DNA of 64,000 bases from Shigella phage ESh22: the sequence record ON528732. The stretch is one strand, 5' to 3'. The position numbers and the translations under genes are program-made. This document shows, one piece after another, positions 1-64,000 of the stretch. Position 1 is the stretch's first letter; the number at the start of each line of letters is the position of its first letter. A model generated the notes under the pieces. That model saw nothing but the letters and a program-made list of their open reading frames with translations. It ran no database searches and was not told where the DNA came from.

Positions 1-20
1 TTCATAGGAATCTCCTAATT

Positions 21-98
21 TGGTGTTCCAAGACGGATTCGAACCGTCACTAATACAAGGTTTGAGCTTGCATCCTCTGCCAATTGGGATACTGGAAC
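21..98 (-). tRNA. tRNA, isotype undetermined (anticodon loop reads CAA but D-arm is atypical)
   Basis: Minus-strand T-arm GACGG-TTCGAAT-CCGTC, 7-bp acceptor pairing (GTTCCAG/TTGGAAC), encoded CCA. Confidence 0.6.
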
Positions 99-99
99 T

Positions 100-174
100 T
101 GGTACTCGCTGAAGGACTTGAACCTTCTTCACCAACTTGTAAGGATGGGGCTTTACCATATAAACTAAGCGAGC
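100..174 (-). tRNA. tRNA-Val (anticodon UAC)
   Basis: T-arm GGTTCAAGTCC, acceptor GCTCGCT/AGCGAGT, CCA encoded, loop CTTACAA. Confidence 0.7.
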
Positions 175-268
175 TTTAAAGAGGTCTGAAGTTGTGCCGC
201 TAACTCAACTCCGTGGAATTTGTTACGGTCTTCAGTTGACTCAAGCGGTCTTTCACTTGACCTCAAAT

Positions 269-345
269 TGGTGCTGCTCACAGGACTTGAACCCGCATCT
301 CCATCCTTACAAGGGATGTGTAATAGCCAATTATACGAAAGCAGC
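269..345 (-). tRNA. tRNA-Thr (anticodon UGU)
   Basis: T-arm GGTTCAAGTCC, acceptor GCTGCTT/GAGCAGC, CCA encoded, anticodon stem CATCC/GGATG with loop CTTGTAA. Confidence 0.7.
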
Positions 346-351
346 ATTATT

Positions 352-426
352 TGGAGCATCCAGAGGGAATCGAACCCTCAACCTCAGTTTGGAAGACTGT
401 AATTTTCCCGTTTAAACTATGGATGC
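352..426 (-). tRNA. tRNA-Gly (anticodon UCC)
   Basis: T-arm GGTTCGATTCC, acceptor GCATCCA/TGGATGC, CCA encoded, loop CTTCCAA. Confidence 0.7.
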
Positions 427-432
427 ACTAAT

Positions 433-508
433 TGGTGGAGAAGCAGGGAATTGAACCCTGTACTTAAGTTTGCAAAACTTATGTTTTAACCATGTAAACT
501 ACATCCCC
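433..508 (-). tRNA. tRNA-Ala (anticodon UGC)
   Basis: T-arm GGTTCAATTCC, acceptor GGGGATG/CTTCTCC (one mismatch), CCA encoded, anticodon stem TAAGT/ACTTA with loop TTTGCAA. Confidence 0.65.
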
Positions 509-514
509 GATATT

Positions 515-590
515 TGGTACAGGTGGAGGGAATTGAACCCATCATCTTACTGATTAAGAGTCAGCCGCATAACCATTTTGCTACACCTGC
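515..590 (-). tRNA. tRNA-Lys (anticodon CUU)
   Basis: T-arm GGTTCAATTCC, acceptor GCAGGTG/CACCTGT, CCA encoded, loop CTCTTAA. Confidence 0.7.
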
Positions 591-597
591 ACTAATT

Positions 598-675
598 TGG
601 TGGGAGACAAGGGATTCGAACCCTCAAACACCAACTTCTAAGGATGGTAGGTTTACCAATTACCGTCAATCTCCC
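598..675 (-). tRNA. tRNA, isotype undetermined (loop reads UAG but D-arm is atypical)
   Basis: T-arm GGTTCGAATCC, acceptor GGGAGAT/GTCTCCC, CCA encoded. Confidence 0.6.
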
Positions 676-922
676 ATTAAATCTTTGTAGAGAGCTTCCA
701 AGACTCCAAAGCAACAATGGTATATTATGCCTTGAAAACTCTCTAAAAAGACCTAAACAGTCTTTATATAGTCTTATTCAATCCGGTGACTAGAACCTTT
801 GGAGAGCTTGATACTATCTCTTCTCCGTGACACCTACTAGGTGCTTTATAGTCGTGCCGTGTACGCCAATACACGAGTAAAAACCGAGCTTGTTCGACGA
901 GCGCGGGAATTAAATCTTATTA

Positions 923-1009
923 GGCGGTAAGTAAAGGAGTCGAACCCTCACCGTATCTCTACAGTGGCAACTGTTTTCAAGACAGTTTGGCTACCATTAG
1001 CCGCTACCT
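923..1009 (-). tRNA. Type-II tRNA-like gene, Ser(UGA)-like anticodon arm, weak acceptor pairing; possibly degenerate
   Basis: T-arm GAGGG-TTCGACT-CCTTT, anticodon stem ACTGT/ACAGT with loop CTTGAAA, long variable region, no encoded CCA, only about 5 bp acceptor pairing. Confidence 0.4.
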
Positions 1010-1025
1010 ACCCCTAATGAGACTT

Positions 1026-1108
1026 TGGCATGGGACGGAGGAATCGAACCCCTTTGAGTAAGTTTTGGAGGCTTACGCACATGCCTTAGTGTCTTAACAT
1101 CGTCCCAT
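1026..1108 (-). tRNA. tRNA, 83 nt with extended D region; anticodon uncertain (possibly CCA/Trp)
   Basis: T-arm GGTTCGATTCC, perfect acceptor ATGGGAC/GTCCCAT, CCA encoded. Confidence 0.5.
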
Positions 1109-1268
1109 ACTATAATTCGAAGCTTACCGTATTATCACAACACTGTCAAGCCCCTTCTCAGATTATTTACATGTTCTGGAAAACATGAGATACAGACCAC
1201 CTCCTTATGAGATTGACTCTTTCAAGTCAATGCGGAGACCCATAAAGGTCGTCGTAGTAATCTGCTAA

Positions 1269-1616
1269 CTAATATTTTGCATGTCTTATTCTGTGGCAAT
1301 TTGCACAAAGTAACACACATTTATCAAGTTCATCCTTCAACTCTTTAGAGAATTTTAGGCTTTTCCTTCTACCAATACTAAAATCTTTTTCTGAAGGATT
1401 TAAATGATGAAAGTCATACACTGCCGGATGATACCTTTTACCACAATCGTAACATACACCACCTTTATACTCTATTGCGAGTATCTTTAAGTTTCTCTGT
1501 CTTTCGATTGTTTGCTCATTGACACACTGTTTACAGTATGAATGAGTCATCTTACCATCTTTCATGTAGAAATCATTATCATCCTTGTTCAGTTTACACT
1601 TTATACAAGTTCTCAT
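1269..1616 (-). CDS. HNH homing endonuclease embedded in the tRNA array
   Basis: 115 aa ORF; Cys-rich N-terminus (CxxC, CxxC) and C-terminal HNH-like motif YDFHHLNP...CVLLCANCHRIRH. Confidence 0.6.
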   Translation of the reverse strand: MRTCIKCKLNKDDNDFYMKDGKMTHSYCKQCVNEQTIERQRNLKILAIEYKGGVCYDCGKRYHPAVYDFHHLNPSEKDFSIGRRKSLKFSKELKDELDKCVLLCANCHRIRHAKY

Positions 1617-1631
1617 GATTTCATCCTAAAT

Positions 1632-1707
1632 TGGCACTCCGTATAGGACTCGAACCTATATATGAACTGTTTAGAAGACAGTTGCCTATCCTTTAGACTA
1701 ACGGAGC
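1632..1707 (-). tRNA. tRNA-Arg (anticodon UCU)
   Basis: T-arm GGTTCGAGTCC, acceptor GCTCCGT/ACGGAGT, CCA encoded, anticodon stem ACTGT/ACAGT with loop CTTCTAA. Confidence 0.7.
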
Positions 1708-1984
1708 ATTAACATTTTAAAGAGCACTCATTGCATTTAAGCCAAGCCCCATAAGGGATGCTCTTTAGAATGTTGCCCACTTTATTAATCATACCGTGGG
1801 CTAGTACGCCAAATTCTTTAACAGGGAGTTGGAATACCCTGCTGGTGTTTAGCCTATTAAGCTACTGCCAGAAAAACATTATCGTTTGCATTTATTTTTA
1901 AGTTTTTAAAATAGACGCTACGCTAACGAAAACTAAGGTTATCTTAAAGTGGTCACATCTGAAATGTCAACAACTTTATGAAAT

Positions 1985-2059
1985 TGGTTGTAGGTGAGGG
2001 TATCGAACCCTCTTCTAACGGTTATCAGCCGTTTGCATTACCATTTATGCTAACCCACA
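1985..2059 (-). tRNA. tRNA-Ile (anticodon GAU)
   Basis: T-arm GGTTCGATACC, acceptor TGTGGGT/ACCTACA, CCA encoded, anticodon stem AACGG/CCGTT with loop CTGATAA. Confidence 0.65.
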
Positions 2060-2061
2060 AT

Positions 2062-2138
2062 TGGAGGTTCAGGTGGGAATCGAACCCACATTCATAGGGC
2101 TTATGAGACCCTTGCATTACCTTATCTGCGACTGAACC
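2062..2138 (-). tRNA. tRNA-Met (anticodon CAU; could be elongator Met or Ile2)
   Basis: T-arm GGTTCGATTCC, acceptor GGTTCAG/CTGAACC, CCA encoded, loop CTCATAA. Confidence 0.65.
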
Positions 2139-2142
2139 ATTT

Positions 2143-2218
2143 TGGTAGAAGTGGAGGGATTCGAACCCATCGCCTGTCAGATTAAAAGTCTGCCGCATCA
2201 CCATTCTGCTACACTTCC
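2143..2218 (-). tRNA. tRNA-Lys (anticodon UUU)
   Basis: T-arm GGTTCGAATCC, acceptor GGAAGTG/CACTTCT, CCA encoded, loop CTTTTAA. Confidence 0.7.
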
Positions 2219-2639
2219 ATTAAATCATCTTTGCAGTAACCTACGCAAACCTTGCTAAAGGGTTTGTAGAGTTATCTCTTAGTAAGCTAATCTAGAATCA
2301 TGCTCAAGAGATTCATCGGCACTCATGGGACGATATATTAGCTCCATAAGTCACTGCAAAGAGGATTACCAGACCGTATCATCTTAAGTGCTACCATTAC
2401 ACCAACACGCCGTAACGTGTGAAGGAATCGAACCTTCTCCCTTTCTTTTATAGAGAATTAGATTGTTTAAATTGCTGTAAACGGTCTTCTGTAAATTTGT
2501 TGGAACCAGACCAAGTTTTAAATTTTTCAAATTAATTGGCTTGAAATATTTTTGTTGCTTGCTGAATTTGGTCTTCTGCTCCTTTAAAGAATACTCACAA
2601 GAACTCTTTAAGGGAGGGGCTAAAAAGCCCTCTCAAATT

Positions 2640-2717
2640 TGGCGGTTACGAAGGGATTCGAACCCTCATCATCCTCCGTGACAGGGAGGTATTTTAACCA
2701 GATTAAACTACATAACC
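2640..2717 (-). tRNA. tRNA-Asp (anticodon GUC)
   Basis: T-arm GGTTCGAATCC, acceptor GGTTATG/CGTAACC, CCA encoded, anticodon stem CCTCC/GGAGG with loop CTGTCAC. Confidence 0.75.
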
Positions 2718-2723
2718 TTTATT

Positions 2724-2811
2724 TGGTGCGCCGTGAAGGAGTCGAACCTACCGAGTCGTAATGACAAGCGATTTACAGTCGCCACCGCTTCCATCTACGG
2801 GATAACGACGC
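2724..2811 (-). tRNA. tRNA-Tyr (anticodon GUA), type II
   Basis: 88 nt with long variable arm, T-arm GGTTCGACTCC, acceptor GCGTCGT/ACGGCGC, CCA encoded, loop CTGTAAA. Confidence 0.7.
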
Positions 2812-2821
2812 ATTTAAATTT

Positions 2822-2898
2822 TGGCGGTTAGTCAGGGATTCGAACCCTGTGCCATTCGGTTAACAGCCGACCGCACATGCCTTATGTGCTTCCTAACC
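2822..2898 (-). tRNA. tRNA-Asn (anticodon GUU)
   Basis: T-arm GGTTCGAATCC, acceptor GGTTAGG/ACTAACC, CCA encoded, loop CTGTTAA. Confidence 0.65.
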
Positions 2899-2981
2899 GT
2901 GTTTAACATTACCAGACCGTATTCATTTTAATTTTCCGATAAAATTGTTTTTAAATTGCTGTAAACGGTCTTCTGTAAATT

Positions 2982-3058
2982 TGGAGGCGGGTGTTGGAGT
3001 CGAACCAACCGTTACCATGCTAATGAGACATGTGAGACGCCCTTTCTCTATACCCGCG
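2982..3058 (-). tRNA. tRNA with CAU anticodon (Met, fMet or Ile2); 1-72 mismatch
   Basis: T-arm GGTTCGACTCC, acceptor CGCGGGT/ACCCGCC with unpaired position 1, CCA encoded, loop CTCATTA. Confidence 0.55.
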
Positions 3059-3143
3059 ATTCTTAATGACCAGACCAAGCTTTTTATGTTTTCTATGCGC
3101 GAAAAGTAAAAGTTGTTTGCTGTATTTGGTCTTCTGTCAAATT

Positions 3144-3221
3144 TGGCGTTCCAGAAGGGACTTGAACCCTCAAAACTCCACATTGAAAGTGTGGTGACTT
3201 TACCAATTTGTCTACTGGAAC
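3144..3221 (-). tRNA. tRNA-Glu (anticodon UUC)
   Basis: T-arm GGTTCAAGTCC, perfect acceptor GTTCCAG/CTGGAAC, CCA encoded, anticodon stem CCACA/TGTGG with loop CTTTCAA. Confidence 0.75.
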
Positions 3222-3227
3222 ATAATT

Positions 3228-3307
3228 TGGTCTCCGTTGAAGGATTTGAACCCTCGACCCCTTGCTCCCAAAGCAAGTGCTGCTAAACCAAACTGAGCTA
3301 AACGGAG
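3228..3307 (-). tRNA. tRNA-Pro (anticodon UGG)
   Basis: T-arm GGTTCAAATCC, acceptor CTCCGTT/AACGGAG, CCA encoded, D-arm GCTCAGTTTGG, anticodon stem CTTGC/GCAAG with loop TTTGGGA. Confidence 0.7.
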
Positions 3308-3472
3308 ATAATCTTTTTAAACTCTATGAAACCACTATAACATTATTTTTTAGTGTTTGTCAAGAGGTTTTTTAAAACATTTTGAAAATCTTTTAGAAAA
3401 ACTCTTTTTCGTTTCGATGTAGAACATCTTACAGGGTATCAACAACCTTGTCAATACCCTTTTTAAAACTTT

Positions 3473-4888
3473 TTACCAATCGTAACGTTCAGACATTACT
3501 GCTTTTAGCATTACGCTGATTGGGTCAAACTTCTCACCACCAAGTAGAGCCTTTAATGTAGCTGGAGAGAACCCTGAAACCATTGCTACTCCGTTATCAT
3601 TAATAGACACTTCGCAGTTACCACCACGATTTGCCAGATACCAGAATACCAACTGAGGCATTTCATAACCTGATTCTTCATACTTACGACGAATTGCTTC
3701 GAAGTTAGTATTACCACGCTGACCATCAACAGAGTTAAACTGCATGTCAGAGAAGATGATAAGCTTACGTGGCATTGCATCTTGAGTCAAGTTATTTCTT
3801 TTACCAATTTCAAGAATCCTGTCAAAAGCAGCTTGAAGGTTTGTTGAACCATACTCTACATGTGACATGACCTGAGCCATACGATTCTTCAGAGAGCCAC
3901 TTAGAGTGATAAAGAATGGATTTGTGGAGTAAACCATTAACTCATCTTTAAAACACCCTGTATTGCGTTCTGCGACGTATAACGCCAAAGATACACCAAT
4001 ATCAAGAGCGTCTACAGAACCGTGACGTTCACACGTCATAGAGCCTGATACGTCAGTCATGCAAAGAATGTTTTCACCACCCTTCATCCAGTTTGGCAGT
4101 GCTTTCCATTGCTCATTAGCCACTTCACTACGACCGTACTTCACAGCTTTGGTGATATCATATGGGTAAACAGCACCAGCGTTAATCTTGGTAGTACCCT
4201 CTGTCAGAGCTTTTACATACTCTGCATAACGTTCTCCACCTTTTCGTGTGAACAATTTCTGATAACGTGCAGCAGCCAGTGAAGGAAGCTTGCTGTAATC
4301 AATCTCACCAAACTCATTTGCAGAAATCTTTTGCTCTACGGTATCTGACAGTGCTGATAACATCAGACGATACTCTTTCTGGCTTAGATTTGCAAACTTG
4401 CAGAAACGCTTTACAAAATTCATGTGACGCTTCTTAACTCTTGGCAGCCACTTAGCAGCTAACGCTGAAGTGTTTGGGTCCAACAGTCCTTGCTCAATGT
4501 GCTTGAAAGCATCAGTCTCGTAACGAGTACCTACGAAGATTTTGAAGTCATCATAACGACCTAGTTCAGAAATCTTAGCCATGATACGCAGAACTTGGAA
4601 CTCATCAAGTATGTTGGTTCTGATAGATTCTGATAGGACAGTTCTGAATGCTTTACGTTCTCCCATACCTTCTCGTGCATCTCGCATATGAAGTAAGATT
4701 CGAACCGCTACATCGATATCTTCTCGCAGAGCTTTGTAAAACAGATTTGGTAGAGTCTCTGGGTAGTTACGGCTTGAACCAGCAGCCTTATAAAAGTCTA
4801 CCAAGGCAGACATTGAGGTCAGATGGTTAACAGCACCATTTTCAGTCAAACCAGCATGTAATTTTGCGTGGTTAAATAATTCGCTCAT
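3473..4888 (-). CDS. vWA-domain protein (MIDAS DxSGS motif) with N-terminal helical domain; DUF2828/TROVE-like architecture
   Basis: Track ORF 3473..4957; start moved to ATG at 4888 (MSELFNHAKL). C-terminal motif LCMTDVSGSM typical of vWA MIDAS. Confidence 0.5.
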   Translation of the reverse strand: MSELFNHAKLHAGLTENGAVNHLTSMSALVDFYKAAGSSRNYPETLPNLFYKALREDIDVAVRILLHMRDAREGMGERKAFRTVLSESIRTNILDEFQVLRIMAKISELGRYDDFKIFVGTRYETDAFKHIEQGLLDPNTSALAAKWLPRVKKRHMNFVKRFCKFANLSQKEYRLMLSALSDTVEQKISANEFGEIDYSKLPSLAAARYQKLFTRKGGERYAEYVKALTEGTTKINAGAVYPYDITKAVKYGRSEVANEQWKALPNWMKGGENILCMTDVSGSMTCERHGSVDALDIGVSLALYVAERNTGCFKDELMVYSTNPFFITLSGSLKNRMAQVMSHVEYGSTNLQAAFDRILEIGKRNNLTQDAMPRKLIIFSDMQFNSVDGQRGNTNFEAIRRKYEESGYEMPQLVFWYLANRGGNCEVSINDNGVAMVSGFSPATLKALLGGEKFDPISVMLKAVMSERYDW

Positions 4889-4966
4889 AATACTCTCTCT
4901 TCTCTCATTGTTGTTGATGAGACAGACTCTAAAGTAACCAATAAAGTCTGTCAACACCTTTTTAAA

Positions 4967-5338
4967 TTATTTCTTCAGAGTTGCTACAGCAGAGAACGTT
5001 GGTTTGTTGTCTTGTGGTTTCTCTCCACCCTTTTCACCACCACCTTTAACATCTGCTGCAATTGCTTTCATCTCACCTGCTGAGTGAGTCATGATAGTTT
5101 TACCAGCTTCCATCATCGACTTCAAATTGACTTCATCAGGCTTGAGTCCAAACTCTGCCAGCTTTGTAGCATCCCTTGTAACAATTGCTTCAAATAACTT
5201 TGCAGCAAACTCTGCTGAGTTGTCAATGGTTAGTTGAGCTTTTACAAGAGAACTCTTGTTACGTGAACCTTTTGGTCTCCCAGAAGGGTTACCAGATTGA
5301 CCTTTTTTAAACTGGCCTTTGTTTGTTCTTTTGGTCAT
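4967..5338 (-). CDS. hypothetical protein with GNPxGRPKG motif (DUF5681-like)
   Basis: 123 aa ORF, basic N-terminus KGQSGNPSGRPKGSRN, terminator-free operon partner of the vWA gene. Confidence 0.4.
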   Translation of the reverse strand: MTKRTNKGQFKKGQSGNPSGRPKGSRNKSSLVKAQLTIDNSAEFAAKLFEAIVTRDATKLAEFGLKPDEVNLKSMMEAGKTIMTHSAGEMKAIAADVKGGGEKGGEKPQDNKPTFSAVATLKK

Positions 5339-5589
5339 TCAACCTCCTACTATGAAGACTTCTTAAAAGGCTTTTAAGATAAGAGATAGATATCCAGAAA
5401 GATATCTGTTTAAATAGCCTTTTTAGAAGAGTCTTTTAAGTTATCTTCTAAGTGTTTTATTACACTACATCTTGTCAATCCCCTTGTCAAGTAAAATTTT
5501 TAGGTTGCAATAGTTCTTGACTTGTTGTATGGATTACTGTACCATCTTACTTAAAGCTGTAGGTCTGCTTTATCTACAAAGGAGACTAA

Positions 5590-5751
5590 ATGAGAAAACT
5601 AACAAAGAAGAAAAAGGGTAATAATACCAATCACTGTAAGGAATCAAAACGTGTGGAAGCAATCCACTATACATCCTCTGAAATTGGTTTGTACCTATAT
5701 TTTCAAAATTATAGACGACAAGAGGATTACTTATGTGTAGCTCCCAATTAG
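5590..5751 (+). CDS. small hypothetical protein (53 aa)
   Basis: ATG at 5590 preceded by AAGGAGA Shine-Dalgarno 6 nt upstream; overlaps track ORF 5733..5966. Confidence 0.3.
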   Translation: MRKLTKKKKGNNTNHCKESKRVEAIHYTSSEIGLYLYFQNYRRQEDYLCVAPN

Positions 5752-5959
5752 AAATCACAGATATTATTGATTTGTACCAAACTGCAAAGAGTCATGGGTA
5801 TATAGCTTCGATTGGTAAGAATAAGCACTATGATGCTTTAACTGGTATGTATTTCAGAGCTATCGCTCAATCTAGTGAACAAGTGTTAATGGTTTCTTCC
5901 AGTGAATTTGCTTCATTTCTCTATTGCAGCAAGATTATTAACCGCAGGAGAACAGGTAA

Positions 5960-6550
5960 ATGTTAAACGTGAGTTTTAATTACAACGGTGATGGTTCTGT
6001 ATCAATTACTTCACCGTATTCTGATGACCTTCTAAAAGAATTGGTCAATCAGTGTGAAAGAGGTATGCACTATGTTCCAAGCTCATTTAAGCAGAAGACT
6101 ATTGCAAACAACCTTATGCGTGTGACTGTACAATCCAGAAATCCAGACTACACAATTGATGGTGAAAGCCCATATTCATTAATGGCTCTTGGTGCTAATA
6201 GTGAATTTAAGCTTGTATGTCACGATTCAGAGACATTCTTCAAAGTGTTCTCTAACCTCATCCATAACTCAAAGTATAGTTATGTATCTGGCTCAACATC
6301 ATTCTATCCAGCAAACTACACATGTAATCTTATTGATAATATGAGAGAGCGTGAAAGCATTGCTACAGAGATTTCTTTTGATGTGAACACTTCACCAGAA
6401 TCAACCCCAAGTAATGACTTTGATATGTCGTATGCTTTATCTCTGAGTAAGAAATCTGATTTCATTGATTACGTCAATGGGTTTGGATTTAAGTTGGACG
6501 AGACAATGAATCTCAAAAAACTTAAAAATATGCTTAAGACGATGGCTTAA
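5960..6550 (+). CDS. hypothetical protein
   Basis: 196 aa ORF followed by rho-independent terminator at 6557-6578. Confidence 0.5.
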   Translation: MLNVSFNYNGDGSVSITSPYSDDLLKELVNQCERGMHYVPSSFKQKTIANNLMRVTVQSRNPDYTIDGESPYSLMALGANSEFKLVCHDSETFFKVFSNLIHNSKYSYVSGSTSFYPANYTCNLIDNMRERESIATEISFDVNTSPESTPSNDFDMSYALSLSKKSDFIDYVNGFGFKLDETMNLKKLKNMLKTMA

Positions 6551-6556
6551 GTTTTT

Positions 6557-6578
6557 GGGGCGAAAGCCCCTTTTTATT
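6557..6578 (+). terminator. rho-independent terminator
   Basis: Hairpin GGGGCGAAAGCCCC followed by TTTTTATTT. Confidence 0.6.
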
Positions 6579-6593
6579 TGTTAAGGAAAGATA

Positions 6594-6962
6594 ATGAAGG
6601 CAAAGAGTAAAAAAGACTTTTATTGCTTCCTACAATCTTATGTCCAAAGTGTTCAAGAAGGTGAAAGGTATAATCTTGATGATGTACTTCCGACACCCTT
6701 AACATGGCGTGATAGTAAATGGCCTGAGAAGGATATCAACCCAACTACAGCTACCGTTAAATACATCCCAAAAACTGACCTACCAGATTCTGAAGAGTTA
6801 CTTTATCCGATGTTTCATATTGTTGGTCTAGGGACGTTCTTAATGGACATTCAGTATGTAATGGGAAAGGGTTATAAGATTGAAGGTGTTGTAGTTGGTG
6901 ATGTATCACCTCAACACAAAGGTTATTTCAGACTAAACGCAAGATTAGAGGCTAATAAATGA
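6594..6962 (+). CDS. hypothetical protein, paralogue of the N-terminal domain of the next gene
   Basis: 122 aa; shares EELLYxxx...FxMDxQY block with 6959..7843 product. Confidence 0.5.
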   Translation: MKAKSKKDFYCFLQSYVQSVQEGERYNLDDVLPTPLTWRDSKWPEKDINPTTATVKYIPKTDLPDSEELLYPMFHIVGLGTFLMDIQYVMGKGYKIEGVVVGDVSPQHKGYFRLNARLEANK

Positions 6963-7843
6963 TTAAAGCAAAAACATATCCAGATTTTAAAGAGTTCGTA
7001 AAAGTTTTTATTGCGAATGTTAAAGCTGGTAAGAGATACGACTTCAGAACGTATCAAGAAGCTGTGCTACCACTGACATATAGCTCTCCGTGGCCTGAGT
7101 CAGACATTGCTGAGGTTACCGATTTCAACTACACCCCAAGCTACACAGTTCCATTCTCTGAAGAACTCCTATACTCTGTAGGTGCTCAAATGAGAACTTC
7201 TGACTTCTTCATGGACTTACAATATGCAATTATCAATGGTAAAGACGTTGATACAGTTTATTGTGAATGGCTGGCAAGAGTTAAACCTTTCTCAATGCTG
7301 AATGCTAAACTGATTGATGCAGTTGTGCCACCAGCTATCACTACGCAGCCAACTAACCAAACTGTTAATGAGGGTGGTACTCTAACCTTGACAGTTGTTG
7401 CTACAAATGCAACTGGTTACCAGTGGAAGAAGGGTGCTTCTAACATCTCTGGTGCAACTTCTGCAACATACACTAAAACAAACGTAACCCCTGCTGATGC
7501 TGGGTCTTATACCTGTGTAGTTACTGGTGATGGAGGCACTACAGTTACTTCAAATGCTGCAACGGTCACTGTGAATGCACTTCCTGTAATAACTCAACAG
7601 CCAGCAAACCAAGAAATCACTGAAGGTGACACACTGACTCTTGATATTGTTGCAACCGGAGCTACAGGTTACCAGTGGAAGAAAGATAATGTAGAAATCT
7701 CTGGTGCTACAGCAGCAACCTACACCAAAGAGAATACTACGACTGCTGGTGATGCAGGAAGCTATGTATGTGTAGTTACTGGAGCAGGTGGAAGTGTTAC
7801 TTCAAACCCAGCTACTGTAGTGGTTAACGCAGTAGGAGGTTAA
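6959..7843 (+). CDS. Ig-like domain protein (two tandem Ig-like repeats); possible virion decoration or adhesin
   Basis: 294 aa; C-terminal duplicated blocks QPxNQxxxEGxTLTLxxVATxATGYQWKK...AGSYxCVVTG. Confidence 0.5.
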   Translation: MIKAKTYPDFKEFVKVFIANVKAGKRYDFRTYQEAVLPLTYSSPWPESDIAEVTDFNYTPSYTVPFSEELLYSVGAQMRTSDFFMDLQYAIINGKDVDTVYCEWLARVKPFSMLNAKLIDAVVPPAITTQPTNQTVNEGGTLTLTVVATNATGYQWKKGASNISGATSATYTKTNVTPADAGSYTCVVTGDGGTTVTSNAATVTVNALPVITQQPANQEITEGDTLTLDIVATGATGYQWKKDNVEISGATAATYTKENTTTAGDAGSYVCVVTGAGGSVTSNPATVVVNAVGG

Positions 7844-7845
7844 AA

Positions 7846-8310
7846 ATGCAATTATCCCCTCAAGGATTGGAAGCTATCAAGTTCTTTGAGGGTCTTCGTT
7901 TAGAAGCCTACAAAGACTCTGCTGGTATTCCTACAATTGGTTATGGTACAATCCGTATCAATGGTCAACCTGTCAAGATGGGTATGAAAATCACTGAAGC
8001 CCAAGCTAACAGTTATCTACTTGCTGATGTTGAGAAGTTTGTAGTAGCTGTGAACAAAGCTATCAATGCTCCAACTACCCAGAATGAATTTGACGCACTG
8101 GTTATTGAAACCTACAACATCGGTATTGGGGCTATGAAGGAATCAACCTTCATGAAGCGTCACAATGCTGGTAACAAAGTTGGCTGTGCAGAAGCTATGC
8201 AGTGGTGGAATAAGGTAACCATCAACGGTCAGAAAGTTGCTTCTAAAGGTCTGACAAACAGACGTAGAATGGAAGCGAAGATTTATCTTGACGCGGTATA
8301 TCCAAAGTAA
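7846..8310 (+). CDS. endolysin, GH24 phage lysozyme
   Basis: 154 aa; FEGLRLEAYKDSAGIPTIGYG matches T4/lambda lysozyme catalytic region. Confidence 0.8.
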   Translation: MQLSPQGLEAIKFFEGLRLEAYKDSAGIPTIGYGTIRINGQPVKMGMKITEAQANSYLLADVEKFVVAVNKAINAPTTQNEFDALVIETYNIGIGAMKESTFMKRHNAGNKVGCAEAMQWWNKVTINGQKVASKGLTNRRRMEAKIYLDAVYPK

Positions 8311-8320
8311 TATATTCATA

Positions 8321-8345
8321 GGCTCCTTCGGGAGCCTTTTTTATT
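8321..8345 (+). terminator. rho-independent terminator
   Basis: Hairpin GGCTCCTTCGGGAGCC followed by TTTTTTATTTT. Confidence 0.65.
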
Positions 8346-8361
8346 TTCTAAGGAGAAAACT

Positions 8362-8760
8362 ATGAAACTTTGGGCTGATGATGTTGGTACTTTTAAGTAC
8401 ACAAGAAGCGGTATGAAGGTCAGAGTCTATGGAAGCAAACTTATCACTTACGGAGGTAAGGTTGTCACCAAGTTTATTGTTGAGGTCATTGAGCATTCAC
8501 CTATCACAATGGCTAACAAAGGGTTCTACACAAACGAACTTTATGACGTGAACGATGATGGCCTTTTCTGCTCTCTCGGTGAAAGTTCTTTAGATATTAT
8601 TTCAGAACACCACTTGACAAGAGAACAGTTATCAGGTTACTATAAAACTCTACTTGAGAAACAGAAAGCGATGCACAATCGTGAGGCTATTTACCACAAC
8701 GACCAGTGCAATAAACTTCTGGATAAGATTGAGAAAGCTGAGAGAGGTTATTATGAATAA
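8362..8760 (+). CDS. hypothetical protein
   Basis: 132 aa ORF with AAGGAGA RBS upstream. Confidence 0.5.
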   Translation: MKLWADDVGTFKYTRSGMKVRVYGSKLITYGGKVVTKFIVEVIEHSPITMANKGFYTNELYDVNDDGLFCSLGESSLDIISEHHLTREQLSGYYKTLLEKQKAMHNREAIYHNDQCNKLLDKIEKAERGYYE

Positions 8761-9133
8761 AGAGATTCCAGTAATTGTTGACGTTTCTGCTCATGGAAAC
8801 ATGGGTGAGCAAGAAGCAAATGCAGTTGTGTACCAACATAACGGTGAGTTGCGACTTCGTTTTGTGAAAAGTGGTAGTGTCCTACATCACCGATATAACG
8901 ATGAAGATGGTTGTCCTGTCTTTGGTTGGTGTGGTATTGACTTCCCGAAATATGCCATTTACTACCCAGATGGTCAGGAAGGCTGGACTACCCAATCTAT
9001 CTATGATGAACTGAACGGAGTACCACTTGAAGAAGAACTGCAAGATACCTTACTAACCTTCACCTTTATCAAAGAAGAGAAAGTTGGTGATATTTCTATA
9101 ACAGAAGCGCTGCAAGTGACACAGGTAATCTGA
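8753..9133 (+). CDS. hypothetical protein
   Basis: Track ORF 8654..9133; start moved to ATG at 8753 (MNKEIPV) overlapping upstream stop. Confidence 0.45.
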   Translation: MNKEIPVIVDVSAHGNMGEQEANAVVYQHNGELRLRFVKSGSVLHHRYNDEDGCPVFGWCGIDFPKYAIYYPDGQEGWTTQSIYDELNGVPLEEELQDTLLTFTFIKEEKVGDISITEALQVTQVI

Positions 9134-9134
9134 T

Positions 9135-9428
9135 ATGAGTAGAGTACAGGTTATCTTTCCAATTAATGACTTCAGCTATGAAGCTGATTTTGACCTGTAC
9201 GAAGAACTGACTGATGATGTTATCTGGGGTGTAGTAACAAAGGCCATTAAGAAACTTTATGGTGGCCTTTTAAACCCTAATAACCCGAAGGTATCAACAA
9301 AGCAAGTTTCTGAGCCATACACAAGCTATGATGCTGAAAAGAGTAAGTTTGAGATTACTTGCTATGACCTTCTGATATCTGATAACAAAATCAACTACTT
9401 CTTCGTCAGAGAATATGCAGATGCTTAA
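9135..9428 (+). CDS. hypothetical protein
   Basis: 97 aa ORF in operon. Confidence 0.45.
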   Translation: MSRVQVIFPINDFSYEADFDLYEELTDDVIWGVVTKAIKKLYGGLLNPNNPKVSTKQVSEPYTSYDAEKSKFEITCYDLLISDNKINYFFVREYADA

Positions 9429-9765
9429 GCTCCACATAGTTGTTTATAAGAATTTCGCAGATATACAAGAATCCCTATCATCAAGACTTGATATGTGTCA
9501 GCAAAGATTATTTCTGATGTTAGACATGCTTGACTATAAACAACCTGATAAGCTTGTGTATAAAGATGGTACAGTAATACTGAAAAGTAAAGAATCAGTG
9601 ACCATTTTTGTTAAGCATGATATGCCAGCTAAGAGTATAGGGATGCTTGAGTTCTATATCTACCAATCCACAGGTATGCGTGGTGAGGGTATTAAAATAA
9701 ATTCTATTGAGGTCTTTGAAAAACCGAAGACACCACTTAAAAAGTATTTAGTGAGGAAGCTATAG
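9415..9765 (+). CDS. hypothetical protein
   Basis: 116 aa ORF in operon. Confidence 0.45.
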   Translation: MQMLKLHIVVYKNFADIQESLSSRLDMCQQRLFLMLDMLDYKQPDKLVYKDGTVILKSKESVTIFVKHDMPAKSIGMLEFYIYQSTGMRGEGIKINSIEVFEKPKTPLKKYLVRKL

Positions 9766-9766
9766 T

Positions 9767-10360
9767 ATGAGTGTAAACATTAAAGAAAATGGTGGAGTTG
9801 ACTCTCCACAAGTTGCATTAGTTCAACACTACGGCAATGTTCAGGGTGTGCTTGCTGCGTTCCAGCCAAACATTAACTCACCAGCAAAAATTGCCAAATT
9901 GACTATGGATGTGAACAACATCTCTGCATGTATCATTGAAGATGTGCAGTACTTTAAGTTCTCATCTAAAGAAGTTGATGAAGCACTTCTGAAGTACCGT
10001 TTAGACCTTGAGAAAGACATTAACCACCAAGAGGTTGTGAAACTGTTTGGTGACCTGCATGATATGCTTGATAAAGTTCACAAGCGTACATATTATATGA
10101 ATGGTGGTTCTATTATCACTACGTACACTTCTCCATTCACTAAAGAGGTCATCTTAACAGATGATGAGCAGTTCTTTGTTATGACTGCCTCAAGTTCAGA
10201 TTGGTGGATGAAGAACACAGGTATGAAGACGATTATTGAAGCTATTCGTCAACACATCCCAAACTTCAGCCCTTGGAAGGGTGCTTCTGATGACTTTATA
10301 TCTATCCTTGAAGATGTTCGAAGCAGAAAAAGTACACTACTGCCTAAAAGATATGCTTGA
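9767..10360 (+). CDS. hypothetical protein
   Basis: 197 aa ORF followed by hairpin plus T-run near 10380-10415. Confidence 0.5.
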   Translation: MSVNIKENGGVDSPQVALVQHYGNVQGVLAAFQPNINSPAKIAKLTMDVNNISACIIEDVQYFKFSSKEVDEALLKYRLDLEKDINHQEVVKLFGDLHDMLDKVHKRTYYMNGGSIITTYTSPFTKEVILTDDEQFFVMTASSSDWWMKNTGMKTIIEAIRQHIPNFSPWKGASDDFISILEDVRSRKSTLLPKRYA

Positions 10361-10430
10361 CAGTAATATATAGAATTTTGTATGATGGGAGCTATCGAAA
10401 GGTGGTTCCCTTTTTTATTGGAGATATAAA

Positions 10431-11180
10431 ATGAACAAAGTTAAAGAATCAGACACAATTTTTATATATGTCAAGGAAAACCCATTGCGTAGAGTTGCAG
10501 CTACGGTCACGCATGTCTCTGATAGTGGTGTGGTGTACTTCAGACCTTTGAAAAATATACACTTCAAGCTGTACCCAGATTCTCAAAACCTTGCAGAAGG
10601 ACATTTGTGGGCTGGTAAAGTTTATTCAACTGCTGATATAGAAAATCTGGTATTCACAGGAAGCTTTAGAGACCTCCTTGGTATTGCTTTGGTAGATACT
10701 GGGATTGTTAAAGATGAAGATTATGAAGAGTCTGAAAAGGCAACTTTTGAGGCAACTCCGACTCTGAAGAAAGAGGTAACTCCAAAGGTTAGAGCGATTG
10801 ATGTTACTATTGAGGCTCCTACACACAGACTTGCAGATTTACCTGAGCAAGAGTCTCGATACACAACTAAAGAAGTCGGTCATCAAACTCTGGTTGTAGA
10901 TAATGTCAGAGATTACTTCAAGTATTTCTGTGATGCAAATCCACATAGCCATGCTTGGACTACACCACAAAAGAAATTTGACTCCATGTTGACCAGCACT
11001 TGTGAAGATGCTAAAAAGAATGTGGAAGAGTTAAAAGAAGCAATCAGTGTCACAGACCATGTGGTTAATAAGAATGACATTGAGTACACAGTCAGGATGA
11101 TGTTAAAAGCTGGTTTCACACCTTATCAGATTGCTGAAGAGATTCAAAGGCAATTCTACAACGCAATGGTGACAGAATGA
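10431..11180 (+). CDS. hypothetical protein
   Basis: 249 aa ORF. Confidence 0.5.
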   Translation: MNKVKESDTIFIYVKENPLRRVAATVTHVSDSGVVYFRPLKNIHFKLYPDSQNLAEGHLWAGKVYSTADIENLVFTGSFRDLLGIALVDTGIVKDEDYEESEKATFEATPTLKKEVTPKVRAIDVTIEAPTHRLADLPEQESRYTTKEVGHQTLVVDNVRDYFKYFCDANPHSHAWTTPQKKFDSMLTSTCEDAKKNVEELKEAISVTDHVVNKNDIEYTVRMMLKAGFTPYQIAEEIQRQFYNAMVTE

Positions 11181-11395
11181 AAAAGTTTACAACTCTAGGC
11201 GAATACTGGACGCTCTCTATTTCTGAGCAGTACAGACGAGCCAAGAAGATTAAACAGTGTTATGGCAAGTTTGCCAGAGGTGATATCTTAGTATGTACTG
11301 AAGAATCACTTAAGAACGTTACTCCCAGAGGTAAGACATTCCAGAGAATGATTGACAGAGAGTGGAATGCACGATTAAAGAGGATTGAACAATGA
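11177..11395 (+). CDS. hypothetical protein
   Basis: 72 aa ORF, start overlaps upstream stop. Confidence 0.4.
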   Translation: MKKFTTLGEYWTLSISEQYRRAKKIKQCYGKFARGDILVCTEESLKNVTPRGKTFQRMIDREWNARLKRIEQ

Positions 11396-11898
11396 TTTAT
11401 GAAGATTCAAGAGACCAGATTTCTTATGAGAAGTCAAGACACCATGTATCTTTCAAGATTGTGAAAGCAAACGGTGACGAAGGAACTATTTCACACTTCG
11501 GTGGTGAAAATTGGTTTGGTACAGGATGCTTTGAAGGCTACAGCAGGGAGTATCTGAAAGCTTTCTACAGAGATTTCTCAGCCGACTATAACGAACTTAT
11601 CAATCTGGAAAATAAGCGTAGAAATGCTGAACATAATACTAGAGGTTGGGCAGGAATAGCAATTATGTTATCTGTATTCCTTGCCATGATTTGTGTAATA
11701 TCCTTCAGTGGCATGTACATGCAGGATTTAACGTTTAACCAAGCTGAGAAGAAAATTTATGAGATTTGGTTCTTGTATGTTATCCCTGTAATTGGTATCA
11801 TCCTCTCATGTTGGAGAATGACAACTCACAAGAAGAAGATTGTAGAGTTTGAGAGTAAGTTTGGAGAGGTAAGTAAAGAATGCAACCTAAAATTTTAG
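11392..11898 (+). CDS. hypothetical membrane protein
   Basis: 168 aa; two hydrophobic segments in the C-terminal half. Confidence 0.45.
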   Translation: MIYEDSRDQISYEKSRHHVSFKIVKANGDEGTISHFGGENWFGTGCFEGYSREYLKAFYRDFSADYNELINLENKRRNAEHNTRGWAGIAIMLSVFLAMICVISFSGMYMQDLTFNQAEKKIYEIWFLYVIPVIGIILSCWRMTTHKKKIVEFESKFGEVSKECNLKF

Positions 11899-11968
11899 TA
11901 ATTTGTATCCGCTATGCTATTGCGGAAATGATTAACCAGAAAATCTTAAAAGATATCTCGGAGGATAA

Positions 11969-12178
11969 ATGATTAGAACACCTATCAAGCCTTTTGGCTT
12001 TAACTCTCTGGAAGAGTTCAAAGAATACCTTGAGAAAGGTTTCTATAATGAACAGCCAGTGACAGTAATTAAATCTGACTTGGTACAGCTTGTTGACATT
12101 GCTATTGCAGCAACTGAACCTAAGAAGAAAGAGAAAAAGGCTTCTTCAAAGAAAGATAAAGAATCTGTTGAAGAGTAA
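11969..12178 (+). CDS. hypothetical protein
   Basis: 69 aa ORF, lysine-rich C-terminus. Confidence 0.4.
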   Translation: MIRTPIKPFGFNSLEEFKEYLEKGFYNEQPVTVIKSDLVQLVDIAIAATEPKKKEKKASSKKDKESVEE

Positions 12179-12221
12179 TCTGTCAAGGGGTGTAAAAGCC
12201 CCTGTTTAGAGGTAGCGAAAA

Positions 12222-12665
12222 ATGAAACTGAAGAAATATGAAATTGTGTCTCTTGTCAATTATACAACAAGAGAGCGTGTAGCCCTAGGTACAGTCAGAG
12301 AAATTGACTACAGCCGTTACCCGTTTTCAATAGAACTTGCTAATGATTTCAAAATTGGAGAGGGTGATGATGAAATGTCTTTTAAGTGTGGAGAGATTAT
12401 CACTTTTAATAATGACTTTCTCTACAGAGGTGTAGCTCATGCTGACCATAAAAGCTTTGATATTCAAATTGCCAAGGTTAGTGACAAAGACTTAGGTAAG
12501 TCACCTACATATAATATTCTGCAAGAAGATTTTGAAAAAGAAATCGTAAAAATGTCTATTGAGATTGATAATGCACTAGAACCATTGCTTCCATACTTGA
12601 AATCTGGTAAGTTATCTACTCAAACCCTTTTAAACATTGTTAATGCAAAATTATCTAAAGGTTGA
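12222..12665 (+). CDS. hypothetical protein
   Basis: 147 aa ORF. Confidence 0.45.
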   Translation: MKLKKYEIVSLVNYTTRERVALGTVREIDYSRYPFSIELANDFKIGEGDDEMSFKCGEIITFNNDFLYRGVAHADHKSFDIQIAKVSDKDLGKSPTYNILQEDFEKEIVKMSIEIDNALEPLLPYLKSGKLSTQTLLNIVNAKLSKG

Positions 12666-12964
12666 CTATGACTCCACAATCCAGAGGTGTTAAAGGTATC
12701 CATCCTCCAAAGGGTGGTTGGAAAGATAATACTTTCTATGTTGTTGAAGTTGCTTACAAACCACTTAACATGATTCATAAAGCAATGTTCTACACTGGAT
12801 TCTGTGATGAAAAAGGTGTGCCACAAGGTTATAACTGGCTTATGAATGGTGGTTATGAAGACCTTTGCAGCATCCAAGAGGCTTATTACTTGAAAGCAGT
12901 TGCAGAGTTACCTGAAGAGTTTCAAATTGAGAGAGATGAGGATTGGAACGATGAAGAGTGTTAA
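12662..12964 (+). CDS. hypothetical protein
   Basis: 100 aa ORF. Confidence 0.45.
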   Translation: MTMTPQSRGVKGIHPPKGGWKDNTFYVVEVAYKPLNMIHKAMFYTGFCDEKGVPQGYNWLMNGGYEDLCSIQEAYYLKAVAELPEEFQIERDEDWNDEEC

Positions 12965-13385
12965 AGAGGTAGTACGTAAAGCTCTACTTAACAATGGAAC
13001 TAAAGACGATATGTATAAAGATATCGTTGCAGAATTTGGTTGTTCAAGACATGCTGCAAAGGTTCTTCTACATAGCTTTATCTGGGAGTGTTCAGAAGCT
13101 TACATGCAATCTGTAATAACTGAAGGGCTTGATATGTCTCTACCTGAACGCTTCAAAGAAGAGACTGAAGATAGCTCCATAAAGCTAAACACACTCTATA
13201 TTGTAGAAACCATTGGTACAGGTGAACCAGTAGGTACAATACTTATTGAAAGTGGGTGTAATGGTAAGTTTATTGGTTATGGTGAAGCAAACGCATATAG
13301 TGCATTCTCAACCGCACACTGGATAGTTGAAAATGATGGGTATATTCAGGTCAATGGTAAAAATACTTTCAAACTTAAGATGTGA
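12951..13385 (+). CDS. hypothetical protein
   Basis: Track ORF 12900..13385; start moved to ATG at 12951 overlapping upstream stop. Confidence 0.4.
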   Translation: MKSVKEVVRKALLNNGTKDDMYKDIVAEFGCSRHAAKVLLHSFIWECSEAYMQSVITEGLDMSLPERFKEETEDSSIKLNTLYIVETIGTGEPVGTILIESGCNGKFIGYGEANAYSAFSTAHWIVENDGYIQVNGKNTFKLKM

Positions 13386-14053
13386 TTATGGGACACCTAC
13401 TGAAGAAGAGTTGGAAGAACTTAACAGATATGGTTCCCCATCTGAAGAGGAAGCGGAAGAACTCCGAAGAATGGGAAGCAATTACTAAGAAATGTTTTAA
13501 GGATTTGATAGAGATGGAAAAGTTTGAACTTGAAAGAAAGTATCTGGTACTGAGTCTAGATGATATCAATACATATCTTGATGAAAGTGAGAAGTGGTCT
13601 TTAGAATTACTTGTTAATCGACTTAAGATGGAACGAGAAGACTCAGGTAAAGAGCCACTTGAAGGTATCTTTGTGAATAAATCTTATCCGTTCTATGAAG
13701 AGACTTTGAAGAAGCTTGAGATGTATGTTAAGCAGCAGAACCGTAAAGAAATCTCTATGGCCTCTTTAGGTGGTCAACAGATGCTCTTTGCAGAAGATAT
13801 AAACCCTTCACGAGTTAATAGAGGTGTCTGTATAAAAATCACAGGGAAAGAAGAGTTTCTTTCTAAAGCTGACTTGGAAAGTTTCTGTACAGGGTTTGGT
13901 TCAGTGTTTAACGGGAATCGTTATCACATTCAATGCTTCCCTATCAAGGGTCACACTATAATGTTACAGATACGAGAATCACATAACGGAGACACTCACT
14001 TCTTTCACACGACTATTCCAGCTATTCAGGCTGTTATAGAGAACCTTTGCTAA
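13382..14053 (+). CDS. hypothetical protein
   Basis: 223 aa ORF, last gene of the plus-strand block. Confidence 0.5.
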   Translation: MIMGHLLKKSWKNLTDMVPHLKRKRKNSEEWEAITKKCFKDLIEMEKFELERKYLVLSLDDINTYLDESEKWSLELLVNRLKMEREDSGKEPLEGIFVNKSYPFYEETLKKLEMYVKQQNRKEISMASLGGQQMLFAEDINPSRVNRGVCIKITGKEEFLSKADLESFCTGFGSVFNGNRYHIQCFPIKGHTIMLQIRESHNGDTHFFHTTIPAIQAVIENLC

Positions 14054-15700
14054 GAACTACATAGCCCCTTAATATGGATTCGATAGAATCTATCTCATAG
14101 GGGCTTTTTATTGAGTAAAATTTACGAAATTTATATTTCTTATAAAATTTGGATTCACTCCGTTCATCTTGGGTCACCATGATATGTGATAAAATATCAA
14201 TACCCTCTTCAACAACCTATCTAAGCATACTCTCTATATAGTATTATATAGTATCTATATAGCCTCTTAGTCCCTATCTAGTGAAACTATATAGCCCCTT
14301 CTAAATAGCCCTTTATAAAGCTCTCTAACAAGCCCTCTTCCACACCTATACAATCACCTTCCTAGCTTCTCCATAGCCCCTTAGAAGCCCCTATATCCAT
14401 CTTAATCTCTATGTTAAGGATGATACCCTCTATAGATGGTTCACTAGGGTCAACTAAGCCTCTATATAGACTGTTATATAACACTAAACAGGTATTCCCT
14501 GTAAAGGCTTATCCTACAAGGTCTAACACGTTACTAACAAGATATCTTATAAGCCTGTTATTACCTGTTTTATAGAAGATAGTGTATAGATAGTTATTCA
14601 GTTCTATAAAATTTTTATAAAATAGACTAGGTAGGTCACTTTTTAGGTTCTTGGGAGTATCTGAAAAATATCTACAAAGGGTGTATATCTGCTTGGTAGC
14701 CCTTAACAGCCCTGTAACATCCCCTTTGCAGTTTTTTAAAATATCATTAACAATTTCTTTACAACTCTAACAAGTCTCTAACAAGTCTCCATAGTTCTTA
14801 ACAATCCCTTAATAGTTCTAACAAGGATGTAACAAGAGTTTAACAGTTCTTACAAGGGTCTAACAAACTACTAACAAGTCCCTAACATGTTAAATTTAAA
14901 AGTTATTTTGTTAAGATTATTAACAAGTGTCTATTAAGTTCTTAACATGTTTAACAGTTTATTAACATGGTCACTACCTCTTGGTCTATAGTTCCCTATC
15001 CCTCTCAGTGATTCTCTAAACAGCCCTCTTAAAAGCCCTGTATAGCTCTATGTAGCCTCTTCTAAGGTTCTTCCTAGTATCTATACCCCAATTACCTGTA
15101 TAGCTCTTTATAGCCCTTTACAGGGGCTTATATAGGTACTTCAAAGAGCCTAACAAGGTTGTAACGTAGTCTTAACAGAGATTTAACAAGGTGCTAACAA
15201 GTTGCTAATAAGCATAACTATGTAGGGATTGTTAAGATTTTGTTAAAGAAATGTTAAGGGGGCTAGCTTTTACGATACTTTTACGTAACTCTTAAGTAAC
15301 TTCATAGCCCCTATAACATACTTCATAACCACTATCAAGCCCCTGTTTAACTATTCACAAGATACTAACGAGATAATAAAGCTTATACCCCTTATAAGAT
15401 TCTTTTAAGGCTCTAGAAAGCTCTATAAAGGGCTTTTAAGAAGTGGTTAATATGATTGCTTAAGATGAGATGATAAGCCCGTATAGAGCGTTATAGAGCG
15501 TTATAGAGATTGCCCTTCCCTTTCGGGTTATGGGCTTATATTTAAGGGAAAAGTTAGTTGATTTGATAAGAGGTTATAGAGTAAGCTATAGAGTTATTAC
15601 TCTAAATGTCTTACAAGGTTCTGGGAAGGGATTTAGTTAGACGTAAAAAAGCCCCATTGAAGGGGCTTGTATAGGGTCTGGGGCTATTTGCCCCGTTGCG
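14054..15700. repeat. ORF-free, repeat-rich, strand-skewed non-coding region (short degenerate repeats TAACAAG, ATAGCCCCT; tandem 10-mer x3 at 15481-15512)
   Basis: No ORF of 60 aa or more in any frame; stop-codon-dense; flanked by convergent transcription units. Confidence 0.6.
15645..15668 (-). terminator. rho-independent terminator ending the minus-strand early block
   Basis: Minus-strand hairpin GCCCCTTCAATGGGGC followed by TTTTTT. Confidence 0.6.
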
Positions 15701-15708
15701 GCGTCTTG

Positions 15709-15957
15709 TTAGTTGCGGCCTTCTTTATCGTAATAGATAGAGATAAGAGAATCGCCCCAATAGTAAGATGAAACGCCATTTGCTAAAATCTCGTCTTTCG
15801 TTTCTTTCCAGAACCATTCAGCAGGGTTGTATTCTTTCACAGTTGCTTTCAGACACATATCAACCATATCAAAAGCGTTTCCAGTGTTTACCATGTCAAA
15901 CTTAACGTCCAGAGCATAAAAACCAAAATTGTTAACAGTTGCGCGGATAGTTGCCAT
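15709..15957 (-). CDS. hypothetical early protein
   Basis: 82 aa ORF; conserved CCTAAACTGGAGA leader immediately upstream. Confidence 0.5.
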   Translation of the reverse strand: MATIRATVNNFGFYALDVKFDMVNTGNAFDMVDMCLKATVKEYNPAEWFWKETKDEILANGVSSYYWGDSLISIYYDKEGRN

Positions 15958-15999
15958 TTTTAGAATCTCCAGTTTAGGATTATTGTTTATTGAGTCTCT

Positions 16000-16028
16000 A
16001 TAGTAGGGGCTTTGAAGCCCCTTGTCAA
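16000..16028 (-). promoter_or_regulatory. sigma70-like promoter with GC palindrome in spacer
   Basis: Minus strand TTGACA, 17-nt spacer AGGGGCTTCAAAGCCCC, TACTAT, followed by conserved leader with GGAGA RBS. Confidence 0.55.
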
Positions 16029-16032
16029 TACT

Positions 16033-16209
16033 TTAAATCACTTTCTTGTAAGAATTGCCGGAAATGATGTAGTTAGTAACTGAATGATTTAACAAGTCTG
16101 TACCAGTGATGACTACCATTTCTTCATTTTTCTTTTCTTCATGCTCTTTTTTCATTTCTTCCCAACGTTTAGCACCAAATTTTGCAATCATACGCTGTTC
16201 AAAATTCAT
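16033..16209 (-). CDS. small hypothetical protein (about 58 aa)
   Basis: ORF below track size cut-off, preceded by the conserved leader at 16210-16232. Confidence 0.35.
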   Translation of the reverse strand: MNFEQRMIAKFGAKRWEEMKKEHEEKKNEEMVVITGTDLLNHSVTNYIISGNSYKKVI

Positions 16210-16269
16210 CTTTTAAGTCTCCAGTTTAGGATTATGGGGAAGGTCATTCCCTCCCCGTTGATAAGTACT

Positions 16270-16797
16270 TTAAATGTTTGCTATCGTGTCGTCAAGTGAA
16301 TTTTCTAAGTTTTTTAAAGATTGTTCGTAAAGTCGAATTGACCTGTTCAATGCCTCGCCTAACGTTACTTTAAAAATAGTTGTTGGGTAGTCACTTGTAA
16401 ATAGATTTTCTACTTCATAGAGCGCATGTTGATGATTACCCGTCCCCATAGCATACATCCCCGTATGGTGGATTGCAATAAAAAGATTAAGAGACTTGAT
16501 AGAACGCTCATAAGCCATTTTATAGCGGTTTAGCTCGTTTTTAGTGGCTTTTATAGCCATTTCGTGAATCTCTGCAACGATAGCCATATAGTCTGGCAGA
16601 ATGACCGCTATGGCTTTCATAAAGTTGTTAGCTGTTACCATTTGCTGATTTGGGCGATGGATGTAATACTTCTTGTCTTCCCCTTTTGTGATAACTGCAA
16701 ACAACTTATCTTTAAGGGTAAATTCGAAAGTGTCTTTCACAGGTTTTTTCATTACATCTTTTGAGCGGATAGCATTGATTGCATTGAACTTATTCAT
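16270..16797 (-). CDS. hypothetical early protein
   Basis: 175 aa ORF preceded by conserved leader. Confidence 0.5.
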   Translation of the reverse strand: MNKFNAINAIRSKDVMKKPVKDTFEFTLKDKLFAVITKGEDKKYYIHRPNQQMVTANNFMKAIAVILPDYMAIVAEIHEMAIKATKNELNRYKMAYERSIKSLNLFIAIHHTGMYAMGTGNHQHALYEVENLFTSDYPTTIFKVTLGEALNRSIRLYEQSLKNLENSLDDTIANI

Positions 16798-16848
16798 CTT
16801 TGAAGTCTCCAGTTTAGGATTGTTGGTAAAGCTCTTTATCTGGGGCTT

Positions 16849-16877
16849 ATCTTATCGAACTATAAACCCCATGTAAA
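16849..16877 (-). promoter_or_regulatory. sigma70-like promoter, TTTACA-N17-TAAGAT, palindrome-containing spacer
   Basis: Minus strand TTTACA..GGGG..CCCC..TAAGAT upstream of conserved leader for gene 16270..16797. Confidence 0.5.
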
Positions 16878-16883
16878 GCACTT

Positions 16884-17081
16884 TTAGTAAATCTCATCAA
16901 ATAAATTATTGATTGCAAAAATAGCATTTTCTTTGAATCCTTGGCTATTGCTATCATCACAAAACATAACTTTACCATTGTATGTGATTTTTAATGATAC
17001 CTTTGAACCTTCAACATTCAAAGAATAAGATACACCTTTTAAACACCACAAAGTAGAAAGTTTTTGCATCAATGATAACAT
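16884..17081 (-). CDS. hypothetical early protein
   Basis: 65 aa ORF preceded by conserved leader. Confidence 0.45.
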   Translation of the reverse strand: MLSLMQKLSTLWCLKGVSYSLNVEGSKVSLKITYNGKVMFCDDSNSQGFKENAIFAINNLFDEIY

Positions 17082-17147
17082 TTTAGAATCTCCAGTTTAG
17101 GATTTTATCAGGTTGGGAGGTTTTATTCCCTCCCGTTGATGAGTACT

Positions 17148-17267
17148 TTACTTGTTTTGATTTGCCTTTGCAAGCTTTTTATCAAAGATTTTATCATCTA
17201 TTTCGCTGGCTATTAAGAGTAGGAAAGGGGTCACTACTGAGAATACCATCATATACAAAATAATCAT
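17148..17267 (-). CDS. small hydrophobic peptide (39 aa)
   Basis: ATG directly after conserved leader at 17270-17292; single predicted TM segment. Confidence 0.35.
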   Translation of the reverse strand: MIILYMMVFSVVTPFLLLIASEIDDKIFDKKLAKANQNK

Positions 17268-17452
17268 TTTTGAATCTCCAGTTTAGGAAGTTAACCGACT
17301 GAGAGAACTATAGAGAATCTTTGAAGCAATTGCAAGGCTTATCTATAAAGAATCTTTTAAGTGAATCCTTTTAGATAAACCCCCTCGAACAAATGTACTA
17401 TTGTCAAGGGGTAAAGTCAACAGTTTTTTCAAAGTATTTTGTAAGTTACTGA

Positions 17453-17794
17453 TTAGCTTATAAAGATTTTTTCAGGCTTGACATAGGTCATTTTTTGGTC
17501 TTTGAGTAAATCACTCCAGATTAAAGCGGCAATGTGACCATAGCCGGATTCACGTAATATCTTCATTGTGTTAACTTTTGTTTCAAATCGTGTTGCATAG
17601 TATTCACTGTTTAAGGTTGTTTTATTTCCTTCTTTGTCAGTGTGAACTATACGCATCACATGAAACGGGCTAACATCCTCGCCGCGATTCCATTGCTCAA
17701 AGTATTTTAGGCACTGTAAAGGCGACACTTTATCACTTACTTTTGTAGACCAAGATGAATTTTCTTTATCAGTAATTATGGTTACATGTGCCAT
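17453..17794 (-). CDS. hypothetical early protein
   Basis: 113 aa ORF preceded by conserved leader. Confidence 0.5.
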   Translation of the reverse strand: MAHVTIITDKENSSWSTKVSDKVSPLQCLKYFEQWNRGEDVSPFHVMRIVHTDKEGNKTTLNSEYYATRFETKVNTMKILRESGYGHIAALIWSDLLKDQKMTYVKPEKIFIS

Positions 17795-17841
17795 TTTCAG
17801 ATTCTCCAGTTTAGGAAGTGGGCTTGATAGATACTGTAACT

Positions 17842-17991
17842 TTACTTAATACGGTTTACAATAGATTTTTTCTTTAAATGTAGTTTTTCTGCTTTTTTCA
17901 TGGTTTTTACTAGTAACATCATGATAAATGAGAAAATCATCTCTGAGAATACAGGGTTGTTAAAAACTGTCTCAATAGTATGCGTCATCAT
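17842..17991 (-). CDS. small hydrophobic peptide (about 49 aa)
   Basis: ATG directly after conserved leader at 17991-18012. Confidence 0.3.
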   Translation of the reverse strand: MMTHTIETVFNNPVFSEMIFSFIMMLLVKTMKKAEKLHLKKKSIVNRIK

Positions 17992-18065
17992 TTGAATCTC
18001 CAGTTTAGGAAAGCTCTTTATCTGGGGCTTATAGTAGCAAGGTTTAAAGCCCCATGTAAAGTACT

Positions 18066-18302
18066 TTATTTGTAAATCTCTAAAAATTCATCTTCATTAA
18101 CGTTTTCGTAGTATTCTGTGCTTTCGTCTTCACCTTGTAAGACATAACAGTCCATTATAGACGATTTCGGGTAGTCCTGTCTAGCAATATTGAAAGCCTC
18201 TACTGCATTTTGTTTAGTGCCTTCGAAAGATTCCATAATGCCATAATGACAATTATTTGCACCAGAGCAAACGGCAAGCATGAGATAGATAGTCGTTAAC
18301 AT
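18066..18302 (-). CDS. hypothetical early protein
   Basis: 78 aa ORF. Confidence 0.45.
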   Translation of the reverse strand: MLTTIYLMLAVCSGANNCHYGIMESFEGTKQNAVEAFNIARQDYPKSSIMDCYVLQGEDESTEYYENVNEDEFLEIYK

Positions 18303-18365
18303 GATTTAAACCCCTTGTAAGCCCCTATACAGGGCTTTTGAATGTTGTTAGTGTGATTATATGGT

Positions 18366-18923
18366 TTACGCTAAAACGTCGCTTACAGTGCTTTCTGTGA
18401 TGTTAGATTGTAAGTTGTCGCACAAATCACAAAACACGTTATTCATCTCATCGCTACGTTGAATCATTACAGCAATGTTATGTAATTCATCAGGTACATA
18501 GCCAAGATTTCTATTGTTTAAGTTAGGTACAAAGAACGGCGCATACATAGCATTAAAATCAGTTGTGTAAATCTTTTTAATCCAAGATTTATCAAAGTGT
18601 TCTGTAAAGCTTGCAACGTCGCTCATATTCTCACAACTCCAGTCATCTTGTAATTCATCCTCTGGAATGTCAAGTTCCAAGATAACTATTTTTTGTGATT
18701 TCATCTGGAAAGCTGCTGTAATGCTTGCGCTATCAAGAGCATTTCGGATACCCTCATCAGTGATTTGTTCTGCGTCCATATCTTCTACATCATAGAACTT
18801 GCTAACAGGGTAAACATAAAAACACCCATCACTATCTGAGCAATTCCAAGCCCCTGAAGGTTTTTCTCCACCACTTAGCAGGTTTACAAAGTTTTCTTGA
18901 GTAGTTCCGTGAAAGCATTTCAT
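18366..18923 (-). CDS. hypothetical early protein
   Basis: 185 aa ORF preceded by conserved leader. Confidence 0.5.
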   Translation of the reverse strand: MKCFHGTTQENFVNLLSGGEKPSGAWNCSDSDGCFYVYPVSKFYDVEDMDAEQITDEGIRNALDSASITAAFQMKSQKIVILELDIPEDELQDDWSCENMSDVASFTEHFDKSWIKKIYTTDFNAMYAPFFVPNLNNRNLGYVPDELHNIAVMIQRSDEMNNVFCDLCDNLQSNITESTVSDVLA

Positions 18924-19010
18924 TTTATAATCTCCAGTTTAGGATTATTGGGGCTTGCTTGCCCGTTGATGAGTACTTTAATATATCTAAAAATCAGTGT
19001 CAAACGTTTT

Positions 19011-19412
19011 TTAAAGTTCTGCGTAAATTGTATCGCAGATATCTTGAAAATCTTGCTTTTCTAAATTACGTTGTAACCACGTTGCAAAGAAATCAGCAAT
19101 TGCAAAGTTAGCATCAAACTCAACAGATAGCCACACTTTAACAGCAAATCGAAACATTTTCAAGTCTAATTCTTTATTAAGAACTTTTGACTTTGAAAGC
19201 ATATCAGCCATTTCATATTGTGCGCCGTCAAGTGTAACACCCTGTGCAACATTTGCAAGTGAATCTCTGATGTTTTCTACGTCTAAAATTACGCCTTGAA
19301 CTTTACCGATAATGCTATGTAAAACCTCATCCGGTGCGGTTGACGTGATAGCATTAATGCGGTTAACGGTCAAACGTGCTTTCAGAATAGCGATATCACG
19401 ATTAGTAGTCAT
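19011..19412 (-). CDS. hypothetical early protein
   Basis: 133 aa ORF preceded by conserved leader. Confidence 0.5.
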   Translation of the reverse strand: MTTNRDIAILKARLTVNRINAITSTAPDEVLHSIIGKVQGVILDVENIRDSLANVAQGVTLDGAQYEMADMLSKSKVLNKELDLKMFRFAVKVWLSVEFDANFAIADFFATWLQRNLEKQDFQDICDTIYAEL

Positions 19413-19498
19413 TTTTGAATCTCCAGTTTAGGTTATTGGGTAAATCTCTTTATCTGGGGCTATCTTATCAACCTGATAACCCCATGTAAAGCAATTTA

Positions 19499-19771
19499 TT
19501 AGACTAAATACAACTTTTTACCATTAACAATAATGTAACTTACACCACTATTGCTATAAACATCTTGATAAATTCTGCGTAACTTGCCTAAATAGCGTAC
19601 TTTCCAAGATGTAGGAATTTTCTTTCCATATCCTGTAGCTGTTTTTTGTAAACCTACTATTTGCCAATCTAATAAATGTTGCTCCGCTTTCAAGTCTTCA
19701 AAGTTTAATACACCATCTATATAGTGCTTTAAAGTTACGTTTAAAGTTCTGCCATTATTAGTTGTATACAT
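19499..19771 (-). CDS. hypothetical early protein
   Basis: 90 aa ORF preceded by conserved leader. Confidence 0.5.
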   Translation of the reverse strand: MYTTNNGRTLNVTLKHYIDGVLNFEDLKAEQHLLDWQIVGLQKTATGYGKKIPTSWKVRYLGKLRRIYQDVYSNSGVSYIIVNGKKLYLV

Positions 19772-19857
19772 TTTCAGATTCTCCAGTTTAGGATTGTTGG
19801 GGCTTCTATCTTGCCCCGTTGATGAGTACTTTACTTGTTTTGATTTGCCTTTGCAAG

Positions 19858-20184
19858 CTATTTTTTGCGTTTATTAATTTCTTGTGTAATAACCGGATAA
19901 TATTCTTTTAAATCAGTAGCTTGAATAGCATTTAGCAACGCATTGTAATCATTAACAAGCTCAAAGTTACCGGATAAAACATCACTGATTTGATAAGTGT
20001 CTGCCTTAAACCTGAAGCCCATCTCTAAACGCTGTAATTGTTCCACGCTTAAACGCTCTAGGAAGCTGCTTACAAGGTTTATTTTAACTTTCCTTGTGAT
20101 AGCCTTATCTGCATAATCTGAGGCTTGATAGGCTTTATACAGCGCCACAATTGAAATCAGAATTGCAATACCAGAAAGTAACAT
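19858..20184 (-). CDS. hypothetical membrane protein
   Basis: Track ORF 19858..20241; start moved to ATG at 20184 with GGGAAGG RBS; N-terminal TM segment. Confidence 0.4.
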   Translation of the reverse strand: MLLSGIAILISIVALYKAYQASDYADKAITRKVKINLVSSFLERLSVEQLQRLEMGFRFKADTYQISDVLSGNFELVNDYNALLNAIQATDLKEYYPVITQEINKRKK

Positions 20185-20185
20185 T

Positions 20186-20476
20186 TTAAACCTTCCCAAC
20201 GTGTGATAATCTACCAGTGTGACTAATTTCATATGAATCAATCATATCAGCTTTTGATTTTACTGCTGATTTGCTAGTATTATCATAAATGTCAACCTGA
20301 AGCAATGGCTTGCCATGTTCTTTTTGAAAGTTCCAAATACAGATTAAAACTTCTTTCTTGTTAATCTTCCCATGATACCACTCTATAACACCCTGTGAAC
20401 GTCTATGAGATTCTACAAAAGAAATGTTTTGTAGTAATTGGCTTAACTTTGAGCGTACATTAGCAGGAATTTTCAT
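20186..20476 (-). CDS. hypothetical early protein
   Basis: 96 aa ORF preceded by conserved leader. Confidence 0.5.
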   Translation of the reverse strand: MKIPANVRSKLSQLLQNISFVESHRRSQGVIEWYHGKINKKEVLICIWNFQKEHGKPLLQVDIYDNTSKSAVKSKADMIDSYEISHTGRLSHVGKV

Positions 20477-20560
20477 TTTAGATACTCCAGTTTAGGATTG
20501 TTGGTAAAGCTCTTTATCTGGGGCTATCTTATCAGCCTGATAACCCCATGTAAAGTACTT

Positions 20561-21073
20561 TTAGATATTAAAGATATTCATCACACTATCTTTTAAATCT
20601 TCCAAGCGCTCTAAAACTTCCTCTTCAGCACCTGAATTACTCACTTCCTCTTTTAAGCGTGAATCTAAATCTTCCCCGTCAAGATAGCACCAATCGAAAC
20701 CATACGCAAGAGAAAAACTATTTAGAACCGTGTTCCCTTCTGAGTCAATCACTGAGGCGTATAGAATGTAGCTATTTGCCCCTAAATCCCTTTCTAGTTC
20801 ATCTTGTAAGCTCTTGTAAGCGGCTAATGATGGGTTATCCCTTCCCTGTTTTGCGTAATCACTGGCAAGCTGTGAAAGCGCATAGTGCATAGGAATTGCA
20901 TATTTGTAGCCGTTACGTTCTGAGTTTTTAACTTTGATTGTAACTCCTCCTTTATGCTCATCAGTGAATTGCCAGTTATCCACACAATGGGAAGGCTCAT
21001 AAACATTCATTGCTTCAAAGATGATAGTAAATTTTTCTTTTTGAACTTCAAAGGTGCTTTCGACTGATTTCAT
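20561..21073 (-). CDS. hypothetical early protein, acidic C-terminus
   Basis: 170 aa ORF preceded by conserved leader. Confidence 0.5.
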   Translation of the reverse strand: MKSVESTFEVQKEKFTIIFEAMNVYEPSHCVDNWQFTDEHKGGVTIKVKNSERNGYKYAIPMHYALSQLASDYAKQGRDNPSLAAYKSLQDELERDLGANSYILYASVIDSEGNTVLNSFSLAYGFDWCYLDGEDLDSRLKEEVSNSGAEEEVLERLEDLKDSVMNIFNI

Positions 21074-21159
21074 TTTTTGAATTTCCAGTTTAGGATTGTT
21101 GGTAAAGCTCTTTATCTGGGGCTTATACTATCGACTTATAAACCCCATGTAAAGTACTT

Positions 21160-21417
21160 TTAGATTAAATTGCCAATTAATGCTAAGTGCATTTTGTAAC
21201 CCTGTTTTGTAAACACGTTAGTGTTACCGATAGTTTTTACACCTTTAAACATATTGCAAGAGCTATGTTTGAGAGTTAATTTTTTGTCTGTCTTTACGCC
21301 CCATCTTACAGCAGAATCTTTTCCGTTGTCAACCACTTTACCATTTAATTTTTTAGCAGTTGCACGAGCATCATCACGGGATTTTGCAGTAATTACGATG
21401 TTTTTAATGGTAGCCAT
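21160..21417 (-). CDS. hypothetical early protein
   Basis: 85 aa ORF preceded by conserved leader. Confidence 0.5.
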   Translation of the reverse strand: MATIKNIVITAKSRDDARATAKKLNGKVVDNGKDSAVRWGVKTDKKLTLKHSSCNMFKGVKTIGNTNVFTKQGYKMHLALIGNLI

Positions 21418-21504
21418 TTTTAGAATCTCCAGTTTAGGTTAGTGATAAAATTCTTTATCTGGGGCTTATACTAGCAACTCATAAACCCCATGTAAAGCAC
21501 TTTA

Positions 21505-21888
21505 TTAGTTAATTTTGAAATCTGTTACATACCCATCACTACCAATCATTTGAGATACGCCAGCTTTTTCGACATTGTAACCCATATTAGCAAGATGATA
21601 GATTGCATCCTCATAACCATAAGTGCCACCCTGATAGCGGCGTTTATCACAACGGATTAACGTTTTACCACGTGCAGCCAGTGCATTGATGATGGCTTTT
21701 TCTCCTGAGAGTGTATCATCTAACATTGTAACGGTGTAGTGGTTTATCTTGTTACCGTTTACATCATACTTAAAATTGTATGCGTGTACAACAATTATTT
21801 TGCCTTTGAATTGCTCATTCATGGAATTTTCCAGAGCATCGCGAAAGTTTTCTTTCTTGATAAACTTTGGCATATAGTATTTTTTCAT
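21505..21888 (-). CDS. hypothetical early protein
   Basis: 127 aa ORF preceded by conserved leader. Confidence 0.5.
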   Translation of the reverse strand: MKKYYMPKFIKKENFRDALENSMNEQFKGKIIVVHAYNFKYDVNGNKINHYTVTMLDDTLSGEKAIINALAARGKTLIRCDKRRYQGGTYGYEDAIYHLANMGYNVEKAGVSQMIGSDGYVTDFKIN

Positions 21889-21976
21889 TTTAGATTCTCC
21901 AGTTTAGGATTGTTTAGTGATAAAGTTCTTTATCTGGGGCTTAAGATACTACCTTTTAAACCCCATGTGAAGCACT

Positions 21977-22138
21977 TTATGCAATAATTTTTATAAAATC
22001 TTTCATGGTTATTTTGTCGCCATTTGTTAGGGCTATGCAGTCATTACCCATCACTGACTTGTAAAGATAGAAAACTTTTCCCGTTTTAGGGTAGCCGTCT
22101 AAATCCTTGTAACGTATTACATTGCTTTCTTTAATCAT
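21977..22138 (-). CDS. small hypothetical protein (53 aa)
   Basis: ORF below track size cut-off; weak RBS. Confidence 0.25.
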   Translation of the reverse strand: MIKESNVIRYKDLDGYPKTGKVFYLYKSVMGNDCIALTNGDKITMKDFIKIIA

Positions 22139-22150
22139 TGTCAAGCCCTT

Positions 22151-22357
22151 TTAAACGTCATAGTAGTAAACTGCTGTATGTCTTGTAAACTGTCTTGTGT
22201 GATTTGTCAAATAACAATCCGACCTGATTGATGTATCAACATACTTGTCATAATCCTTTTCGGATATTCTCTGCCATACATCACAAATAAGCATAAAGAA
22301 ACGGCGCTTTTTAGTCTTGTTATTGTCTACAATCATCAATTGGCGTTGATATAACAT
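22151..22357 (-). CDS. hypothetical early protein
   Basis: 68 aa ORF preceded by conserved leader at 22360-22382. Confidence 0.45.
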   Translation of the reverse strand: MLYQRQLMIVDNNKTKKRRFFMLICDVWQRISEKDYDKYVDTSIRSDCYLTNHTRQFTRHTAVYYYDV

Positions 22358-22544
22358 TTTAGAATCTCCAGTTTAGGATTGTTGGGATTGCTTCCCGTTG
22401 ATGCAAATACTATAAGACTGGTTTTTTAGAGTCAAGCAAATTTTTAAAAATATTTTTGGCATGTTGTGAATGAAACGGGCGCGTACACATAGCACTAAAC
22501 AGAAAACTAGTCAAGAATTATTTTTTAATCCGCTACAAATTTTT

Positions 22545-22800
22545 CTCTTGACTTTTGGGAGGAAGGGGAGTAAGAGGGGGTGGTGGGGCTGGCTGGCTAT
22601 ATCTGGCTACCTGCACAAATTGAAAATGAATTTTCTTGCCCGACCTGATTTTTCTCTGCACAATTTTGAAATGAAAAAGCTCTTTGGAGTTCACCTGCAC
22701 AAATTGAAAATGAATTTTCCCTTTGGAGTTGACTTTGATTTCACTCTACAGATTTCTTTATAGACCTTTATCTGCACGATTTTGAAATGAAAAAGCCCTC
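22545..22800. repeat. G-rich tract followed by four copies of a 22-26 bp iteron-like repeat
   Basis: CCTGCACAAATTGAAAATGAATTTTC at 22610-22635 and 22697-22722; related CTGCACAATTTTGAAATGAAAAAGC at 22647-22673 and 22771-22797. Confidence 0.6.
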
Positions 22801-22862
22801 CTTACCTTGTGTTTGCAAGAACAAGAAAGGCTTACTCTATTGTGAATACTTTACAAAGTTAC

Positions 22863-23657
22863 TTAGTTACGTGCTTCAACAAAGCTAAAACGTTTATCAG
22901 AGATAATCTTATCAGCTTCTTCATGGTCTTGTGCAAGAAGGTAAACACTTGCATTGTCACCAAATGTTACTGCTCTCAAGCAGTGGTCGTGTAACGGGTG
23001 GGTAACTTGAGCGTTACTCAGAGAGTACTTCTCAACCGGAGGGTTACTTTTATGCACCTTACCCTTCCGTTTTACCCGTAGTGTAACTTGATTATCCTTC
23101 ACAACTGCGACACCATCAAAGTGTTGAGGTTCACTGTAGTTGTTCCAACCAACTATGTTATTGGTTAGTCGTCTGTGCATTGTTTCTTCATAGACATAAA
23201 GGTAAACGTCTACATCTTTCATTGTCTGGTTAATGATTGAAGTAACTGCAAAGATATCCAGACCACCAATCCCTGCACAAATCATTGGAAGACCAACCTT
23301 CTTAAGCTGGTTTACTTTGCAGTAGTTGTTAAGACGCTGCAAAGCTGCTTCTAAGGCATTGTAACGTGCATCTTTACCAGTGATAACCTGAGTGTATAGG
23401 TTAGCAATTCGACCCTGCTTGAAACGTGCTACAGAGATATTGCCAAGCATAAGATGTACAGGTTTATGGTTCTCACCACCAACTGTCTCATAAACTTCAG
23501 CGTCAGTCTCATAAGCTTTTGGGTAGCGTTTTGAGATTGTTGCTGCAATACCTGCACCCATCAAGTTCATGCAGTTGCATCCGTGACCAATGATATCAAA
23601 CTTCTGGTTATCAAAGGCTTCAAAGATATCACCTTTAATGATTTTTACAATGCCCAT
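22863..23657 (-). CDS. macro-domain protein, TARG1/DarG-like (candidate ADP-ribose hydrolase)
   Basis: 264 aa; KGDIFEA...DIIGHGCNCMNLMGAGIAATI and VGLPMICAGIGGLDIF recalled as TARG1-type macro-domain motifs; extra C-terminal region of about 110 aa. Confidence 0.6.
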   Translation of the reverse strand: MGIVKIIKGDIFEAFDNQKFDIIGHGCNCMNLMGAGIAATISKRYPKAYETDAEVYETVGGENHKPVHLMLGNISVARFKQGRIANLYTQVITGKDARYNALEAALQRLNNYCKVNQLKKVGLPMICAGIGGLDIFAVTSIINQTMKDVDVYLYVYEETMHRRLTNNIVGWNNYSEPQHFDGVAVVKDNQVTLRVKRKGKVHKSNPPVEKYSLSNAQVTHPLHDHCLRAVTFGDNASVYLLAQDHEEADKIISDKRFSFVEARN

Positions 23658-23658
23658 G

Positions 23659-23859
23659 TTACCATTTCTCCCACGATTCTTTATCTTCAGAAGGTTTTAC
23701 ACGTTGCCCTTCATGGTCTACCCAGATTCCACCACAACCTTCACAGAGTGTTGGCATAGCATAACCAGCTTTGAAATCTTCTTCAGTGATAAGACCTTTC
23801 AAGTCTCCTGTATCTCGTCCAAACATTTCAATAGAGCAATCTTTGCAGAAATCAGCCAT
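23659..23859 (-). CDS. small zinc-ribbon protein
   Basis: 66 aa; CKDC...CEGCGG cysteine pairs. Confidence 0.45.
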   Translation of the reverse strand: MADFCKDCSIEMFGRDTGDLKGLITEEDFKAGYAMPTLCEGCGGIWVDHEGQRVKPSEDKESWEKW

Positions 23860-24106
23860 TTGAAATTACCTCTTGGAAGAAAACATCATTGTAAGTTTTA
23901 TATTGGCGTTGTTTGTACTCTCCCAATGACTCACTCAGGTACTTGCCTACGTAATGTTTGAAATCACCATCTTTGAAATGTCTATGCCCTAACACAGAAC
24001 CTTCACAAATCTTTGCGCTAAATGGAATTACTTCTCGGCGACCTACAAAGATTGCACCACCAAGTGCTTTTCTAGTCTTCTTACAGCGTGTGATTATTGC
24101 TTTCAT
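23852..24106 (-). CDS. hypothetical protein
   Basis: 84 aa ORF. Confidence 0.4.
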   Translation of the reverse strand: MKAIITRCKKTRKALGGAIFVGRREVIPFSAKICEGSVLGHRHFKDGDFKHYVGKYLSESLGEYKQRQYKTYNDVFFQEVISNG

Positions 24107-24407
24107 ACATCACCTTTTCAGTTAGTTGATACAAGTCTACATGTTCAATTCCAACAATGTCAATACCAATTTTAGCGTAACGCTCTTTGATATCATTATC
24201 GTTCATCCAAACGAGACACCAATGATTTCTAACAGACTCTTCAAGCTTATGTACACAATCTTGGAATGTTGGGGTATCACCTCTTGTACCAATCATGGCG
24301 ATTACACCATATAGAAACTCACCATTGCCATATGTCACTTGGGCTACACCAATATCTTTCTCATTATCTGAGAATACGGCTACAATGGTTTTACCATTAA
24401 GTTCCAT
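24081..24407 (-). CDS. hypothetical protein
   Basis: 108 aa ORF. Confidence 0.45.
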   Translation of the reverse strand: MELNGKTIVAVFSDNEKDIGVAQVTYGNGEFLYGVIAMIGTRGDTPTFQDCVHKLEESVRNHWCLVWMNDNDIKERYAKIGIDIVGIEHVDLYQLTEKVMYESNNHTL

Positions 24408-24567
24408 TAGAGATTACCTCTTTAATTTGTTGTAAGATTGCTTCTGAAGCTTCTTCCCATAAGGTAGAGTTTTCAATTGAATCTTTAACCTGTGCAATAC
24501 CAATATTAAAACGGGTATCACCATACTCTTCAATCAAGTTAAGAAGCTTCTGTTTGTCCACAATCAT
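24397..24567 (-). CDS. small hypothetical protein (56 aa)
   Basis: ORF below track cut-off, ATG 3 nt after upstream stop. Confidence 0.3.
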   Translation of the reverse strand: MIVDKQKLLNLIEEYGDTRFNIGIAQVKDSIENSTLWEEASEAILQQIKEVISNGT

Positions 24568-24833
24568 TCCCTCGTTTTTAACGTTGCGTAGATTTCTTTG
24601 GAATCTTCACCGAACCAGATATAGTGATTCTCTTTGATTTCAGGATGGTTGTCAACACGAATCTTACATTCTCTTCCAACATGTTTTAACTGTGCCGTGA
24701 TTCCCTGTATGAATAGGTGACACATGATATCATCCATGATTGTTGGTAAGAAGTCAATTCTCATGTAAGTGTTGCTTGGTCTTGGGAGTAGTAGATAACC
24801 TTCTACATAGAACGTTTCATTCTTCTCTGTCAT
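24564..24833 (-). CDS. hypothetical protein
   Basis: 89 aa ORF. Confidence 0.45.
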   Translation of the reverse strand: MTEKNETFYVEGYLLLPRPSNTYMRIDFLPTIMDDIMCHLFIQGITAQLKHVGRECKIRVDNHPEIKENHYIWFGEDSKEIYATLKTRE

Positions 24834-25099
24834 TGCTGCTTATTCCCTAACAAAATCATATCAATCAAATTGTTTGCCTTGATAGCACATTCATAGAATC
24901 CATCACGATAAAACTCCATAGCACTAGCAAGGTCTTCACCCTTAGTACCTTTGACAGTGTACCTAGTTTCTTCCTGAGTGTACTTGTCACTCTCACTTAC
25001 TTGGGAGTTTTTGAAGGTACTGTTCACCTTGTTCATTGAACACCCTGACATAAGACTCAGTAGCACAAATATTAAGAAACTCTGTCTTAGTTTTTTCAT
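24830..25099 (-). CDS. o-spanin-like outer-membrane lipoprotein
   Basis: 89 aa; signal peptide with lipobox LMSGC; start lies inside the i-spanin-like gene in another frame. Confidence 0.5.
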   Translation of the reverse strand: MKKLRQSFLIFVLLSLMSGCSMNKVNSTFKNSQVSESDKYTQEETRYTVKGTKGEDLASAMEFYRDGFYECAIKANNLIDMILLGNKQQ

Positions 25100-25340
25100 A
25101 AGTTAATACCTCTTTTGTGTGTTTGTTTTTAGCAAGCACATCTTTCAAATCGTTTTTGTAATTAGCGCTAAGGTTTGCTAAACCTTCTTGGTAAGCATCC
25201 TTAGCAACACTAACCAATCTCTGATTAGTCAACTCTTTCTCGTTAACTTGGCTGGTCTTGTAAGTATAACCTCCCCAAGCACCAACACCTAACAGAAACA
25301 TGATTACAAAAGCAGCTTGACAAAATTCTTTAAATGTCAT
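24993..25340 (-). CDS. i-spanin-like inner-membrane protein
   Basis: 115 aa; N-terminal TM segment then charged helical periplasmic part; overlaps lipoprotein gene. Confidence 0.5.
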   Translation of the reverse strand: MTFKEFCQAAFVIMFLLGVGAWGGYTYKTSQVNEKELTNQRLVSVAKDAYQEGLANLSANYKNDLKDVLAKNKHTKEVLTYEKTKTEFLNICATESYVRVFNEQGEQYLQKLPSK

Positions 25341-25357
25341 TTAACTTCTCCTAGAAA

Positions 25358-25383
25358 TGAAAAAGGCTCCCGAAGGAGCCTCT
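25358..25383 (-). terminator. rho-independent terminator
   Basis: Minus-strand hairpin GAGGCTCCTTCGGGAGCC followed by TTTTT. Confidence 0.6.
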
Positions 25384-25392
25384 ATATTAACC

Positions 25393-25857
25393 TTAACCTA
25401 GAACTTTAGCAAGCACATTTGCAGCCATTGTTGAGGCTTTAGCAGCAGCGTTAACCCCAGCTTTAATGGTGCTGTCCTTGATAGCTGATACCGTTGCAGC
25501 ATCAGTAAACAGATAAGTGGTAGTCTTTTCACCACTTGTGAAGGAAAGCATAAGAGCAGTTTCCAGATTGAAGGAACGGTATGGTGCTCCCTGTTTTACA
25601 ATCCCTGCTGCACCAAGTTCTGAAGCCATACCCATATCATAGATGGTCATCAGATTTTCTTTGTGGGCAGTTGTAGAACCAACACCTTTAACGTGTTTAG
25701 AAACATTCAGCAGAGCACGATACTCACGAATTTCTCCGTCAGCTTTGACGTTTACTGCTCGGAAGATTTTACCTTCAAAGTTGTCTTTGATGATACGACG
25801 AACAACTTCAGATTTGTTTCCGGTTGCATCGATAGCTACTGTGATAATATTTTGCAT
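25393..25857 (-). CDS. hypothetical protein
   Basis: 154 aa ORF followed by terminator. Confidence 0.5.
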   Translation of the reverse strand: MQNIITVAIDATGNKSEVVRRIIKDNFEGKIFRAVNVKADGEIREYRALLNVSKHVKGVGSTTAHKENLMTIYDMGMASELGAAGIVKQGAPYRSFNLETALMLSFTSGEKTTTYLFTDAATVSAIKDSTIKAGVNAAAKASTMAANVLAKVLG

Positions 25858-25868
25858 GGTTTTATCTC

Positions 25869-26564
25869 TCAGTTTTTAACTAACATTGTTTTAATGTGTG
25901 GAAGGATTCTTTCGACCTTTGCCACGTTCTTTACTGTATCTTCTATAAAGCATACTACATCATAGTAAGGTAGAATGCAAGACTGAAGCATACGAACTTT
26001 CAAACTTTCTGCACTAATCTCATTGTCACCGAATCCACGCATAAATAGTAGGAAGTCACTGTCTGTGTTCTCATTCAGGAAGAGATGTGTAACCACTCTT
26101 TGTGATTCACCACGAGCAGTTAAGAATCCTATATCAGCATTCTGTGAGATTCCACATAGGATGTTAAAAACATAAGTTGGTTTAGCCCTGTGAGAGTCTA
26201 CCAAGTTTGTGTACTGTGAGTAAGTACCATCATCTAACAAGGTTGCATTAAGACTTTTGTCAAAGCTTGTAAGAACTCCGTCAATATCTGCCAGAACCAT
26301 TTTACGTTTTGCTTCTAAGTCTTTTGCAACTAAGATGAGGCTGTTACGATTTACATACACAGTCTTACCAGTTAGCAAATCTTGACAAGGAATCTTTGTC
26401 ATCGTTGAGTGAAAATCTTCAAAACGACACACAACATATCTTGCTGTATCTGCAAAGTCAGCTTTAACAGTTTCTGACCAGCTTGCAGAACTGATATCTA
26501 AATCCAAAGGTTTGATATCATAAGCATGACACAGCACCTTATCAAATTGTTTTGATTCGCTCAT
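25869..26564 (-). CDS. HAD-superfamily hydrolase-like protein (candidate nucleotide phosphatase)
   Basis: 231 aa; DxDGxLT motif (VLADIDGVLT) after an N-terminal extension of about 85 aa. Confidence 0.4.
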   Translation of the reverse strand: MSESKQFDKVLCHAYDIKPLDLDISSASWSETVKADFADTARYVVCRFEDFHSTMTKIPCQDLLTGKTVYVNRNSLILVAKDLEAKRKMVLADIDGVLTSFDKSLNATLLDDGTYSQYTNLVDSHRAKPTYVFNILCGISQNADIGFLTARGESQRVVTHLFLNENTDSDFLLFMRGFGDNEISAESLKVRMLQSCILPYYDVVCFIEDTVKNVAKVERILPHIKTMLVKN

Positions 26565-27090
26565 ATTTTACCTTTTTAATGTTTGTTGCAAACTCACATT
26601 GAGCAAGCAGTTGCATGTTATTGTACACGTCTTGAGAGTATTGTCTAGCCTTTGGAATCTTATATTTGTAACCAGCATTATAAGATGCTAAGACACGCTT
26701 CATAGAATACTTTCCATTTGGGTGACCATGTACATTTGTCCAGAAAAGAAGTTCCTTGTGAGCCTCTTTAGCTGAGTAATGGAAATCACTGATAAGCTTT
26801 CTCTTTGCAACGTTAGGTGAAATCTTGTTACGCTTTACAACAGTCTTCAAATGATTCTGGAACACTCCATAATCGTGAGTCTTTTTATTAACAACCTTGA
26901 CACCTAATTGTGACTCTTGTAAGGCTATAGCTGCTAATGGGATTCCCCAACCTTGTCCCATCTCTTTCTCGCCATAATTGTAAGCCTTTAACATGTTAAC
27001 TTTCTGGCTAATTGTTAGTTCTGGACAATCTGACGCTGTAGCAACCTGTGCTGTTAATAATAAGCACAAACCTAAAATGAATTTCTTCAT
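26542..27090 (-). CDS. secreted lytic transglycosylase (SLT domain)
   Basis: Track ORF 26542..27114; start moved to ATG at 27090 with AGGAGA RBS; signal peptide; ALQESQ catalytic motif, YNAGY. Confidence 0.6.
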   Translation of the reverse strand: MKKFILGLCLLLTAQVATASDCPELTISQKVNMLKAYNYGEKEMGQGWGIPLAAIALQESQLGVKVVNKKTHDYGVFQNHLKTVVKRNKISPNVAKRKLISDFHYSAKEAHKELLFWTNVHGHPNGKYSMKRVLASYNAGYKYKIPKARQYSQDVYNNMQLLAQCEFATNIKKVKYERIKTI

Positions 27091-27151
27091 TGGGTCTCCT
27101 ATTTTGTTAAACATGCAGACAATTATACACCATCCTGCACATTTTTCAAAT

Positions 27152-27176
27152 AAAAAAGGCTGCCGAAGCAGCCCTT
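27152..27176 (-). terminator. rho-independent terminator after rIIB-like gene
   Basis: Minus-strand hairpin GGGCTGCTTCGGCAGCC followed by TTTTTTATTT. Confidence 0.6.
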
Positions 27177-27191
27177 TAGGATTCTTACTAA

Positions 27192-28301
27192 TTAAACTTC
27201 ACGTTTACGCTGAGAAATCAGTTCACCAGCAGTACCTACAACTACGTGTAGTGCTTCTGAACCATCCCACTCTTTAACAACTTCACGACGGCCATTCACG
27301 ATTGCTGCTACTTCATAACGGGAAGCTCGCATTTTCATATCTTGGTAATCAGTTGGTACTGATACAACATCTCGTGGGTGTACACGAACTTTCAGGATGG
27401 TATCTCCAGAGAAGCTTGTTACATAATCCCAAGCACCAACATGAAGACCCTGAGAGCAAGTTACGTTACGGTTATTATCAACCATCCAACGTGGCATCTC
27501 TACAATGTTACCCAAATCATTAGGAACCTTGCAAGTACGAGAGTCAAACAGTTTACCACCACGGCTAGTTACTTTCTTCCAACCAATAATGTAACCTTCT
27601 TCGTCAATCTCAACGTCAAGATGTGATACGAATCCCCAAAGTTGTTCTACAGAATCTTTGGATGGGTTCTCCATCAGCTTCTCGAAGAACGCTAATAGAT
27701 GGGTAAATCCTTCATCACCATTCTTCATCATGGTCAGGATACGGTCTACCAGAGTTGAACGCATCTGAACAGCACCGTAGTACAGGTTATCACCCTTGAT
27801 AGTGATAGCACCCTGAGTGAAGTTCTCAATAGACTTACGGATATTCATAAGGTCAAATGCTTTCTTGTACTCACCTGAAACGACTGCTACTTTGATTTCT
27901 GCAAAGTTTGGATGAGTTGATTCAACAATCTCAGACTCTGCACCGAAAGTCATGATAACAGAATCACCAGTAATCATGTACTCAATCTTGCTGTTACTTT
28001 GCATTGCATCATGTAGAGCATTTACTGGTTCGGCTTTGACTTCTTCTTTCTTAACAGCTTTTACAACAGTAGTCTTGGAAGTTGCTTTCTTAGAAGTCTT
28101 AGCAGCTTTTGCAATAGACTTCAGAGTTTTGGCTAGTTTAGCTGGAGCCTTATCCAGAGTTGCTTGGTGACGTTCTACAGCACGACCAACAGAACGAGTT
28201 GAAGTTTTGTAACGATTTGCAATGGCAGTCTTGGTCAGTTTACCTTCCATTACCAGTGCATAGATTTCTGCGTCGATTTGTGCTTTAGTTTTAGTAGTCA
28301 T
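27192..28301 (-). CDS. rIIB: rIIB-like protein
   Basis: 369 aa; lies immediately downstream of the rIIA-like gene in the T4-type order; no motif-level support of its own. Confidence 0.45.
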   Translation of the reverse strand: MTTKTKAQIDAEIYALVMEGKLTKTAIANRYKTSTRSVGRAVERHQATLDKAPAKLAKTLKSIAKAAKTSKKATSKTTVVKAVKKEEVKAEPVNALHDAMQSNSKIEYMITGDSVIMTFGAESEIVESTHPNFAEIKVAVVSGEYKKAFDLMNIRKSIENFTQGAITIKGDNLYYGAVQMRSTLVDRILTMMKNGDEGFTHLLAFFEKLMENPSKDSVEQLWGFVSHLDVEIDEEGYIIGWKKVTSRGGKLFDSRTCKVPNDLGNIVEMPRWMVDNNRNVTCSQGLHVGAWDYVTSFSGDTILKVRVHPRDVVSVPTDYQDMKMRASRYEVAAIVNGRREVVKEWDGSEALHVVVGTAGELISQRKREV

Positions 28302-28336
28302 CTTAATATCTCTCTTTAGTTAATTAACAGTTTCGT

Positions 28337-28365
28337 ATTCTAAGGGGCTTTTCAGCCCCTGTCAA
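28337..28365 (-). promoter_or_regulatory. sigma70-like promoter TTGACA-N17-TAGAAT with GGGGCTGAAAAGCCCC palindrome in the spacer
   Basis: Minus strand TTGACA, AGGGGCTGAAAAGCCCCT, TAGAAT about 30 nt upstream of rIIB-like start. Confidence 0.5.
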
Positions 28366-28371
28366 ACTCTT

Positions 28372-30741
28372 TTAAGACCAAGAATTAGTATCTTCTGGGA
28401 TGTGCTTAACATCAAACCCTAAGAACTTACCAACCTCAACAGGTGATACTTTATTCCAGTCTAAGTTAGAAAGCAAGAAGTTTTCTGTGCGACGATGCTC
28501 AAAATACTTCTCAATTTTCCTTTTAAGACGGCTCTTAGCTTTGTCAAGAGACTGTCTCATCTTAGTCTTAGGCCGCATTGCTTTACGTAAGGACTCCAGA
28601 ACACTGCTAGTACCCTCATAAGCAATAGTCCCAGCAGAGTAAGCCAAACGTCCAAACATTGCTTCTACAGCGTCTTCGTTACCTTCTAAGAACATCGTAA
28701 ATTTGATATCCTTGGAGTAAACATAACCTTTAGACTTCTTCTTATTATTAAACGTAAATTCACGAGAAATAATATGTTTATCAGTCAGGTCACACTTATT
28801 TGCAGCCCACTGGTAAATCATGTGACGATGGTAATCTACCCAATGAGAACTGTCAACATAATCTTTGAAGACTTGTTCAGTTACTTCAATCCAGTCTTCC
28901 GGTACTTTCTTCCAGTTTGCTTTACGGAAGACATACACAGACTGCCCAGTTAACTCTGTCACGAGTTTAGCAGCAGTCTCTGGAGAACATGAGAACAAGC
29001 CACCAATTACTTCATCACTTTGTGCTTTGATGTAAAGTTGTGGTTCTTCAATCTCATCAAAGTTCTCTTTAACTTCTGAGTAACCTACTTGGTCATCATT
29101 GAAGACAAAAGCTTTGTAGAGTTTAACAACTCCACGAGTAATTGTACGTTTCTCGTAATGGTGCTCTTTAGATGACATATTGTGAACACTTAGCAGACTC
29201 TTATCAAGCATGTGTAGCGTTACAAACGCATCAAATTGTTCCTGACTGTTAAACAGGAATGCAATACCATTGTAGCGACGGAAGTTTGACTCTTCTTGTT
29301 CACGGTCACGGCAAGCACCACGAATAATCTGATTCTTACCAGTTGTCTTTTCAGTACCATTCTTGTTTCGACGGTCATTGATAAGGAACAGGTAATTGCT
29401 CAACTTATCTTTACTCATTGCACCGAAGATACTAAACATTGCAGAGTCTTGTGTATGCGTGGCTGAAGTTGCACGAATACGATTCTCAAGACTGCTGTAT
29501 TTGTAGTATGCAACAGGTTCATACAAGTTACCGATATTAGGAACCTGATTACCATCTTTGTCAAGACGGAAGTTACCATTCTCATCTTTTAAGAAGGATG
29601 GTGAACCATCAGTCTCAGCCAATTGACCACGGCGAATACCCAAAAGTTTACGTTCAAGGTCTGCTAAGTTCTGACCTTGCCACTCTAACTTATCATTAAC
29701 GTGATAGAATATTTCACGAGCATTCTTCCTCATATCATCATAAGCTTGTGCAGCGTCAATCAACGTGGGTTTGTCTGCAACCTCTTTAATAACATCCTCA
29801 ACAATAGTTGAAGTAATCTTTTTAACTGCTTCAACAATTTTGTTTTTGGTAGTGTCGTTCATCTGCAATGCTTCACGAGATGCAGCAATAGCCACTGAAC
29901 CAATCGGCATGTAGATGTTTACAAGGTCTACAGAACTACGGAAGAACTGAGGCAGAACCGTTGTAAATTCTGAACCAAGTAATTCACCCATTTCAACAGG
30001 GTATGCAATATTCCCCATTACAACGTTGAAGTGAACACTGTTATTGTTTGAGCGCCAACCCTCTTTGTATTTCATTGCATCATAAACACCATCTTCACGA
30101 GAGATTGAAGTCATTGCTGCAAGAATATCGAAGAACTCAATGTTGCAATCTGGTTTAACTTTAAAGTATGAGAATACATTACTTGCTTCTTCTTGGAACT
30201 TAGAAATGCGACTCTCAGAGACTGCTACTCGAACTGCTAAACCATTTGGTTCAGTTGTTGGGTTAGTAGTCAGTTTAGTAACTTGAGGAATACCATTCTC
30301 AAGATATACAGAGTACTTGTTAACAACACCATCAACGTAGCTTGATACAGTGAATGATTGAGCAATTGCAAACGGTGACTTTGAACCGATACCCATAGCA
30401 CCGATGTAGTCATTTGAGTCATTCTTTGTTGACTCTCCGTAGGTCATGTAAAGTTTCATTACTTTATCATGGGTCAATCCAGTACCAAAGTCTCGAACTT
30501 CAAAGTACGGCTCAAAACGAGTTGGTAAGTGAACCAAGAAAGGTTTATCACTATTACCTGAATCAATGTGAGCATCTACTGCGTTACAGGATAACTCACG
30601 AATTACAGCACGTTCTTTGTAGGTGTATACACCAGAACTCAGAAGACTAAACATTTCAGGTGTCATCTTAATCTGAGCTTGAGAAGTTTCTAAAGTGTCT
30701 GAACTTTTGATAATCTCTGCGTGGTCATTTACCATACGCAT
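28372..30741 (-). CDS. rIIA: rIIA-like protein with N-terminal GHKL ATPase domain
   Basis: 789 aa; GHKL N-box RELSCNAVDAH, G1 RDFGTGL, G2 IGAMGIGSKSPF, recalled as matching T4 rIIA N-terminus. Confidence 0.65.
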   Translation of the reverse strand: MRMVNDHAEIIKSSDTLETSQAQIKMTPEMFSLLSSGVYTYKERAVIRELSCNAVDAHIDSGNSDKPFLVHLPTRFEPYFEVRDFGTGLTHDKVMKLYMTYGESTKNDSNDYIGAMGIGSKSPFAIAQSFTVSSYVDGVVNKYSVYLENGIPQVTKLTTNPTTEPNGLAVRVAVSESRISKFQEEASNVFSYFKVKPDCNIEFFDILAAMTSISREDGVYDAMKYKEGWRSNNNSVHFNVVMGNIAYPVEMGELLGSEFTTVLPQFFRSSVDLVNIYMPIGSVAIAASREALQMNDTTKNKIVEAVKKITSTIVEDVIKEVADKPTLIDAAQAYDDMRKNAREIFYHVNDKLEWQGQNLADLERKLLGIRRGQLAETDGSPSFLKDENGNFRLDKDGNQVPNIGNLYEPVAYYKYSSLENRIRATSATHTQDSAMFSIFGAMSKDKLSNYLFLINDRRNKNGTEKTTGKNQIIRGACRDREQEESNFRRYNGIAFLFNSQEQFDAFVTLHMLDKSLLSVHNMSSKEHHYEKRTITRGVVKLYKAFVFNDDQVGYSEVKENFDEIEEPQLYIKAQSDEVIGGLFSCSPETAAKLVTELTGQSVYVFRKANWKKVPEDWIEVTEQVFKDYVDSSHWVDYHRHMIYQWAANKCDLTDKHIISREFTFNNKKKSKGYVYSKDIKFTMFLEGNEDAVEAMFGRLAYSAGTIAYEGTSSVLESLRKAMRPKTKMRQSLDKAKSRLKRKIEKYFEHRRTENFLLSNLDWNKVSPVEVGKFLGFDVKHIPEDTNSWS

Positions 30742-30804
30742 AACAGGATTCCTCTTTGTTGTTTGGTGAGGTAACTATATTCTTTTATAGATACCTCTGT
30801 CAAG

Positions 30805-30984
30805 TTACTTTTTAAATTTCTTTCCAGTTCCGTTACAGTAAGGGCAACAATGCCCAATACCAGCTATTCCAGAACCTTCACACTCATTACATGGTTCAGT
30901 CTCTGCAAAGTACTTGCAAAGCAATACTGCAATAGCAACAATACAACCAAGTGATAAGATAATCTCTAACCAATAACCTTGCAT
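30805..30984 (-). CDS. small membrane protein with DnaJ-like Cys-rich zinc-finger motif
   Basis: 59 aa ORF below track cut-off; TM segment then CNECEGSG...CCPYCNGTG. Confidence 0.35.
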   Translation of the reverse strand: MQGYWLEIILSLGCIVAIAVLLCKYFAETEPCNECEGSGIAGIGHCCPYCNGTGKKFKK

Positions 30985-31301
30985 ACATTCTCTCCTACAG
31001 TTTTGAACAGGATAAAGCTTCTGTCATGAACGATGCTTGAAGAGACTGCAAAATTATCTTCAAGGATTCTTTTGTTCGGATTATAGAAGTGTTCACAGAA
31101 CAGGTCAAGGGCTTCTTGGTGATTTTGTGGAAGACCTTTGATGTAAACCTTCAAAGTAATCGTTGTATGAATCTCAGAAGCAAGTTGAGTCTGAGCTTCC
31201 TGCATAATCTTGTTAACAAACTTATAACCATCTTCAGTACATTTGATGTTTTCCCAACGTTCTTCTAAGATAAGGTTGATATTCATCTGCTTAATTTTCA
31301 T
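30966..31301 (-). CDS. hypothetical protein
   Basis: 111 aa ORF. Confidence 0.45.
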   Translation of the reverse strand: MKIKQMNINLILEERWENIKCTEDGYKFVNKIMQEAQTQLASEIHTTITLKVYIKGLPQNHQEALDLFCEHFYNPNKRILEDNFAVSSSIVHDRSFILFKTVGENVCKVIG

Positions 31302-31316
31302 AGCATTCTCCAGAAA

Positions 31317-31342
31317 TTAAAAAGGCTCCCGTAGGAGCCTCT
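31317..31342 (-). terminator. rho-independent terminator after NAMPT-like gene
   Basis: Minus-strand hairpin GGCTCCTACGGGAGCC followed by TTTTT. Confidence 0.6.
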
Positions 31343-31354
31343 TATAATACTCAG

Positions 31355-33181
31355 TTAGAGTTGTTTGTCAATGTTATTTCGAACATCACGAAGGTTTACA
31401 TAACCATATGGTTGAGAGTTGCTAAACACCAACTTCAAAGCACATTCTGGATTATCCAGTACACCTTCAAACTCTGCAAAGCCAAAGCCGTCTACAGCTT
31501 CCAGTTTATCACCGTCACACATAGGAACTACACCACCAAAAGCAGACTTCTTAAGACCACTGTCAGTTTTAGGGTCTTTTGCCAGCATGATTTCTTCACC
31601 GTCCATCTGAGCAAGAGTAGCCTTGACAGCAAATGCAAAGGTATCACGAGTCAGGTACTGGTAAGTGTATGAACCAACACCAAAGACCACGTTAGAGCTT
31701 GCAAAACCTTTGTCAGCAAGACGACCAAGAATCTCATTAGCTCGCTCAAGGGTGATAGAATCACCATAGATTAAACCGATGTGCTCATCCAGTACTTTGT
31801 AACCTTTACTGTTCACACGACCACCAAAGATGTTGTAGAGAGTTGGGATAGCCCCATCAATCTCTGCTGTCAGCATACGCTTAACAACAATATTTCCGGT
31901 CTTATTAAAATCTTTCAAGTTAACTGTTTCAGCAGTTTCAAAATCTTCTTTATCAACAACTAACTCATAACCTTCAGAGATAAGCCATGCAGCAAACCCA
32001 TAACCCATATCCTGCAACTCACAATACTGAATAAGATTCAGGAGTTTATCATTGTTCGGTGCAATTTCTTTCATATGTTTGTAGAACATACTCTTGGCAT
32101 TTTCCCACTCAACAGCACGATAACCAGCAACAATGTGAATGGGGTCTCCAGAGTCTGGACGTATTACCAGTTTACCTTCACGCTTCAGGATAACTTCACG
32201 GAGTTCTGGGAGAATCTCTGTAACAGTACGCCAGAAGTTGTAAGTATCTGAAACAACACTTGCAATACCAGTTGGATATACGTCTACCAGTAAATGCTCA
32301 AAGGTTTTAACCTCACCACGCCAACGTTTTGCATCCAGCAAGCTATCAGACTGCATGATGTACTGTGAATGAATATCTTCCTCTGACAAGTCTTTCATAT
32401 TCCATGAAATGTTTGCGCACATCACAGAGTGTTCAGTAGCTGGTACAGAGTTGCCGATATCACTTACTTCCATAAACTGACCATAAGCACGTTTAGCAGT
32501 GTAGACAGCAGGGAAGCTGTCAGTACCTTTAAAGCTTGTCAGGTGACCTACAGCGTTAAAAGCATCATCTGTAAAGCCTGACATACCACGCATTGCAAAA
32601 TCATGACACTGCCAAGGTAAATGGAAGTCATTATCACAGGTTACATCAGCCCATTGCTTACAGATGCGTTTGTAGTGTAATGCAATAGTGGCAATCGTAG
32701 AAGCTTTCCAAATTTCAGCAGAGAAAGCATCTTCCAGATATCCAGCTACCCAATGGAAGCCCTCTACAGTATTCTTGAAGATAATCATTGGAACACGCAT
32801 TGGAACCACTGTACCCTCTTCTACAGAGTAGACTTCGACTGGCAGATAGCCTAAATCGTGAAGTTCTTCCCAATGCTCACGACCAATCGCATCTGCACCG
32901 AGAACACCGTTCATGATTTCTAAGATTTCGTCAACAACTTCTTTCTTATCTCGTTCAAAGAAGGTAGCATTCCAGTGGTCTACTAAGTAATCTTTAACGA
33001 AACGTTGAATACCAAAAGCAACTACACCGTCAATATCAAGTGGAGTGTTAAACCACTTATCACCACGAGGTGTAAGATTTAGCATCAGATACTGTGTAGC
33101 ACTTGGGTACTGGTAGATATGGCCAGCTTTGTAAGCATCCGCATTAAGACCTGCTGGTACTGCATAAACTGATTTAGACAT
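31355..33181 (-). CDS. NAMPT-family phosphoribosyltransferase homologue; candidate Namat of a NARP1-type NAD+ reconstitution pathway, or canonical NadV
   Basis: Track ORF starts at TTG 33223; ATG at 33181 preferred. Aligns by eye to NAMPT blocks: DAYKAGHIYQYP, HDFAMRGMS...SFKGTDS, SVPATEHS, SVVSDTYN, IRPDSGDP, YGDS. Confidence 0.7.
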   Translation of the reverse strand: MSKSVYAVPAGLNADAYKAGHIYQYPSATQYLMLNLTPRGDKWFNTPLDIDGVVAFGIQRFVKDYLVDHWNATFFERDKKEVVDEILEIMNGVLGADAIGREHWEELHDLGYLPVEVYSVEEGTVVPMRVPMIIFKNTVEGFHWVAGYLEDAFSAEIWKASTIATIALHYKRICKQWADVTCDNDFHLPWQCHDFAMRGMSGFTDDAFNAVGHLTSFKGTDSFPAVYTAKRAYGQFMEVSDIGNSVPATEHSVMCANISWNMKDLSEEDIHSQYIMQSDSLLDAKRWRGEVKTFEHLLVDVYPTGIASVVSDTYNFWRTVTEILPELREVILKREGKLVIRPDSGDPIHIVAGYRAVEWENAKSMFYKHMKEIAPNNDKLLNLIQYCELQDMGYGFAAWLISEGYELVVDKEDFETAETVNLKDFNKTGNIVVKRMLTAEIDGAIPTLYNIFGGRVNSKGYKVLDEHIGLIYGDSITLERANEILGRLADKGFASSNVVFGVGSYTYQYLTRDTFAFAVKATLAQMDGEEIMLAKDPKTDSGLKKSAFGGVVPMCDGDKLEAVDGFGFAEFEGVLDNPECALKLVFSNSQPYGYVNLRDVRNNIDKQL

Positions 33182-33229
33182 AATTTTATCTCTCTCAATA
33201 GTGGGGCTTTTCAGCCCCTTCAAAGTTTA

Positions 33230-34111
33230 TTACTCAATGTTTGCTACAGTTACTTGTGAGAACTGATTCAGACCACGGTCTTCAGCATCCCCTAGCGAGT
33301 TTGTAGTGTAGATATGGTCAATGCCATTGTCAAGAAGATTTTCAACACCTTTTGAGAAAATCCCATGAGTTACATAAAGTTCTACACGGCTTGCACCAGC
33401 TTCACGAAGATGTTTTGCAGCTTCTACAAAGGTACGACCACCATCACAGATATCATCGAGAATCATGACAGCTTTACCAGTTAAGTCTACATCATCAAGG
33501 ATTCGCATACCAGTGATTTCACCAGTTTTCAGATTACGAATCTTAGCCATTGTGATATATGGCTTATCAACCTCTTTAGCAGCCTCTTCAGTCTTCTTGG
33601 CTGCACCTGCATCTGGAGCCACTAAGAAATCAATACGTGGGTCACTTGCAAAGTGTACTGCTGCTTCTTTCTGGGGCAGGTTATGGAAGCACTTAAACAA
33701 GTTCTCTGCTACGTTGCTGTGAGTATCTAAAGCACATACTGCATCAAACTCCATAGCATTTACCAGATTTGCAAAGACTTTCAATGCTGCTGCATCACCT
33801 TTAAACATGTGACGGTCATAACGAGCATTTGGTAAGAAGCCAAATACAGCAGTCTTCATAGTTGATTTCTGAGGAATTAGTTTGTCAATAGCTTCTTTCG
33901 CCAGAGCTAAAGCAAACAGAGTATCTTTGTCGTAACCCTGTACAGTGAGGATTACATTCTCAATCTGGGAAGCATTCTGTTCAGCATAGGCTACTAGGTC
34001 TTCTGAGAAGTTACCACCAATTTCTCCAGACGGAAACTGGATAATGTTGAACTCTTCTTGGTGAGCACCTTTTTTACGTGAGTGTAACAGTACACTAATA
34101 ATAGTTTTCAT
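33230..34111 (-). CDS. ribose-phosphate pyrophosphokinase (Prs) homologue; candidate Adps of a NARP1-type pathway
   Basis: 293 aa; PRPP-binding-type motif ILDDICDGGRT and VAPDAGAAKK; directly upstream of the NAMPT-like gene on the same strand. Confidence 0.65.
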   Translation of the reverse strand: MKTIISVLLHSRKKGAHQEEFNIIQFPSGEIGGNFSEDLVAYAEQNASQIENVILTVQGYDKDTLFALALAKEAIDKLIPQKSTMKTAVFGFLPNARYDRHMFKGDAAALKVFANLVNAMEFDAVCALDTHSNVAENLFKCFHNLPQKEAAVHFASDPRIDFLVAPDAGAAKKTEEAAKEVDKPYITMAKIRNLKTGEITGMRILDDVDLTGKAVMILDDICDGGRTFVEAAKHLREAGASRVELYVTHGIFSKGVENLLDNGIDHIYTTNSLGDAEDRGLNQFSQVTVANIE

Positions 34112-34123
34112 ATTTAATATCTC

Positions 34124-34417
34124 TCAATCAAAAGTTACAAAGGTTACAGCCATAGCTGTTTTGCATTTCTTTGGGTCTACAGTATGATAAATCACTAAAC
34201 AGTTACCTGTACCGTCTGGAACTGGTTTTGTCCAAGTGCGTTCAATGTTTGGCTCTCCAAACTCTTTGTAGTAGCCATTAGATTGATGGTCTACCATCTC
34301 AAGTGCAAGGGCATCTGGAACGTGACCACGTATCATGTACATTTCACAACCGTTACCACCTTCACTAATAAGTTCTTTGATTTCCCATTGTTCTCTAGCC
34401 ATTATAAGTCGCCTCAT
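34124..34417 (-). CDS. hypothetical protein
   Basis: 97 aa ORF. Confidence 0.45.
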   Translation of the reverse strand: MRRLIMAREQWEIKELISEGGNGCEMYMIRGHVPDALALEMVDHQSNGYYKEFGEPNIERTWTKPVPDGTGNCLVIYHTVDPKKCKTAMAVTFVTFD

Positions 34418-34910
34418 AAACAGTCTCGAACTTCAACAAGAGAGATATTGCCAGAACTGCATATTCCTTGTCAAGCATTGGTGGCATATTATTTTTAATA
34501 TATTCTTTTTGTTCTGCATAGGTCATCTTAGGGGCTTCTAGAAGCTTCTCTCCTTGCTTCTGGTTATCAAGTTGAGTCTGGATAAACCAGTTAGAGCAAT
34601 GGTGCTCCCCACCCTTTGTAACGGGCTTATGGTGGCCTAATGTGAAAGATTGCTTACCAGAGTAACGGCAAAGCTTGTTAAGAGTAGCTATAGTGTTCTT
34701 TACAACACAGTACTCATAGAGGTTGTCAATAGTGTAGTGAGGGTAATATGCAAAGAGGGAACTATCACGGTACTTCCCACGATTCCAAAGAACCATGTGA
34801 TTAGAGTTTGAAGGGTCATATTGGTGAGACTCAATGAACTCTTGACGCTCATCAAAATCAAGACGTAAAACAGACATTGCAGCAGCACGTTTAAGGTTTG
34901 CGTAGTACAT
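34395..34910 (-). CDS. HNH endonuclease-like protein
   Basis: 171 aa; motif GHHKPVTKGGEHHCSNWFIQTQLDNQ. Confidence 0.4.
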   Translation of the reverse strand: MYYANLKRAAAMSVLRLDFDERQEFIESHQYDPSNSNHMVLWNRGKYRDSSLFAYYPHYTIDNLYEYCVVKNTIATLNKLCRYSGKQSFTLGHHKPVTKGGEHHCSNWFIQTQLDNQKQGEKLLEAPKMTYAEQKEYIKNNMPPMLDKEYAVLAISLLLKFETVYEATYNG

Positions 34911-34923
34911 GATTTCTCCAAAA

Positions 34924-34950
34924 TAAAAAGGGAACCTTTTACAGTTCCCT
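34924..34950 (-). terminator. rho-independent terminator
   Basis: Minus-strand hairpin GGGAACTGTAAAAGGTTCCC followed by TTTTTATTT. Confidence 0.55.
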
Positions 34951-34962
34951 AATCATATACTT

Positions 34963-35274
34963 TTACTGTGTGACTTTCAACACTTTGAAGAAACCTTCTT
35001 CACCGATGTTGCTTGTAACGTAATCTGTAGGTTTGATTGAATGGTTCAGACATACAATCTTCTTAGCTTTCTTGTCATAAGTCAGCTTAAGTTGTTTTAC
35101 CTCTTTGTCACTAGCTAGTGACTCATTGTACATCTTTACAGCTTTCTTAAACGGGATATATTCACCACCAAAAGCTAGAAAACCTGTGCCACAATAATGT
35201 GCATTATATTTCTCAACCATAAATTGGCACAGAACTGCAATCTGAATCTTACGAGTGTTATAAATCTTTTCCAT
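34963..35274 (-). CDS. hypothetical protein
   Basis: 103 aa ORF. Confidence 0.45.
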   Translation of the reverse strand: MEKIYNTRKIQIAVLCQFMVEKYNAHYCGTGFLAFGGEYIPFKKAVKMYNESLASDKEVKQLKLTYDKKAKKIVCLNHSIKPTDYVTSNIGEEGFFKVLKVTQ

Positions 35275-35286
35275 GTTGGGTATCCC

Positions 35287-35559
35287 TTATTTGCTACGTT
35301 TACGGTTGCGAGCTTTTTTAGCTGCACGTTTAATTGCTGCTGCACCAGACTGACGGTGAGCTTGCTTCTTACCACCTTTACCACGTCCAACGTGAATGTA
35401 AGGCTGCTGTTCAATCTGGCTTGCAAGAACCTGTGCAACTGCTGAAGCATCTACACCGACCTGCTTACCTGTCATAGAAACAATTGCTGCTGCTTTTGCC
35501 AGTGCCGCTAAGAAACCCGCTTTCATGTTACTAAAAATTCCCATTTTAATCTCTCTCAT
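35287..35559 (-). CDS. small basic protein
   Basis: 90 aa; Lys/Arg-rich C-terminus. Confidence 0.4.
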   Translation of the reverse strand: MREIKMGIFSNMKAGFLAALAKAAAIVSMTGKQVGVDASAVAQVLASQIEQQPYIHVGRGKGGKKQAHRQSGAAAIKRAAKKARNRKRSK

Positions 35560-35880
35560 TTAAAGTTTAATACAGAACTTATTAAGTTCTTCTTCAGTAA
35601 CTGCGACAACTTTATCATCAACACGTAAGTTTGTCGCGTAAAAATTTGAGAAATGTGCTTTGTATTTTACTTTAAATACTCCAGCATCCTCAATACATTT
35701 CAATGCTTCCATACCAGTGGAGTCAAACAGACTTTTAGTATAGACTTTCCACTCTTCAAGGGTTTCTGGATTTACTTTGTAGCTACCAAATAGTGACATG
35801 TTACAGTACGACATAACAAACTCACCGCGTTTGAATCCACCGCTACTCTGCTCTCCATTGACAGTCACCTTGCCAGCCAT
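35560..35880 (-). CDS. hypothetical protein
   Basis: Track ORF 35560..35961; start moved to ATG at 35880 with GGAGAA RBS to reduce overlap with nrdG. Confidence 0.4.
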   Translation of the reverse strand: MAGKVTVNGEQSSGGFKRGEFVMSYCNMSLFGSYKVNPETLEEWKVYTKSLFDSTGMEALKCIEDAGVFKVKYKAHFSNFYATNLRVDDKVVAVTEEELNKFCIKL

Positions 35881-36328
35881 ATTCTTTTCTCCACAAGTTT
35901 TGGTTGTCTGAACCACGATACGGTTTATTCGTTGGTTTAGAAGCATCATACTTACCATCAATCACTACGTCAACATATTTCATCACCTCTTCATTGATTT
36001 TTTCATGAAGCTGAAAGCCTGTCCAAAGCCATATAGACTTTTCTGGGTAAACAGTTTTAATACGTTTACATATGTTGGTGACTTCTTGAATGTTTCTCTC
36101 ATCCAGAGGCTCTCCACCAAGTATTGACAGCCCACTAATAGCATTATCATTCATTAGCTGCATAATGCCATAAAGGTTTGCGTAAGTAAACTCTTTTCCT
36201 GCATTAAACTTCCAAGATTCCCTGTTAAAGCAACCCTCACAGTGGTGTCGGCATCCAGCTACAAAAAGACTGACACGAGCACCTTCACCGTTAGCTGTAT
36301 CAAATTTTCGTATTTCCATGTAATTCAT
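35843..36328 (-). CDS. nrdG: anaerobic ribonucleotide reductase activating protein (radical SAM)
   Basis: 161 aa; CxxxCxxC cluster motif GCRHHCEGC; adjacent to nrdD. Confidence 0.75.
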   Translation of the reverse strand: MNYMEIRKFDTANGEGARVSLFVAGCRHHCEGCFNRESWKFNAGKEFTYANLYGIMQLMNDNAISGLSILGGEPLDERNIQEVTNICKRIKTVYPEKSIWLWTGFQLHEKINEEVMKYVDVVIDGKYDASKPTNKPYRGSDNQNLWRKEYGWQGDCQWRAE

Positions 36329-36735
36329 TAAATCACCTCAAAATCTACCTTCTCATATTTAACAACATACTCTTCACAGTGTTCTTTGATGAAGTCTGTT
36401 AGCAATTCATCTTCCTGTGCTCTTGTTATTAAAGCTACGTATTTGGGATTCATGATTTGCTGGTGGCTGTGAATCTCGAAGCAACCTACATCTGTACCAT
36501 CGTCATCAGACCAAGTACCGTGAAGGACTACAACTAACCCGTCAAGTTCTTGAGGAAGTTGTAGATTGGAATCAATAGCATCTGCAAAGACCTCTGAAGT
36601 AATCAAGCACTCTGCTGAGATGTAGAAAGTGCTTCCACGACGATGTTCTTTAGAAGAACTCCCAAACTCAAGAGCATACTCTACTAAGAACTCTTTCATA
36701 TCTTTAGTTAGTTTTATCATTTTTATTTCCTGCAA
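36328..36735 (-). CDS. hypothetical protein
   Basis: 135 aa ORF between nrdD and nrdG. Confidence 0.45.
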   Translation of the reverse strand: MQEIKMIKLTKDMKEFLVEYALEFGSSSKEHRRGSTFYISAECLITSEVFADAIDSNLQLPQELDGLVVVLHGTWSDDDGTDVGCFEIHSHQQIMNPKYVALITRAQEDELLTDFIKEHCEEYVVKYEKVDFEVI

Positions 36736-36814
36736 AGTGTGTGTAAAGTAATCCTAAACAGAATCCTAGTGTAGTCGAACCTATTAGTGTTATCAATAAA
36801 AATTCTTTTATCAT

Positions 36815-37072
36815 TTAGTACCACCATATTGACTGATTGTTATCACAAGTATACAAGTACTCTGTACCAGTTTGTGGGACTAGGATTGTTGTATTCCCTG
36901 CCTGAACTGACACATAATAAGTGTACTCTCTACTCTGTGAAGTTTGTTGACAGTGGTTTGCCTCCATCCAGATAGAAGTGTGATAAGCATAGTATGCAGC
37001 ATAACCTATCATAGCTACTAAGAGAATGCCAATAACCCACATCCAAAAGTTATGCCAGAAGTCATAACTCAT
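36815..37072 (-). CDS. hypothetical membrane protein
   Basis: 85 aa; hydrophobic N-terminal segment. Confidence 0.4.
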   Translation of the reverse strand: MSYDFWHNFWMWVIGILLVAMIGYAAYYAYHTSIWMEANHCQQTSQSREYTYYVSVQAGNTTILVPQTGTEYLYTCDNNQSIWWY

Positions 37073-37251
37073 GGTGTTACCTCTTGATAGACTTTCCAGA
37101 ACTCACCTGTTAACTTCTCATCGTACCAAGTGCCATTTGAAGTCTGCCAAGAGACTACATAGCCATTGTCAAGAATGTATTTCAGTTTTGCTTCAAGAGT
37201 TGTGCCACCAACTTTACCAACAAACAGGTAGACTTTCCCAACTTCCAACAT
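37069..37251 (-). CDS. hypothetical protein
   Basis: 60 aa ORF. Confidence 0.35.
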   Translation of the reverse strand: MLEVGKVYLFVGKVGGTTLEAKLKYILDNGYVVSWQTSNGTWYDEKLTGEFWKVYQEVTP

Positions 37252-37265
37252 TTTATTCTCTCCAA

Positions 37266-37304
37266 TAAAAAAGGTAGTGCAAGCCTATCAAGACCTACAC
37301 TACC
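37266..37304 (-). terminator. rho-independent terminator after nrdD
   Basis: Minus-strand hairpin GGTAGTG...CACTACC followed by TTTTTT. Confidence 0.55.
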
Positions 37305-37315
37305 TTGTCAATTAC

Positions 37316-39460
37316 TTACATAGATTTTCTGTCTTTAATCTCTGCAATTTTTGCATCGTTCATTCTTGAGGTTCCCTTGATTTTAGTCCAACCAAGATAC
37401 CCACAAACACGGTTAATAACAGAGATATCATGTGAGTGACACTTAGGACATTCTTCAACATCTGCACTTGGACGGTGACCACAATTTTCACAGATTGCTA
37501 AGTCAAAGTTAACACCTTGATAGAAGCCCTTACCCATACCCCTTGTAACACATGCTTCAATAGCTTTATGATTCTCTGGGTTAGCAATACGAACATATTG
37601 AATATGCCCTCCATTGCAGGAATGGAAGAAAGGTTCTTCTAAGTCTTGCTTCTCAAATGGTGTAATATCTGCTGCTACGTTCATGTGGAAGCTGTTTGTA
37701 AAGTACTCTTTATCGGAGACACCTTTAATAACTCCAAACATGTGACGAAACTGCTTCAATTGCGTACCACAAAGGCTCTCAGCAGGTGTACCATAAAGGG
37801 CATATAAGAATCCATCTTCTTGCTTAAACTGCTCCAGCTTGGTGTTTAGGTGCTCCATAACTTGATGTGCAATACCTTCTGAAGATGACTCATGAAGTCT
37901 ACCTTCTCCAGCCAAAACAGAAAGCTCATCTAGTGCGGTAACACCAAAAGAAGCTGTGAAGGATTTCACAGTATCCCAACCAATCTTGTCAGTTGGTTTC
38001 TTATGACCTTTGTACAGTCCACCTTGAGTAAACGCCAGAGGGTTAGAACTTGCTGGCATGTTAGCAATCATTTCATAACGCTTCTGGTGGAATGCTCGAA
38101 TCATTTCAAGGTACTTGTCAATCTCTTCAAAGAAATCAAGTTGATTCTCCTTAGCATACTGATAAATCATTGGCAAGTTCAGTGAGACAGCACCAATGTT
38201 AGCACGTCCTACATAGAACTCTCCACCATCTTCATCAAGGTATGGTGACAGATAAGCCCTGCAACCCATCGGTGAAATCACTTTACCCGAGCGTTTAAAA
38301 GCATCTGCTGCAGCACCATGACCAGATACACTCAGGAAGTCTGGGTACATTGCTTTAGAGCAACACTCAATAGCTTTTCCATAAAGTTGACCTTGCCAGA
38401 TATCCAGAGAGTGTCTTTTCTCATCATAGATATATACCAGTTTAGGGAATACTACTGGTTTCTTGGCTTTACCTTGACCATTCATACGAACATCCAAGAT
38501 AGTCTTAGCAATCATATATTGTAGACGGTTATCATGATTTGATATATCTGGTTCAAGTAATCCAAATGTTAAAGTTGTAAAAGCAAAGTCACCACGACTG
38601 CAAGGGACAGTGTTAAGTTTCATCTCAAGGGATTGAAAGCCCTGAGTTAACTCAATTTGTAACTGGTTCTTGACATAGTGGTAAATCTTGTCTTGAGGGA
38701 TTCCATAAGCAATAGCCATTTCCTCATGATACTTCTGAGACTTCTTAGCATATGGTACTAAAATCTTATCAATCTCTGGGATAGTGAATCCACCAAATTG
38801 CTGTGCAGTTGCTGATAGAACAACGTCACCGATAACCTGTAAAGCTGACAGAACAGACTTTGGTTCACAGTATTCAATACCAGACATTTCAAAGCCACCT
38901 TCCAAGACTTTGCCAATATCAAATAAGCAACAGTTGATTCCACCAAATACCAAGTCTCTTAGGTCGTGAATGTAGATAAATCCATCTTCAATAGCTCTTA
39001 TTTCTTCTGGTGTTAAGTGATACTGTTTAAAGATTTCTTTTGTCAGGTATCCACGAATAATAGAACCCTTTGTAGAGATTAAGCTACTGTCAAAGTTAGC
39101 ATTCTCACGGTCACCTAAGAAGAGAGTGTCTTTAGTCTTCTGATACAGATAATCCCAATTCTGTGCCACCTCTTTACGGTAGTTACGATACGTTGAGTAT
39201 GACTCATAAATCTCATGGTTAGTGACAGCCAGAGCACCTTCTACAATACTGTGAATGTCATCTACAGAGATTAGTAAAGCATTCTGATTAGATGCCTTTG
39301 CAAGAATCCTCTTGAAAGCTGCTTCTAAAGCATGGATAACTTCTAGTGGAAGTTCTTTGTAGCCAACACGATTAGCTGATTTCTCAACGGCTGTCAAGAT
39401 TTTGTTAATATCTGGTTTTTCCAGTGAGCCGTTCTTTTTGATAATTTGTACTTTAACCAT
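37316..39460 (-). CDS. nrdD: anaerobic ribonucleoside-triphosphate reductase
   Basis: 714 aa; N-terminal ATP-cone, C-terminal Cys cluster and glycyl-radical motif RVCGYLG. Confidence 0.85.
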   Translation of the reverse strand: MVKVQIIKKNGSLEKPDINKILTAVEKSANRVGYKELPLEVIHALEAAFKRILAKASNQNALLISVDDIHSIVEGALAVTNHEIYESYSTYRNYRKEVAQNWDYLYQKTKDTLFLGDRENANFDSSLISTKGSIIRGYLTKEIFKQYHLTPEEIRAIEDGFIYIHDLRDLVFGGINCCLFDIGKVLEGGFEMSGIEYCEPKSVLSALQVIGDVVLSATAQQFGGFTIPEIDKILVPYAKKSQKYHEEMAIAYGIPQDKIYHYVKNQLQIELTQGFQSLEMKLNTVPCSRGDFAFTTLTFGLLEPDISNHDNRLQYMIAKTILDVRMNGQGKAKKPVVFPKLVYIYDEKRHSLDIWQGQLYGKAIECCSKAMYPDFLSVSGHGAAADAFKRSGKVISPMGCRAYLSPYLDEDGGEFYVGRANIGAVSLNLPMIYQYAKENQLDFFEEIDKYLEMIRAFHQKRYEMIANMPASSNPLAFTQGGLYKGHKKPTDKIGWDTVKSFTASFGVTALDELSVLAGEGRLHESSSEGIAHQVMEHLNTKLEQFKQEDGFLYALYGTPAESLCGTQLKQFRHMFGVIKGVSDKEYFTNSFHMNVAADITPFEKQDLEEPFFHSCNGGHIQYVRIANPENHKAIEACVTRGMGKGFYQGVNFDLAICENCGHRPSADVEECPKCHSHDISVINRVCGYLGWTKIKGTSRMNDAKIAEIKDRKSM

Positions 39461-39473
39461 TCTAACTCCTGAT

Positions 39474-39498
39474 ATGAAAAAGGTCTCCGAAGAGACCC
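39474..39498 (-). promoter_or_regulatory. conserved hairpin GGTCTCTTCGGAGACC upstream of nrdD (terminator or attenuator)
   Basis: Same stem-loop as at 43598-43622 upstream of nrdA, each about 15-20 nt before the start codon. Confidence 0.5.
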
Positions 39499-39503
39499 TT
39501 ATT

Positions 39504-39710
39504 TTAATTTTTGTTTAAGAGATTATCAAGGAAGTTTTTAACCTTGGTACTCCATCCAAACTGAATGTCTAGAATTTCAATGATTAGCCATACTAGCATA
39601 AACCCGAACATTAAACCTTGTTTAAAGTCAATGAACATGTTCAGCAAGAAAATTACCCAGAGAAGCATAGGAGCATCTTCTTTGAAGCCTTTAAAGATTT
39701 TATCCAGCAT
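39504..39710 (-). CDS. small membrane protein
   Basis: 68 aa; two hydrophobic segments. Confidence 0.4.
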   Translation of the reverse strand: MLDKIFKGFKEDAPMLLWVIFLLNMFIDFKQGLMFGFMLVWLIIEILDIQFGWSTKVKNFLDNLLNKN

Positions 39711-39945
39711 TATTCACCTCTGCCATGAAGTTTTGTAAAGTACCTACAGGAGTTAAAACTGTATCTTCCGTTTTCATGATGAACGGCATTTGACGAACTG
39801 GCATTTTTGCAATGCCCATCAAATCTTGGAGTTCATAGTCTTTGCCAAGCATTCTTACAATGTGGTCAATCCCACGAGCTTGAGCAAAATTCTTTGCGGT
39901 TACACACTGAGGGCAACCGTCTTTTGAATAAATTACATAAGTCAT
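39700..39945 (-). CDS. glutaredoxin-like protein
   Basis: 81 aa; CPQC active-site motif near N-terminus; located between nrdB and nrdD. Confidence 0.65.
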   Translation of the reverse strand: MTYVIYSKDGCPQCVTAKNFAQARGIDHIVRMLGKDYELQDLMGIAKMPVRQMPFIMKTEDTVLTPVGTLQNFMAEVNNAG

Positions 39946-41018
39946 TAAGGAACCTCTAAAAATCCTGAAGATAAATCATCTACAACTGTGTTAAGCAAGT
40001 AAGCACCATTTTGCTGTTCTTGGTTAGCATTTTGCTCTTTGTCGATTTCCATCTTCTTAATCATGTAAGCAAGTGGAGCTTCTTTAGGAGCTACGAAATC
40101 TCTTGGGATTCCAAACATATCATACAGCGGTGCAGCATTATAGTAAACCCATTCGTGAAGAAGTTTTGTGTTTAAACCTACAACTGCTCGACCTTCAGAG
40201 AAGATATAGTAAGACCACTTCTCTTCACATTCAACAACTTCGTCCAGAATAACTTTAATCTCTGGCATAATCTGTCTGAATGCTTCCTGCCAGTTCTCAT
40301 CCTTCAGAGTTTCTTTCAACACTTCGATATCAATTTTGGTGTGAATAATTTCATCAAGCATAATCTTTTGAACAGCTTGTGCAATACCTTGGAACTTATC
40401 TTGTGCATCCAGTGCAAAAGTACATGCAAAAGATGCCATGAAGGAAATGCCTTCCAAAGCAGTCACTGCAAAGAGAGCCTTTAAGATTGCCTTATGGAAA
40501 TGTAAAGGGTCTTTATCTGTCAGTTCCTGACGAACGTAACTTAAACGATAGTTGATACCTTCGTCAAGTAGTTCTTGTAAAGTTCTGTTCACTGTCTTCA
40601 GACGGTCTTGAACAGCAACGTTATTGTTAATCTCATCAAGGATTGTTTCAGGATTCTTGATACACTGACGAACAATCTCAGAATAAGTTAAAGCATGAAG
40701 GTTCTCAATTTCAGATTGCTTCATGATTGCAGTTGCATAAATGTCATCAGAGATAAACGGTGCAAAAGCGAATGCTAAACTCTTGGCAACTTGGGTATCT
40801 GCTTCCCATTGCCATTTAAGAATTTCAAGCATAACCCCAGACATTGACTGAGGGACACTCTCAAAGTCTAAGCGTGATTGCTCAAATGGAAATTCCTCTT
40901 CAGACCAGTCTTGAGCTTTCTGCTGCTTATACAGTTCAAAGATTTTTGGATAGTATTTATTAAGTGAATCAAAAGTCTTACGTTCTTCACCTAAGAAGAT
41001 TGGATGTGAATTAATCAT
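39945..41018 (-). CDS. nrdB: ribonucleotide reductase small (beta) subunit
   Basis: 357 aa; R2-like helical fold with conserved Glu/His-containing helices; adjacent to nrdA. Confidence 0.75.
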   Translation of the reverse strand: MINSHPIFLGEERKTFDSLNKYYPKIFELYKQQKAQDWSEEEFPFEQSRLDFESVPQSMSGVMLEILKWQWEADTQVAKSLAFAFAPFISDDIYATAIMKQSEIENLHALTYSEIVRQCIKNPETILDEINNNVAVQDRLKTVNRTLQELLDEGINYRLSYVRQELTDKDPLHFHKAILKALFAVTALEGISFMASFACTFALDAQDKFQGIAQAVQKIMLDEIIHTKIDIEVLKETLKDENWQEAFRQIMPEIKVILDEVVECEEKWSYYIFSEGRAVVGLNTKLLHEWVYYNAAPLYDMFGIPRDFVAPKEAPLAYMIKKMEIDKEQNANQEQQNGAYLLNTVVDDLSSGFLEVP

Positions 41019-41290
41019 TCTGGTAATTTTCCTGTTCTGAACATATCTCTCGCAGCTTGTCTTGTAAGGACTAGCCAGTTTTCCATATTAAATAACTCAG
41101 GTGCTCTAACATATTCTTTGCCGCCATTAAAGCAGTCAATATATCTCACACATTTCTTCCAAGAATCATCATCCTGCTTTACCATTACCTCTGTACTGGC
41201 AACATAGTAAAGTGTATTTCTTGGCTTATACATCAGATAAACAGATTTGCCTTCTGCTTTATTTCTTGCGGATTCTATTAAGTCTATCAT
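41015..41290 (-). CDS. hypothetical protein
   Basis: Track ORF 41015..41401; start moved to ATG at 41290 with GGAGAG RBS. Confidence 0.4.
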   Translation of the reverse strand: MIDLIESARNKAEGKSVYLMYKPRNTLYYVASTEVMVKQDDDSWKKCVRYIDCFNGGKEYVRAPELFNMENWLVLTRQAARDMFRTGKLPE

Positions 41291-41345
41291 AGACTCTCCA
41301 AAGTTAATTTTAGAGGGTCTTTTACGACCCTCATAGTTATTGAAA

Positions 41346-43580
41346 CTAAACACCACAACCTTCACAGTAAGTATCTTGTAGTGCTGACTTACCAACACCA
41401 ATACGACTGTTAAGGTAATACATGGTTTTCATACCAACTGAGTTAGCATAAATCATGTACTTCAGAGCTTGCTCTAATGATACCTTCTTAGACTTCGAGT
41501 AGTCAACATAGAAATCTGAAGAGATAGCTTGACCAGTGAATTTTTGAACAATTGCATAGCAATCAATCATATCAAATGTGTCAATATCCCAAGCAATTTC
41601 ATAGACATACTTCAACTCTTCGTAGTCTGGTACGATAAACAGTACGTTACCAGTTGCAGACTTTTTAGTTAAAATAAAGTCACGGATTGGGTACAAGCCA
41701 TTTGTCGTATTAGTTGCTAGTGAAGAACTCTCGTTAGGCATGTAAGCTTCTAATACAGAGTTTCGGATTCCACCATTTTCTTTGATACGTTGTGCTAAGT
41801 CATCCCAATCATATCTTAGTTTTGCATCATGTTTTTCATCAATCTTCTTGTTAGCTGTCTTAGTTGGAACCCAACCATCAGGGTACTTAGTAAACTTCAT
41901 GTACTCAGGTACACCACGCTCTTTAGACAGTCTCAGTGAAGCCTCATGCAGATAGAATGAGTGCATCTCTGCAAGTTCATGTAGCTTCGTTTTACCAGCC
42001 CTTGAAGAGTAGTTCACGTAGTTCTTTGCAAGGTAATGAGCCACATTTGTAAGGCCAATCCCAACAGAGCGACGTTTCTGTACATGGTTACACATCGACG
42101 GATACGGGTAATCCATAAGGTCAATAACGGAGTCAACCATTGCAAGAGCATAATAAGCAACGTCAGCGTATTCATCTTCTGAAATTCTCCCTGCAACCAA
42201 ACTAGCTAGGAAGCAAAGAGCTACTTCACCATCTTCTTTAGCAGCATTGTAGCTGTAAAGGTCTGTCTCTTTCTCAAATCCATAAACTGGCAATATAATT
42301 TCCATGCACAGGTTAGACATTTTCAAAGGTTCTTTGAACGGCGTATGTGTGTTTGCGTTGTTCGTAAAGAACGGATAAACACGACCAGTTGCATAACGTT
42401 GCTGGATAAACAACTTAGCAATCTCACGAGCTTTTACTCGTTTATGTTTAACACCAGTGTGAACCGCATGTCCAACAGCCATTGCAAACTCATCTGCACT
42501 TGCTGTATAGAACATATCATACAATTTTGGAGCGTCCTTGTAAGAGAACAGTAGCCAATCTGTATCGTACTGCACACATTGCCAGAAGTAATCGTTTGTT
42601 CCAAATGAGTAATCCATCTCATTAATACGCTTTGAAGTAACCGTTGTAGGGTGCTTCAGACGAAGTAAATCTTCAATCTGAGGGTCAAGAGCAGTGTAGA
42701 AGTTGTTCGCTGAACCACCTCGACTCTTTTGTTTATTAGCCTCTACAGCAGCACGTACAAGCTTATAATAAGGGAGTTTCCCCATATGCTCAATGGTATT
42801 CTGACGAATCCCGTCACCAATCGTTCTGGTCTCCATAAGCATACCAATACCAGCTTGCTTTGTAGTCATATCATAAGCTACCTTTGTAGCAATACCAAGT
42901 GATTCAGCGGTATCGTTAGCTTTAATCAAGCAGCATGAAGCATAACCTGACTTAGTAGCTCTCAAACCATTCAGGTAAGGAGTTGGAGCATTAATTTTCA
43001 AGTCTGACAGATAAGTATACAGCTTGATAACATCCTCTAAGCGACGGTGCTTAGGCTGTCTCTCAAAGGCTTTCATAGCCATTCCCATAAACATAAACTG
43101 AGGTGACTCAAAGAGTTGTCCAGTTTTAATGTCACGGATTCCGTACTTGTCACGGAACTGTTTCAGTACTGCATAACCATATGAGATATCTTTTGAGTGA
43201 ACGATGAAGCCTTGAAGGTATTCTAACTCTTCTCGTGAGTAATCCATCTTCTCCCATAAACCTGACTCTTCCATATTCTTAACAAATACGTAAAGATTTG
43301 GAACTTTAGTGAATCCACCAAAAGCTTCTTTATAGATAATACCTAACAGAAGTCGTCCAGCCATGTCAGAGTATTCTTGACTTTGCTTATCAATACAAAC
43401 GTCAATCATAGCTTGGTGCATCTCTTTAGTGGTGCAACCTTCATAGACACGTTTCATAGCTTCCATTGTAACTTCTGACCAGATAATACCTCGTTTGTCA
43501 GCCCATGAAGCCCACTTATTCAAACGTTCAGGCTCGAATGTTACAACGTTTCCGTTAGATTTGCGAATAGTTTTAATCAT
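41346..43580 (-). CDS. nrdA: ribonucleotide reductase large (alpha) subunit, class Ia
   Basis: 744 aa; N-terminal ATP-cone (VVTFEPERLNKW), C-terminal Cys pair CEGCGV. Confidence 0.85.
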   Translation of the reverse strand: MIKTIRKSNGNVVTFEPERLNKWASWADKRGIIWSEVTMEAMKRVYEGCTTKEMHQAMIDVCIDKQSQEYSDMAGRLLLGIIYKEAFGGFTKVPNLYVFVKNMEESGLWEKMDYSREELEYLQGFIVHSKDISYGYAVLKQFRDKYGIRDIKTGQLFESPQFMFMGMAMKAFERQPKHRRLEDVIKLYTYLSDLKINAPTPYLNGLRATKSGYASCCLIKANDTAESLGIATKVAYDMTTKQAGIGMLMETRTIGDGIRQNTIEHMGKLPYYKLVRAAVEANKQKSRGGSANNFYTALDPQIEDLLRLKHPTTVTSKRINEMDYSFGTNDYFWQCVQYDTDWLLFSYKDAPKLYDMFYTASADEFAMAVGHAVHTGVKHKRVKAREIAKLFIQQRYATGRVYPFFTNNANTHTPFKEPLKMSNLCMEIILPVYGFEKETDLYSYNAAKEDGEVALCFLASLVAGRISEDEYADVAYYALAMVDSVIDLMDYPYPSMCNHVQKRRSVGIGLTNVAHYLAKNYVNYSSRAGKTKLHELAEMHSFYLHEASLRLSKERGVPEYMKFTKYPDGWVPTKTANKKIDEKHDAKLRYDWDDLAQRIKENGGIRNSVLEAYMPNESSSLATNTTNGLYPIRDFILTKKSATGNVLFIVPDYEELKYVYEIAWDIDTFDMIDCYAIVQKFTGQAISSDFYVDYSKSKKVSLEQALKYMIYANSVGMKTMYYLNSRIGVGKSALQDTYCEGCGV

Positions 43581-43597
43581 TATTTGAATCCTACAGG

Positions 43598-43622
43598 TGA
43601 AAAGGGTCTCCGAAGAGACCCC
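43598..43622 (-). promoter_or_regulatory. conserved hairpin GGGTCTCTTCGGAGACCC upstream of nrdA
   Basis: Identical stem-loop to 39474-39498. Confidence 0.5.
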
Positions 43623-43629
43623 TTAGAGA

Positions 43630-43965
43630 TTAAATGCTAAAAATCTTTTGATTATCCCAGAGTTCGTAGAATCTTTGAGATACTTTGGTAATTGAGCCTT
43701 TAGACATTGCATTGCAATACCAGCTACCATATTGGTCACTGAAGATTCTTTCAAGTTTTTCATGGATATTGTCATCAATCCTTGCAATTGAAAAGTTACC
43801 ACGAACTTTAGAAACAACACGACCAAACTTAATATCACTACGACCTTTGCAATCTTCTGTATACATTACAAAGTCACCGAAGTGGAGTGGTTCTCCATAT
43901 TTGTCAACACCTAGTTCTACACCAGATTTAACATCTTCAATAGTCAACTTTTTAGCTTTAGACAT
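43630..43965 (-). CDS. hypothetical protein
   Basis: 111 aa ORF. Confidence 0.45.
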   Translation of the reverse strand: MSKAKKLTIEDVKSGVELGVDKYGEPLHFGDFVMYTEDCKGRSDIKFGRVVSKVRGNFSIARIDDNIHEKLERIFSDQYGSWYCNAMSKGSITKVSQRFYELWDNQKIFSI

Positions 43966-44281
43966 GGTATCTATCCAGATTTCGTTTTAAATAAGTCCAC
44001 TGCTCATCTGTGCGTTCTACACCAATAAACAGAGGAGCTACAACTACTTGACCATAAGTATTTCTGTGCTGACAAATCTCATAAGAGAACTTTTTATCAA
44101 TGTTAAAGCCATATTTGTACAGGACAGCTTTAAGAACTTGTTCGTTATCCAGAAGTGTATCTGGAGTTTCACCATATTTCGCTAACAGTGAATCATTCAT
44201 GAATACTGTCATAGAAATATTATAGTTTGAGAAATGGCTCTCCTGAGCCACCTCTGCTTTATTAGTGTTCTGTGAATCCAT
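43958..44281 (-). CDS. hypothetical protein
   Basis: 107 aa ORF. Confidence 0.45.
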   Translation of the reverse strand: MDSQNTNKAEVAQESHFSNYNISMTVFMNDSLLAKYGETPDTLLDNEQVLKAVLYKYGFNIDKKFSYEICQHRNTYGQVVVAPLFIGVERTDEQWTYLKRNLDRYHV

Positions 44282-45017
44282 TATAACCTACCCCTTTTAA
44301 CCAATTCTTCAGGTTATTTGCATCATAGTTCAACTTCGGGTATGAGGTCGTATGGAACTTCTCACCATCGTAGTAAACGATATCTGCAACCCACAAGTCA
44401 TTATCTCTACAGAAATCTCTATCAGCTTTAGAACTGATTGGAGTAATTTCTGTGAAGTTATCTACACCAAGGCTTCTCAGACTTCCTAGTAAGCCCTGAC
44501 AGATAACACATGTGTCAGATACTACCACGAATAACTCTTTAGATTCAACCTCTGCGATAAACTCTGCAAGCTGAACTTTTGGGAGATTAGACTGCTTCAT
44601 AATCTTACCATCTGATTTACGTACTACTGCAAACCACTCTTTACCTTCAACCATTGACGGGCGTAGATAGCATTCATCACCAGTACGTTTCTCAATGTCA
44701 AACATACGTTGTACAGCTTCTTGATAGTTATCTGTATATTTCAGGTTGTTATTCTGGCAAACAGCTTCCATAGCACCATCGTGGTCATGCTGTGACAAGA
44801 ATACCAAACCATCTAAAACATACTGCAAATCAGCCTGAGCATCAAGGGTTTCAACAGGGTCTTTTGCTTCAACTGCTGACACTAACTCTTTAGCTTCTTC
44901 CAACATACAAAGAGATTGACTCTTCAGTGATTCCCAATATTCAGGGCTGTATAGAACCTTTGGAGTATTACCACAACGAAGATTCCAATTTACTACGGAT
45001 TCTCTGGAATTAAACAT
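44262..45017 (-). CDS. hypothetical protein with CxxC motif
   Basis: 251 aa; CVICQG in C-terminal half. Confidence 0.45.
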   Translation of the reverse strand: MFNSRESVVNWNLRCGNTPKVLYSPEYWESLKSQSLCMLEEAKELVSAVEAKDPVETLDAQADLQYVLDGLVFLSQHDHDGAMEAVCQNNNLKYTDNYQEAVQRMFDIEKRTGDECYLRPSMVEGKEWFAVVRKSDGKIMKQSNLPKVQLAEFIAEVESKELFVVVSDTCVICQGLLGSLRSLGVDNFTEITPISSKADRDFCRDNDLWVADIVYYDGEKFHTTSYPKLNYDANNLKNWLKGVGYNGFTEH

Positions 45018-45226
45018 TAAACCTCCTGAAACAATTCCTGTTTAGACAAAATATAATCCAGACGGGCTTTCAGTTCAACACGTTTGTTAATCAGGTGCTG
45101 AATTTGAGACTCCAGAGCATCCATCTCTGTTTCAGTGGCTTCTTTAGCCTTTGCAATAACCGTCTTCAGATTATCCAAGCCAGCTTCGATTTTAGCTTGA
45201 TGGTCGTGCTTGATAGATTTAAACAT
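45017..45226 (-). CDS. hypothetical coiled-coil protein
   Basis: 69 aa ORF. Confidence 0.4.
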   Translation of the reverse strand: MFKSIKHDHQAKIEAGLDNLKTVIAKAKEATETEMDALESQIQHLINKRVELKARLDYILSKQELFQEV

Positions 45227-45731
45227 GATTTTCTCTCTCGTTAAGCTTCATGATTTTGTTAATACGTTTCTCAGCTTCTTCATAAGTTTCTTTTGTAAGG
45301 AACTTGATAGCTGCAATATTGGCATTGTAGAAGAGTCTGAGTTTCGAGTCAATCCTTTTTGTCATAACATCGAACTTATGTTGGAGATTTGCTTCTCCGT
45401 AGACTAATCCACCTCGTGTATAATAGGTTTGCACAATGTAGAAGTCAAACTCTTTCATACCAAAAGCTTCAATATCTTTCTTAATGTACTCAGAAGAAGT
45501 CTGGTAAACCATCCAGTCACTCTCTTTGGTGACAACCTTACGTCTGGTCTTTCCAGCAACCTTCTTCTTAGTGATACTATTGAACTGTTTTTTACCCAAA
45601 TAGTACTGACCAGTCTTTTTGCAGTAGACTAGATAAACGAAGCCAAAGTACTTTGCAGGGTCAATTTCACCACATAATGATACCCAATGTCCGTAAGTAG
45701 GGCAATTACCAAAACCTTTAATCTTTATCAT
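45219..45731 (-). CDS. GIY-YIG-like homing endonuclease (tentative)
   Basis: 170 aa; FVYLVY...GQYYLGKK resembles GIY-YIG motif. Confidence 0.35.
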   Translation of the reverse strand: MIKIKGFGNCPTYGHWVSLCGEIDPAKYFGFVYLVYCKKTGQYYLGKKQFNSITKKKVAGKTRRKVVTKESDWMVYQTSSEYIKKDIEAFGMKEFDFYIVQTYYTRGGLVYGEANLQHKFDVMTKRIDSKLRLFYNANIAAIKFLTKETYEEAEKRINKIMKLNERENHV

Positions 45732-46264
45732 TCATAAGTTTCTCCGTGATTTGCAAACTCTCTATGGAGTTCTTCTCTTTTCTTTCTAACAACATTTTCA
45801 GCCTCAGCTACAGAATCAAACAGTCCGAGGTGATAGCAAACTTTATTATGTTTAACCTGCGCAACCCATCTGCATCTTTGCTTGTGGTAATAGACACCCT
45901 TCACACCAGACTTGTTGTCTTTCCTCTTAGTTGCGTTGCAGTTATTATCTGACCTGCTGCACTCTCTTAAATTGTCGAACCAGTTTTCGTGCCTAATACC
46001 GTTCTTATGGTCAACTAATTTAGGTAGGTAACCTTTTATGTATAAAAATGCTAACCTGTGTGCTGCGTACCTTTTACCAAAAAGTTTTATATAAACATAG
46101 CCGCTATGGTGTTTAACTCCAGCTACAGAGCCAGCTTTAGCCTTACCAGTTCTATCTACTAACCAAGTAAAGACCCCTGTTTCGGGGTCATAGTGTAGGT
46201 ATTCTTTAAGAATCTGCTGAGTTAACATTTGGTGTCCACCCATACTTATCAAAAGTGAAATCAT
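45728..46264 (-). CDS. HNH homing endonuclease with AP2 DNA-binding domain
   Basis: 178 aa; VDHKNGIRHENWFDNLRECSRSDNNCN plus AP2-like SGVKGVYYHKQRCRWVAQV; start may be a downstream ATG. Confidence 0.6.
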   Translation of the reverse strand: MISLLISMGGHQMLTQQILKEYLHYDPETGVFTWLVDRTGKAKAGSVAGVKHHSGYVYIKLFGKRYAAHRLAFLYIKGYLPKLVDHKNGIRHENWFDNLRECSRSDNNCNATKRKDNKSGVKGVYYHKQRCRWVAQVKHNKVCYHLGLFDSVAEAENVVRKKREELHREFANHGETYE

Positions 46265-47252
46265 CTTTCTTGTTTCTTTCCTGATAGGCTAAGAAGAAGT
46301 GTTGCTGCATTAACTCTAAAGGTGTTCTGGTAATTGTCTGGCCATCCCATGAAACATAAGTATAAGAGTCTTTCTTAGCGTAGAGTTCGTAAATTGCATC
46401 AAGACATTCTTTATAAGTGGTTTTACCTTCAAGAGCTTTCATTACTGCAACTTTACCAGCACCTTTTAAACCAAAGTAGTTATCTGCATTATCACCAGCG
46501 ACAGCTTGGTAGCAGAGGAATTTAAATCCCACTCCGACCGCCTTCTTAGCTTTTGGTGTAGATTTTATTGGACAATCCCAAATCTCACCAACGTTATTAT
46601 CAGCAATAAAAATCAATGGGTTTTTCTCATAAGTCATATCAATGCAATAAGTACCTTCAGCTTGACGAAGGTCTTTGTCAATACTCATGAGGGCAGCTTT
46701 TTTACCCATCTTCTCAGCTTTCGCAATAACGATAGAGTCAGCTTCAAATCCATCAAGAATCAGCTTAAACTCAGGTCGTGACAGAAGATACTCACGACAA
46801 GCAACTAGGTGCGTAGGTGTCACCGCTTCTTTTCTGTTACCTTGATATTGGTGTTCAAGACCTTTGATATCCTTGTGTTTGTGAACACCTTTCTCAGTAA
46901 GGTAACCCATCCATTTTCGCTCTTTACCAACGACTTTCAACCACTCCTGAAGAACCTGCTGAGTCGCCATAATAGCTTCTTTTTCACTCTTGGCTTCCTT
47001 CCAAGTCTGTCTTTCCCATTCATCTTCATCAAAGTCAAGTCCAAGTTCCTCTGTAAGAACTCTCTGGTCAGCTAACCATTGTGAAGATAACTTAGCACTA
47101 TCAAAGTCATCAGACTCTTCAGCGGTAAGTTTATTCACATACTTGTACTTTGCTTTTTCAACTACACAAGCACCCTTGTAAGCAATGCTGTCTGCGTCAA
47201 TGAAGACGTGTGTAACGCTTTCTGGGAGCTTTGTAAGTGTATACTGATTCAT
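46206..47252 (-). CDS. 5'-3' exonuclease / flap endonuclease
   Basis: 348 aa; H3TH-type motif VAGDNADNYFGLKGAGKVAV and N-terminal acidic pocket HVFIDADSIAY. Confidence 0.65.
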   Translation of the reverse strand: MNQYTLTKLPESVTHVFIDADSIAYKGACVVEKAKYKYVNKLTAEESDDFDSAKLSSQWLADQRVLTEELGLDFDEDEWERQTWKEAKSEKEAIMATQQVLQEWLKVVGKERKWMGYLTEKGVHKHKDIKGLEHQYQGNRKEAVTPTHLVACREYLLSRPEFKLILDGFEADSIVIAKAEKMGKKAALMSIDKDLRQAEGTYCIDMTYEKNPLIFIADNNVGEIWDCPIKSTPKAKKAVGVGFKFLCYQAVAGDNADNYFGLKGAGKVAVMKALEGKTTYKECLDAIYELYAKKDSYTYVSWDGQTITRTPLELMQQHFFLAYQERNKKDDFTFDKYGWTPNVNSADS

Positions 47253-47263
47253 TGTACCTCCAT

Positions 47264-47296
47264 ACGAAAAAGCCCTATACGTTCTGTACAGGGCTT
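47264..47296 (-). terminator. rho-independent terminator
   Basis: Minus-strand hairpin AGCCCTGTACAGAACGTATAGGGCT followed by TTTTT. Confidence 0.55.
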
Positions 47297-47314
47297 TGTA
47301 GTAACTACTGAGAA

Positions 47315-48160
47315 TTAATCTTCAGTATCGAAATCATCATCATCATCCGGTGTTGGTAGGTCGTCATCGTCATCACCACCTTTATCATCATCAGAATCTT
47401 TTGCATCTTCTTCAGAGATTTCACCGTTGTCTTCAACACCTGCGAGACCAAGCAGTGCCAGTTCGTCTTCATCAAGTTCAGTCTCGGTTGCACCACCAGT
47501 ACCACCAGTGTATGGAACCAGAGTATCAATGATAAACTGCTCCTGAATTGGCTTAGTCAGAACGTTACCTTCGAAGGTGTAGAAGTGAGTCGAAAGAATC
47601 ACACTACCAAAAGAACCATTACCGACTGCAATATCTGGACAGACAACATCGTAAGTCTTGTCATCGTCATGCTTGTCAGATTTTGCTGCCTTAATTTTCT
47701 TCATAGGTTGCTTAACCGCAACACGTTTACCGTTCAGTTCTTCAACCAGCATCACAGGAAAACTCTGTTTTGCTGACCATACAGCACCATCTTTGTAAGC
47801 TGCTGAACGGCTAACCTTCAGGATGTAATAAGTGTCAGCTTCGAATGGAGGCTCACAACCAAACTTCTCTTCAAAGTCATCTGCATCAACAGTCTCTGTA
47901 GTGACCTTATCCCAACCATCTGGATTTTTTTTAGACTTGGTGAACTCTTTAAAGAGCTTGTTACCGTCTTTTGCCAGAATTGAAACGCTGTAATTACAGT
48001 CTTTGCCTGGGAAATGTTTGTCTACAGACTTGCCCTTCTGAGGGCGTGGAATAGTATTCAGGTAGTAGAACCAAACATCTTTCAGCAGGTAACGATAAGT
48101 TTCAAGTTCTTTACCGTTGTATTTTTCTACCGGAGATTTCATTTTAACAACTTTAGACAT
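47315..48160 (-). CDS. single-stranded DNA-binding protein-like, acidic C-terminal tail
   Basis: 281 aa; extreme acidic tail ending DDDDDFDTED; position between primase-helicase and exonuclease. Confidence 0.45.
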   Translation of the reverse strand: MSKVVKMKSPVEKYNGKELETYRYLLKDVWFYYLNTIPRPQKGKSVDKHFPGKDCNYSVSILAKDGNKLFKEFTKSKKNPDGWDKVTTETVDADDFEEKFGCEPPFEADTYYILKVSRSAAYKDGAVWSAKQSFPVMLVEELNGKRVAVKQPMKKIKAAKSDKHDDDKTYDVVCPDIAVGNGSFGSVILSTHFYTFEGNVLTKPIQEQFIIDTLVPYTGGTGGATETELDEDELALLGLAGVEDNGEISEEDAKDSDDDKGGDDDDDLPTPDDDDDFDTED

Positions 48161-48247
48161 TTTAATACCTCTTTCTCAAATTAACTATCAATTCAAATCT
48201 TATTGGGAGTACAATCTTACATGCTTCATACCCCCATGTCAAACATT

Positions 48248-48385
48248 TTAAGCAGCTTTCTTGGCAGCTTTACGAGCAGTCTTACCAGTGCGAACTCGCT
48301 TCGTTTCGTAATGTTCAGCAGACTTACCAGCAGTTGCTTTCAGGGAATCACCAAATACTGCTTCAAATGCTTTAGAGTGTTTCAT
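48248..48385 (-). CDS. small basic protein (45 aa)
   Basis: ORF below track cut-off with GGAG RBS. Confidence 0.3.
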   Translation of the reverse strand: MKHSKAFEAVFGDSLKATAGKSAEHYETKRVRTGKTARKAAKKAA

Positions 48386-48666
48386 TTTGTGCTCCGATAT
48401 ATTTCATATTCAAATGTTTTTAAAGTCAAGGTAAAAAGATAAATTGTTTCAGCTTTGTCAATTGACAGTGCAAACAAGTCTTTATCTTCACGGCTTTCAT
48501 GTTCATAAGTAACATCATGCCCCTTGTTGATTAGTACTTTAGCGAACTCTTCAATCTTAGTCAAGCAATCTTTTGCAAATTTTTTAGTGCTATTTTCTGA
48601 ATAGAAGGGCGTGATGCCCTCCTTCAGATAACTATCAGTCAGTTTCAAACGGGCAGTCATCATCAC
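48382..48666 (-). CDS. hypothetical protein
   Basis: Track ORF 48382..48927 overlaps primase 3' end; start moved to internal ATG at 48666. Confidence 0.3.
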   Translation of the reverse strand: MMMTARLKLTDSYLKEGITPFYSENSTKKFAKDCLTKIEEFAKVLINKGHDVTYEHESREDKDLFALSIDKAETIYLFTLTLKTFEYEIYRSTK

Positions 48667-50665
48667 CATCCTCATTGATTGCAGGAGGAATTGTAGAACT
48701 CTGACGTTGCTCTTGAGTATACAACTCTCCAGTGTCACGGTCAAATGCTTCATCTTCATAGTGTGGCATGGTATCATCGTAATGGTCTTCAGCATCACCA
48801 ATACCATACTGCTGACGGATATTCTCTGCTGCACCATCAATATCAACACCACAACCAGCAGCCTTGATAAGACGGCCTGTTTCTGGATTATACCAAGTGT
48901 GACCAGCAATACCAGTGGATTTACCATGACGACGACATTTAGTTAACTTGATTTTTGTCAAGTTTTTCTTAACAGGGTCTGGGTCAACCTTGTTGCGCAT
49001 TAACAAAATGTTGTTCATAGAAATCTGGAAGTATGCACCAGAACCCTTGATATCTTCTTCAGAGATATCTCCACCTTCAGAGTTAGCTTTCTGACCACCT
49101 GCACTCTTACGAACGTGACAGACGTTTACCTGAGCATACTGATAACGCTTGCAACGACGCAACAGTTCAGACAGGACTTCTTCTTCGTCAGTATCAGAGC
49201 GTGACAAAGCCAATGTAATTGGGTCAAGGATGATAATCTTACAATCAAGACTATTAACAAGATAGTCAACAAATTCTAGCAAGTTGTCTTGGTCAATTGC
49301 CCCTTGATGGTCTACGATGTGAATACGACGACCTTTTGACAAATCCGCATGTGCTCCTTTTAGCTCATCCCAATCTCGCTCATCGTAAGGAATCTCTGAA
49401 ATCTGCTTACTTAGATGGATTGCACAGAGCATTTCCATAAGTTCTTCGTAAGTATCTTCTACAGGAATTACACCAATGTTGTACTCAGTATCTTTCCATG
49501 CTGTATAAATCATTTCACGAGTATAGGCAGATTTACCAACAGATGACGGTGCAGCCAGTGTAGTGATTTCGCCTAACCCATAACCACCATAAGTTAACTT
49601 GTTCAAATCCCCGAAAGATTCTGGAAAAGGAATCAAAGGAATCTGACCACGATTCTTCATTGCTTCGAAACCATCTGCAAAGTTCTTAATACCAGCAGGG
49701 CAGTAACGAGGTGCATTATAGATTCTCTGCTTAAACCCTTCTAAGACTGTATCTTTGTCTTTAAAGAATTTAGTCCACCACTCACTAAGGTCTTTGACAC
49801 CTTCAGGGTACTGGAACAGTCGAACCTTTTCAATAGGAAGGATACCAGCAGCTTCCTTAGTTACCTTGGCACCTGCTTCATCGTTGTCGAAGCAAAGGTA
49901 AATCTCATCAAAGGATGTGATGTACTGATAATTCTCCTTGATAGACTTAACGTTTGCACCAGATGGGACAGATACGTGACAGTAGTTCTTTCTACGTGAC
50001 TTATCCTTAATTGCCAAAGAAGTCATATAGACTGCTGTAGCACACTCCATCTCACCTTCCCAGATGAATAAGCGATTACCACCTTCAGGTGCAATCCATG
50101 AACCGAACATAGCCAGTTCACCTTTGATATCACCTACACCACCTGAGAAGTCTTTTAACTTACCACGAAGCTGTTCTTTAGGGTGGTCATCAGGGTATTT
50201 GTGACGAACTCGATAACCAACATGCTTCAATTTCCCATCTTCATCCTTCTTATAAGTTGGATAGAAATGAGCGTCAATATCTCCATTCTCATCTACGTCA
50301 ACTTTAATACCAAGACGTTCTAAAACCTTTGCAGGAATCTTCCTGTCTTTTAAATCCATTGCTTCGAGGTTTTCTTTAACATCATCTAAATCCATACCAC
50401 GAAACTTACGATTTTTACTATCAGAACCTGTAGACATTGTGCTAACAATTTGACCTTTATCAAAATCCCACTCTGGAAAACCTTTACCACAACTAAAACA
50501 AGTCATTGAATATGAGTCGTCGTCGTGATGATAAATTGAACCTGCATCTGAAGAATCACATTTAGGACATGCACAATGTCCTACAAATTGACCAGCTTCT
50601 TTTAATTTTCTTGGTTTAGCCATTGACACCTCTACGACGCAGTTCTGCTTTAAGACCATTCTCAA
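48635..50665 (-). CDS. DNA primase-helicase (T7 gp4-like)
   Basis: 676 aa; N-terminal zinc ribbon CPKCDSS...CFSCG, central TOPRIM region, DnaB-type Walker A AAPSSVGKS. Confidence 0.8.
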   Translation of the reverse strand: MRMVLKQNCVVEVSMAKPRKLKEAGQFVGHCACPKCDSSDAGSIYHHDDDSYSMTCFSCGKGFPEWDFDKGQIVSTMSTGSDSKNRKFRGMDLDDVKENLEAMDLKDRKIPAKVLERLGIKVDVDENGDIDAHFYPTYKKDEDGKLKHVGYRVRHKYPDDHPKEQLRGKLKDFSGGVGDIKGELAMFGSWIAPEGGNRLFIWEGEMECATAVYMTSLAIKDKSRRKNYCHVSVPSGANVKSIKENYQYITSFDEIYLCFDNDEAGAKVTKEAAGILPIEKVRLFQYPEGVKDLSEWWTKFFKDKDTVLEGFKQRIYNAPRYCPAGIKNFADGFEAMKNRGQIPLIPFPESFGDLNKLTYGGYGLGEITTLAAPSSVGKSAYTREMIYTAWKDTEYNIGVIPVEDTYEELMEMLCAIHLSKQISEIPYDERDWDELKGAHADLSKGRRIHIVDHQGAIDQDNLLEFVDYLVNSLDCKIIILDPITLALSRSDTDEEEVLSELLRRCKRYQYAQVNVCHVRKSAGGQKANSEGGDISEEDIKGSGAYFQISMNNILLMRNKVDPDPVKKNLTKIKLTKCRRHGKSTGIAGHTWYNPETGRLIKAAGCGVDIDGAAENIRQQYGIGDAEDHYDDTMPHYEDEAFDRDTGELYTQEQRQSSTIPPAINEDGDDDCPFETD

Positions 50666-50813
50666 TCTTATCTAATTCATGAATTTCTTCTGCAATCTCT
50701 TTCCGACGAGAAGCGACCCTTTCAAGTCGCTCCATCATTACTTCTTTAGAAAGAGATGAGAGTTCTACACTACGGTGGTCAACAACTTTCAAGTTATTAT
50801 CTCTCATCTTCAA
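50616..50813 (-). CDS. hypothetical protein
   Basis: 65 aa ORF overlapping primase start. Confidence 0.3.
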   Translation of the reverse strand: MKMRDNNLKVVDHRSVELSSLSKEVMMERLERVASRRKEIAEEIHELDKIENGLKAELRRRGVNG

Positions 50814-50820
50814 TATCTCT

Positions 50821-51558
50821 CTATTTTATGATGACTTTCAGTTTATCTGCAAGTTCATCTATTGTTCCGTTGTTCTGAATAATATCTCTTTCGAAGCGTG
50901 TAGAGATACCTTTTTCAGAATGGTGTGAAGCAACCTGCTCAATACCATTTCTGGTCACTTCGATGATTTGACTATTATAGCTCTTGATAAATTCCGCTTC
51001 AATATCAAACCTCAAATCACAAATTAGGATTACTGGAATGTGGCCTTTTCTTTCTGTTTCACCATAAAACTTTTCTATTCTTTCTGCAAGGTCAATAATC
51101 CAGAAACGCTCCCCAAGGATTTTACGAATAACCTCACTACCCCAAACTTGTTGGATTTGTCGTGAAGAGAAGATGTATTCATTCCTGAAACCCATCCTTG
51201 TCAAGAGAGTCGGTTTAGCAACCTTCTTCAGTTCTTTGATAAGTCTGTCTGTGATTTCACCACAAAGTTTCTCATCATTATGTATACCTTTATCTTTCAA
51301 GTGTCTGAAGAAAGAATATTTAACGTTACTATGCACATTTGAGAATGTTAAGTCAAATTTCTGAGGTTTCTCTTTGGTGTCGCCATACAAGTCTTGCCAA
51401 TCTAAGTCAAAGATATCTCCAGCAGTTGCTTTAAGATTATCTGCGAACGCAAAGACTTTAACAGTGTAGCCTTCTTCAATCAAGTGGTTCTTAACGATGG
51501 TGCAGGAAGTATCTTTACCAGAACGTGCCTTACCAGTGAATGCAATAATACTCTTCAT
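50821..51558 (-). CDS. deoxynucleoside monophosphate kinase
   Basis: Track ORF 50821..51588; start moved to ATG at 51558; P-loop FTGKARSGKDT. Confidence 0.6.
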   Translation of the reverse strand: MKSIIAFTGKARSGKDTSCTIVKNHLIEEGYTVKVFAFADNLKATAGDIFDLDWQDLYGDTKEKPQKFDLTFSNVHSNVKYSFFRHLKDKGIHNDEKLCGEITDRLIKELKKVAKPTLLTRMGFRNEYIFSSRQIQQVWGSEVIRKILGERFWIIDLAERIEKFYGETERKGHIPVILICDLRFDIEAEFIKSYNSQIIEVTRNGIEQVASHHSEKGISTRFERDIIQNNGTIDELADKLKVIIK

Positions 51559-51616
51559 AATATACCTCTCATAATAAAAAGCCCCCAATTAAGGAGGCTT
51601 GGGGAAAACAATTGTA

Positions 51617-52420
51617 TTAGTGAATCTGGTTAGAGTCCAGTTTTTCTTTTTCAGAGATAGCCTGAAGAGTCTCAACAAACTCATCACCGAAGTGGATAGC
51701 AATTTTCTCTTGGAGTACTGCTGCACCAGTCTGCATAATGACTTCGCGTAGTGCTTCACCACTTACATCACCAGCAATCTGTTCAACAAACTCGATAGGT
51801 GCATCAATCAGTTGAGCGACTTCAAACAGAGCGTGGATACCCATTACAGTGATGATTGATGGGACCAATGCGGTAAGTTTAACCTGAATCTCATCAAGTC
51901 CATGTTCAGCTTCACGCGCAACAACCTCTTTAAGTTGCTCACTAGTAAGGGCCACCATCTCCAGCACTCGCTCAAAGATATCTACGAATCCCCAATCAAG
52001 TTGTTCATAGCGTGGAAGTTTATCTTGAACACGCTTCTCAAGAACAGCCATAACACTTGCAATTGAGTTGATAATCAGTTCAAAGGTAGCATCTTCAGAG
52101 AAGTTAAGGATTCCTTCTTTCTCTTCCTCAGAAAGAACTTTGAAGTCACCAGTCTGCATGTTGTCAAAGATATAACCAGCAAAGGCATCTACACCAACCG
52201 CTACAGATGCCAGAGCTAGTTTACGGTCACTTAGAAGGAGTTTAACTTGCGAGCGAAACGATGACTCATCAGAGATATCTCCATTAACCTGATATGATTC
52301 AGGCATTACCTTGGAACTAAATGTGTTGCTACGCATTACAATAGCAAGACTTTCAATTGTATTGAGCATAAAGTTGCTATCAATACCTTTTGAGGACAGC
52401 ATTTCATTTACAGTAGTCAT
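51617..52420 (-). CDS. hypothetical protein
   Basis: 267 aa ORF. Confidence 0.5.
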   Translation of the reverse strand: MTTVNEMLSSKGIDSNFMLNTIESLAIVMRSNTFSSKVMPESYQVNGDISDESSFRSQVKLLLSDRKLALASVAVGVDAFAGYIFDNMQTGDFKVLSEEEKEGILNFSEDATFELIINSIASVMAVLEKRVQDKLPRYEQLDWGFVDIFERVLEMVALTSEQLKEVVAREAEHGLDEIQVKLTALVPSIITVMGIHALFEVAQLIDAPIEFVEQIAGDVSGEALREVIMQTGAAVLQEKIAIHFGDEFVETLQAISEKEKLDSNQIH

Positions 52421-52421
52421 A

Positions 52422-52844
52422 TTAATTCTCTCTTATTTTGTTAATAGTTAGTCGTGATAATCTTAAGCTTTCTTGTGAAGAGAAGTCAAGTCCTTTTTCA
52501 GACCTTGGGAAGTAATTCCTGTCCCATGTATTCTCTGCATCCTGAAGCAGTTGTGATAGACTATCTAAATCCGTTCCATTTTGCAACTTATTTTTTAAGG
52601 TATCTATCAAAAAGATAGTATCTTTTGCTTTACGTCTTTCTGAAGATATCTCTTTCATGTGCTCAAAGACTGAACACTTCATCTTATCGTCGTACCCTTC
52701 TGACAACTCTATCTCATGCTGCACATCAACCATACGTCGATGATGGAAAGCATATTCCTTCTGTGCTTCTAAGTCAAGCCTTTCAAGTTTCTCTAAAGCA
52801 TCAATGAAGTTTTGTATATCTGGGTGAATGTACATCCTCTGCAT
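52422..52844 (-). CDS. hypothetical protein
   Basis: 140 aa ORF. Confidence 0.5.
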   Translation of the reverse strand: MQRMYIHPDIQNFIDALEKLERLDLEAQKEYAFHHRRMVDVQHEIELSEGYDDKMKCSVFEHMKEISSERRKAKDTIFLIDTLKNKLQNGTDLDSLSQLLQDAENTWDRNYFPRSEKGLDFSSQESLRLSRLTINKIREN

Positions 52845-53103
52845 AATTGCCTCTACTAAGTTTCTATAAAGATTTTAATCTCTTATCTTTACGTATTCTA
52901 TACGTATAACTTTAAAGCTTTTAAAAGACTATTAAAAATCTTTTAAGGGTTTTAAAGAATCTGTATAGTTAACCTGTAAAGAGAGTCTATTAAGATAAAA
53001 CCCACTCCGCAAAGATTAACACCTTGTCAAGTGCTTTGTCAACTTGCTTTTTCATAAAAATTGGAGTAGGGTATTAAGCAGTATGATTTGAGAGGGAGTT
53101 AAA

Positions 53104-55803
53104 ATGAACAATGTAGATTTTGAGAACTTACATTTGGTTGGTGATACAGAAACTGACGGGTTGCTGCTTGAGTTTACAAAAGCTCACGTTATGGCATTCG
53201 CAGATTACAAAGATGATAGTGATGAACCTGCTGTGTGGGTTTTCACTGATGAGCCTATCCTTGGTCACAAGTATACAAAATACATCAAAGGTGGTTTGCG
53301 TGAAGGTGTGGAGTTTGCATTGAAAGCCAAACGCCTTTGTATCCACAATGGTCTTGGTTATGACTGGTGGGTGTTCAACCATATTGCACCTGACCTGTGG
53401 AACTTTGATAATCCTAAGTGTAAACCTTGGAGTGACTTCTTTCAGGATTCACTTATCCAATCTCGTGTGCAGTGGATGGATAGACCTACACCAAAAGGCT
53501 ACAAGGGTGCTCATGGCTTGGCTGCATGGGGTGCTCGTGTCGGTGTTCGTAAACCAGAGATTGAAGAGTGGGGTGTGTGGAACGCTGATATTCTTAACCG
53601 TGTTGTTGAGGATATTCGAATCAACGCCAAAGCAAAACGTGCTATGGATAATGAATACCTTAAGCTTAAGAAGTGTGGTGTAGATACTTACGAAACCTAC
53701 ATGCGAGCTAAAGAGACTTCTTTCTGGATGAGTCAACAAGCTATTAATGGTTGGAAAGCTAACATTGACCTTATGAAGTCCTGTGTAGAAGAACTGGATA
53801 AGATGACTTCTGAGTTAGCCTCTGAAGTTGAACCGTTCCTACCTCCGACTATTAAGACGAAAGGTAAAGTAACTGGTGAAGAGTTTGCCAAGGCATGGAA
53901 TGAGTATGTTGAAACATTTGGTCATGTAGATGGTTTGAAACGTATCACAAAGTATCCAAAGACAAAGTATCGTGAGCAGATGCGTGAAGGGGAACTGAAG
54001 ACGTACCCTATCAAGCCATATGGGAAACCAACTACAAAGATTTTCAACATTGAGAAACGTAATTGCTACACTCCAACTAACACTGTCACTGGCGAAGAGT
54101 ACAGGGAAGGTTTTGTAGCAATGAAAGATGCTCGTGCAATCTGCAATGAGTTGAATGCTAAGGTTGGCAAGAAGTGTAAGGATTGGAAGCCAGTTAAGAC
54201 AGTTAAAACTGTGAAGTACTACAATAACCACGTAGTAAATCACTTTGAAATGGAGTCAAGCCGTTACACAGGTCTTGTTGATGCACCTTATACACCAATT
54301 GAGTTTGAAGTTTCACGTATGACTCAAGTTGCAGTGGTGAAGGAATACTTGAAATCTGTTGGCTGGATTCCTGATGATTGGAACTACAAAAAGGATTCTG
54401 ATAACCGTCCAATCAAGGTATGCCGCTTCAAAGATAATAAGAAGATGATTCGTAAACATCCTAAGTGGGATGAGATGGTTGAACGTTGTGGATTGAACTA
54501 CATTGAGCATGAAGGGGTTCATTACATTGAGTATAACTGGTCTGTTAGGAAGTACACAGATTTGCTTGAGCCTTGCTTGATTCGTACTTCACCTAAACTT
54601 ACTGAATCTTCTTATGACACCATTGAAGGTGAACTTGGACAAAAGATTGCGAAGTACTATACTTTGATGCACCGACGTAGAACTATTGAGAACTCAAAAG
54701 ATGACGAGAAAGGTTGGTTAAACCAGATTCGTCCAGATGGTCGCTTGAGTGCTGGTGCAATGGTGTTTGGTACTTCAACTGGTCGTATGACACAGTATGG
54801 TATTGTGAACGTACCTTCTGGGGCTGCTGTTTACGGGGAACCAATGAGGGCAGTCTGGATTTGTGAAGAAGGAACCAACGTAGTATCCGTTGATATGAAC
54901 TCTGCACAGCTTGTGTTACTGTGTAACTTTATGGGTGATAAAGAGTTCACCAAAGCAGTAACAGAAGGTAAGGAAGAAATTGAGTTTATTCGTCAAGAAG
55001 ATGGTCGCTATTACTGCAAACACTTCGACGAATACCTTAACCCAGAAGTTGACAAGTATCTGCGTTATGACTCTGAAAACGACTTGTACGTAGTCTATTC
55101 AGGCACTGATGCTCACACACTGAACAGTATTTACTTCAGCTTGAATGATGAGCAGGATATCTTGACTTGTCGTATGACTCAGGATGAGAATCTTCTCCAT
55201 GAGATTAGTAAGGGTCGTAAGAAAGCTAAGAACGGTATCTATGCACTGCTGTTCGGTGCGGGTGATGAGAAGTTTGCTAAGACCATCAAAGCTTCAACTA
55301 CTCAAGAAGGTGCATTGACTAAGCAGACTTACTTTGTTCGTTTGCCGAAGATTAAGAAACTGATTGATAACTTAGAAGCTGACTTTAAAGCAACTAAGAA
55401 AGCTCTTGAAGAGGTCTTTGGTAAAACTGCTGCAATTGCTAAAGGTGGATTTGTTCAGGTTGCTGGGGCGTGGTTGTGGTGTAAATCTCCACACAAACTC
55501 TTGAACTATCTGTTGATGGGTTCAGAAGCACAAGTTCAGAATGAAGCAATCAACCTTGCTTGTCGTCGTATGATTGATGAAGGTTTGATGAAACTAAATG
55601 GTCGTAAGCCAGCTATCGGTGCTCGTTTACTTTGTGCTTACCACGACGAAACAAGCTGGGAATGTCCAGAAAGCATGACAGCAGAAGTTAAGGCAGTAAC
55701 TGACTGGTATTATGGTCAAGCTTCTAAAAACTTGGGACTGAAGAAGGATACTTTGGTAACGGGTACTGGTAAGGTTGGTAAATCGTGGCTTGAAGTCCAC
55801 TAA
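53104..55803 (+). CDS. DNA polymerase, family A, with 3'-5' exonuclease domain
   Basis: 899 aa; Exo I VGDTETDG, motif B KKAKNGIYALLFGAG, motif C CAYHDETSWE. Confidence 0.85.
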   Translation: MNNVDFENLHLVGDTETDGLLLEFTKAHVMAFADYKDDSDEPAVWVFTDEPILGHKYTKYIKGGLREGVEFALKAKRLCIHNGLGYDWWVFNHIAPDLWNFDNPKCKPWSDFFQDSLIQSRVQWMDRPTPKGYKGAHGLAAWGARVGVRKPEIEEWGVWNADILNRVVEDIRINAKAKRAMDNEYLKLKKCGVDTYETYMRAKETSFWMSQQAINGWKANIDLMKSCVEELDKMTSELASEVEPFLPPTIKTKGKVTGEEFAKAWNEYVETFGHVDGLKRITKYPKTKYREQMREGELKTYPIKPYGKPTTKIFNIEKRNCYTPTNTVTGEEYREGFVAMKDARAICNELNAKVGKKCKDWKPVKTVKTVKYYNNHVVNHFEMESSRYTGLVDAPYTPIEFEVSRMTQVAVVKEYLKSVGWIPDDWNYKKDSDNRPIKVCRFKDNKKMIRKHPKWDEMVERCGLNYIEHEGVHYIEYNWSVRKYTDLLEPCLIRTSPKLTESSYDTIEGELGQKIAKYYTLMHRRRTIENSKDDEKGWLNQIRPDGRLSAGAMVFGTSTGRMTQYGIVNVPSGAAVYGEPMRAVWICEEGTNVVSVDMNSAQLVLLCNFMGDKEFTKAVTEGKEEIEFIRQEDGRYYCKHFDEYLNPEVDKYLRYDSENDLYVVYSGTDAHTLNSIYFSLNDEQDILTCRMTQDENLLHEISKGRKKAKNGIYALLFGAGDEKFAKTIKASTTQEGALTKQTYFVRLPKIKKLIDNLEADFKATKKALEEVFGKTAAIAKGGFVQVAGAWLWCKSPHKLLNYLLMGSEAQVQNEAINLACRRMIDEGLMKLNGRKPAIGARLLCAYHDETSWECPESMTAEVKAVTDWYYGQASKNLGLKKDTLVTGTGKVGKSWLEVH

Positions 55804-55864
55804 TAGTGTTGACAAGGTGCTCATGGAAGAGTACCATATACTCTATATTGTATAGGAGACTTGT

Positions 55865-56065
55865 ATGACTATTTCAGAAATTGAAGTTCAACTGCAATGT
55901 GCTGGATATTCTCAAAGTGAGATTGAGGCTATGTGCATCATCATTTGCAGTAGCCATAAGCACCTCAAGCTTTCTAATGAAAATCTTTTCAAGGTTGATA
56001 TTTTTATCGCTGGGGGCAAGATTATCAAGGATAAGACAGGCTACCTTAAAGGTGAACGTCTATGA
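55865..56065 (+). CDS. hypothetical protein
   Basis: 66 aa ORF. Confidence 0.4.
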   Translation: MTISEIEVQLQCAGYSQSEIEAMCIIICSSHKHLKLSNENLFKVDIFIAGGKIIKDKTGYLKGERL

Positions 56066-56274
56066 GCCACCGTGGAAGAACCCATCTCGCCATGATGCAA
56101 GGTGCTTCAAAAGATACTATCAAGAATCGGAAGAAAACTCTTTTTGACAGAATGAATAGACTCATTGATAATGCGAGCCTACCTAACTCTGAAAAGGTTT
56201 TCTTGAAAGGGAATCTGAAGAGTATTGCACAGGAACTTATTGACATTGAATTTTGGAGAAATCAAAATGAGTAA
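56062..56274 (+). CDS. hypothetical protein
   Basis: 70 aa ORF. Confidence 0.4.
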   Translation: MSHRGRTHLAMMQGASKDTIKNRKKTLFDRMNRLIDNASLPNSEKVFLKGNLKSIAQELIDIEFWRNQNE

Positions 56275-56515
56275 AGAGCAAGAAGCAATAGATATCTTTA
56301 AAAATGACGATAAGTCAATAGCTTATATCTCAGAAGCTTGGTGCAGAGGGCTAGGTTATGACTGGTATCTTTTCCTATGTGCTAAAAAGGATGTTAAACC
56401 AGTTGATGAAACCAGATTCAAAGAACTGTATAATATCTGTCAAGAAGGTTATGAAGAACATTACGAAGGTTCTTTGAATCCTGTAAATTCAAAAGCTTCA
56501 GATTTATTTTATTGA
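56267..56515 (+). CDS. hypothetical protein
   Basis: Track ORF 56225..56515; start moved to ATG at 56267. Confidence 0.4.
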   Translation: MSKEQEAIDIFKNDDKSIAYISEAWCRGLGYDWYLFLCAKKDVKPVDETRFKELYNICQEGYEEHYEGSLNPVNSKASDLFY

Positions 56516-56525
56516 GAGGTTTGAA

Positions 56526-56771
56526 ATGTTAAAATTATTGATACCAGCTTTAGTAGTCCTACTGGTTGGATGTAACCCTTCTTATGAGAATAAGGATGCT
56601 TCTTACAGACTTCCTCCAGAAATGCAAGACTGCAAGATTTATAAACTTAATGGTGATGCCATTAGCAGGGATGTTATTGTAGTTCGCTGCCCAAATTCTC
56701 AGACTACAACTTCTTACAAGTATGGAAAGAATAGTCAGTCACACACCACAGTTTTTGATGGAGGATATTGA
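56526..56771 (+). CDS. small lipoprotein
   Basis: 81 aa; signal peptide with lipobox LVGC. Confidence 0.45.
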   Translation: MLKLLIPALVVLLVGCNPSYENKDASYRLPPEMQDCKIYKLNGDAISRDVIVVRCPNSQTTTSYKYGKNSQSHTTVFDGGY

Positions 56772-56772
56772 T

Positions 56773-56979
56773 ATGCAGGTTCTGGTAAACTTTATCTATA
56801 AGTATGAAAACATCTTCAGCACTATGACTGAAGGTCAACGCAATCCAGTTATCCCACGAGAAGGGGAGACTGTTGAGATTAATGATTGGAACCACAGAGT
56901 TGCAGAGGTCAAGCATAAACTTAAAGATGATTATGACCACCAAGTTGTAAATGTGTATTTAGAAGGTAAGTGGCAATGA
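56773..56979 (+). CDS. hypothetical protein
   Basis: Track ORF 56722..56979; start moved to ATG at 56773. Confidence 0.4.
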   Translation: MQVLVNFIYKYENIFSTMTEGQRNPVIPREGETVEINDWNHRVAEVKHKLKDDYDHQVVNVYLEGKWQ

Positions 56980-57070
56980 GAATCTTACATATCATCTCTG
57001 AAGATTTTGGAGGGTGCTCTTGGCACTCATTTTTCACAAAAGGTTGTCTAGCTTGTGAGGCACGTAATAA

Positions 57071-58171
57071 ATGACAATTCTGTACAAACAAAATAAAGAT
57101 GGTTCTTTCAACGTCTGGTCATGTGTTGCTGTAGGTGATAAAGTCGTCACAACTTATGGTAAAGAAAATGGCAAGATGATGTTTGAAGAGTACACAGCAG
57201 AATCTAAGAACATCGGTAAGAAGAATGAGCGTAATGCTGAACAGCAAGCTCTCTTTGAAGTTTCTGCAAAGTACAAGAAGCAAGTAGACCGTAAAGGTTA
57301 TGCTTACACAAAGTCTGAAGCAGAGAACGTTGAAAAGGTTGGTGTACAGCTTGCTCACGATGCTGTAAAGATTAGTCACGCAAAATACCTGAAGTTCCCT
57401 GCTGACGCTCAACCTAAACTTGATGGTGTTCGTTGCAGGATTTCAAGAGATGTTGATACAGTAAGCTTCACGGCTTATTCTCGTGAAAACACTGTTTATA
57501 ATGTACCAGCAGAGCTAATCCCAGATTTGTTCCTAATGCTGAAGTGTCACCCACAAGTTGAAGATTTTGATGGTGAGATTTACGCTCATGGTTGGGACTT
57601 AGAGGATATTGTATCCATGATTAAGAATACTGACAATCCAGACCGTCACCTTCTTAAGTTCTACTGGTATGATATCTGTGATAATACCAAGACTTGGCCT
57701 GAGCGTCGTGAAGTTATTGACAATTCACCTCTTGTTGAACTTGGTGAAGCTTGCAGGGTTGTTCCTGTACAGACTATCCGTGTTAATTCTTGGGAAGAGT
57801 TCGACAAAGCACATGATAATTGGGTTAAGCTGAAGTTTGAAGGGGCAATGTACCGTTCAATCTCCCCAGAATCCTTCTATGAGTGTGGTCACCGTTCTTA
57901 CTTCCTGATTAAACACAAGAAGATGCACACTCAGGAGTTTAAAGTCACTGGTGTGAAGACTGACAAACGGGGTCATGGTAAGTTCGTTGTAGAGACTCTT
58001 CCTAACGTCTTTGTAGATGTTTCATGGAAAACTACCCATGAGAAGAAGAAGTATCTTGCTGAACATCCTGAAGAGTTTATCGGTAAACCTCTGACGGTTC
58101 AGTTCCAGAAGATGACTCGTAAGGGGTCTTTACAGTTCCCTGTTGGGCTTGTTATTAGAGATTATGAGTGA
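57071..58171 (+). CDS. ATP-dependent DNA ligase
   Basis: 366 aa; adenylation motif I KLDGVRC; size similar to T7-type ligase. Confidence 0.7.
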   Translation: MTILYKQNKDGSFNVWSCVAVGDKVVTTYGKENGKMMFEEYTAESKNIGKKNERNAEQQALFEVSAKYKKQVDRKGYAYTKSEAENVEKVGVQLAHDAVKISHAKYLKFPADAQPKLDGVRCRISRDVDTVSFTAYSRENTVYNVPAELIPDLFLMLKCHPQVEDFDGEIYAHGWDLEDIVSMIKNTDNPDRHLLKFYWYDICDNTKTWPERREVIDNSPLVELGEACRVVPVQTIRVNSWEEFDKAHDNWVKLKFEGAMYRSISPESFYECGHRSYFLIKHKKMHTQEFKVTGVKTDKRGHGKFVVETLPNVFVDVSWKTTHEKKKYLAEHPEEFIGKPLTVQFQKMTRKGSLQFPVGLVIRDYE

Positions 58172-58328
58172 TTACACTATGGGGATTGCAATTGCAGTAG
58201 TGATTATCGGTATCTTATTTTTCTCTTGGTTATACATGTAGAAAGTTGTTGACATGAGATTCTTAGTGGGTATACTAGCAATATACAAGATATTATATAG
58301 GAACCCACTAGTTAGTTTGGAGGTAATT

Positions 58329-58709
58329 ATGAAAAAGCTTGCACTATGTCTCTTTGCAGTACTAAGCTTCAATGCTTATGCGGTTATGCCAAATATGGAC
58401 TACGGTAAAGTTAAACTGGAGTCTTGTGAGCTTTCTCAAAAGATTGTTTCTAAGTCTGGAGAGTTAACTAAACCAATCACTCAAGAAACTTTTCAGGAAA
58501 TGACAGACCGTACAACTGACCTCATCTACCACACTATGGGTGGTTACTACAACGATGTGGCTGATATGATGGTTTCTGAGAATATTGATGTGCTAAGTTC
58601 TGAACAGATTTCTGAAACTAAAGCTGTAGAAGAACGTGTTACACAGTCTGTTTTAGATGGGTTTGAGTACTTTATCATTAACCGTCACTGCATGGGTCTG
58701 CCACAATGA
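58329..58709 (+). CDS. secreted hypothetical protein
   Basis: Track ORF 58254..58709; start moved to ATG at 58329 with GGAGG RBS; signal peptide MKKLALCLFAVLSFNAYA. Confidence 0.45.
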   Translation: MKKLALCLFAVLSFNAYAVMPNMDYGKVKLESCELSQKIVSKSGELTKPITQETFQEMTDRTTDLIYHTMGGYYNDVADMMVSENIDVLSSEQISETKAVEERVTQSVLDGFEYFIINRHCMGLPQ

Positions 58710-58909
58710 AAAAGAACATCTGTAGAATCGACTATGGTGAAGTTGTTGACGACGATGGAGTAGTTATTTACAGAGTTTGGGCTAAGGATTTTAATACAGT
58801 TGTAGAGGCTCTAGACCACTTCGTCAACGGGACTCGTGAGAATGTAAGAGCAACCAGTATAGATTCCTTAATAGACACTTCGCGTAAACGGAGGAAGAAG
58901 GATGAATAA
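58706..58909 (+). CDS. hypothetical protein
   Basis: 67 aa ORF. Confidence 0.4.
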   Translation: MKKNICRIDYGEVVDDDGVVIYRVWAKDFNTVVEALDHFVNGTRENVRATSIDSLIDTSRKRRKKDE

Positions 58910-59201
58910 AGTCTTCGACCCTTATGCACCCCAAGATGATTGGGAAGCTGATAGAGAGTCTGAAATGGAAGCATACATAGCTGGAATGGATGTGGATGAG
59001 ATGAAGTTCTATATCTCTGAGAAACTACACATTCACATGAAAAGAAACAATCTATCACAAGTTCAGGTAGCAAAGATTTGTGAGATTTCTCAAGCAAGAG
59101 TTTCAAACATCTTAAACGGTAGCGGTAAAGTTTCTCTTGACTACATGATTAGTGTTTGTGATAAACTTGGTTTAAACTTCAACTTAAGTAAGGCAGATTG
59201 A
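58902..59201 (+). CDS. helix-turn-helix DNA-binding protein
   Basis: 99 aa; HTH-like LSQVQVAKICEISQARVSNILNG. Confidence 0.5.
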   Translation: MNKVFDPYAPQDDWEADRESEMEAYIAGMDVDEMKFYISEKLHIHMKRNNLSQVQVAKICEISQARVSNILNGSGKVSLDYMISVCDKLGLNFNLSKAD

Positions 59202-59563
59202 TTATGAAACGTAAGAATGCAATTTTCAACGACAACTTTGCACTTGGTTTCTACGGGAAACCGACGAGTGCTGAGAAGTCATTTGGTGAAGAACTCTTGG
59301 GAGTCCTGAAGCAGATGTATCAAGAAGGAAGAATCAAGCATACTGAGAAGAGGCGTATTGCTGGTTATATGACAATTGGCTCCGCTATCTCTAACATTAA
59401 GCTTGAGACAACTTGTGCTCATGATGTTCGTAACAAGTTCATCAAAGAACTGGTTGGCAATATTGATGGTGTATCTGTTAAGGCTATCTGGCTAAATGTT
59501 GATGGGACTAACTACACCACGTTCACCTTTAAAAATGAGGATATTAAATGTCTCTTCCCGTAA
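59198..59563 (+). CDS. hypothetical protein
   Basis: 121 aa ORF. Confidence 0.45.
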   Translation: MIMKRKNAIFNDNFALGFYGKPTSAEKSFGEELLGVLKQMYQEGRIKHTEKRRIAGYMTIGSAISNIKLETTCAHDVRNKFIKELVGNIDGVSVKAIWLNVDGTNYTTFTFKNEDIKCLFP

Positions 59564-60051
59564 AACTGAACTTGTACTTTGGATACAATGTATTACAAGA
59601 TTGTATTCTAAGCCTCCCTAAATCAGATTATCGTGCTGATTTAGGTTCTGTGAAACGTGCTGCTCACTTCAACAACGTGATTTTTGGTCTCCAGAGTCTT
59701 TATCGTTGGCTTGAAGAAGACGGTCGCCTTAACGAGTACCTTCATAACCTAAAGATTGCCAGAGAGAAAGGTCAAATGGGTTATGAGCTTCTTCCAAGAC
59801 TCTACAAAGTTGGTAGTGTTAGTGAGCAACGTTGGAATGAGCAAGCTGTTGAGAGCTATAAGAGAGCCAATATAACTATTGGTACAAGAGCTTGGAAGGA
59901 ATATGACGCTCTGCGTGAAATTATCTATCAAACAGTTGGTAAGAGAGTCTCTCAAGGTCTTTCTTATGACCAAAAGATTGACTGGAAGACTCAGAAGTGT
60001 ATAAAATTCTTCAAGTTTGATAATGACAAAAACACCTTTGTAGAGGTATGA
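59548..60051 (+). CDS. hypothetical protein
   Basis: 167 aa ORF. Confidence 0.45.
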   Translation: MSLPVKLNLYFGYNVLQDCILSLPKSDYRADLGSVKRAAHFNNVIFGLQSLYRWLEEDGRLNEYLHNLKIAREKGQMGYELLPRLYKVGSVSEQRWNEQAVESYKRANITIGTRAWKEYDALREIIYQTVGKRVSQGLSYDQKIDWKTQKCIKFFKFDNDKNTFVEV

Positions 60052-60052
60052 C

Positions 60053-60574
60053 ATGCAAAAGATTGGAATCAACTTACTGCTCCCAGAAGCATCAATGTTG
60101 AGAGGTATTATCACCACTCACCTTGAAACCAAAAAGTCACAAGAAGGTGAAATACTGATTAAAACAAACTATGATGCAGGAACTATTGAGTTGGTTGATG
60201 AAGATACTGGGGACTCACTTTGTATTCTTCCTGCTCATCTGTTCGCAACTGAGTTCAGAGATGCTAAATCAATCTCTGTAAAGACTGAAGCAAGCATTGA
60301 CTTGTATGAAGGGACTCAGTACCCTAAATCCTTCAAAGCTCTTTTGAACATCTTCATAGATGATATCAGAGAGGTTGTGAAGCCATACATAGGCCGACAT
60401 GTAGTTAACGCAACCTGTGAAAACAATTATTACATTCGCTTAGTAGGTGACTTAGGTTCTATGGACTTCCTAAGCTTTATACCCAAGCACTTTGAAGATT
60501 TCTTATCAAGTGAGTGTGATGATTTAGACTTCGTAGTTGATATCCAGCAAACTTTTAAGGTAAACAAAAAATGA
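60053..60574 (+). CDS. hypothetical protein
   Basis: 173 aa ORF. Confidence 0.45.
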   Translation: MQKIGINLLLPEASMLRGIITTHLETKKSQEGEILIKTNYDAGTIELVDEDTGDSLCILPAHLFATEFRDAKSISVKTEASIDLYEGTQYPKSFKALLNIFIDDIREVVKPYIGRHVVNATCENNYYIRLVGDLGSMDFLSFIPKHFEDFLSSECDDLDFVVDIQQTFKVNKK

Positions 60575-60843
60575 AACTTTTTGAGAAGTTTGAGCAATGC
60601 TACAACCAAGATGGTGAACCTCTAAAATGCCCCCATTGTGGGGGTACAAATTTCCAAGGTGAGATTACAGAGATTGTGGCAGGGAACGTAGCAGAAGAGT
60701 ACACACGTTGCACTGATTGTGACAACATCATCTCTTTCTGGGCTTATGGCAGTTATCAACCACAACCACGCTTAGTATTCCATCCAGTAAAAACTGTGAA
60801 GAATATTGCTAACTGGTTTATTGTAAAAGGGTTCACACAATGA
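60571..60843 (+). CDS. small zinc-ribbon protein
   Basis: 90 aa; CPHCGG...CTDCD. Confidence 0.45.
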   Translation: MKLFEKFEQCYNQDGEPLKCPHCGGTNFQGEITEIVAGNVAEEYTRCTDCDNIISFWAYGSYQPQPRLVFHPVKTVKNIANWFIVKGFTQ

Positions 60844-61385
60844 TTAAATTGGTTTTTGCAAACGGTCTTAACGGGGAGTTTGGTTGCCCCTCTGGTATGC
60901 CTTGGCCTCGTAATAAGCAAGATATGCAAGAGTTCAAGAGGATTACTACAGGTCAATTGGTAGTTATGGGTAATGACACTTTCAAGAGTCTTGGAAGTAA
61001 ACCTTTACCAGACCGTGATAATCTTGTTCTGACAAACTCATTACCGTATGAAGGTATAGATTTTGGTAGAGAAGATGTAATGTTTGCTAAGGTTCACCCA
61101 GACGCTTTTGGGGCATTCTTAAAACATCTGGATAGTAGTATTGAGCAAGATGTTTGTATAATTGGTGGAGCAGGTATTCTTATCCAAGCTTTACCATATG
61201 CAGATGCAATTTGTCAAACATATATCCGTGAAGTGACTGAAGAAGCAACTGTTAAGCTGCCTTATAAGGGTTTCTTTGAGCACTTGTATGACGAGTCAAC
61301 TTTTGCTAGAATACAGTCAAAACCGTCGAAAGATGACAGCGTTGTATTCAACATTTATGTTCCACAAGTAAGAGGACGTTTCTAA
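60840..61385 (+). CDS. folA: dihydrofolate reductase
   Basis: 181 aa; N-terminal LVFANGLNGEFGCPSGMPWP and LVVMGNDTF typical of DHFR. Confidence 0.75.
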   Translation: MIKLVFANGLNGEFGCPSGMPWPRNKQDMQEFKRITTGQLVVMGNDTFKSLGSKPLPDRDNLVLTNSLPYEGIDFGREDVMFAKVHPDAFGAFLKHLDSSIEQDVCIIGGAGILIQALPYADAICQTYIREVTEEATVKLPYKGFFEHLYDESTFARIQSKPSKDDSVVFNIYVPQVRGRF

Positions 61386-61386
61386 T

Positions 61387-62286
61387 ATGTCACAAGCAGA
61401 TGTAAGCTACAAAGGGATTCTCAACCATGTTCTTTCTGTTGGTGAAGAACGTAAAACCAGAACTGGAAAGGTTATTACAACGTTTGCACCTCCAGAGTTT
61501 CGTTTTGACATGCGTAGTGGTTTCCCATTAATTACTTCAAAGCAAACCTTCATGCGTCAAGTTTTAGGTGAAGCATTGTGGTTTTTGAATGGTGAAAACA
61601 AGTTGGGTGATTTACGCTACAGAACTTGGGGAGAGAACGATGGAGAGCGTTGGACTATCTGGACAGATGATTTTGAACGTTGGTTAAAGACAACCTATGC
61701 AACTGAAAATGATTGGTTGGAAGACGCAGGTGGGCGAATCTATGGTGTCCAATGGAGGTCTTTTGAGGGGCATGGTGGGGTTGTCGTTGACCAGTTGAGT
61801 AATCTTGTGGATAAGATGAAAAAGTCTCCTACAGACCGTTACATGCTGGTTAACGCATGGAATGCAGCAGATATCTCAAGCAACTCTATGGCATTAGCAC
61901 CTTGTCATGTTCTTTTCCAGATTTATATCTCGAATACTGGAGAGGTTGACTTGAAATGGTATCAACGTTCATGTGATACGTTCTTAGGTTTACCATTTAA
62001 CATTGCTTCTTATGGGTTTATCTTGCAAGTTCTTTGTAAGATGACAGGATTAACTCCACGTTATCTTGTTGGTACTTTTGGTGATACCCAGATTTATCTG
62101 AACCATATGCAGCAAGTTTATCAGTTGTTAGGTAACGAAGATTACCCAGCACCTAAGTTTGAGATTGATGTTGAGTTAAACAGTATTGATGACCTGAAGC
62201 ACTTAACAGCAAGTGACTTTATAGGTGGTTTGAAAGATTACCGACATGCTGGTAAGATTGAAGCTCCCTTGTCAGTAGGTAAGTAG
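61387..62286 (+). CDS. thyA: thymidylate synthase
   Basis: 299 aa; active-site block ALAPCHVLFQ, C-terminal DTQIYLNH. Confidence 0.85.
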   Translation: MSQADVSYKGILNHVLSVGEERKTRTGKVITTFAPPEFRFDMRSGFPLITSKQTFMRQVLGEALWFLNGENKLGDLRYRTWGENDGERWTIWTDDFERWLKTTYATENDWLEDAGGRIYGVQWRSFEGHGGVVVDQLSNLVDKMKKSPTDRYMLVNAWNAADISSNSMALAPCHVLFQIYISNTGEVDLKWYQRSCDTFLGLPFNIASYGFILQVLCKMTGLTPRYLVGTFGDTQIYLNHMQQVYQLLGNEDYPAPKFEIDVELNSIDDLKHLTASDFIGGLKDYRHAGKIEAPLSVGK

Positions 62287-62289
62287 ATA

Positions 62290-62318
62290 CAAAAAAGGCT
62301 CCTTTTTACGGGAGCCTT
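62290..62318. terminator. bidirectional rho-independent terminator
   Basis: Hairpin AAGGCTCC..GGGAGCCTT flanked by A-run and T-run between convergent genes. Confidence 0.6.
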
Positions 62319-62322
62319 AGCA

Positions 62323-62697
62323 TTATTTCTTTTTAACATTCTGTGTATTTTGTTCGGTAATTGCTTGTAAAGCTGATACAGACTGTGCTAAGTTGTTCAC
62401 ACTATCTGAGAATTTATCAAGGGTTTTGGTCAACTTAGCGTTTTCCCCTTTAACGTTCTCTAACTGCACTTTCTGGTTTTCCATCCCTAACTGAAGGAGT
62501 TTCATATCAGACTGTAAATCACGAATAGCTGAATAGTTACCTTTTGAGTAACCATCCAACTGTTGTAACTTTGTGTTGATAGAAACTTCTTGCTTTCCAT
62601 CAGAGACCTGCATCGTAGTGTACATACCAATTACACTGAAAATACCTACAACAATTGCGCCAATGTTGTTCTTAAAAGCCTCTTCAATCCACTTCAT
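62323..62697 (-). CDS. membrane-anchored coiled-coil protein
   Basis: 124 aa; N-terminal TM segment then heptad-like region. Confidence 0.45.
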   Translation of the reverse strand: MKWIEEAFKNNIGAIVVGIFSVIGMYTTMQVSDGKQEVSINTKLQQLDGYSKGNYSAIRDLQSDMKLLQLGMENQKVQLENVKGENAKLTKTLDKFSDSVNNLAQSVSALQAITEQNTQNVKKK

Positions 62698-62891
62698 TAT
62701 TTTTCACCCTTAAAAGCCTTTTCCAAGGTATCTACAAATTCATCATCAATAGGTGTGTCTGTTTTACTCGCAAGGTATCTTGCAAGCTTGAAGAACACTT
62801 TTTCAATCATGTATTCGCTAAGAAGAGAAAGTAGAAGCTTCCAGAAGAATGCCCCAAGATTTTTCAAGAGGATTGCTAGAATGGTTGGCAT
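62697..62891 (-). CDS. small membrane protein
   Basis: 64 aa; N-terminal hydrophobic segment. Confidence 0.4.
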   Translation of the reverse strand: MPTILAILLKNLGAFFWKLLLSLLSEYMIEKVFFKLARYLASKTDTPIDDEFVDTLEKAFKGEK

Positions 62892-62977
62892 TTAATCACC
62901 TTACTTCTTAAGCCAAGATGGTGAGAATACCTACTAAGAAATATTAACACCATCTTGACAGTTAGTCAACAAGGTAA

Positions 62978-63940
62978 TTATGCAGTTCTTACCCAAGCCA
63001 TTAGTTTAATGTAAGTGTTAAGAACACTGAATGCTGCACCAGAACCAGTCGCACCAGTGTCACCACTGAATGTGTGGTTGTGTCCACCAATGCCTACACC
63101 GTGAGCATGAGCACCTACCCAACTTGTTCTACCTGTCCAAGTTCTGGAAGCATAGAAGTTAACTGGCGCACCATAAGTGAAGTTAGAACCTGTCCAGCTA
63201 TGCAAACCTTGGCTACCACTCATTGCAAAAGCACCGTCTGCAACGTAGAACGAGTTATTATCACTTCTAAACCATCCAAAGTTACCAGAGATTTCCATAT
63301 TACCTCTGTCATGGTCGTGAGCACCCTGACCATCTGTGTACTTAGTTCCATAGTCAAACCAAGAAGTTGTCCCAGAGAAGCCGTGAGTGTGTGCAGGGAT
63401 GTGACCAACACTTAATGCAACCGTATCAGCACCACCAAGACCTTTCACATCAGAGCCATTTTCAGAACCAATCCTAATAGTTCTGTTTGCACCCTCAGTT
63501 AAGTAAGTCCAAGTAGTGCCTGGGAAAGCTGTATTTGGGTTGACATTAGAAGCAAAGAACGTCACAATACCAACTGGATACACTTTCTTAAGGTCTGTAG
63601 CATCAGTTACAGCGGAAGCAATACGTTGGTCTACTTCAGCCTTGGTGTAAGCACCAAGTTCAGAAGGTGTAGGCTTAGCCTTATCTGTATAGATTTTAGT
63701 CCAAAACTCTTCAAAACCAACACTATCCCTTGCTGTTCTATAGTAGATTCCACCATTTTTGTATTCGAACCTAAGCTGTGCAGAAGGTGTAGATGCACCA
63801 ATTCCAAGGTGCATTTGGTAAACTAAGTGAGATGAACCACCACTTGCACTTGTAACATTGTACAAACCTGTTTTTGCATCCCAAGCAACACCTGTGCCAT
63901 CACCTACTTCTGTTCCAGTTCCAGATACACCAGACAACAT
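62978..63940 (-). CDS. tail fibre-like protein (tail-collar-type C-terminal domain); N-terminus may extend past the window edge
   Basis: 320 aa; Gly/Ser/Thr-rich with repeated HTHG/HAHG motifs. Confidence 0.5.
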   Translation of the reverse strand: MLSGVSGTGTEVGDGTGVAWDAKTGLYNVTSASGGSSHLVYQMHLGIGASTPSAQLRFEYKNGGIYYRTARDSVGFEEFWTKIYTDKAKPTPSELGAYTKAEVDQRIASAVTDATDLKKVYPVGIVTFFASNVNPNTAFPGTTWTYLTEGANRTIRIGSENGSDVKGLGGADTVALSVGHIPAHTHGFSGTTSWFDYGTKYTDGQGAHDHDRGNMEISGNFGWFRSDNNSFYVADGAFAMSGSQGLHSWTGSNFTYGAPVNFYASRTWTGRTSWVGAHAHGVGIGGHNHTFSGDTGATGSGAAFSVLNTYIKLMAWVRTA

Positions 63941-64000
63941 ATATCTTGAGTTTGCAGCAGATTGTGTGTAGTATCTTGAGTCAAAGTTTGACCAATCGCT

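Follow-up and report, generated by a model that had tools for sequence, protein, structure and literature searches.

The rIIA and rIIB genes of Shigella phage ESh22 follow one another closely on the minus strand, and the spacer between them holds a palindrome placed between the two hexamers of a predicted promoter. What does a hairpin-forming sequence do inside a promoter, and is it peculiar to this spacer? We analyzed a stretch of 64,000 nucleotides of the phage genome (sequence record ON528732), called the window here, together with related sequences. The window belongs to the genus Mooglevirus (Ounavirinae, Felix O1-like). In the 7.2 kb around the rIIB element, it is 99.9% identical to Shigella phage ESh21 and 80-85% identical to other Felix O1-like phages. 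The features of the window are listed in Table 1.

Table 1. Positions of genes, promoter and hairpin elements, cassettes and insertions in the window
Feature	Position	Strand	Remarks
rIIA	30741..28372	minus	
rIIB	28301..27192	minus	
Prs-like gene	34111..33230	minus	
NAMPT-like gene	33181..31355	minus	
rIIB -35 hexamer TTGACA	28360..28365	minus	TTGACA in 28 of 29 related loci, TTGACT in 1; present in Felix O1
rIIB hairpin AGGGGCU-GAAA-AGCCCCU	28343..28360	minus	7-bp stem, GAAA loop, -12.9 kcal/mol; fills the promoter spacer
rIIB -10 hexamer TAGAAT	28337..28342	minus	TAGAAT or TAAAAT in 29 of 29 orthologues
Palindrome identical to the rIIB copy, Prs-like/NAMPT-like spacer	33203..33218	minus	Hairpin only, no credible promoter
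Compact promoter/hairpin of a small early gene, TTGACA-AGGGGCTTCAAAGCCCC-TACTAT	16000..16028	minus	Palindrome at 16006-16021
Type-A cassette, TTTACA-17-TAAGAT within hairpin GGGGTTTAT...ATAAGCCCC	16798..16883	minus	Followed by leader, SD and ATG
Type-A cassette, TTTACA-18-TACTAT	17992..18065	minus	Adjoins 49-aa ORFan missing from ESh21
Type-A cassette, arms GGGGTTATC/GATAGCCCC	19413..19498	minus	
Type-A cassette, arms GGGGTTATC/GATAGCCCC	20477..20560	minus	RNA fold -26.8 kcal/mol, z -4.6
Type-A cassette	21074..21159	minus	RNA fold -25.5 kcal/mol, z -5.4; adjoins 85-aa ORFan missing from ESh21
Type-A cassette	21418..21504	minus	In ESh21 joined directly to the gene starting at 21073
Type-A cassette, TTCACA-17-TATCTT	21889..21976	minus	
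rIIA promoter TTGACA-18-TATAGT	30774..30803	minus	Arm GAGGTA after -35, arm TACCTC after -10; P = 0.025 vs shuffles
Promoter TTGACA-18-TAGGCT in long hairpin with T-run	37252..37315	minus	True terminator; P < 0.001 vs shuffles
Insertion, ORFan and cassette	16884-17081		65 aa; no Pfam match
Insertion, ORFan and cassette	17842-17991		49 aa; no Pfam match
Insertion, ORFan and cassette	21160-21417		85 aa; no Pfam match
Insertion, HNH_3/AP2 homing-endonuclease gene	45736-46236		Fourth insertion

The promoter and hairpin in front of rIIB

On the minus strand, the spacer between rIIA and rIIB reads TAA-aagagt-TTGACA-GGGGCTGAAAAGCCCCT-TAGAAT-...-ATG. The hexamers in the segment from 28365 to 28337 agree with the sigma-70 consensus in 11 of 12 bases and stand 17 nt apart, and 16 of the 17 spacer nucleotides are taken up by the palindrome GGGGCT-N4-AGCCCC (28344-28359). 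This confirmed an earlier reading of the window, made from the sequence alone, that the palindrome occupies the spacer of a TTGACA/TAGAAT promoter upstream of rIIB. The promoter begins 6 nt past the rIIA stop codon, and 35 nt separate the end of the -10 hexamer from the rIIB ATG. The stem grows to 7 bp by pairing of the A of TTGACA with the T preceding TAGAAT, and the -10 hexamer starts 1 nt past the palindrome, where a terminator would have its U-tract. The 30 nt upstream of the hairpin, with the -35 hexamer included, contain 70-73% A+T compared with a genome average of 61%, a modest enrichment.

We then compared 30 loci from IMG/VR that have a gene for an rIIB relative. Of these, 29 share the arrangement TTGAC(A/T), 0-1 nt, GGGGCT-loop-AGCCCC, T and TA(G/A)AAT, with a spacer of 17 nt in the Moogle-like loci and 18 nt in the Felix-like loci. 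The stem was identical in 27 of the 29 orthologues, and the other two carried a stem-breaking G>A change (AACCCC); the loop was GAAA, GCAA, TTGA or TCAA. While the -35 and -10 hexamers were kept across genera, the 20-30 nt between the -10 hexamer and the ribosome-binding site diverged between groups. Felix O1 itself has the arrangement at 2293-2371, a site that carries no annotation. In the locus most remote from the window (56% rIIB identity), the hexamers are TTGACA-17-TCTAAT, and an unrelated hairpin, AGTGGTC-TAATAA-GGCCACT, overlaps the -10 hexamer. In front of rIIB, a predicted promoter and the hairpin in its spacer are thus conserved together, and the observation is real and well outside what chance would give.

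Further copies of the palindrome and the small-gene cassettes

When GGGGCT-N4-AGCCCC was counted across the window, three copies were found (28344-28359, 33203-33218 and 16006-16021), compared with 0.00 expected from 100 shuffles. The recurrence of the palindrome therefore held, but only two of the three copies lie in a promoter spacer. The exception is the copy before the NAMPT-like gene. It is identical to the rIIB copy, as had been claimed, and starts one base below the position given for it (33204-33219); the proposal that it, too, sits in a promoter spacer had to be dropped. This copy lies between the stop codon of the Prs-like gene (33230) and the ATG of the NAMPT-like gene (33181), and it is flanked by TTGAAG and TATTGA, the latter a -10 without its final T. 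Neither hexamer was present at the corresponding site in four Felix-like loci; in three of these, ATTTTG comes after a retained hairpin, and in the fourth (L035) the stem is degraded. We rejected a promoter for the NAMPT copy because of the poor -10 sequence and the missing hexamers in the relatives. Since the relatives retain the hairpin without -35 and -10, the NAMPT element consists of a hairpin alone. The stem is not under absolute selection, because two rIIB orthologues carry the G>A stem break and one NAMPT orthologue has the degraded stem.

The third copy had been placed at 16007-16022 and is actually at 16006-16021. Its compact promoter and hairpin sit within a cassette (16032-15958) that ends in the common leader ...aatcctaaactGGAGattctaaaaATG. 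Both the 5' 'agta' of this cassette and its leader, ...(a)atcctaaactGGAGattctaaaaATG, which covers the SD and start codon region, are common to the small-gene cassettes described below. By these features, the cassette at 16032-15958 is a short-hairpin variant of the small-gene cassette family.

The complete ESh21 genome likewise has three copies of the pattern, one in front of rIIB, one in front of the NAMPT-like gene and one between two tail-fibre genes. The tail-fibre copy, AGGGGCTGTGTAGCCCCT, has no -35 hexamer; no promoter is present there, and the genes are late. The ESh21 orthologue of the 16006 site has kept its promoter (TTGACA-17-TACTTT) with a weakened stem, GGGGCA...AGCCCC (AGGGGC/GCCCCT). 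Counting this weakened one, ESh21 has four copies, each of them in a short spacer between genes that run in the same direction and 6-12 nt past a stop codon; a promoter overlaps two of these copies.

When 2.9 million viral contigs were searched for exact matches to TTGACA-N(0-1)-GGGGCT-N4-AGCCCC, 30 stretches were obtained. Almost all came from Felix O1-like contigs of ~87 kb, with a single match each, at rIIB. Two uncultured contigs, L046 and L057, carry TTGACA-A-GGGGCT-GCAA/GTGA-AGCCCC-TACAAT/TATAAT and have no detectable similarity to the window. Neither blastn nor tblastn against cultured phages found relatives of these two contigs, no protein similarity to the window was seen, and their only PHROGs matches were HNH endonucleases.

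The sequence-only reading had further claimed that a related palindrome is carried by the small-gene promoters. This was correct for the compact element at 16028..16000; the other seven have a related but longer hairpin that spans the -10 hexamer. The minus-strand small-gene spacers between 15.9 and 22.0 kb are copies of a cassette of ~85 nt with the pattern TAA-(a)agtaC-TTTACA-t-GGGG(T/C)TTAT...-TAnnnT-AAGCCCC-AGATAAAGAGCTTTAcc...aatcctaaactGGAGattctaaaa-ATG. Seven copies of this form, called type A, lie between 16.8 and 22.0 kb of the window, where the 14-mer AGCCCCAGATAAAG has seven exact matches compared with 0.39 expected; relatives have up to 10 type-A copies per fetched stretch. In a second form, called type B (agtactcatcaac-GGGG...CCCC-...cctaaactggag), the hairpin is kept and the promoter is lost.

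Among 86 unique type-A copies, 85 have TTTACA as the -35 hexamer, 83 have a 17-nt spacer, and all have a -10 hexamer of the form TAnnnT. The 9-bp type-A stem is formed by pairing of the spacer with the sequence just past the -10 hexamer, and it overlaps the hexamer by 2-3 nt in 78 of the 86 copies. The arms covary with these last 2-3 nt of the -10 hexamer (GGGGCTTAA/TTAAGCCCC, GGGGTTATC/GATAGCCCC, GGGGTTTAT/ATAAGCCCC and GGGGCTTAT/GTAAGCCCC). In many copies, a T stands opposite a G, which gives G.U in RNA of the sense strand and C.A on the other strand. The RNA fold of the full type-A cassette encloses the -35 hexamer as well.

Pairing was counted in a MAFFT alignment of 49 sequences with a three-helix structure of 20 pairs. 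In this alignment, 94.1% of the cells were paired, a figure that understates pairing at two inner pairs because one cassette class is 1 nt out of register (paired deletion), compared with 31-59% when the partners were slid by 1-3 columns. Double-sided changes were found in 19 cells compared with 7.9 +/- 2.2 in shuffles, and none of 500 shuffles reached 19. In the outer helix the covarying pairs were GC/UA, and in the inner helix they were UA/AU/UG. No variation occurs at 12 of the 20 pairs, which are therefore uninformative either way.

The cassettes also mark most of the places at which the window and ESh21 differ by an insertion. The window has four insertions relative to ESh21, and three of the four consist of one small ORFan and one cassette. 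Since the upstream cassette of ESh21 runs straight into the downstream gene, the junction of the 21160-21417 insertion can be placed in the SD/ATG part of the cassette.

Termination, attenuation and alternative readings

The promoter hairpin lies just past a stop codon, and canonical terminators of the window are sited there as well. Those at 25362-25383, 27154-27177 and 31320-31343 resemble the promoter hairpins in their GC-rich 6-7-bp stem, tetraloop and stability; the promoter-embedded hairpins have -11 to -13 kcal/mol, compared with -9 to -13 kcal/mol in the window's seven short canonical terminators. The loops, however, are UUCG or UACG in the canonical terminators and GAAA or UCAA in the promoter hairpins, and only the latter are directly followed by a -10 hexamer. 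The 8-nt tails of the promoter-embedded hairpins contain 2-3 T (2 T after the rIIB stem and 1 T in the type-A copies), whereas those measured in the canonical terminators contain 4-7 T. A terminator scan of the window left the promoter-embedded hairpins uncalled, and they are therefore not canonical intrinsic terminators. With no scan call and a T-poor tail, canonical intrinsic (Rho-independent) termination was ruled out. An Rfam scan of the whole window returned tRNAs only, and the element fell below the gathering score of every curated family. Searches of the literature found no transcript-end data or transcriptome for Felix O1-like phages.

The geometry of the element indicates which RNA could contain the hairpin. 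With a predicted start site ~7 nt past the -10 hexamer, transcripts made from the promoter itself would have their 5' ends past the hairpin or within its 3' arm. Since the hairpin lies upstream of this predicted start, it should be foldable only in RNA that reads through from the preceding gene.

The same geometry was found at promoters with unrelated arm sequences. Besides the rIIA promoter and the promoter at 37252..37315, whose 16-pair hairpin has its 5' arm within the spacer and its 3' arm past the -10 hexamer, the layout is present at promoters 27149, 4954 and ~48242. Their 5' arms begin 0 to -1 nt from the -35 hexamer. When the non-hexamer bases of each promoter were shuffled, a hairpin abutting the -35 hexamer was supported in 9 of 18 strong intergenic promoter candidates (P <= 0.026, the value for the promoter at ~48242 being approximate). 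Within the 18 candidates, no hairpin was found at the promoters among the tRNA genes (1970, 3363, 3454 and 5490) or at promoter 22435, which has no gene close upstream but 400 nt of non-coding DNA. The placement of an arm at the -35 hexamer in many independent promoters suggests functional coupling with initiation, not mere proximity.

We conclude that the element is probably a composite early-promoter/stem-loop cassette of the PeSL (promoter-early stem-loop) type in a Felix O1-like phage. Host sigma-70 RNA polymerase would start rIIB transcription ~7 nt downstream of TAGAAT, so that the promoter's own transcripts would be free of the hairpin. Read-through RNA from rIIA would carry AGGGGCU-GAAA-AGCCCCU, and the hairpin would attenuate or end transcription, or at least fix a stable 3' end. 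The -10 region would stand in for the U-tract, and a polymerase at the overlapping promoter may aid as a roadblock. If the hairpin ends read-through and the promoter restarts transcription, each gene would be insulated and independently promoted in minimal space. The small-gene cassettes of ~85 nt would repeat this promoter/hairpin design, and the NAMPT copy would be a hairpin-only remnant. Because the cassettes are conserved, we also propose that they serve as crossover points for the gain and loss of small ORFans. Alongside the architecture, conservation, arm covariation and cassette-bounded indels found here, we infer promoter activity, termination or attenuation, and a roadblock effect.

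A dual promoter/attenuator role was one of two functions proposed in the sequence-only reading, and it fits the present results: the -35 and -10 hexamers are conserved while the flanks drift, the hairpin is as stable as the terminators of the genome, it would be present only in read-through RNA, and the layout is that of experimentally tested PeSLs (PMC2839356).

On the other hand, the hairpins may act in RNA processing or stability without terminating transcription. They could protect the 3' ends of upstream mRNAs or, in the ~57-nt three-helix type-A form, serve as RNase III-type sites as in T7, and the overlap with promoters would then reflect genome economy only. The missing U-tract is in keeping with such a role, as are the stable GNRA-type GAAA loop of the compact hairpin, the interrupted type-A helix of ~21 bp (-25 to -27 kcal/mol), in which the outer helix covaries too, and the promoter-less palindrome between the late tail-fibre genes of ESh21. 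A 7-bp stem, however, is too short for RNase III. The position of the 5' arm, 0 to -1 nt from the -35 hexamer in many independent promoters, also argues against this explanation, and a comparable PeSL stem-loop cut downstream lacZ expression as much as the rrnB T1 terminator did (PMC2839356). We therefore consider a processing or stability role unlikely.

The other function proposed in the sequence-only reading was a common regulator-binding site. As a duplex-DNA operator, GGGGCT-N4-AGCCCC would be bound by a dimeric regulator of the phage or the host, which would shut off the early promoters and act as a roadblock at the promoter-less copies. A perfect 16-bp palindrome exactly between -35 and -10 is in the classic position for a repressor. 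The half-sites are invariant in Felixounavirus, Mooglevirus and the two unrelated uncultured contigs, with the central 4 bp free to vary; the compact stem GGGGCT/AGCCCC thus shows no covariation, and such invariance is equally expected of a sequence-specific binding site. A precedent is a terminator palindrome that doubles as a LexA site (bioRxiv 10.64898/2026.08.19.745784). The related type-A cassettes, however, preserve pairing and not sequence, and their T.G wobbles, which pair on the sense strand only, are mismatches in duplex symmetry. Unrelated arms have the same geometry at other promoters of the window, the palindrome also occurs without a promoter (at the NAMPT-like gene and between the ESh21 tail-fibre genes), and only two of the four ESh21 copies overlap a promoter. 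No candidate regulator was identified. A common regulator-binding site was thus left unsupported, and we regard the operator as improbable.

It is about as improbable that the spacer hairpin, which has no U-tract, is a conditional terminator, one that would stop read-through only when the promoter is occupied by the sigma-70 holoenzyme or by a regulator bound to the half-sites. If so, promoter occupancy would be mechanically coupled to upstream termination, and a whole set of early units could be turned by the phage from 'insulated' to 'read-through' mode, or back, in the course of infection. On this reading, the short cassette also appears to move between unrelated phages (L046 and L057).

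Least probable is a cruciform or hairpin acting in DNA with no RNA role, as a supercoiling-sensitive promoter or mainly as a hotspot of recombination or template switching. The loop does flip between TTGA and TCAA, exact reverse complements, repeatedly among close relatives and with no intermediates, which implies intrastrand pairing or arm-to-arm DNA exchange at least as a mutational event, and the indel junctions between relatives do fall in cassettes. However, a palindrome of 18 bp around a 4-nt centre is on the short side for extruding a stable cruciform in vivo, the readable junction (gene 21160-21417) is in the SD/ATG part and outside the hairpin, and wobble pairs on the sense strand only point to RNA.

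Relation to known systems

The papers on Felix O1, wV8, AYO145A, UAB_Phi87 and Bas63 describe few or generic promoters and no promoter-embedded hairpins; the phiEa21-4 genome paper is outside this scope. The element is of a known, PeSL-like kind for which we found no earlier description in Felix O1-like phages, and it is unsurprising to specialists in phage transcription. The Felix O1 genome paper left unexplained how, and when, transcription passes its many terminators (PMC3185647). The cassettes offer a concrete and testable map of early promoters and insulators for Felix O1-like phages, a group widely used in typing and biocontrol of Salmonella, E. coli and Shigella, and they would help in annotating these phages. 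For engineering, they would provide natural insertion and deletion points and, as predicted, strong portable promoters. They would also be a compact natural example of physically coupled promoters and terminators, and with them neither PeSL-type cassettes nor the small-gene shuffling that such cassettes mediate would be confined to the T4-like phages.

The RNase III hairpins of the T7 early genes resemble the type-A cassettes only. Both are intergenic, interrupted hairpins of ~55-60 nt in early polycistronic RNA. The T7 sites, however, are without promoters, and the compact 18-nt hairpin is too short for such sites.

Bacterial terminators often overlap the next promoter, and promoter-bound polymerase raises termination (Fletcher, ..., Grainger, bioRxiv 10.64898/2026.08.19.745784). 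The rIIB element resembles these promoter-coupled terminators in its place in a tandem-gene spacer, in having the hairpin and the next promoter on the same DNA, and in a palindrome that could double as a transcription-factor site. In the bacterial cases, a mapped 3' end lies within 35 bp (peak ~10 bp) upstream of a mapped start on the same strand; the rIIB geometry would put a 3' end ~5-8 nt upstream of the predicted start, with no T-tract. The bacterial motif has its stem-loop at -35 and a T-tract in the spacer, whereas the Felix O1-like stem-loop occupies the spacer or extends across the -10 hexamer. By analogy, promoter-coupled termination could plausibly explain how a U-poor hairpin ends transcription, and it also leaves room for the operator idea.

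The closest likeness is to the PeSLs of the T4-like phages RB49/phi1, PST/T4 and nt-1/KVP40 (Arbiol et al. 2010, PMC2839356; Comeau et al. 2014, PMC4122927). A PeSL consists of a sigma-70-like early promoter, AT-rich sequence upstream of it and, at the 3' end, an SD and ATG, and in RB49/phi1 its G(n)-loop-C(n) stem-loop lies mostly between -35 and -10 or over -10. PeSLs cluster among ORFans in hyperplastic regions, degraded 'half' copies occur, and the motifs bound indels (PMC2839356; PMC4122927). Their promoter and terminator activities were shown by lacZ fusions (PMC2839356; PMC4122927), and mini-circles are described for them, whereas the activities of the Felix O1-like elements are predicted here from sequence. 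The two also differ in that PeSLs were described in T4-like myoviruses, whereas the present elements belong to an Ounavirinae (Felix O1-like) genome of ~86 kb; because the phage lineage differs, the name PeSL denotes the kind of element and not descent from the T4-like copies. The consensus here is TTTACA/TTGACA with GGGG(C/T)T...AGCCCC, and the long form encloses the whole promoter in three helices. Apart from AT-richness, which is modest, all of the sequence-level features of PeSLs were found in the present elements: sigma-70-like -35 and -10 hexamers with a spacer of ~17 nt, a G(n)-loop-C(n) stem-loop in the spacer or over the -10 hexamer, an SD and ATG at the 3' end, multiple copies among small ORFans, half-copies, and indels bounded by cassettes.

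Overlaps of promoter and hairpin in other geometries

We noted several further features besides the rIIB element, in which the GGGGCT-N4-AGCCCC palindrome fills the promoter spacer; their positions are collected in the table.

Coordinates of the features noted
Feature	Location	Strand	Remarks
Hairpin-only relative AGGGGTGTAAAAGCCCCT	window 12186-12203	plus	
Promoter TTGACA-17-TAAAGT and type-B hairpin GGGCAAGCAAGCCCC	window 18924-19010	minus	
Non-coding region, 505 nt	window 22358-22862		precedes small-gene block
rIIB hairpin loop	window 28349-28354		orthologues in L008-L030
Promoter-like site TTGACA-16-TATTAT and canonical terminator	window 31320-31371	minus	
Homing-endonuclease ORF, 178 aa, HNH_3 and AP2	window 45728-46264	minus	
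Palindrome, fourth copy AGGGGCTGTGTAGCCCCT	ESh21 record (L177) 69542-69557		outside window
Compact element	L046 4094-4116; L057 7545-7567		uncultured phage contigs from IMG/VR (87 and 61 kb)

The promoter-like site with a TATTAT -10 overlaps the NAMPT stop codon. Since its -10 ends 3 nt upstream of the terminator hairpin AGGCTCC-TACG-GGAGCCT, which is followed by TTTTTAATTT, a start site would lie inside the 5' arm of the terminator. The site is a further predicted overlap of promoter and terminator, with a geometry unlike the others. At the type-B hairpin (the cassette form that has lost its promoter), a promoter is predicted upstream, so the hairpin would fall in that promoter's own 5' UTR, and the order of promoter and hairpin would be the reverse of that elsewhere.

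The palindrome copy in the related phage ESh21 occupies a 45-nt spacer between two tail-fibre genes, with neither a -35 nor a T-run. The hairpin-only relative, flanked by plus-strand genes (11969-12178 and 12222-12665), is on the other strand, and both a T-run and credible hexamers are absent there.

Repeats, an insertion and the compact element

The non-coding region, whose conserved counterpart in Felix O1 is 7916-8422, contains four exact minus-strand copies of TTCATTT(T)CAA..GTGCAG (22611-22791) and the C-rich tract ccagccagccccaccaccccctcttactccccttcctccc. Past the rIIB terminator, a fifth copy (27135-27154), which has a single mismatch, overlaps the promoter TTGAAA-16-TATAAT. The non-coding region could belong to a second class of promoters, serve as a regulator site or be an origin.

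The homing-endonuclease ORF explains an insertion of 500 nt that ESh21 lacks. Of the four indels between the two phages, this one alone has no cassette borders.

Two uncultured contigs, L046 and L057, carry the same compact element, TTGACA-A-GGGGCT-N4-AGCCCC-TACAAT/TATAAT, with hexamers near consensus. They have no similarity to the window at the DNA or protein level, and their tested stretches had no match in cultured phages. The element could be a small regulatory cassette that spread horizontally, or a case of convergence.

Two states of the rIIB hairpin loop in Felix-like phages

Felix-like relatives carry one of two 4-nt loops, TTGA or TCAA, each the exact reverse complement of the other. 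Near-identical flanks carry either state, and a neighbour-joining tree built from 1.8 kb of flanks at 27 loci requires at least eight changes of loop state. The intermediates TTAA and TCGA were never found among the Felix-like loops compared. The switching appears to reflect repeated inversion of the loop by way of the palindrome. Loop inversion at small hairpins is known in plastid DNA.

Follow-up and report, generated by a model that had tools for sequence, protein, structure and literature searches.

A very probable NARP1 operon for NAD+ reconstitution in Shigella phage ESh22, a close relative of the founding pair in Bas63

NAD+ reconstitution pathway 1 (NARP1), consisting of Adps and Namat, was discovered in Escherichia phage JohannRWettstein (Bas63) and is found in 4.3% of phages, or in 5.4% when NARP1 and NARP2 are taken together (Osterman et al., bioRxiv 10.1101/2024.02.11.579819). 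This was an important recent discovery. The counter-defence repairs damage instead of inhibiting each system singly; the NAD+-depleting systems countered are many and unrelated (Thoeris, DSR1/2, SIR2-HerA, SEFIR, Kongming, and SPARSA). The underlying chemistry has been shown in vitro for the enzymes of SPbetaL1, P. foliorum, and DyoEdafos, and the production of ADPR-pyrophosphate (ADPR-PP) by Bas63 has been shown in vivo through metabolomics. Deletion of the Bas63 operon led to the loss of both ADPR-PP production and escape from SIR2-HerA, and escape from NAD+-depleting defence has been demonstrated with Bas63, with Fado, and with a knock-in of the SPbetaL1 operon. Since the proteins of Bas63 "did not purify well", in vitro work was performed on the 491-aa Namat of SPbetaL1. 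A three-gene arrangement, NARP1-AP (Adps-Adpp-Namat), has been described in Vibrio phages Gary and AG74 (bioRxiv 10.64898/2026.01.28.702374), and the published survey of NARP1-AP was restricted to the two genes on either side of NARP1.

The window analyzed in the present study, a stretch of 64,000 nucleotides from Shigella phage ESh22, represents a phage of the Mooglevirus/Felixounavirus type (Ounavirinae). In the ORF listing, adps (33230..34111, minus strand, 293 aa), a Prs-family gene predicted to encode the ADP-ribose pyrophosphokinase of NARP1 step 1, comes first and is followed after a gap of 48 nt by namat (31355..33181, minus strand, 608 aa), a NAMPT-family gene predicted to encode the nicotinamide ADP-ribose transferase of step 2. 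These ORFs confirmed the original prediction of a Prs-like gene with the motif ILDDICDGGRT (aa 217-227 of Adps) directly upstream of a NAMPT-family gene on the same strand. The namat reading frame extends over 31355..33223; a TTG start yields a protein of 622 aa, and a start at the ATG (33181) yields one of 608 aa. This ATG was preferred because it is preceded at a distance of 8 nt by the Shine-Dalgarno sequence GAGAGAG (33190..33196, minus strand), because it is the start annotated for namat in both Shigella phage ESh21 and Bas63, and because the TTG lies before an intergenic hairpin that the Shine-Dalgarno sequence follows; the TTG at 33223, just upstream of this hairpin, was dropped as a start. 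Both genes are intact and, judged from their Pfam and PHROGs matches, are genuine genes and not chance ORFs. Identity between the window and ESh21 amounts to 99.5-99.9% over the NARP1 region and to 93-97% at 1774..21160 and 46236..48518, so that the two are not byte-identical; despite this divergence elsewhere, both NARP1 proteins are identical to those of ESh21.

Namat matched PF04095 (NAPRTase, 3.6e-29), PF18127 (NAMPT_N, 1.4e-05), and phrog_448 ("nicotinamide phosphoribosyl transferase", 2.4e-195). It is 74% identical over its full length to Bas63 gp80 (593 aa) and 100% identical to the ESh21 protein ON528731_00025, which is designated "Adps-associated" in the supplement of Osterman et al. 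Its top PDB sequence matches were 9w5w/9w5x (E 6e-126), with mammalian NAMPT at 4e-39, and the AF2 model (pLDDT 92.3) had the "Namat" structures 9w5x/9w5w as its top fold matches (TM 0.94-0.95). With SPbetaL1 D13', Y15', F189, R192, D215, the catalytic His, R306, and D308 as the reference, the core residues D15, Y17, F195, R198, D221, H251, R341, and D343 are conserved and invariant in a 32-sequence alignment, and the replacement of SPbetaL1 S190 and A362 by A196 and S475 represents minor contact changes.

The adenine clamp was also recognized. The clamp helix, GSYTYQYLTRD (G503 to D513), conforms to the published Namat-specific consensus GSX-phi-X-phi-X-phi-TRD, in which positions 3 and 7 are aromatic (PMC12774641), and the corresponding site of H. 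ducreyi NadV (9KE8), a true NMN-forming enzyme, reads GAQTYQRNTRD. The clamp loop is TPRGDK42W43F, equivalent to TPRSDKWF in Bas63. The stacking residue of this loop has been described as an Arg at the third position or as a Lys/Tyr followed by the stacking residue, and Bas63 was cited as the type with Lys and the next residue (PMC12774641).

The length of approximately 608 aa, to which the original prediction had drawn attention, was confirmed with the ATG start; as a hallmark of Namat it does not hold, the SPbetaL1 enzyme having 491 aa. The protein is long because of two lineage-specific insertions, both of which are common to Bas63. Insertion 1, a loop/helix of approximately 32 aa (32315..32410, minus strand, aa 258-289), falls opposite a gap when Namat is aligned with 9w5x, has the lowest model confidence (pLDDT 59-80), and is 15 aa longer than its Bas63 counterpart. 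Insertion 2, an alpha/beta subdomain of approximately 88 aa (31856..32119, minus strand, aa 355-442), is missing from both SPbetaL1 Namat and NAMPT, and is confidently folded in the model, yet had no match among known folds.

Regarding Adps, matches were obtained to PF14572 (Pribosyl_synth, 1.1e-10), PF00156 (1.5e-10), and phrog_619 ("ribose-phosphate pyrophosphokinase", 7e-98). The protein is 82% identical without gaps to Bas63 gp79. Its identity to SPbetaL1 Adps (WIT26982.1), an enzyme with known biochemistry, is 30-32% (E 2e-26 for the match at 32%), and the essential K162 of that enzyme (equivalent to K197 of B. subtilis Prs) aligns with K190, a residue invariant in our alignment (A1). The only NCBIfam model passed was the broad subfamily model TIGR01251 (127.5 bits against a cut-off of 113); Adps fell below every Prs equivalog cut-off by 190 to 470 bits, with NF002095 as the best (105.9 bits against 296), and thus did not score as a canonical Prs. 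By eye, its sequence is the same as ON528731_00024 in the Adps table of Osterman et al., an entry that the authors' Prs/Adps table places in the Adps clade with "Yes" for a Namat neighbour. The clade assignment adopted here draws on that table together with the identities and the equivalog scores.

The lack of an NMNAT in the window, as originally predicted, was verified and extended to the whole ESh21 genome by Pfam and six-frame motif searches. When 37 non-structural ESh21 proteins lacking annotation were scanned with Pfam, none matched PF01467, NUDIX (PF00293), or NadR; a six-frame search for the (H/T)xGH signature yielded no NMNAT context, and the genes flanking adps-namat gave no Pfam match to PF01467 or PF00293. 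Among the known NARP1 accessories, neither Macro/Adpp nor RyR/RyDEP was found in the immediate neighbours, and genome searches did not find an RyR gene. As for the statement that phage NadV usually pairs with an NMNAT, the counts in the discovery paper indicate the reverse, a Prs-like partner being the commoner one. In Aeromonas phage CC2, a low-identity Nampt match adjoins a Prs-like gene and not an annotated NMNAT.

The view that these genes form a NARP1-type module is supported by the identity and gene order shared with Bas63, the listing of ESh21, the clamp motif, the conserved catalytic residues, 9W5W/9W5X as the best matches, and the absence of an NMNAT from the genome searches, and we consider it very probable that adps-namat is the NARP1 operon of an Ounavirinae phage. 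The profile and structure search of both proteins that had been proposed with the original prediction placed Namat closest to 9W5W/9W5X and Adps below the Prs equivalogs, and every sequence-level criterion that was tested supported the same assignment. The pair is a near-copy of that of Bas63, and the ESh21 pair is listed in the discovery paper; therefore, the reading is correct, but concerns an already catalogued member and not a new discovery. By analogy with its homologues, the two enzymes would perform the chemistry and the anti-defence role known from them. A defence effector (SIR2, TIR, SEFIR, and similar) would split NAD+ into ADP-ribose and nicotinamide, after which Adps, as a diverged Prs-family pyrophosphokinase, would transfer pyrophosphate from ATP onto C1'' of the ribose in ADP-ribose to give ADPR-PP. 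Namat, with its NAMPT-fold core and an adenine-binding "selectivity clamp", would then replace the pyrophosphate with nicotinamide and thereby form NAD+ directly, such that NAD+ would be remade without an NMN intermediate and without an NMNAT.

The names in current use suggest a different pathway, in which a true PRPP synthetase and a true Nampt (NadV) produce NMN, from which the host makes NAD+ by way of NadR or of PncC, NadD, and NadE. The annotations in Pfam, PHROGs, NCBIfam, and GenBank all employ these enzyme names, and Namat exceeds the cut-off of NF006629 ("nicotinate phosphoribosyltransferase") with 461 against 405 bits; the capacity of SPbetaL1 Namat to form NMN in vitro also speaks for this route. 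Against such a salvage route, the Adps of the window misses all Prs equivalog cut-offs, and Namat possesses the adenine clamp, a feature missing from genuine Nampt/NadV enzymes. Furthermore, SPbetaL1 Adps pyrophosphorylated ADPR, whereas no measurable product was obtained in the assay for Prs activity, the substrate of which was ribose-5-phosphate according to the figure legend. Considering these results, we regard classical salvage as extremely improbable for this gene pair.

Some classical NMN-forming activity may nevertheless reside in the Namat of the window because SPbetaL1 Namat forms NMN from PRPP in vitro without ADPR-PP (PMC12774641). As NARP1, the operon may serve a second purpose, with Namat also using host PRPP to form NMN when ADPR-PP is absent, by which NAD+ would be topped up through host enzymes even in defence-free cells; this would add to NARP1 and not replace it. 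In the absence of ADPR-PP, the NMN-forming activity of SPbetaL1 Namat was approximately half that of human Nampt, and clamp mutations left it unaffected (PMC12774641). On the other hand, the same enzyme yielded only NAD+ when both substrates were supplied, and Bas63 infection without a host defence system did not raise NAD+ (Osterman et al.), and we accordingly consider the additional role to be very unlikely.

Predicted RNA elements lie on both sides of namat. RNA folding revealed a hairpin, GGGGCU-GAAA-AGCCCC, between adps and namat (33203..33218, minus strand), with a centroid energy of -12.8 kcal/mol and z = -3.46 against shuffles. This hairpin (GGGGCTtgaaAGCCCC) is also present between the adps and namat genes of Bas63 and may function in RNA stability or attenuation. 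At 12 nt past the namat stop codon, a consensus scan, which is a pattern match only, detected an intrinsic-terminator-like hairpin with a T-run (31320..31343, minus strand) consisting of a 10-bp stem with 5 GC pairs and a TTTT tail, and this likely represents the 3' end of the transcription unit. Upstream of adps, an HNH-like small gene (34395..34910, minus strand, 171 aa) overlaps by 8 nt with a second small gene (34124..34402, minus strand, 92 aa) that ends 12 nt before adps, and the consensus scan placed another terminator-like hairpin (34929..34950) just upstream of the 171-aa gene. The two small genes matched phrog_3500 and phrog_4726, both of unknown function, with a weak HNH match (2.9e-05), and a Pfam search of their products returned no significant match. 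They are kept in Bas63 as gp77 and gp78 and probably share a transcript with adps-namat, which we note as context only; membership in NARP1 is unsupported.

A Macro-domain gene (22863..23657, 264 aa), Adpp-like and Poa1p-like, is located approximately 7.7 kb from adps-namat. Its product belongs to phrog_335, as does that of the gene between adps and namat in AG74, a place occupied by Adpp in phage Gary. The window therefore resembles NARP1-AP in its Adps and Namat core, and differs from it in that the Macro gene lies outside the operon and carries an extra C-terminal region of approximately 110 aa. The genes flanking adps-namat gave no Macro match within the two genes on either side that define NARP1-AP, and neither ESh21 nor Bas63 appears in the tables of the paper on NARP1-AP and aRES (bioRxiv 10.64898/2026.01.28.702374). 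As a tentative and rather unlikely joint reading, the phage may run a "split" NARP1-AP and, separately, the 88-aa Namat subdomain may add a function. The Macro protein would dephosphorylate ADPR-1''-phosphate, the product of aRES-type RES NADases, to ADP-ribose, which would then serve as substrate for the Adps-Namat operon at a distance of 7.7 kb, and the subdomain, missing in the SPbetaL1 enzyme, may contribute, for example, to regulation or partner docking. If a split NARP1-AP operates, Felixouna- and Moogleviruses would resist aRES though uncounted in the published survey.

Closely related to the founding pair and already catalogued, the locus adds nothing new to NARP1, and its value lies in annotation. 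The labels in GenBank, PHROGs, Pfam, and NCBIfam remain "ribose-phosphate pyrophosphokinase" and "nicotinamide/nicotinate phosphoribosyltransferase", and a scan for GS[YF]x[YF]x[YF]xTRD that also requires an adjacent Adps gene and the absence of an NMNAT would correct such labels.

In comparisons with known systems, the cellular combination of Prs with NadV/Nampt (H. ducreyi NadV 9KE8; human NAMPT) belongs to the same superfamilies and shares the order of pyrophosphoryl transfer followed by the displacement of PPi by nicotinamide, but uses ribose-5-phosphate and PRPP where NARP1 uses ADP-ribose and ADPR-PP, and genuine NadV is without the aromatic clamp residues. NARP2 of Vibrio phage KVP40, which comprises Nampt and a bifunctional Nmnat, likewise employs a NAMPT-family enzyme and restores NAD+ under NAD+-depleting defence, whereas it requires Nmnat and uses PRPP. 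Its hallmark, a PF01467-type nucleotidyltransferase usually fused to Nudix, was absent from the searches described above, and the Namat of ESh21 is classed as "Adps-associated" and not "Nmnat-associated".

With NARP1 of Bacillus phage SPbetaL1 (9W5W, 9W5X, PMC12774641), the Namat fold is shared, every listed contact to nicotinamide, ribose, and phosphate is kept apart from the two minor changes, the Adps catalytic Lys is retained, and the clamp helix reads GSFTYQYNTRD against GSYTYQYLTRD in the window. The differences lie in sequence identity (30-32% for Adps and approximately 36% for Namat, the in vitro reference, by structural alignment), in the shorter Namat without both insertions, and in the clamp loop, where Lys42 and Trp43 take the place of Arg40. 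Bas63 (bas63_0079, bas63_0080) differs in genus, being a Felixounavirus while the window phage is a Mooglevirus, in an extra small gene (0081) after namat, and in the 15 aa by which insertion 1 is shorter. It otherwise shares with the window the gene pair, its order and strand, the neighbours (NrdG upstream and rIIA/rIIB downstream), the long-form Namat with both insertions, the K-W clamp loop, and the intergenic hairpin.

The original prediction placed two adjacent genes on the same strand, and the ORF listing bore this out at the stated coordinates: a 293-aa Prs-family protein containing ILDDICDGGRT (Adps) is encoded at 33230..34111 (-), and a NAMPT-family protein (Namat) at 31355..33223 (-), with a length of 622 aa from a TTG start or 608 aa from an ATG at 33181. 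The ATG is likely to be the namat start because GAGAGAG lies 8 nt ahead of it and the TTG at 33223 is just upstream of a stable hairpin in the adps-namat spacer; the TTG was rejected because of this position and because namat is annotated from ATG in both ESh21, a nearly identical Shigella phage, and Bas63, the founding NARP1 phage. Adps matched PF14572 and PF00156 and Namat matched PF04095 and PF18127 in Pfam, while very strong PHROGs matches were obtained to "ribose-phosphate pyrophosphokinase" and "nicotinamide phosphoribosyl transferase", respectively.

The profile and structure comparison proposed with the original prediction placed Adps nearer to the Adps of the Bacillus phage SPbetaL1 (30-32% identity, E 2e-26) than to any solved Prs, the best of which gave a far weaker match (E 9e-18); no Adps structure was present in the PDB set searched. 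In NCBIfam, Adps cleared only the broad TIGR01251 subfamily model and scored far below all Prs equivalog cut-offs (e.g., 105.9 vs 296 bits). Its K190 aligned with K162 of SPbetaL1 Adps, the K162A mutant of which is inactive (Osterman et al., bioRxiv 10.1101/2024.02.11.579819). The AlphaFold2 model of Namat, based on 32 homologues (pLDDT 92.3, pTM 0.91), was nearest to "Crystal structure of Namat" (9W5X/9W5W, TM 0.94-0.95), followed by HdNadV and then mammalian NAMPT.

The original prediction remarked on the length of 608 aa, which is greater than the roughly 490 aa of canonical NAMPT; this length is not diagnostic of Namat, and SPbetaL1 Namat has 491 aa. In the alignment to 9W5X, the additional residues corresponded to one insertion at aa 258-289 and another at aa 355-442, both of which are also carried by Bas63 Namat (593 aa). 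The greater length characterises a lineage whose operon has been functionally validated, and is not a hallmark of Namat. The second insertion site is a hot spot, with 24 to 102 aa across Namat homologues. In the present protein, its ~88 aa (31856..32119, -) were predicted, in context and alone, to fold into a compact subdomain of the alpha/beta type (pLDDT about 91-96), for which no match was found in PDB, BFVD, or Pfam and which is not discussed in the Namat structure paper (PMC12774641).

Adps and Namat constitute NARP1, which rebuilds NAD+ from ADP-ribose (ADPR) and nicotinamide, and Nampt and Nmnat constitute NARP2. The predicted absence of an NMNAT from the window was confirmed by the annotation, Pfam, and six-frame motif scans, the last of which revealed no NMNAT-type GxFxPxHxGH context. 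An NMNAT is also absent from the GenBank annotation of the entire 86.4-kb ESh21 genome, which beyond the window contains tRNAs and structural genes, and when 37 non-structural ESh21 proteins that lack annotation (each of at least 120 aa) were scanned against Pfam, no match to PF01467, NUDIX, NadR, or RyR was obtained. The lack of an NMNAT argues, at the sequence level, that the locus is NARP1 and not NARP2, and this reading, which was that of the original prediction, is also supported by homology to Bas63, the clamp residues, and the Namat fold match. On the other hand, the premise that phage NadV usually pairs with an NMNAT was not upheld: the reported share of phages with NARP1 is 4.3%, against 5.4% for NARP1 and NARP2 together (Osterman et al.), and, therefore, a Prs-like partner is more common in phages.

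Regarding the transcription unit, pattern scans detected terminator-like hairpins at 34929..34950 (-) and 31320..31343 (-), which appear to bracket four genes. Directly upstream of adps, and probably on the same transcript, are the genes for a 171-aa protein with an HNH-like GHHKPVTKGGEHHCSNW motif (34395..34910, -; phrog_3500) and a 92-aa protein (34124..34402, -; phrog_4726), both of which are conserved in Bas63, as gp77 and gp78. The 48-nt adps-namat spacer contains a stable GGGGCU-GAAA-AGCCCC hairpin (33203..33218, -; 13639..13654 in comparison locus L003; z = -3.46), the stem of which is kept in Bas63, where it is followed by an ATTTT tail; this hairpin may act in RNA stability or attenuation.

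A 264-aa Macro-domain protein (PF01661, 5.4e-07) is encoded ~7.7 kb downstream on the same strand (22863..23657, -), and could be an unlinked Adpp, an ADPR-1''-phosphate phosphatase, that extends NARP1 to the products of the NADase defence aRES. Its best PDB match was yeast Poa1p, an ADPR-1''-phosphate phosphatase, and it has phrog_335 in common with the Macro gene that Vibrio phage AG74 carries between its adps and namat genes (27% identity, E 4e-15). The operon-encoded Adpp of Vibrio phage Gary allows NARP1 to overcome aRES (January 2026 preprint, bioRxiv 10.64898/2026.01.28.702374); the survey in that preprint covered only two genes on either side of NARP1, and ESh21 and Bas63 are absent from its tables. 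T4-like phages also frequently carry members of this Macro family, next to the vs gene, and the N-terminal domain of the present protein showed a weak, below-cut-off match to the DarG macrodomain (E 1.6e-13). The extra C-terminal region of ~110 aa had no Pfam match.

Other arrangements of the two genes were also observed. In enterobacterial chromosomes, a short-form Adps-Namat pair adjoins an NrtR-type regulator, in agreement with published remarks on bacterial NARP1. In a Klebsiella michiganensis chromosome contig (L006 2211..5491), a short-form 496-aa Namat with GSFTYQYNTRD, which belongs to a protein cluster with 1229 members, is encoded immediately after an Adps-like gene (48% identity with the present Adps at aa 92-273), and the pair is divergent from a NUDIX plus WHD_NrtR regulator; an ADPR-responsive NrtR over an ADPR-recycling pair would make regulatory sense. 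In the T4-like Aeromonas phage CC2 (L004 1410..5512), six small ORFs separate the Prs-like and NAMPT-like genes, which may represent a spaced NARP1 variant.

The 3.5-kb region was 99.9% identical to that of Shigella phage ESh21 (ON528731.1; Ounavirinae, Mooglevirus) and 84-88% identical to those of ~150 Felixounavirus-like phages of Escherichia, Shigella, Salmonella, and Citrobacter. Identity between the whole window and ESh21 was 99.5-99.9% over most of its length and 93-97% in two stretches with indels (1774..21160 and 46236..48518), with short repeated 90-nt matches near 20476..21980. The window therefore represents ESh21 or a very close sibling. Its sequence does not agree byte for byte with the ESh21 record, and the divergent stretches suggest either mosaicism in a sibling phage or differences of assembly in the "UNVERIFIED" GenBank record. 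Namat was 100% identical to ESh21 Namat, and Adps agreed with the ESh21 entry printed in the supplement of Osterman et al., the tables of which give ON528731_00024 under Prs/Adps with Namat neighbour "Yes" and ON528731_00025 as an "Adps-associated" Namat. The exact ESh21 pair is already among the 859 catalogued NARP1 phages, and the finding is already known.

Namat and Nampt share a catalytic core, to which Namat adds a two-element adenine-binding "selectivity clamp", the variable loop of which provides Arg, or Lys/Tyr plus the next residue (2026 structure paper, PMC12774641). Residues were mapped by a HMMER alignment to 9W5X, in the numbering of that paper, and verified by a script. The nicotinamide pocket (D13', Y15'), core (F189, R192, D215), and ribose contacts (R306, D308) of SPbetaL1 Namat correspond to D15 and Y17, F195, R198, and D221, and R341 and D343, respectively, and the catalytic His is present as H251; the only contact changes are S190 to A196 and A362 to S475. 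The SPbetaL1 clamp helix GSFTYQYNTRD corresponds to GSYTYQYLTRD (503-513), whereas that of the genuine, NMN-forming Haemophilus ducreyi NadV (PDB 9KE8), GAQTYQRNTRD, is without both aromatic residues. In the clamp loop, R40 of SPbetaL1 is replaced by K42-W43 (TPRGDKWF), the Bas63 type as given in PMC12774641. NARP1 was discovered in the BASEL phage Bas63 (JohannRWettstein, Felixounavirus; genes 79-80), and the deletion of its operon reduced plating on SIR2-HerA by ~20-fold, abolished the partial recovery of NAD+, and eliminated ADPR-pyrophosphate from infected cells (Osterman et al.). Bas63 gp79 is 82% identical to the present Adps (293/293 aligned, zero gaps) and gp80 is 74% identical to Namat, and the two phages have the gene order NrdG, small ORFs, adps, namat, small ORFs, rIIA, and rIIB in common.
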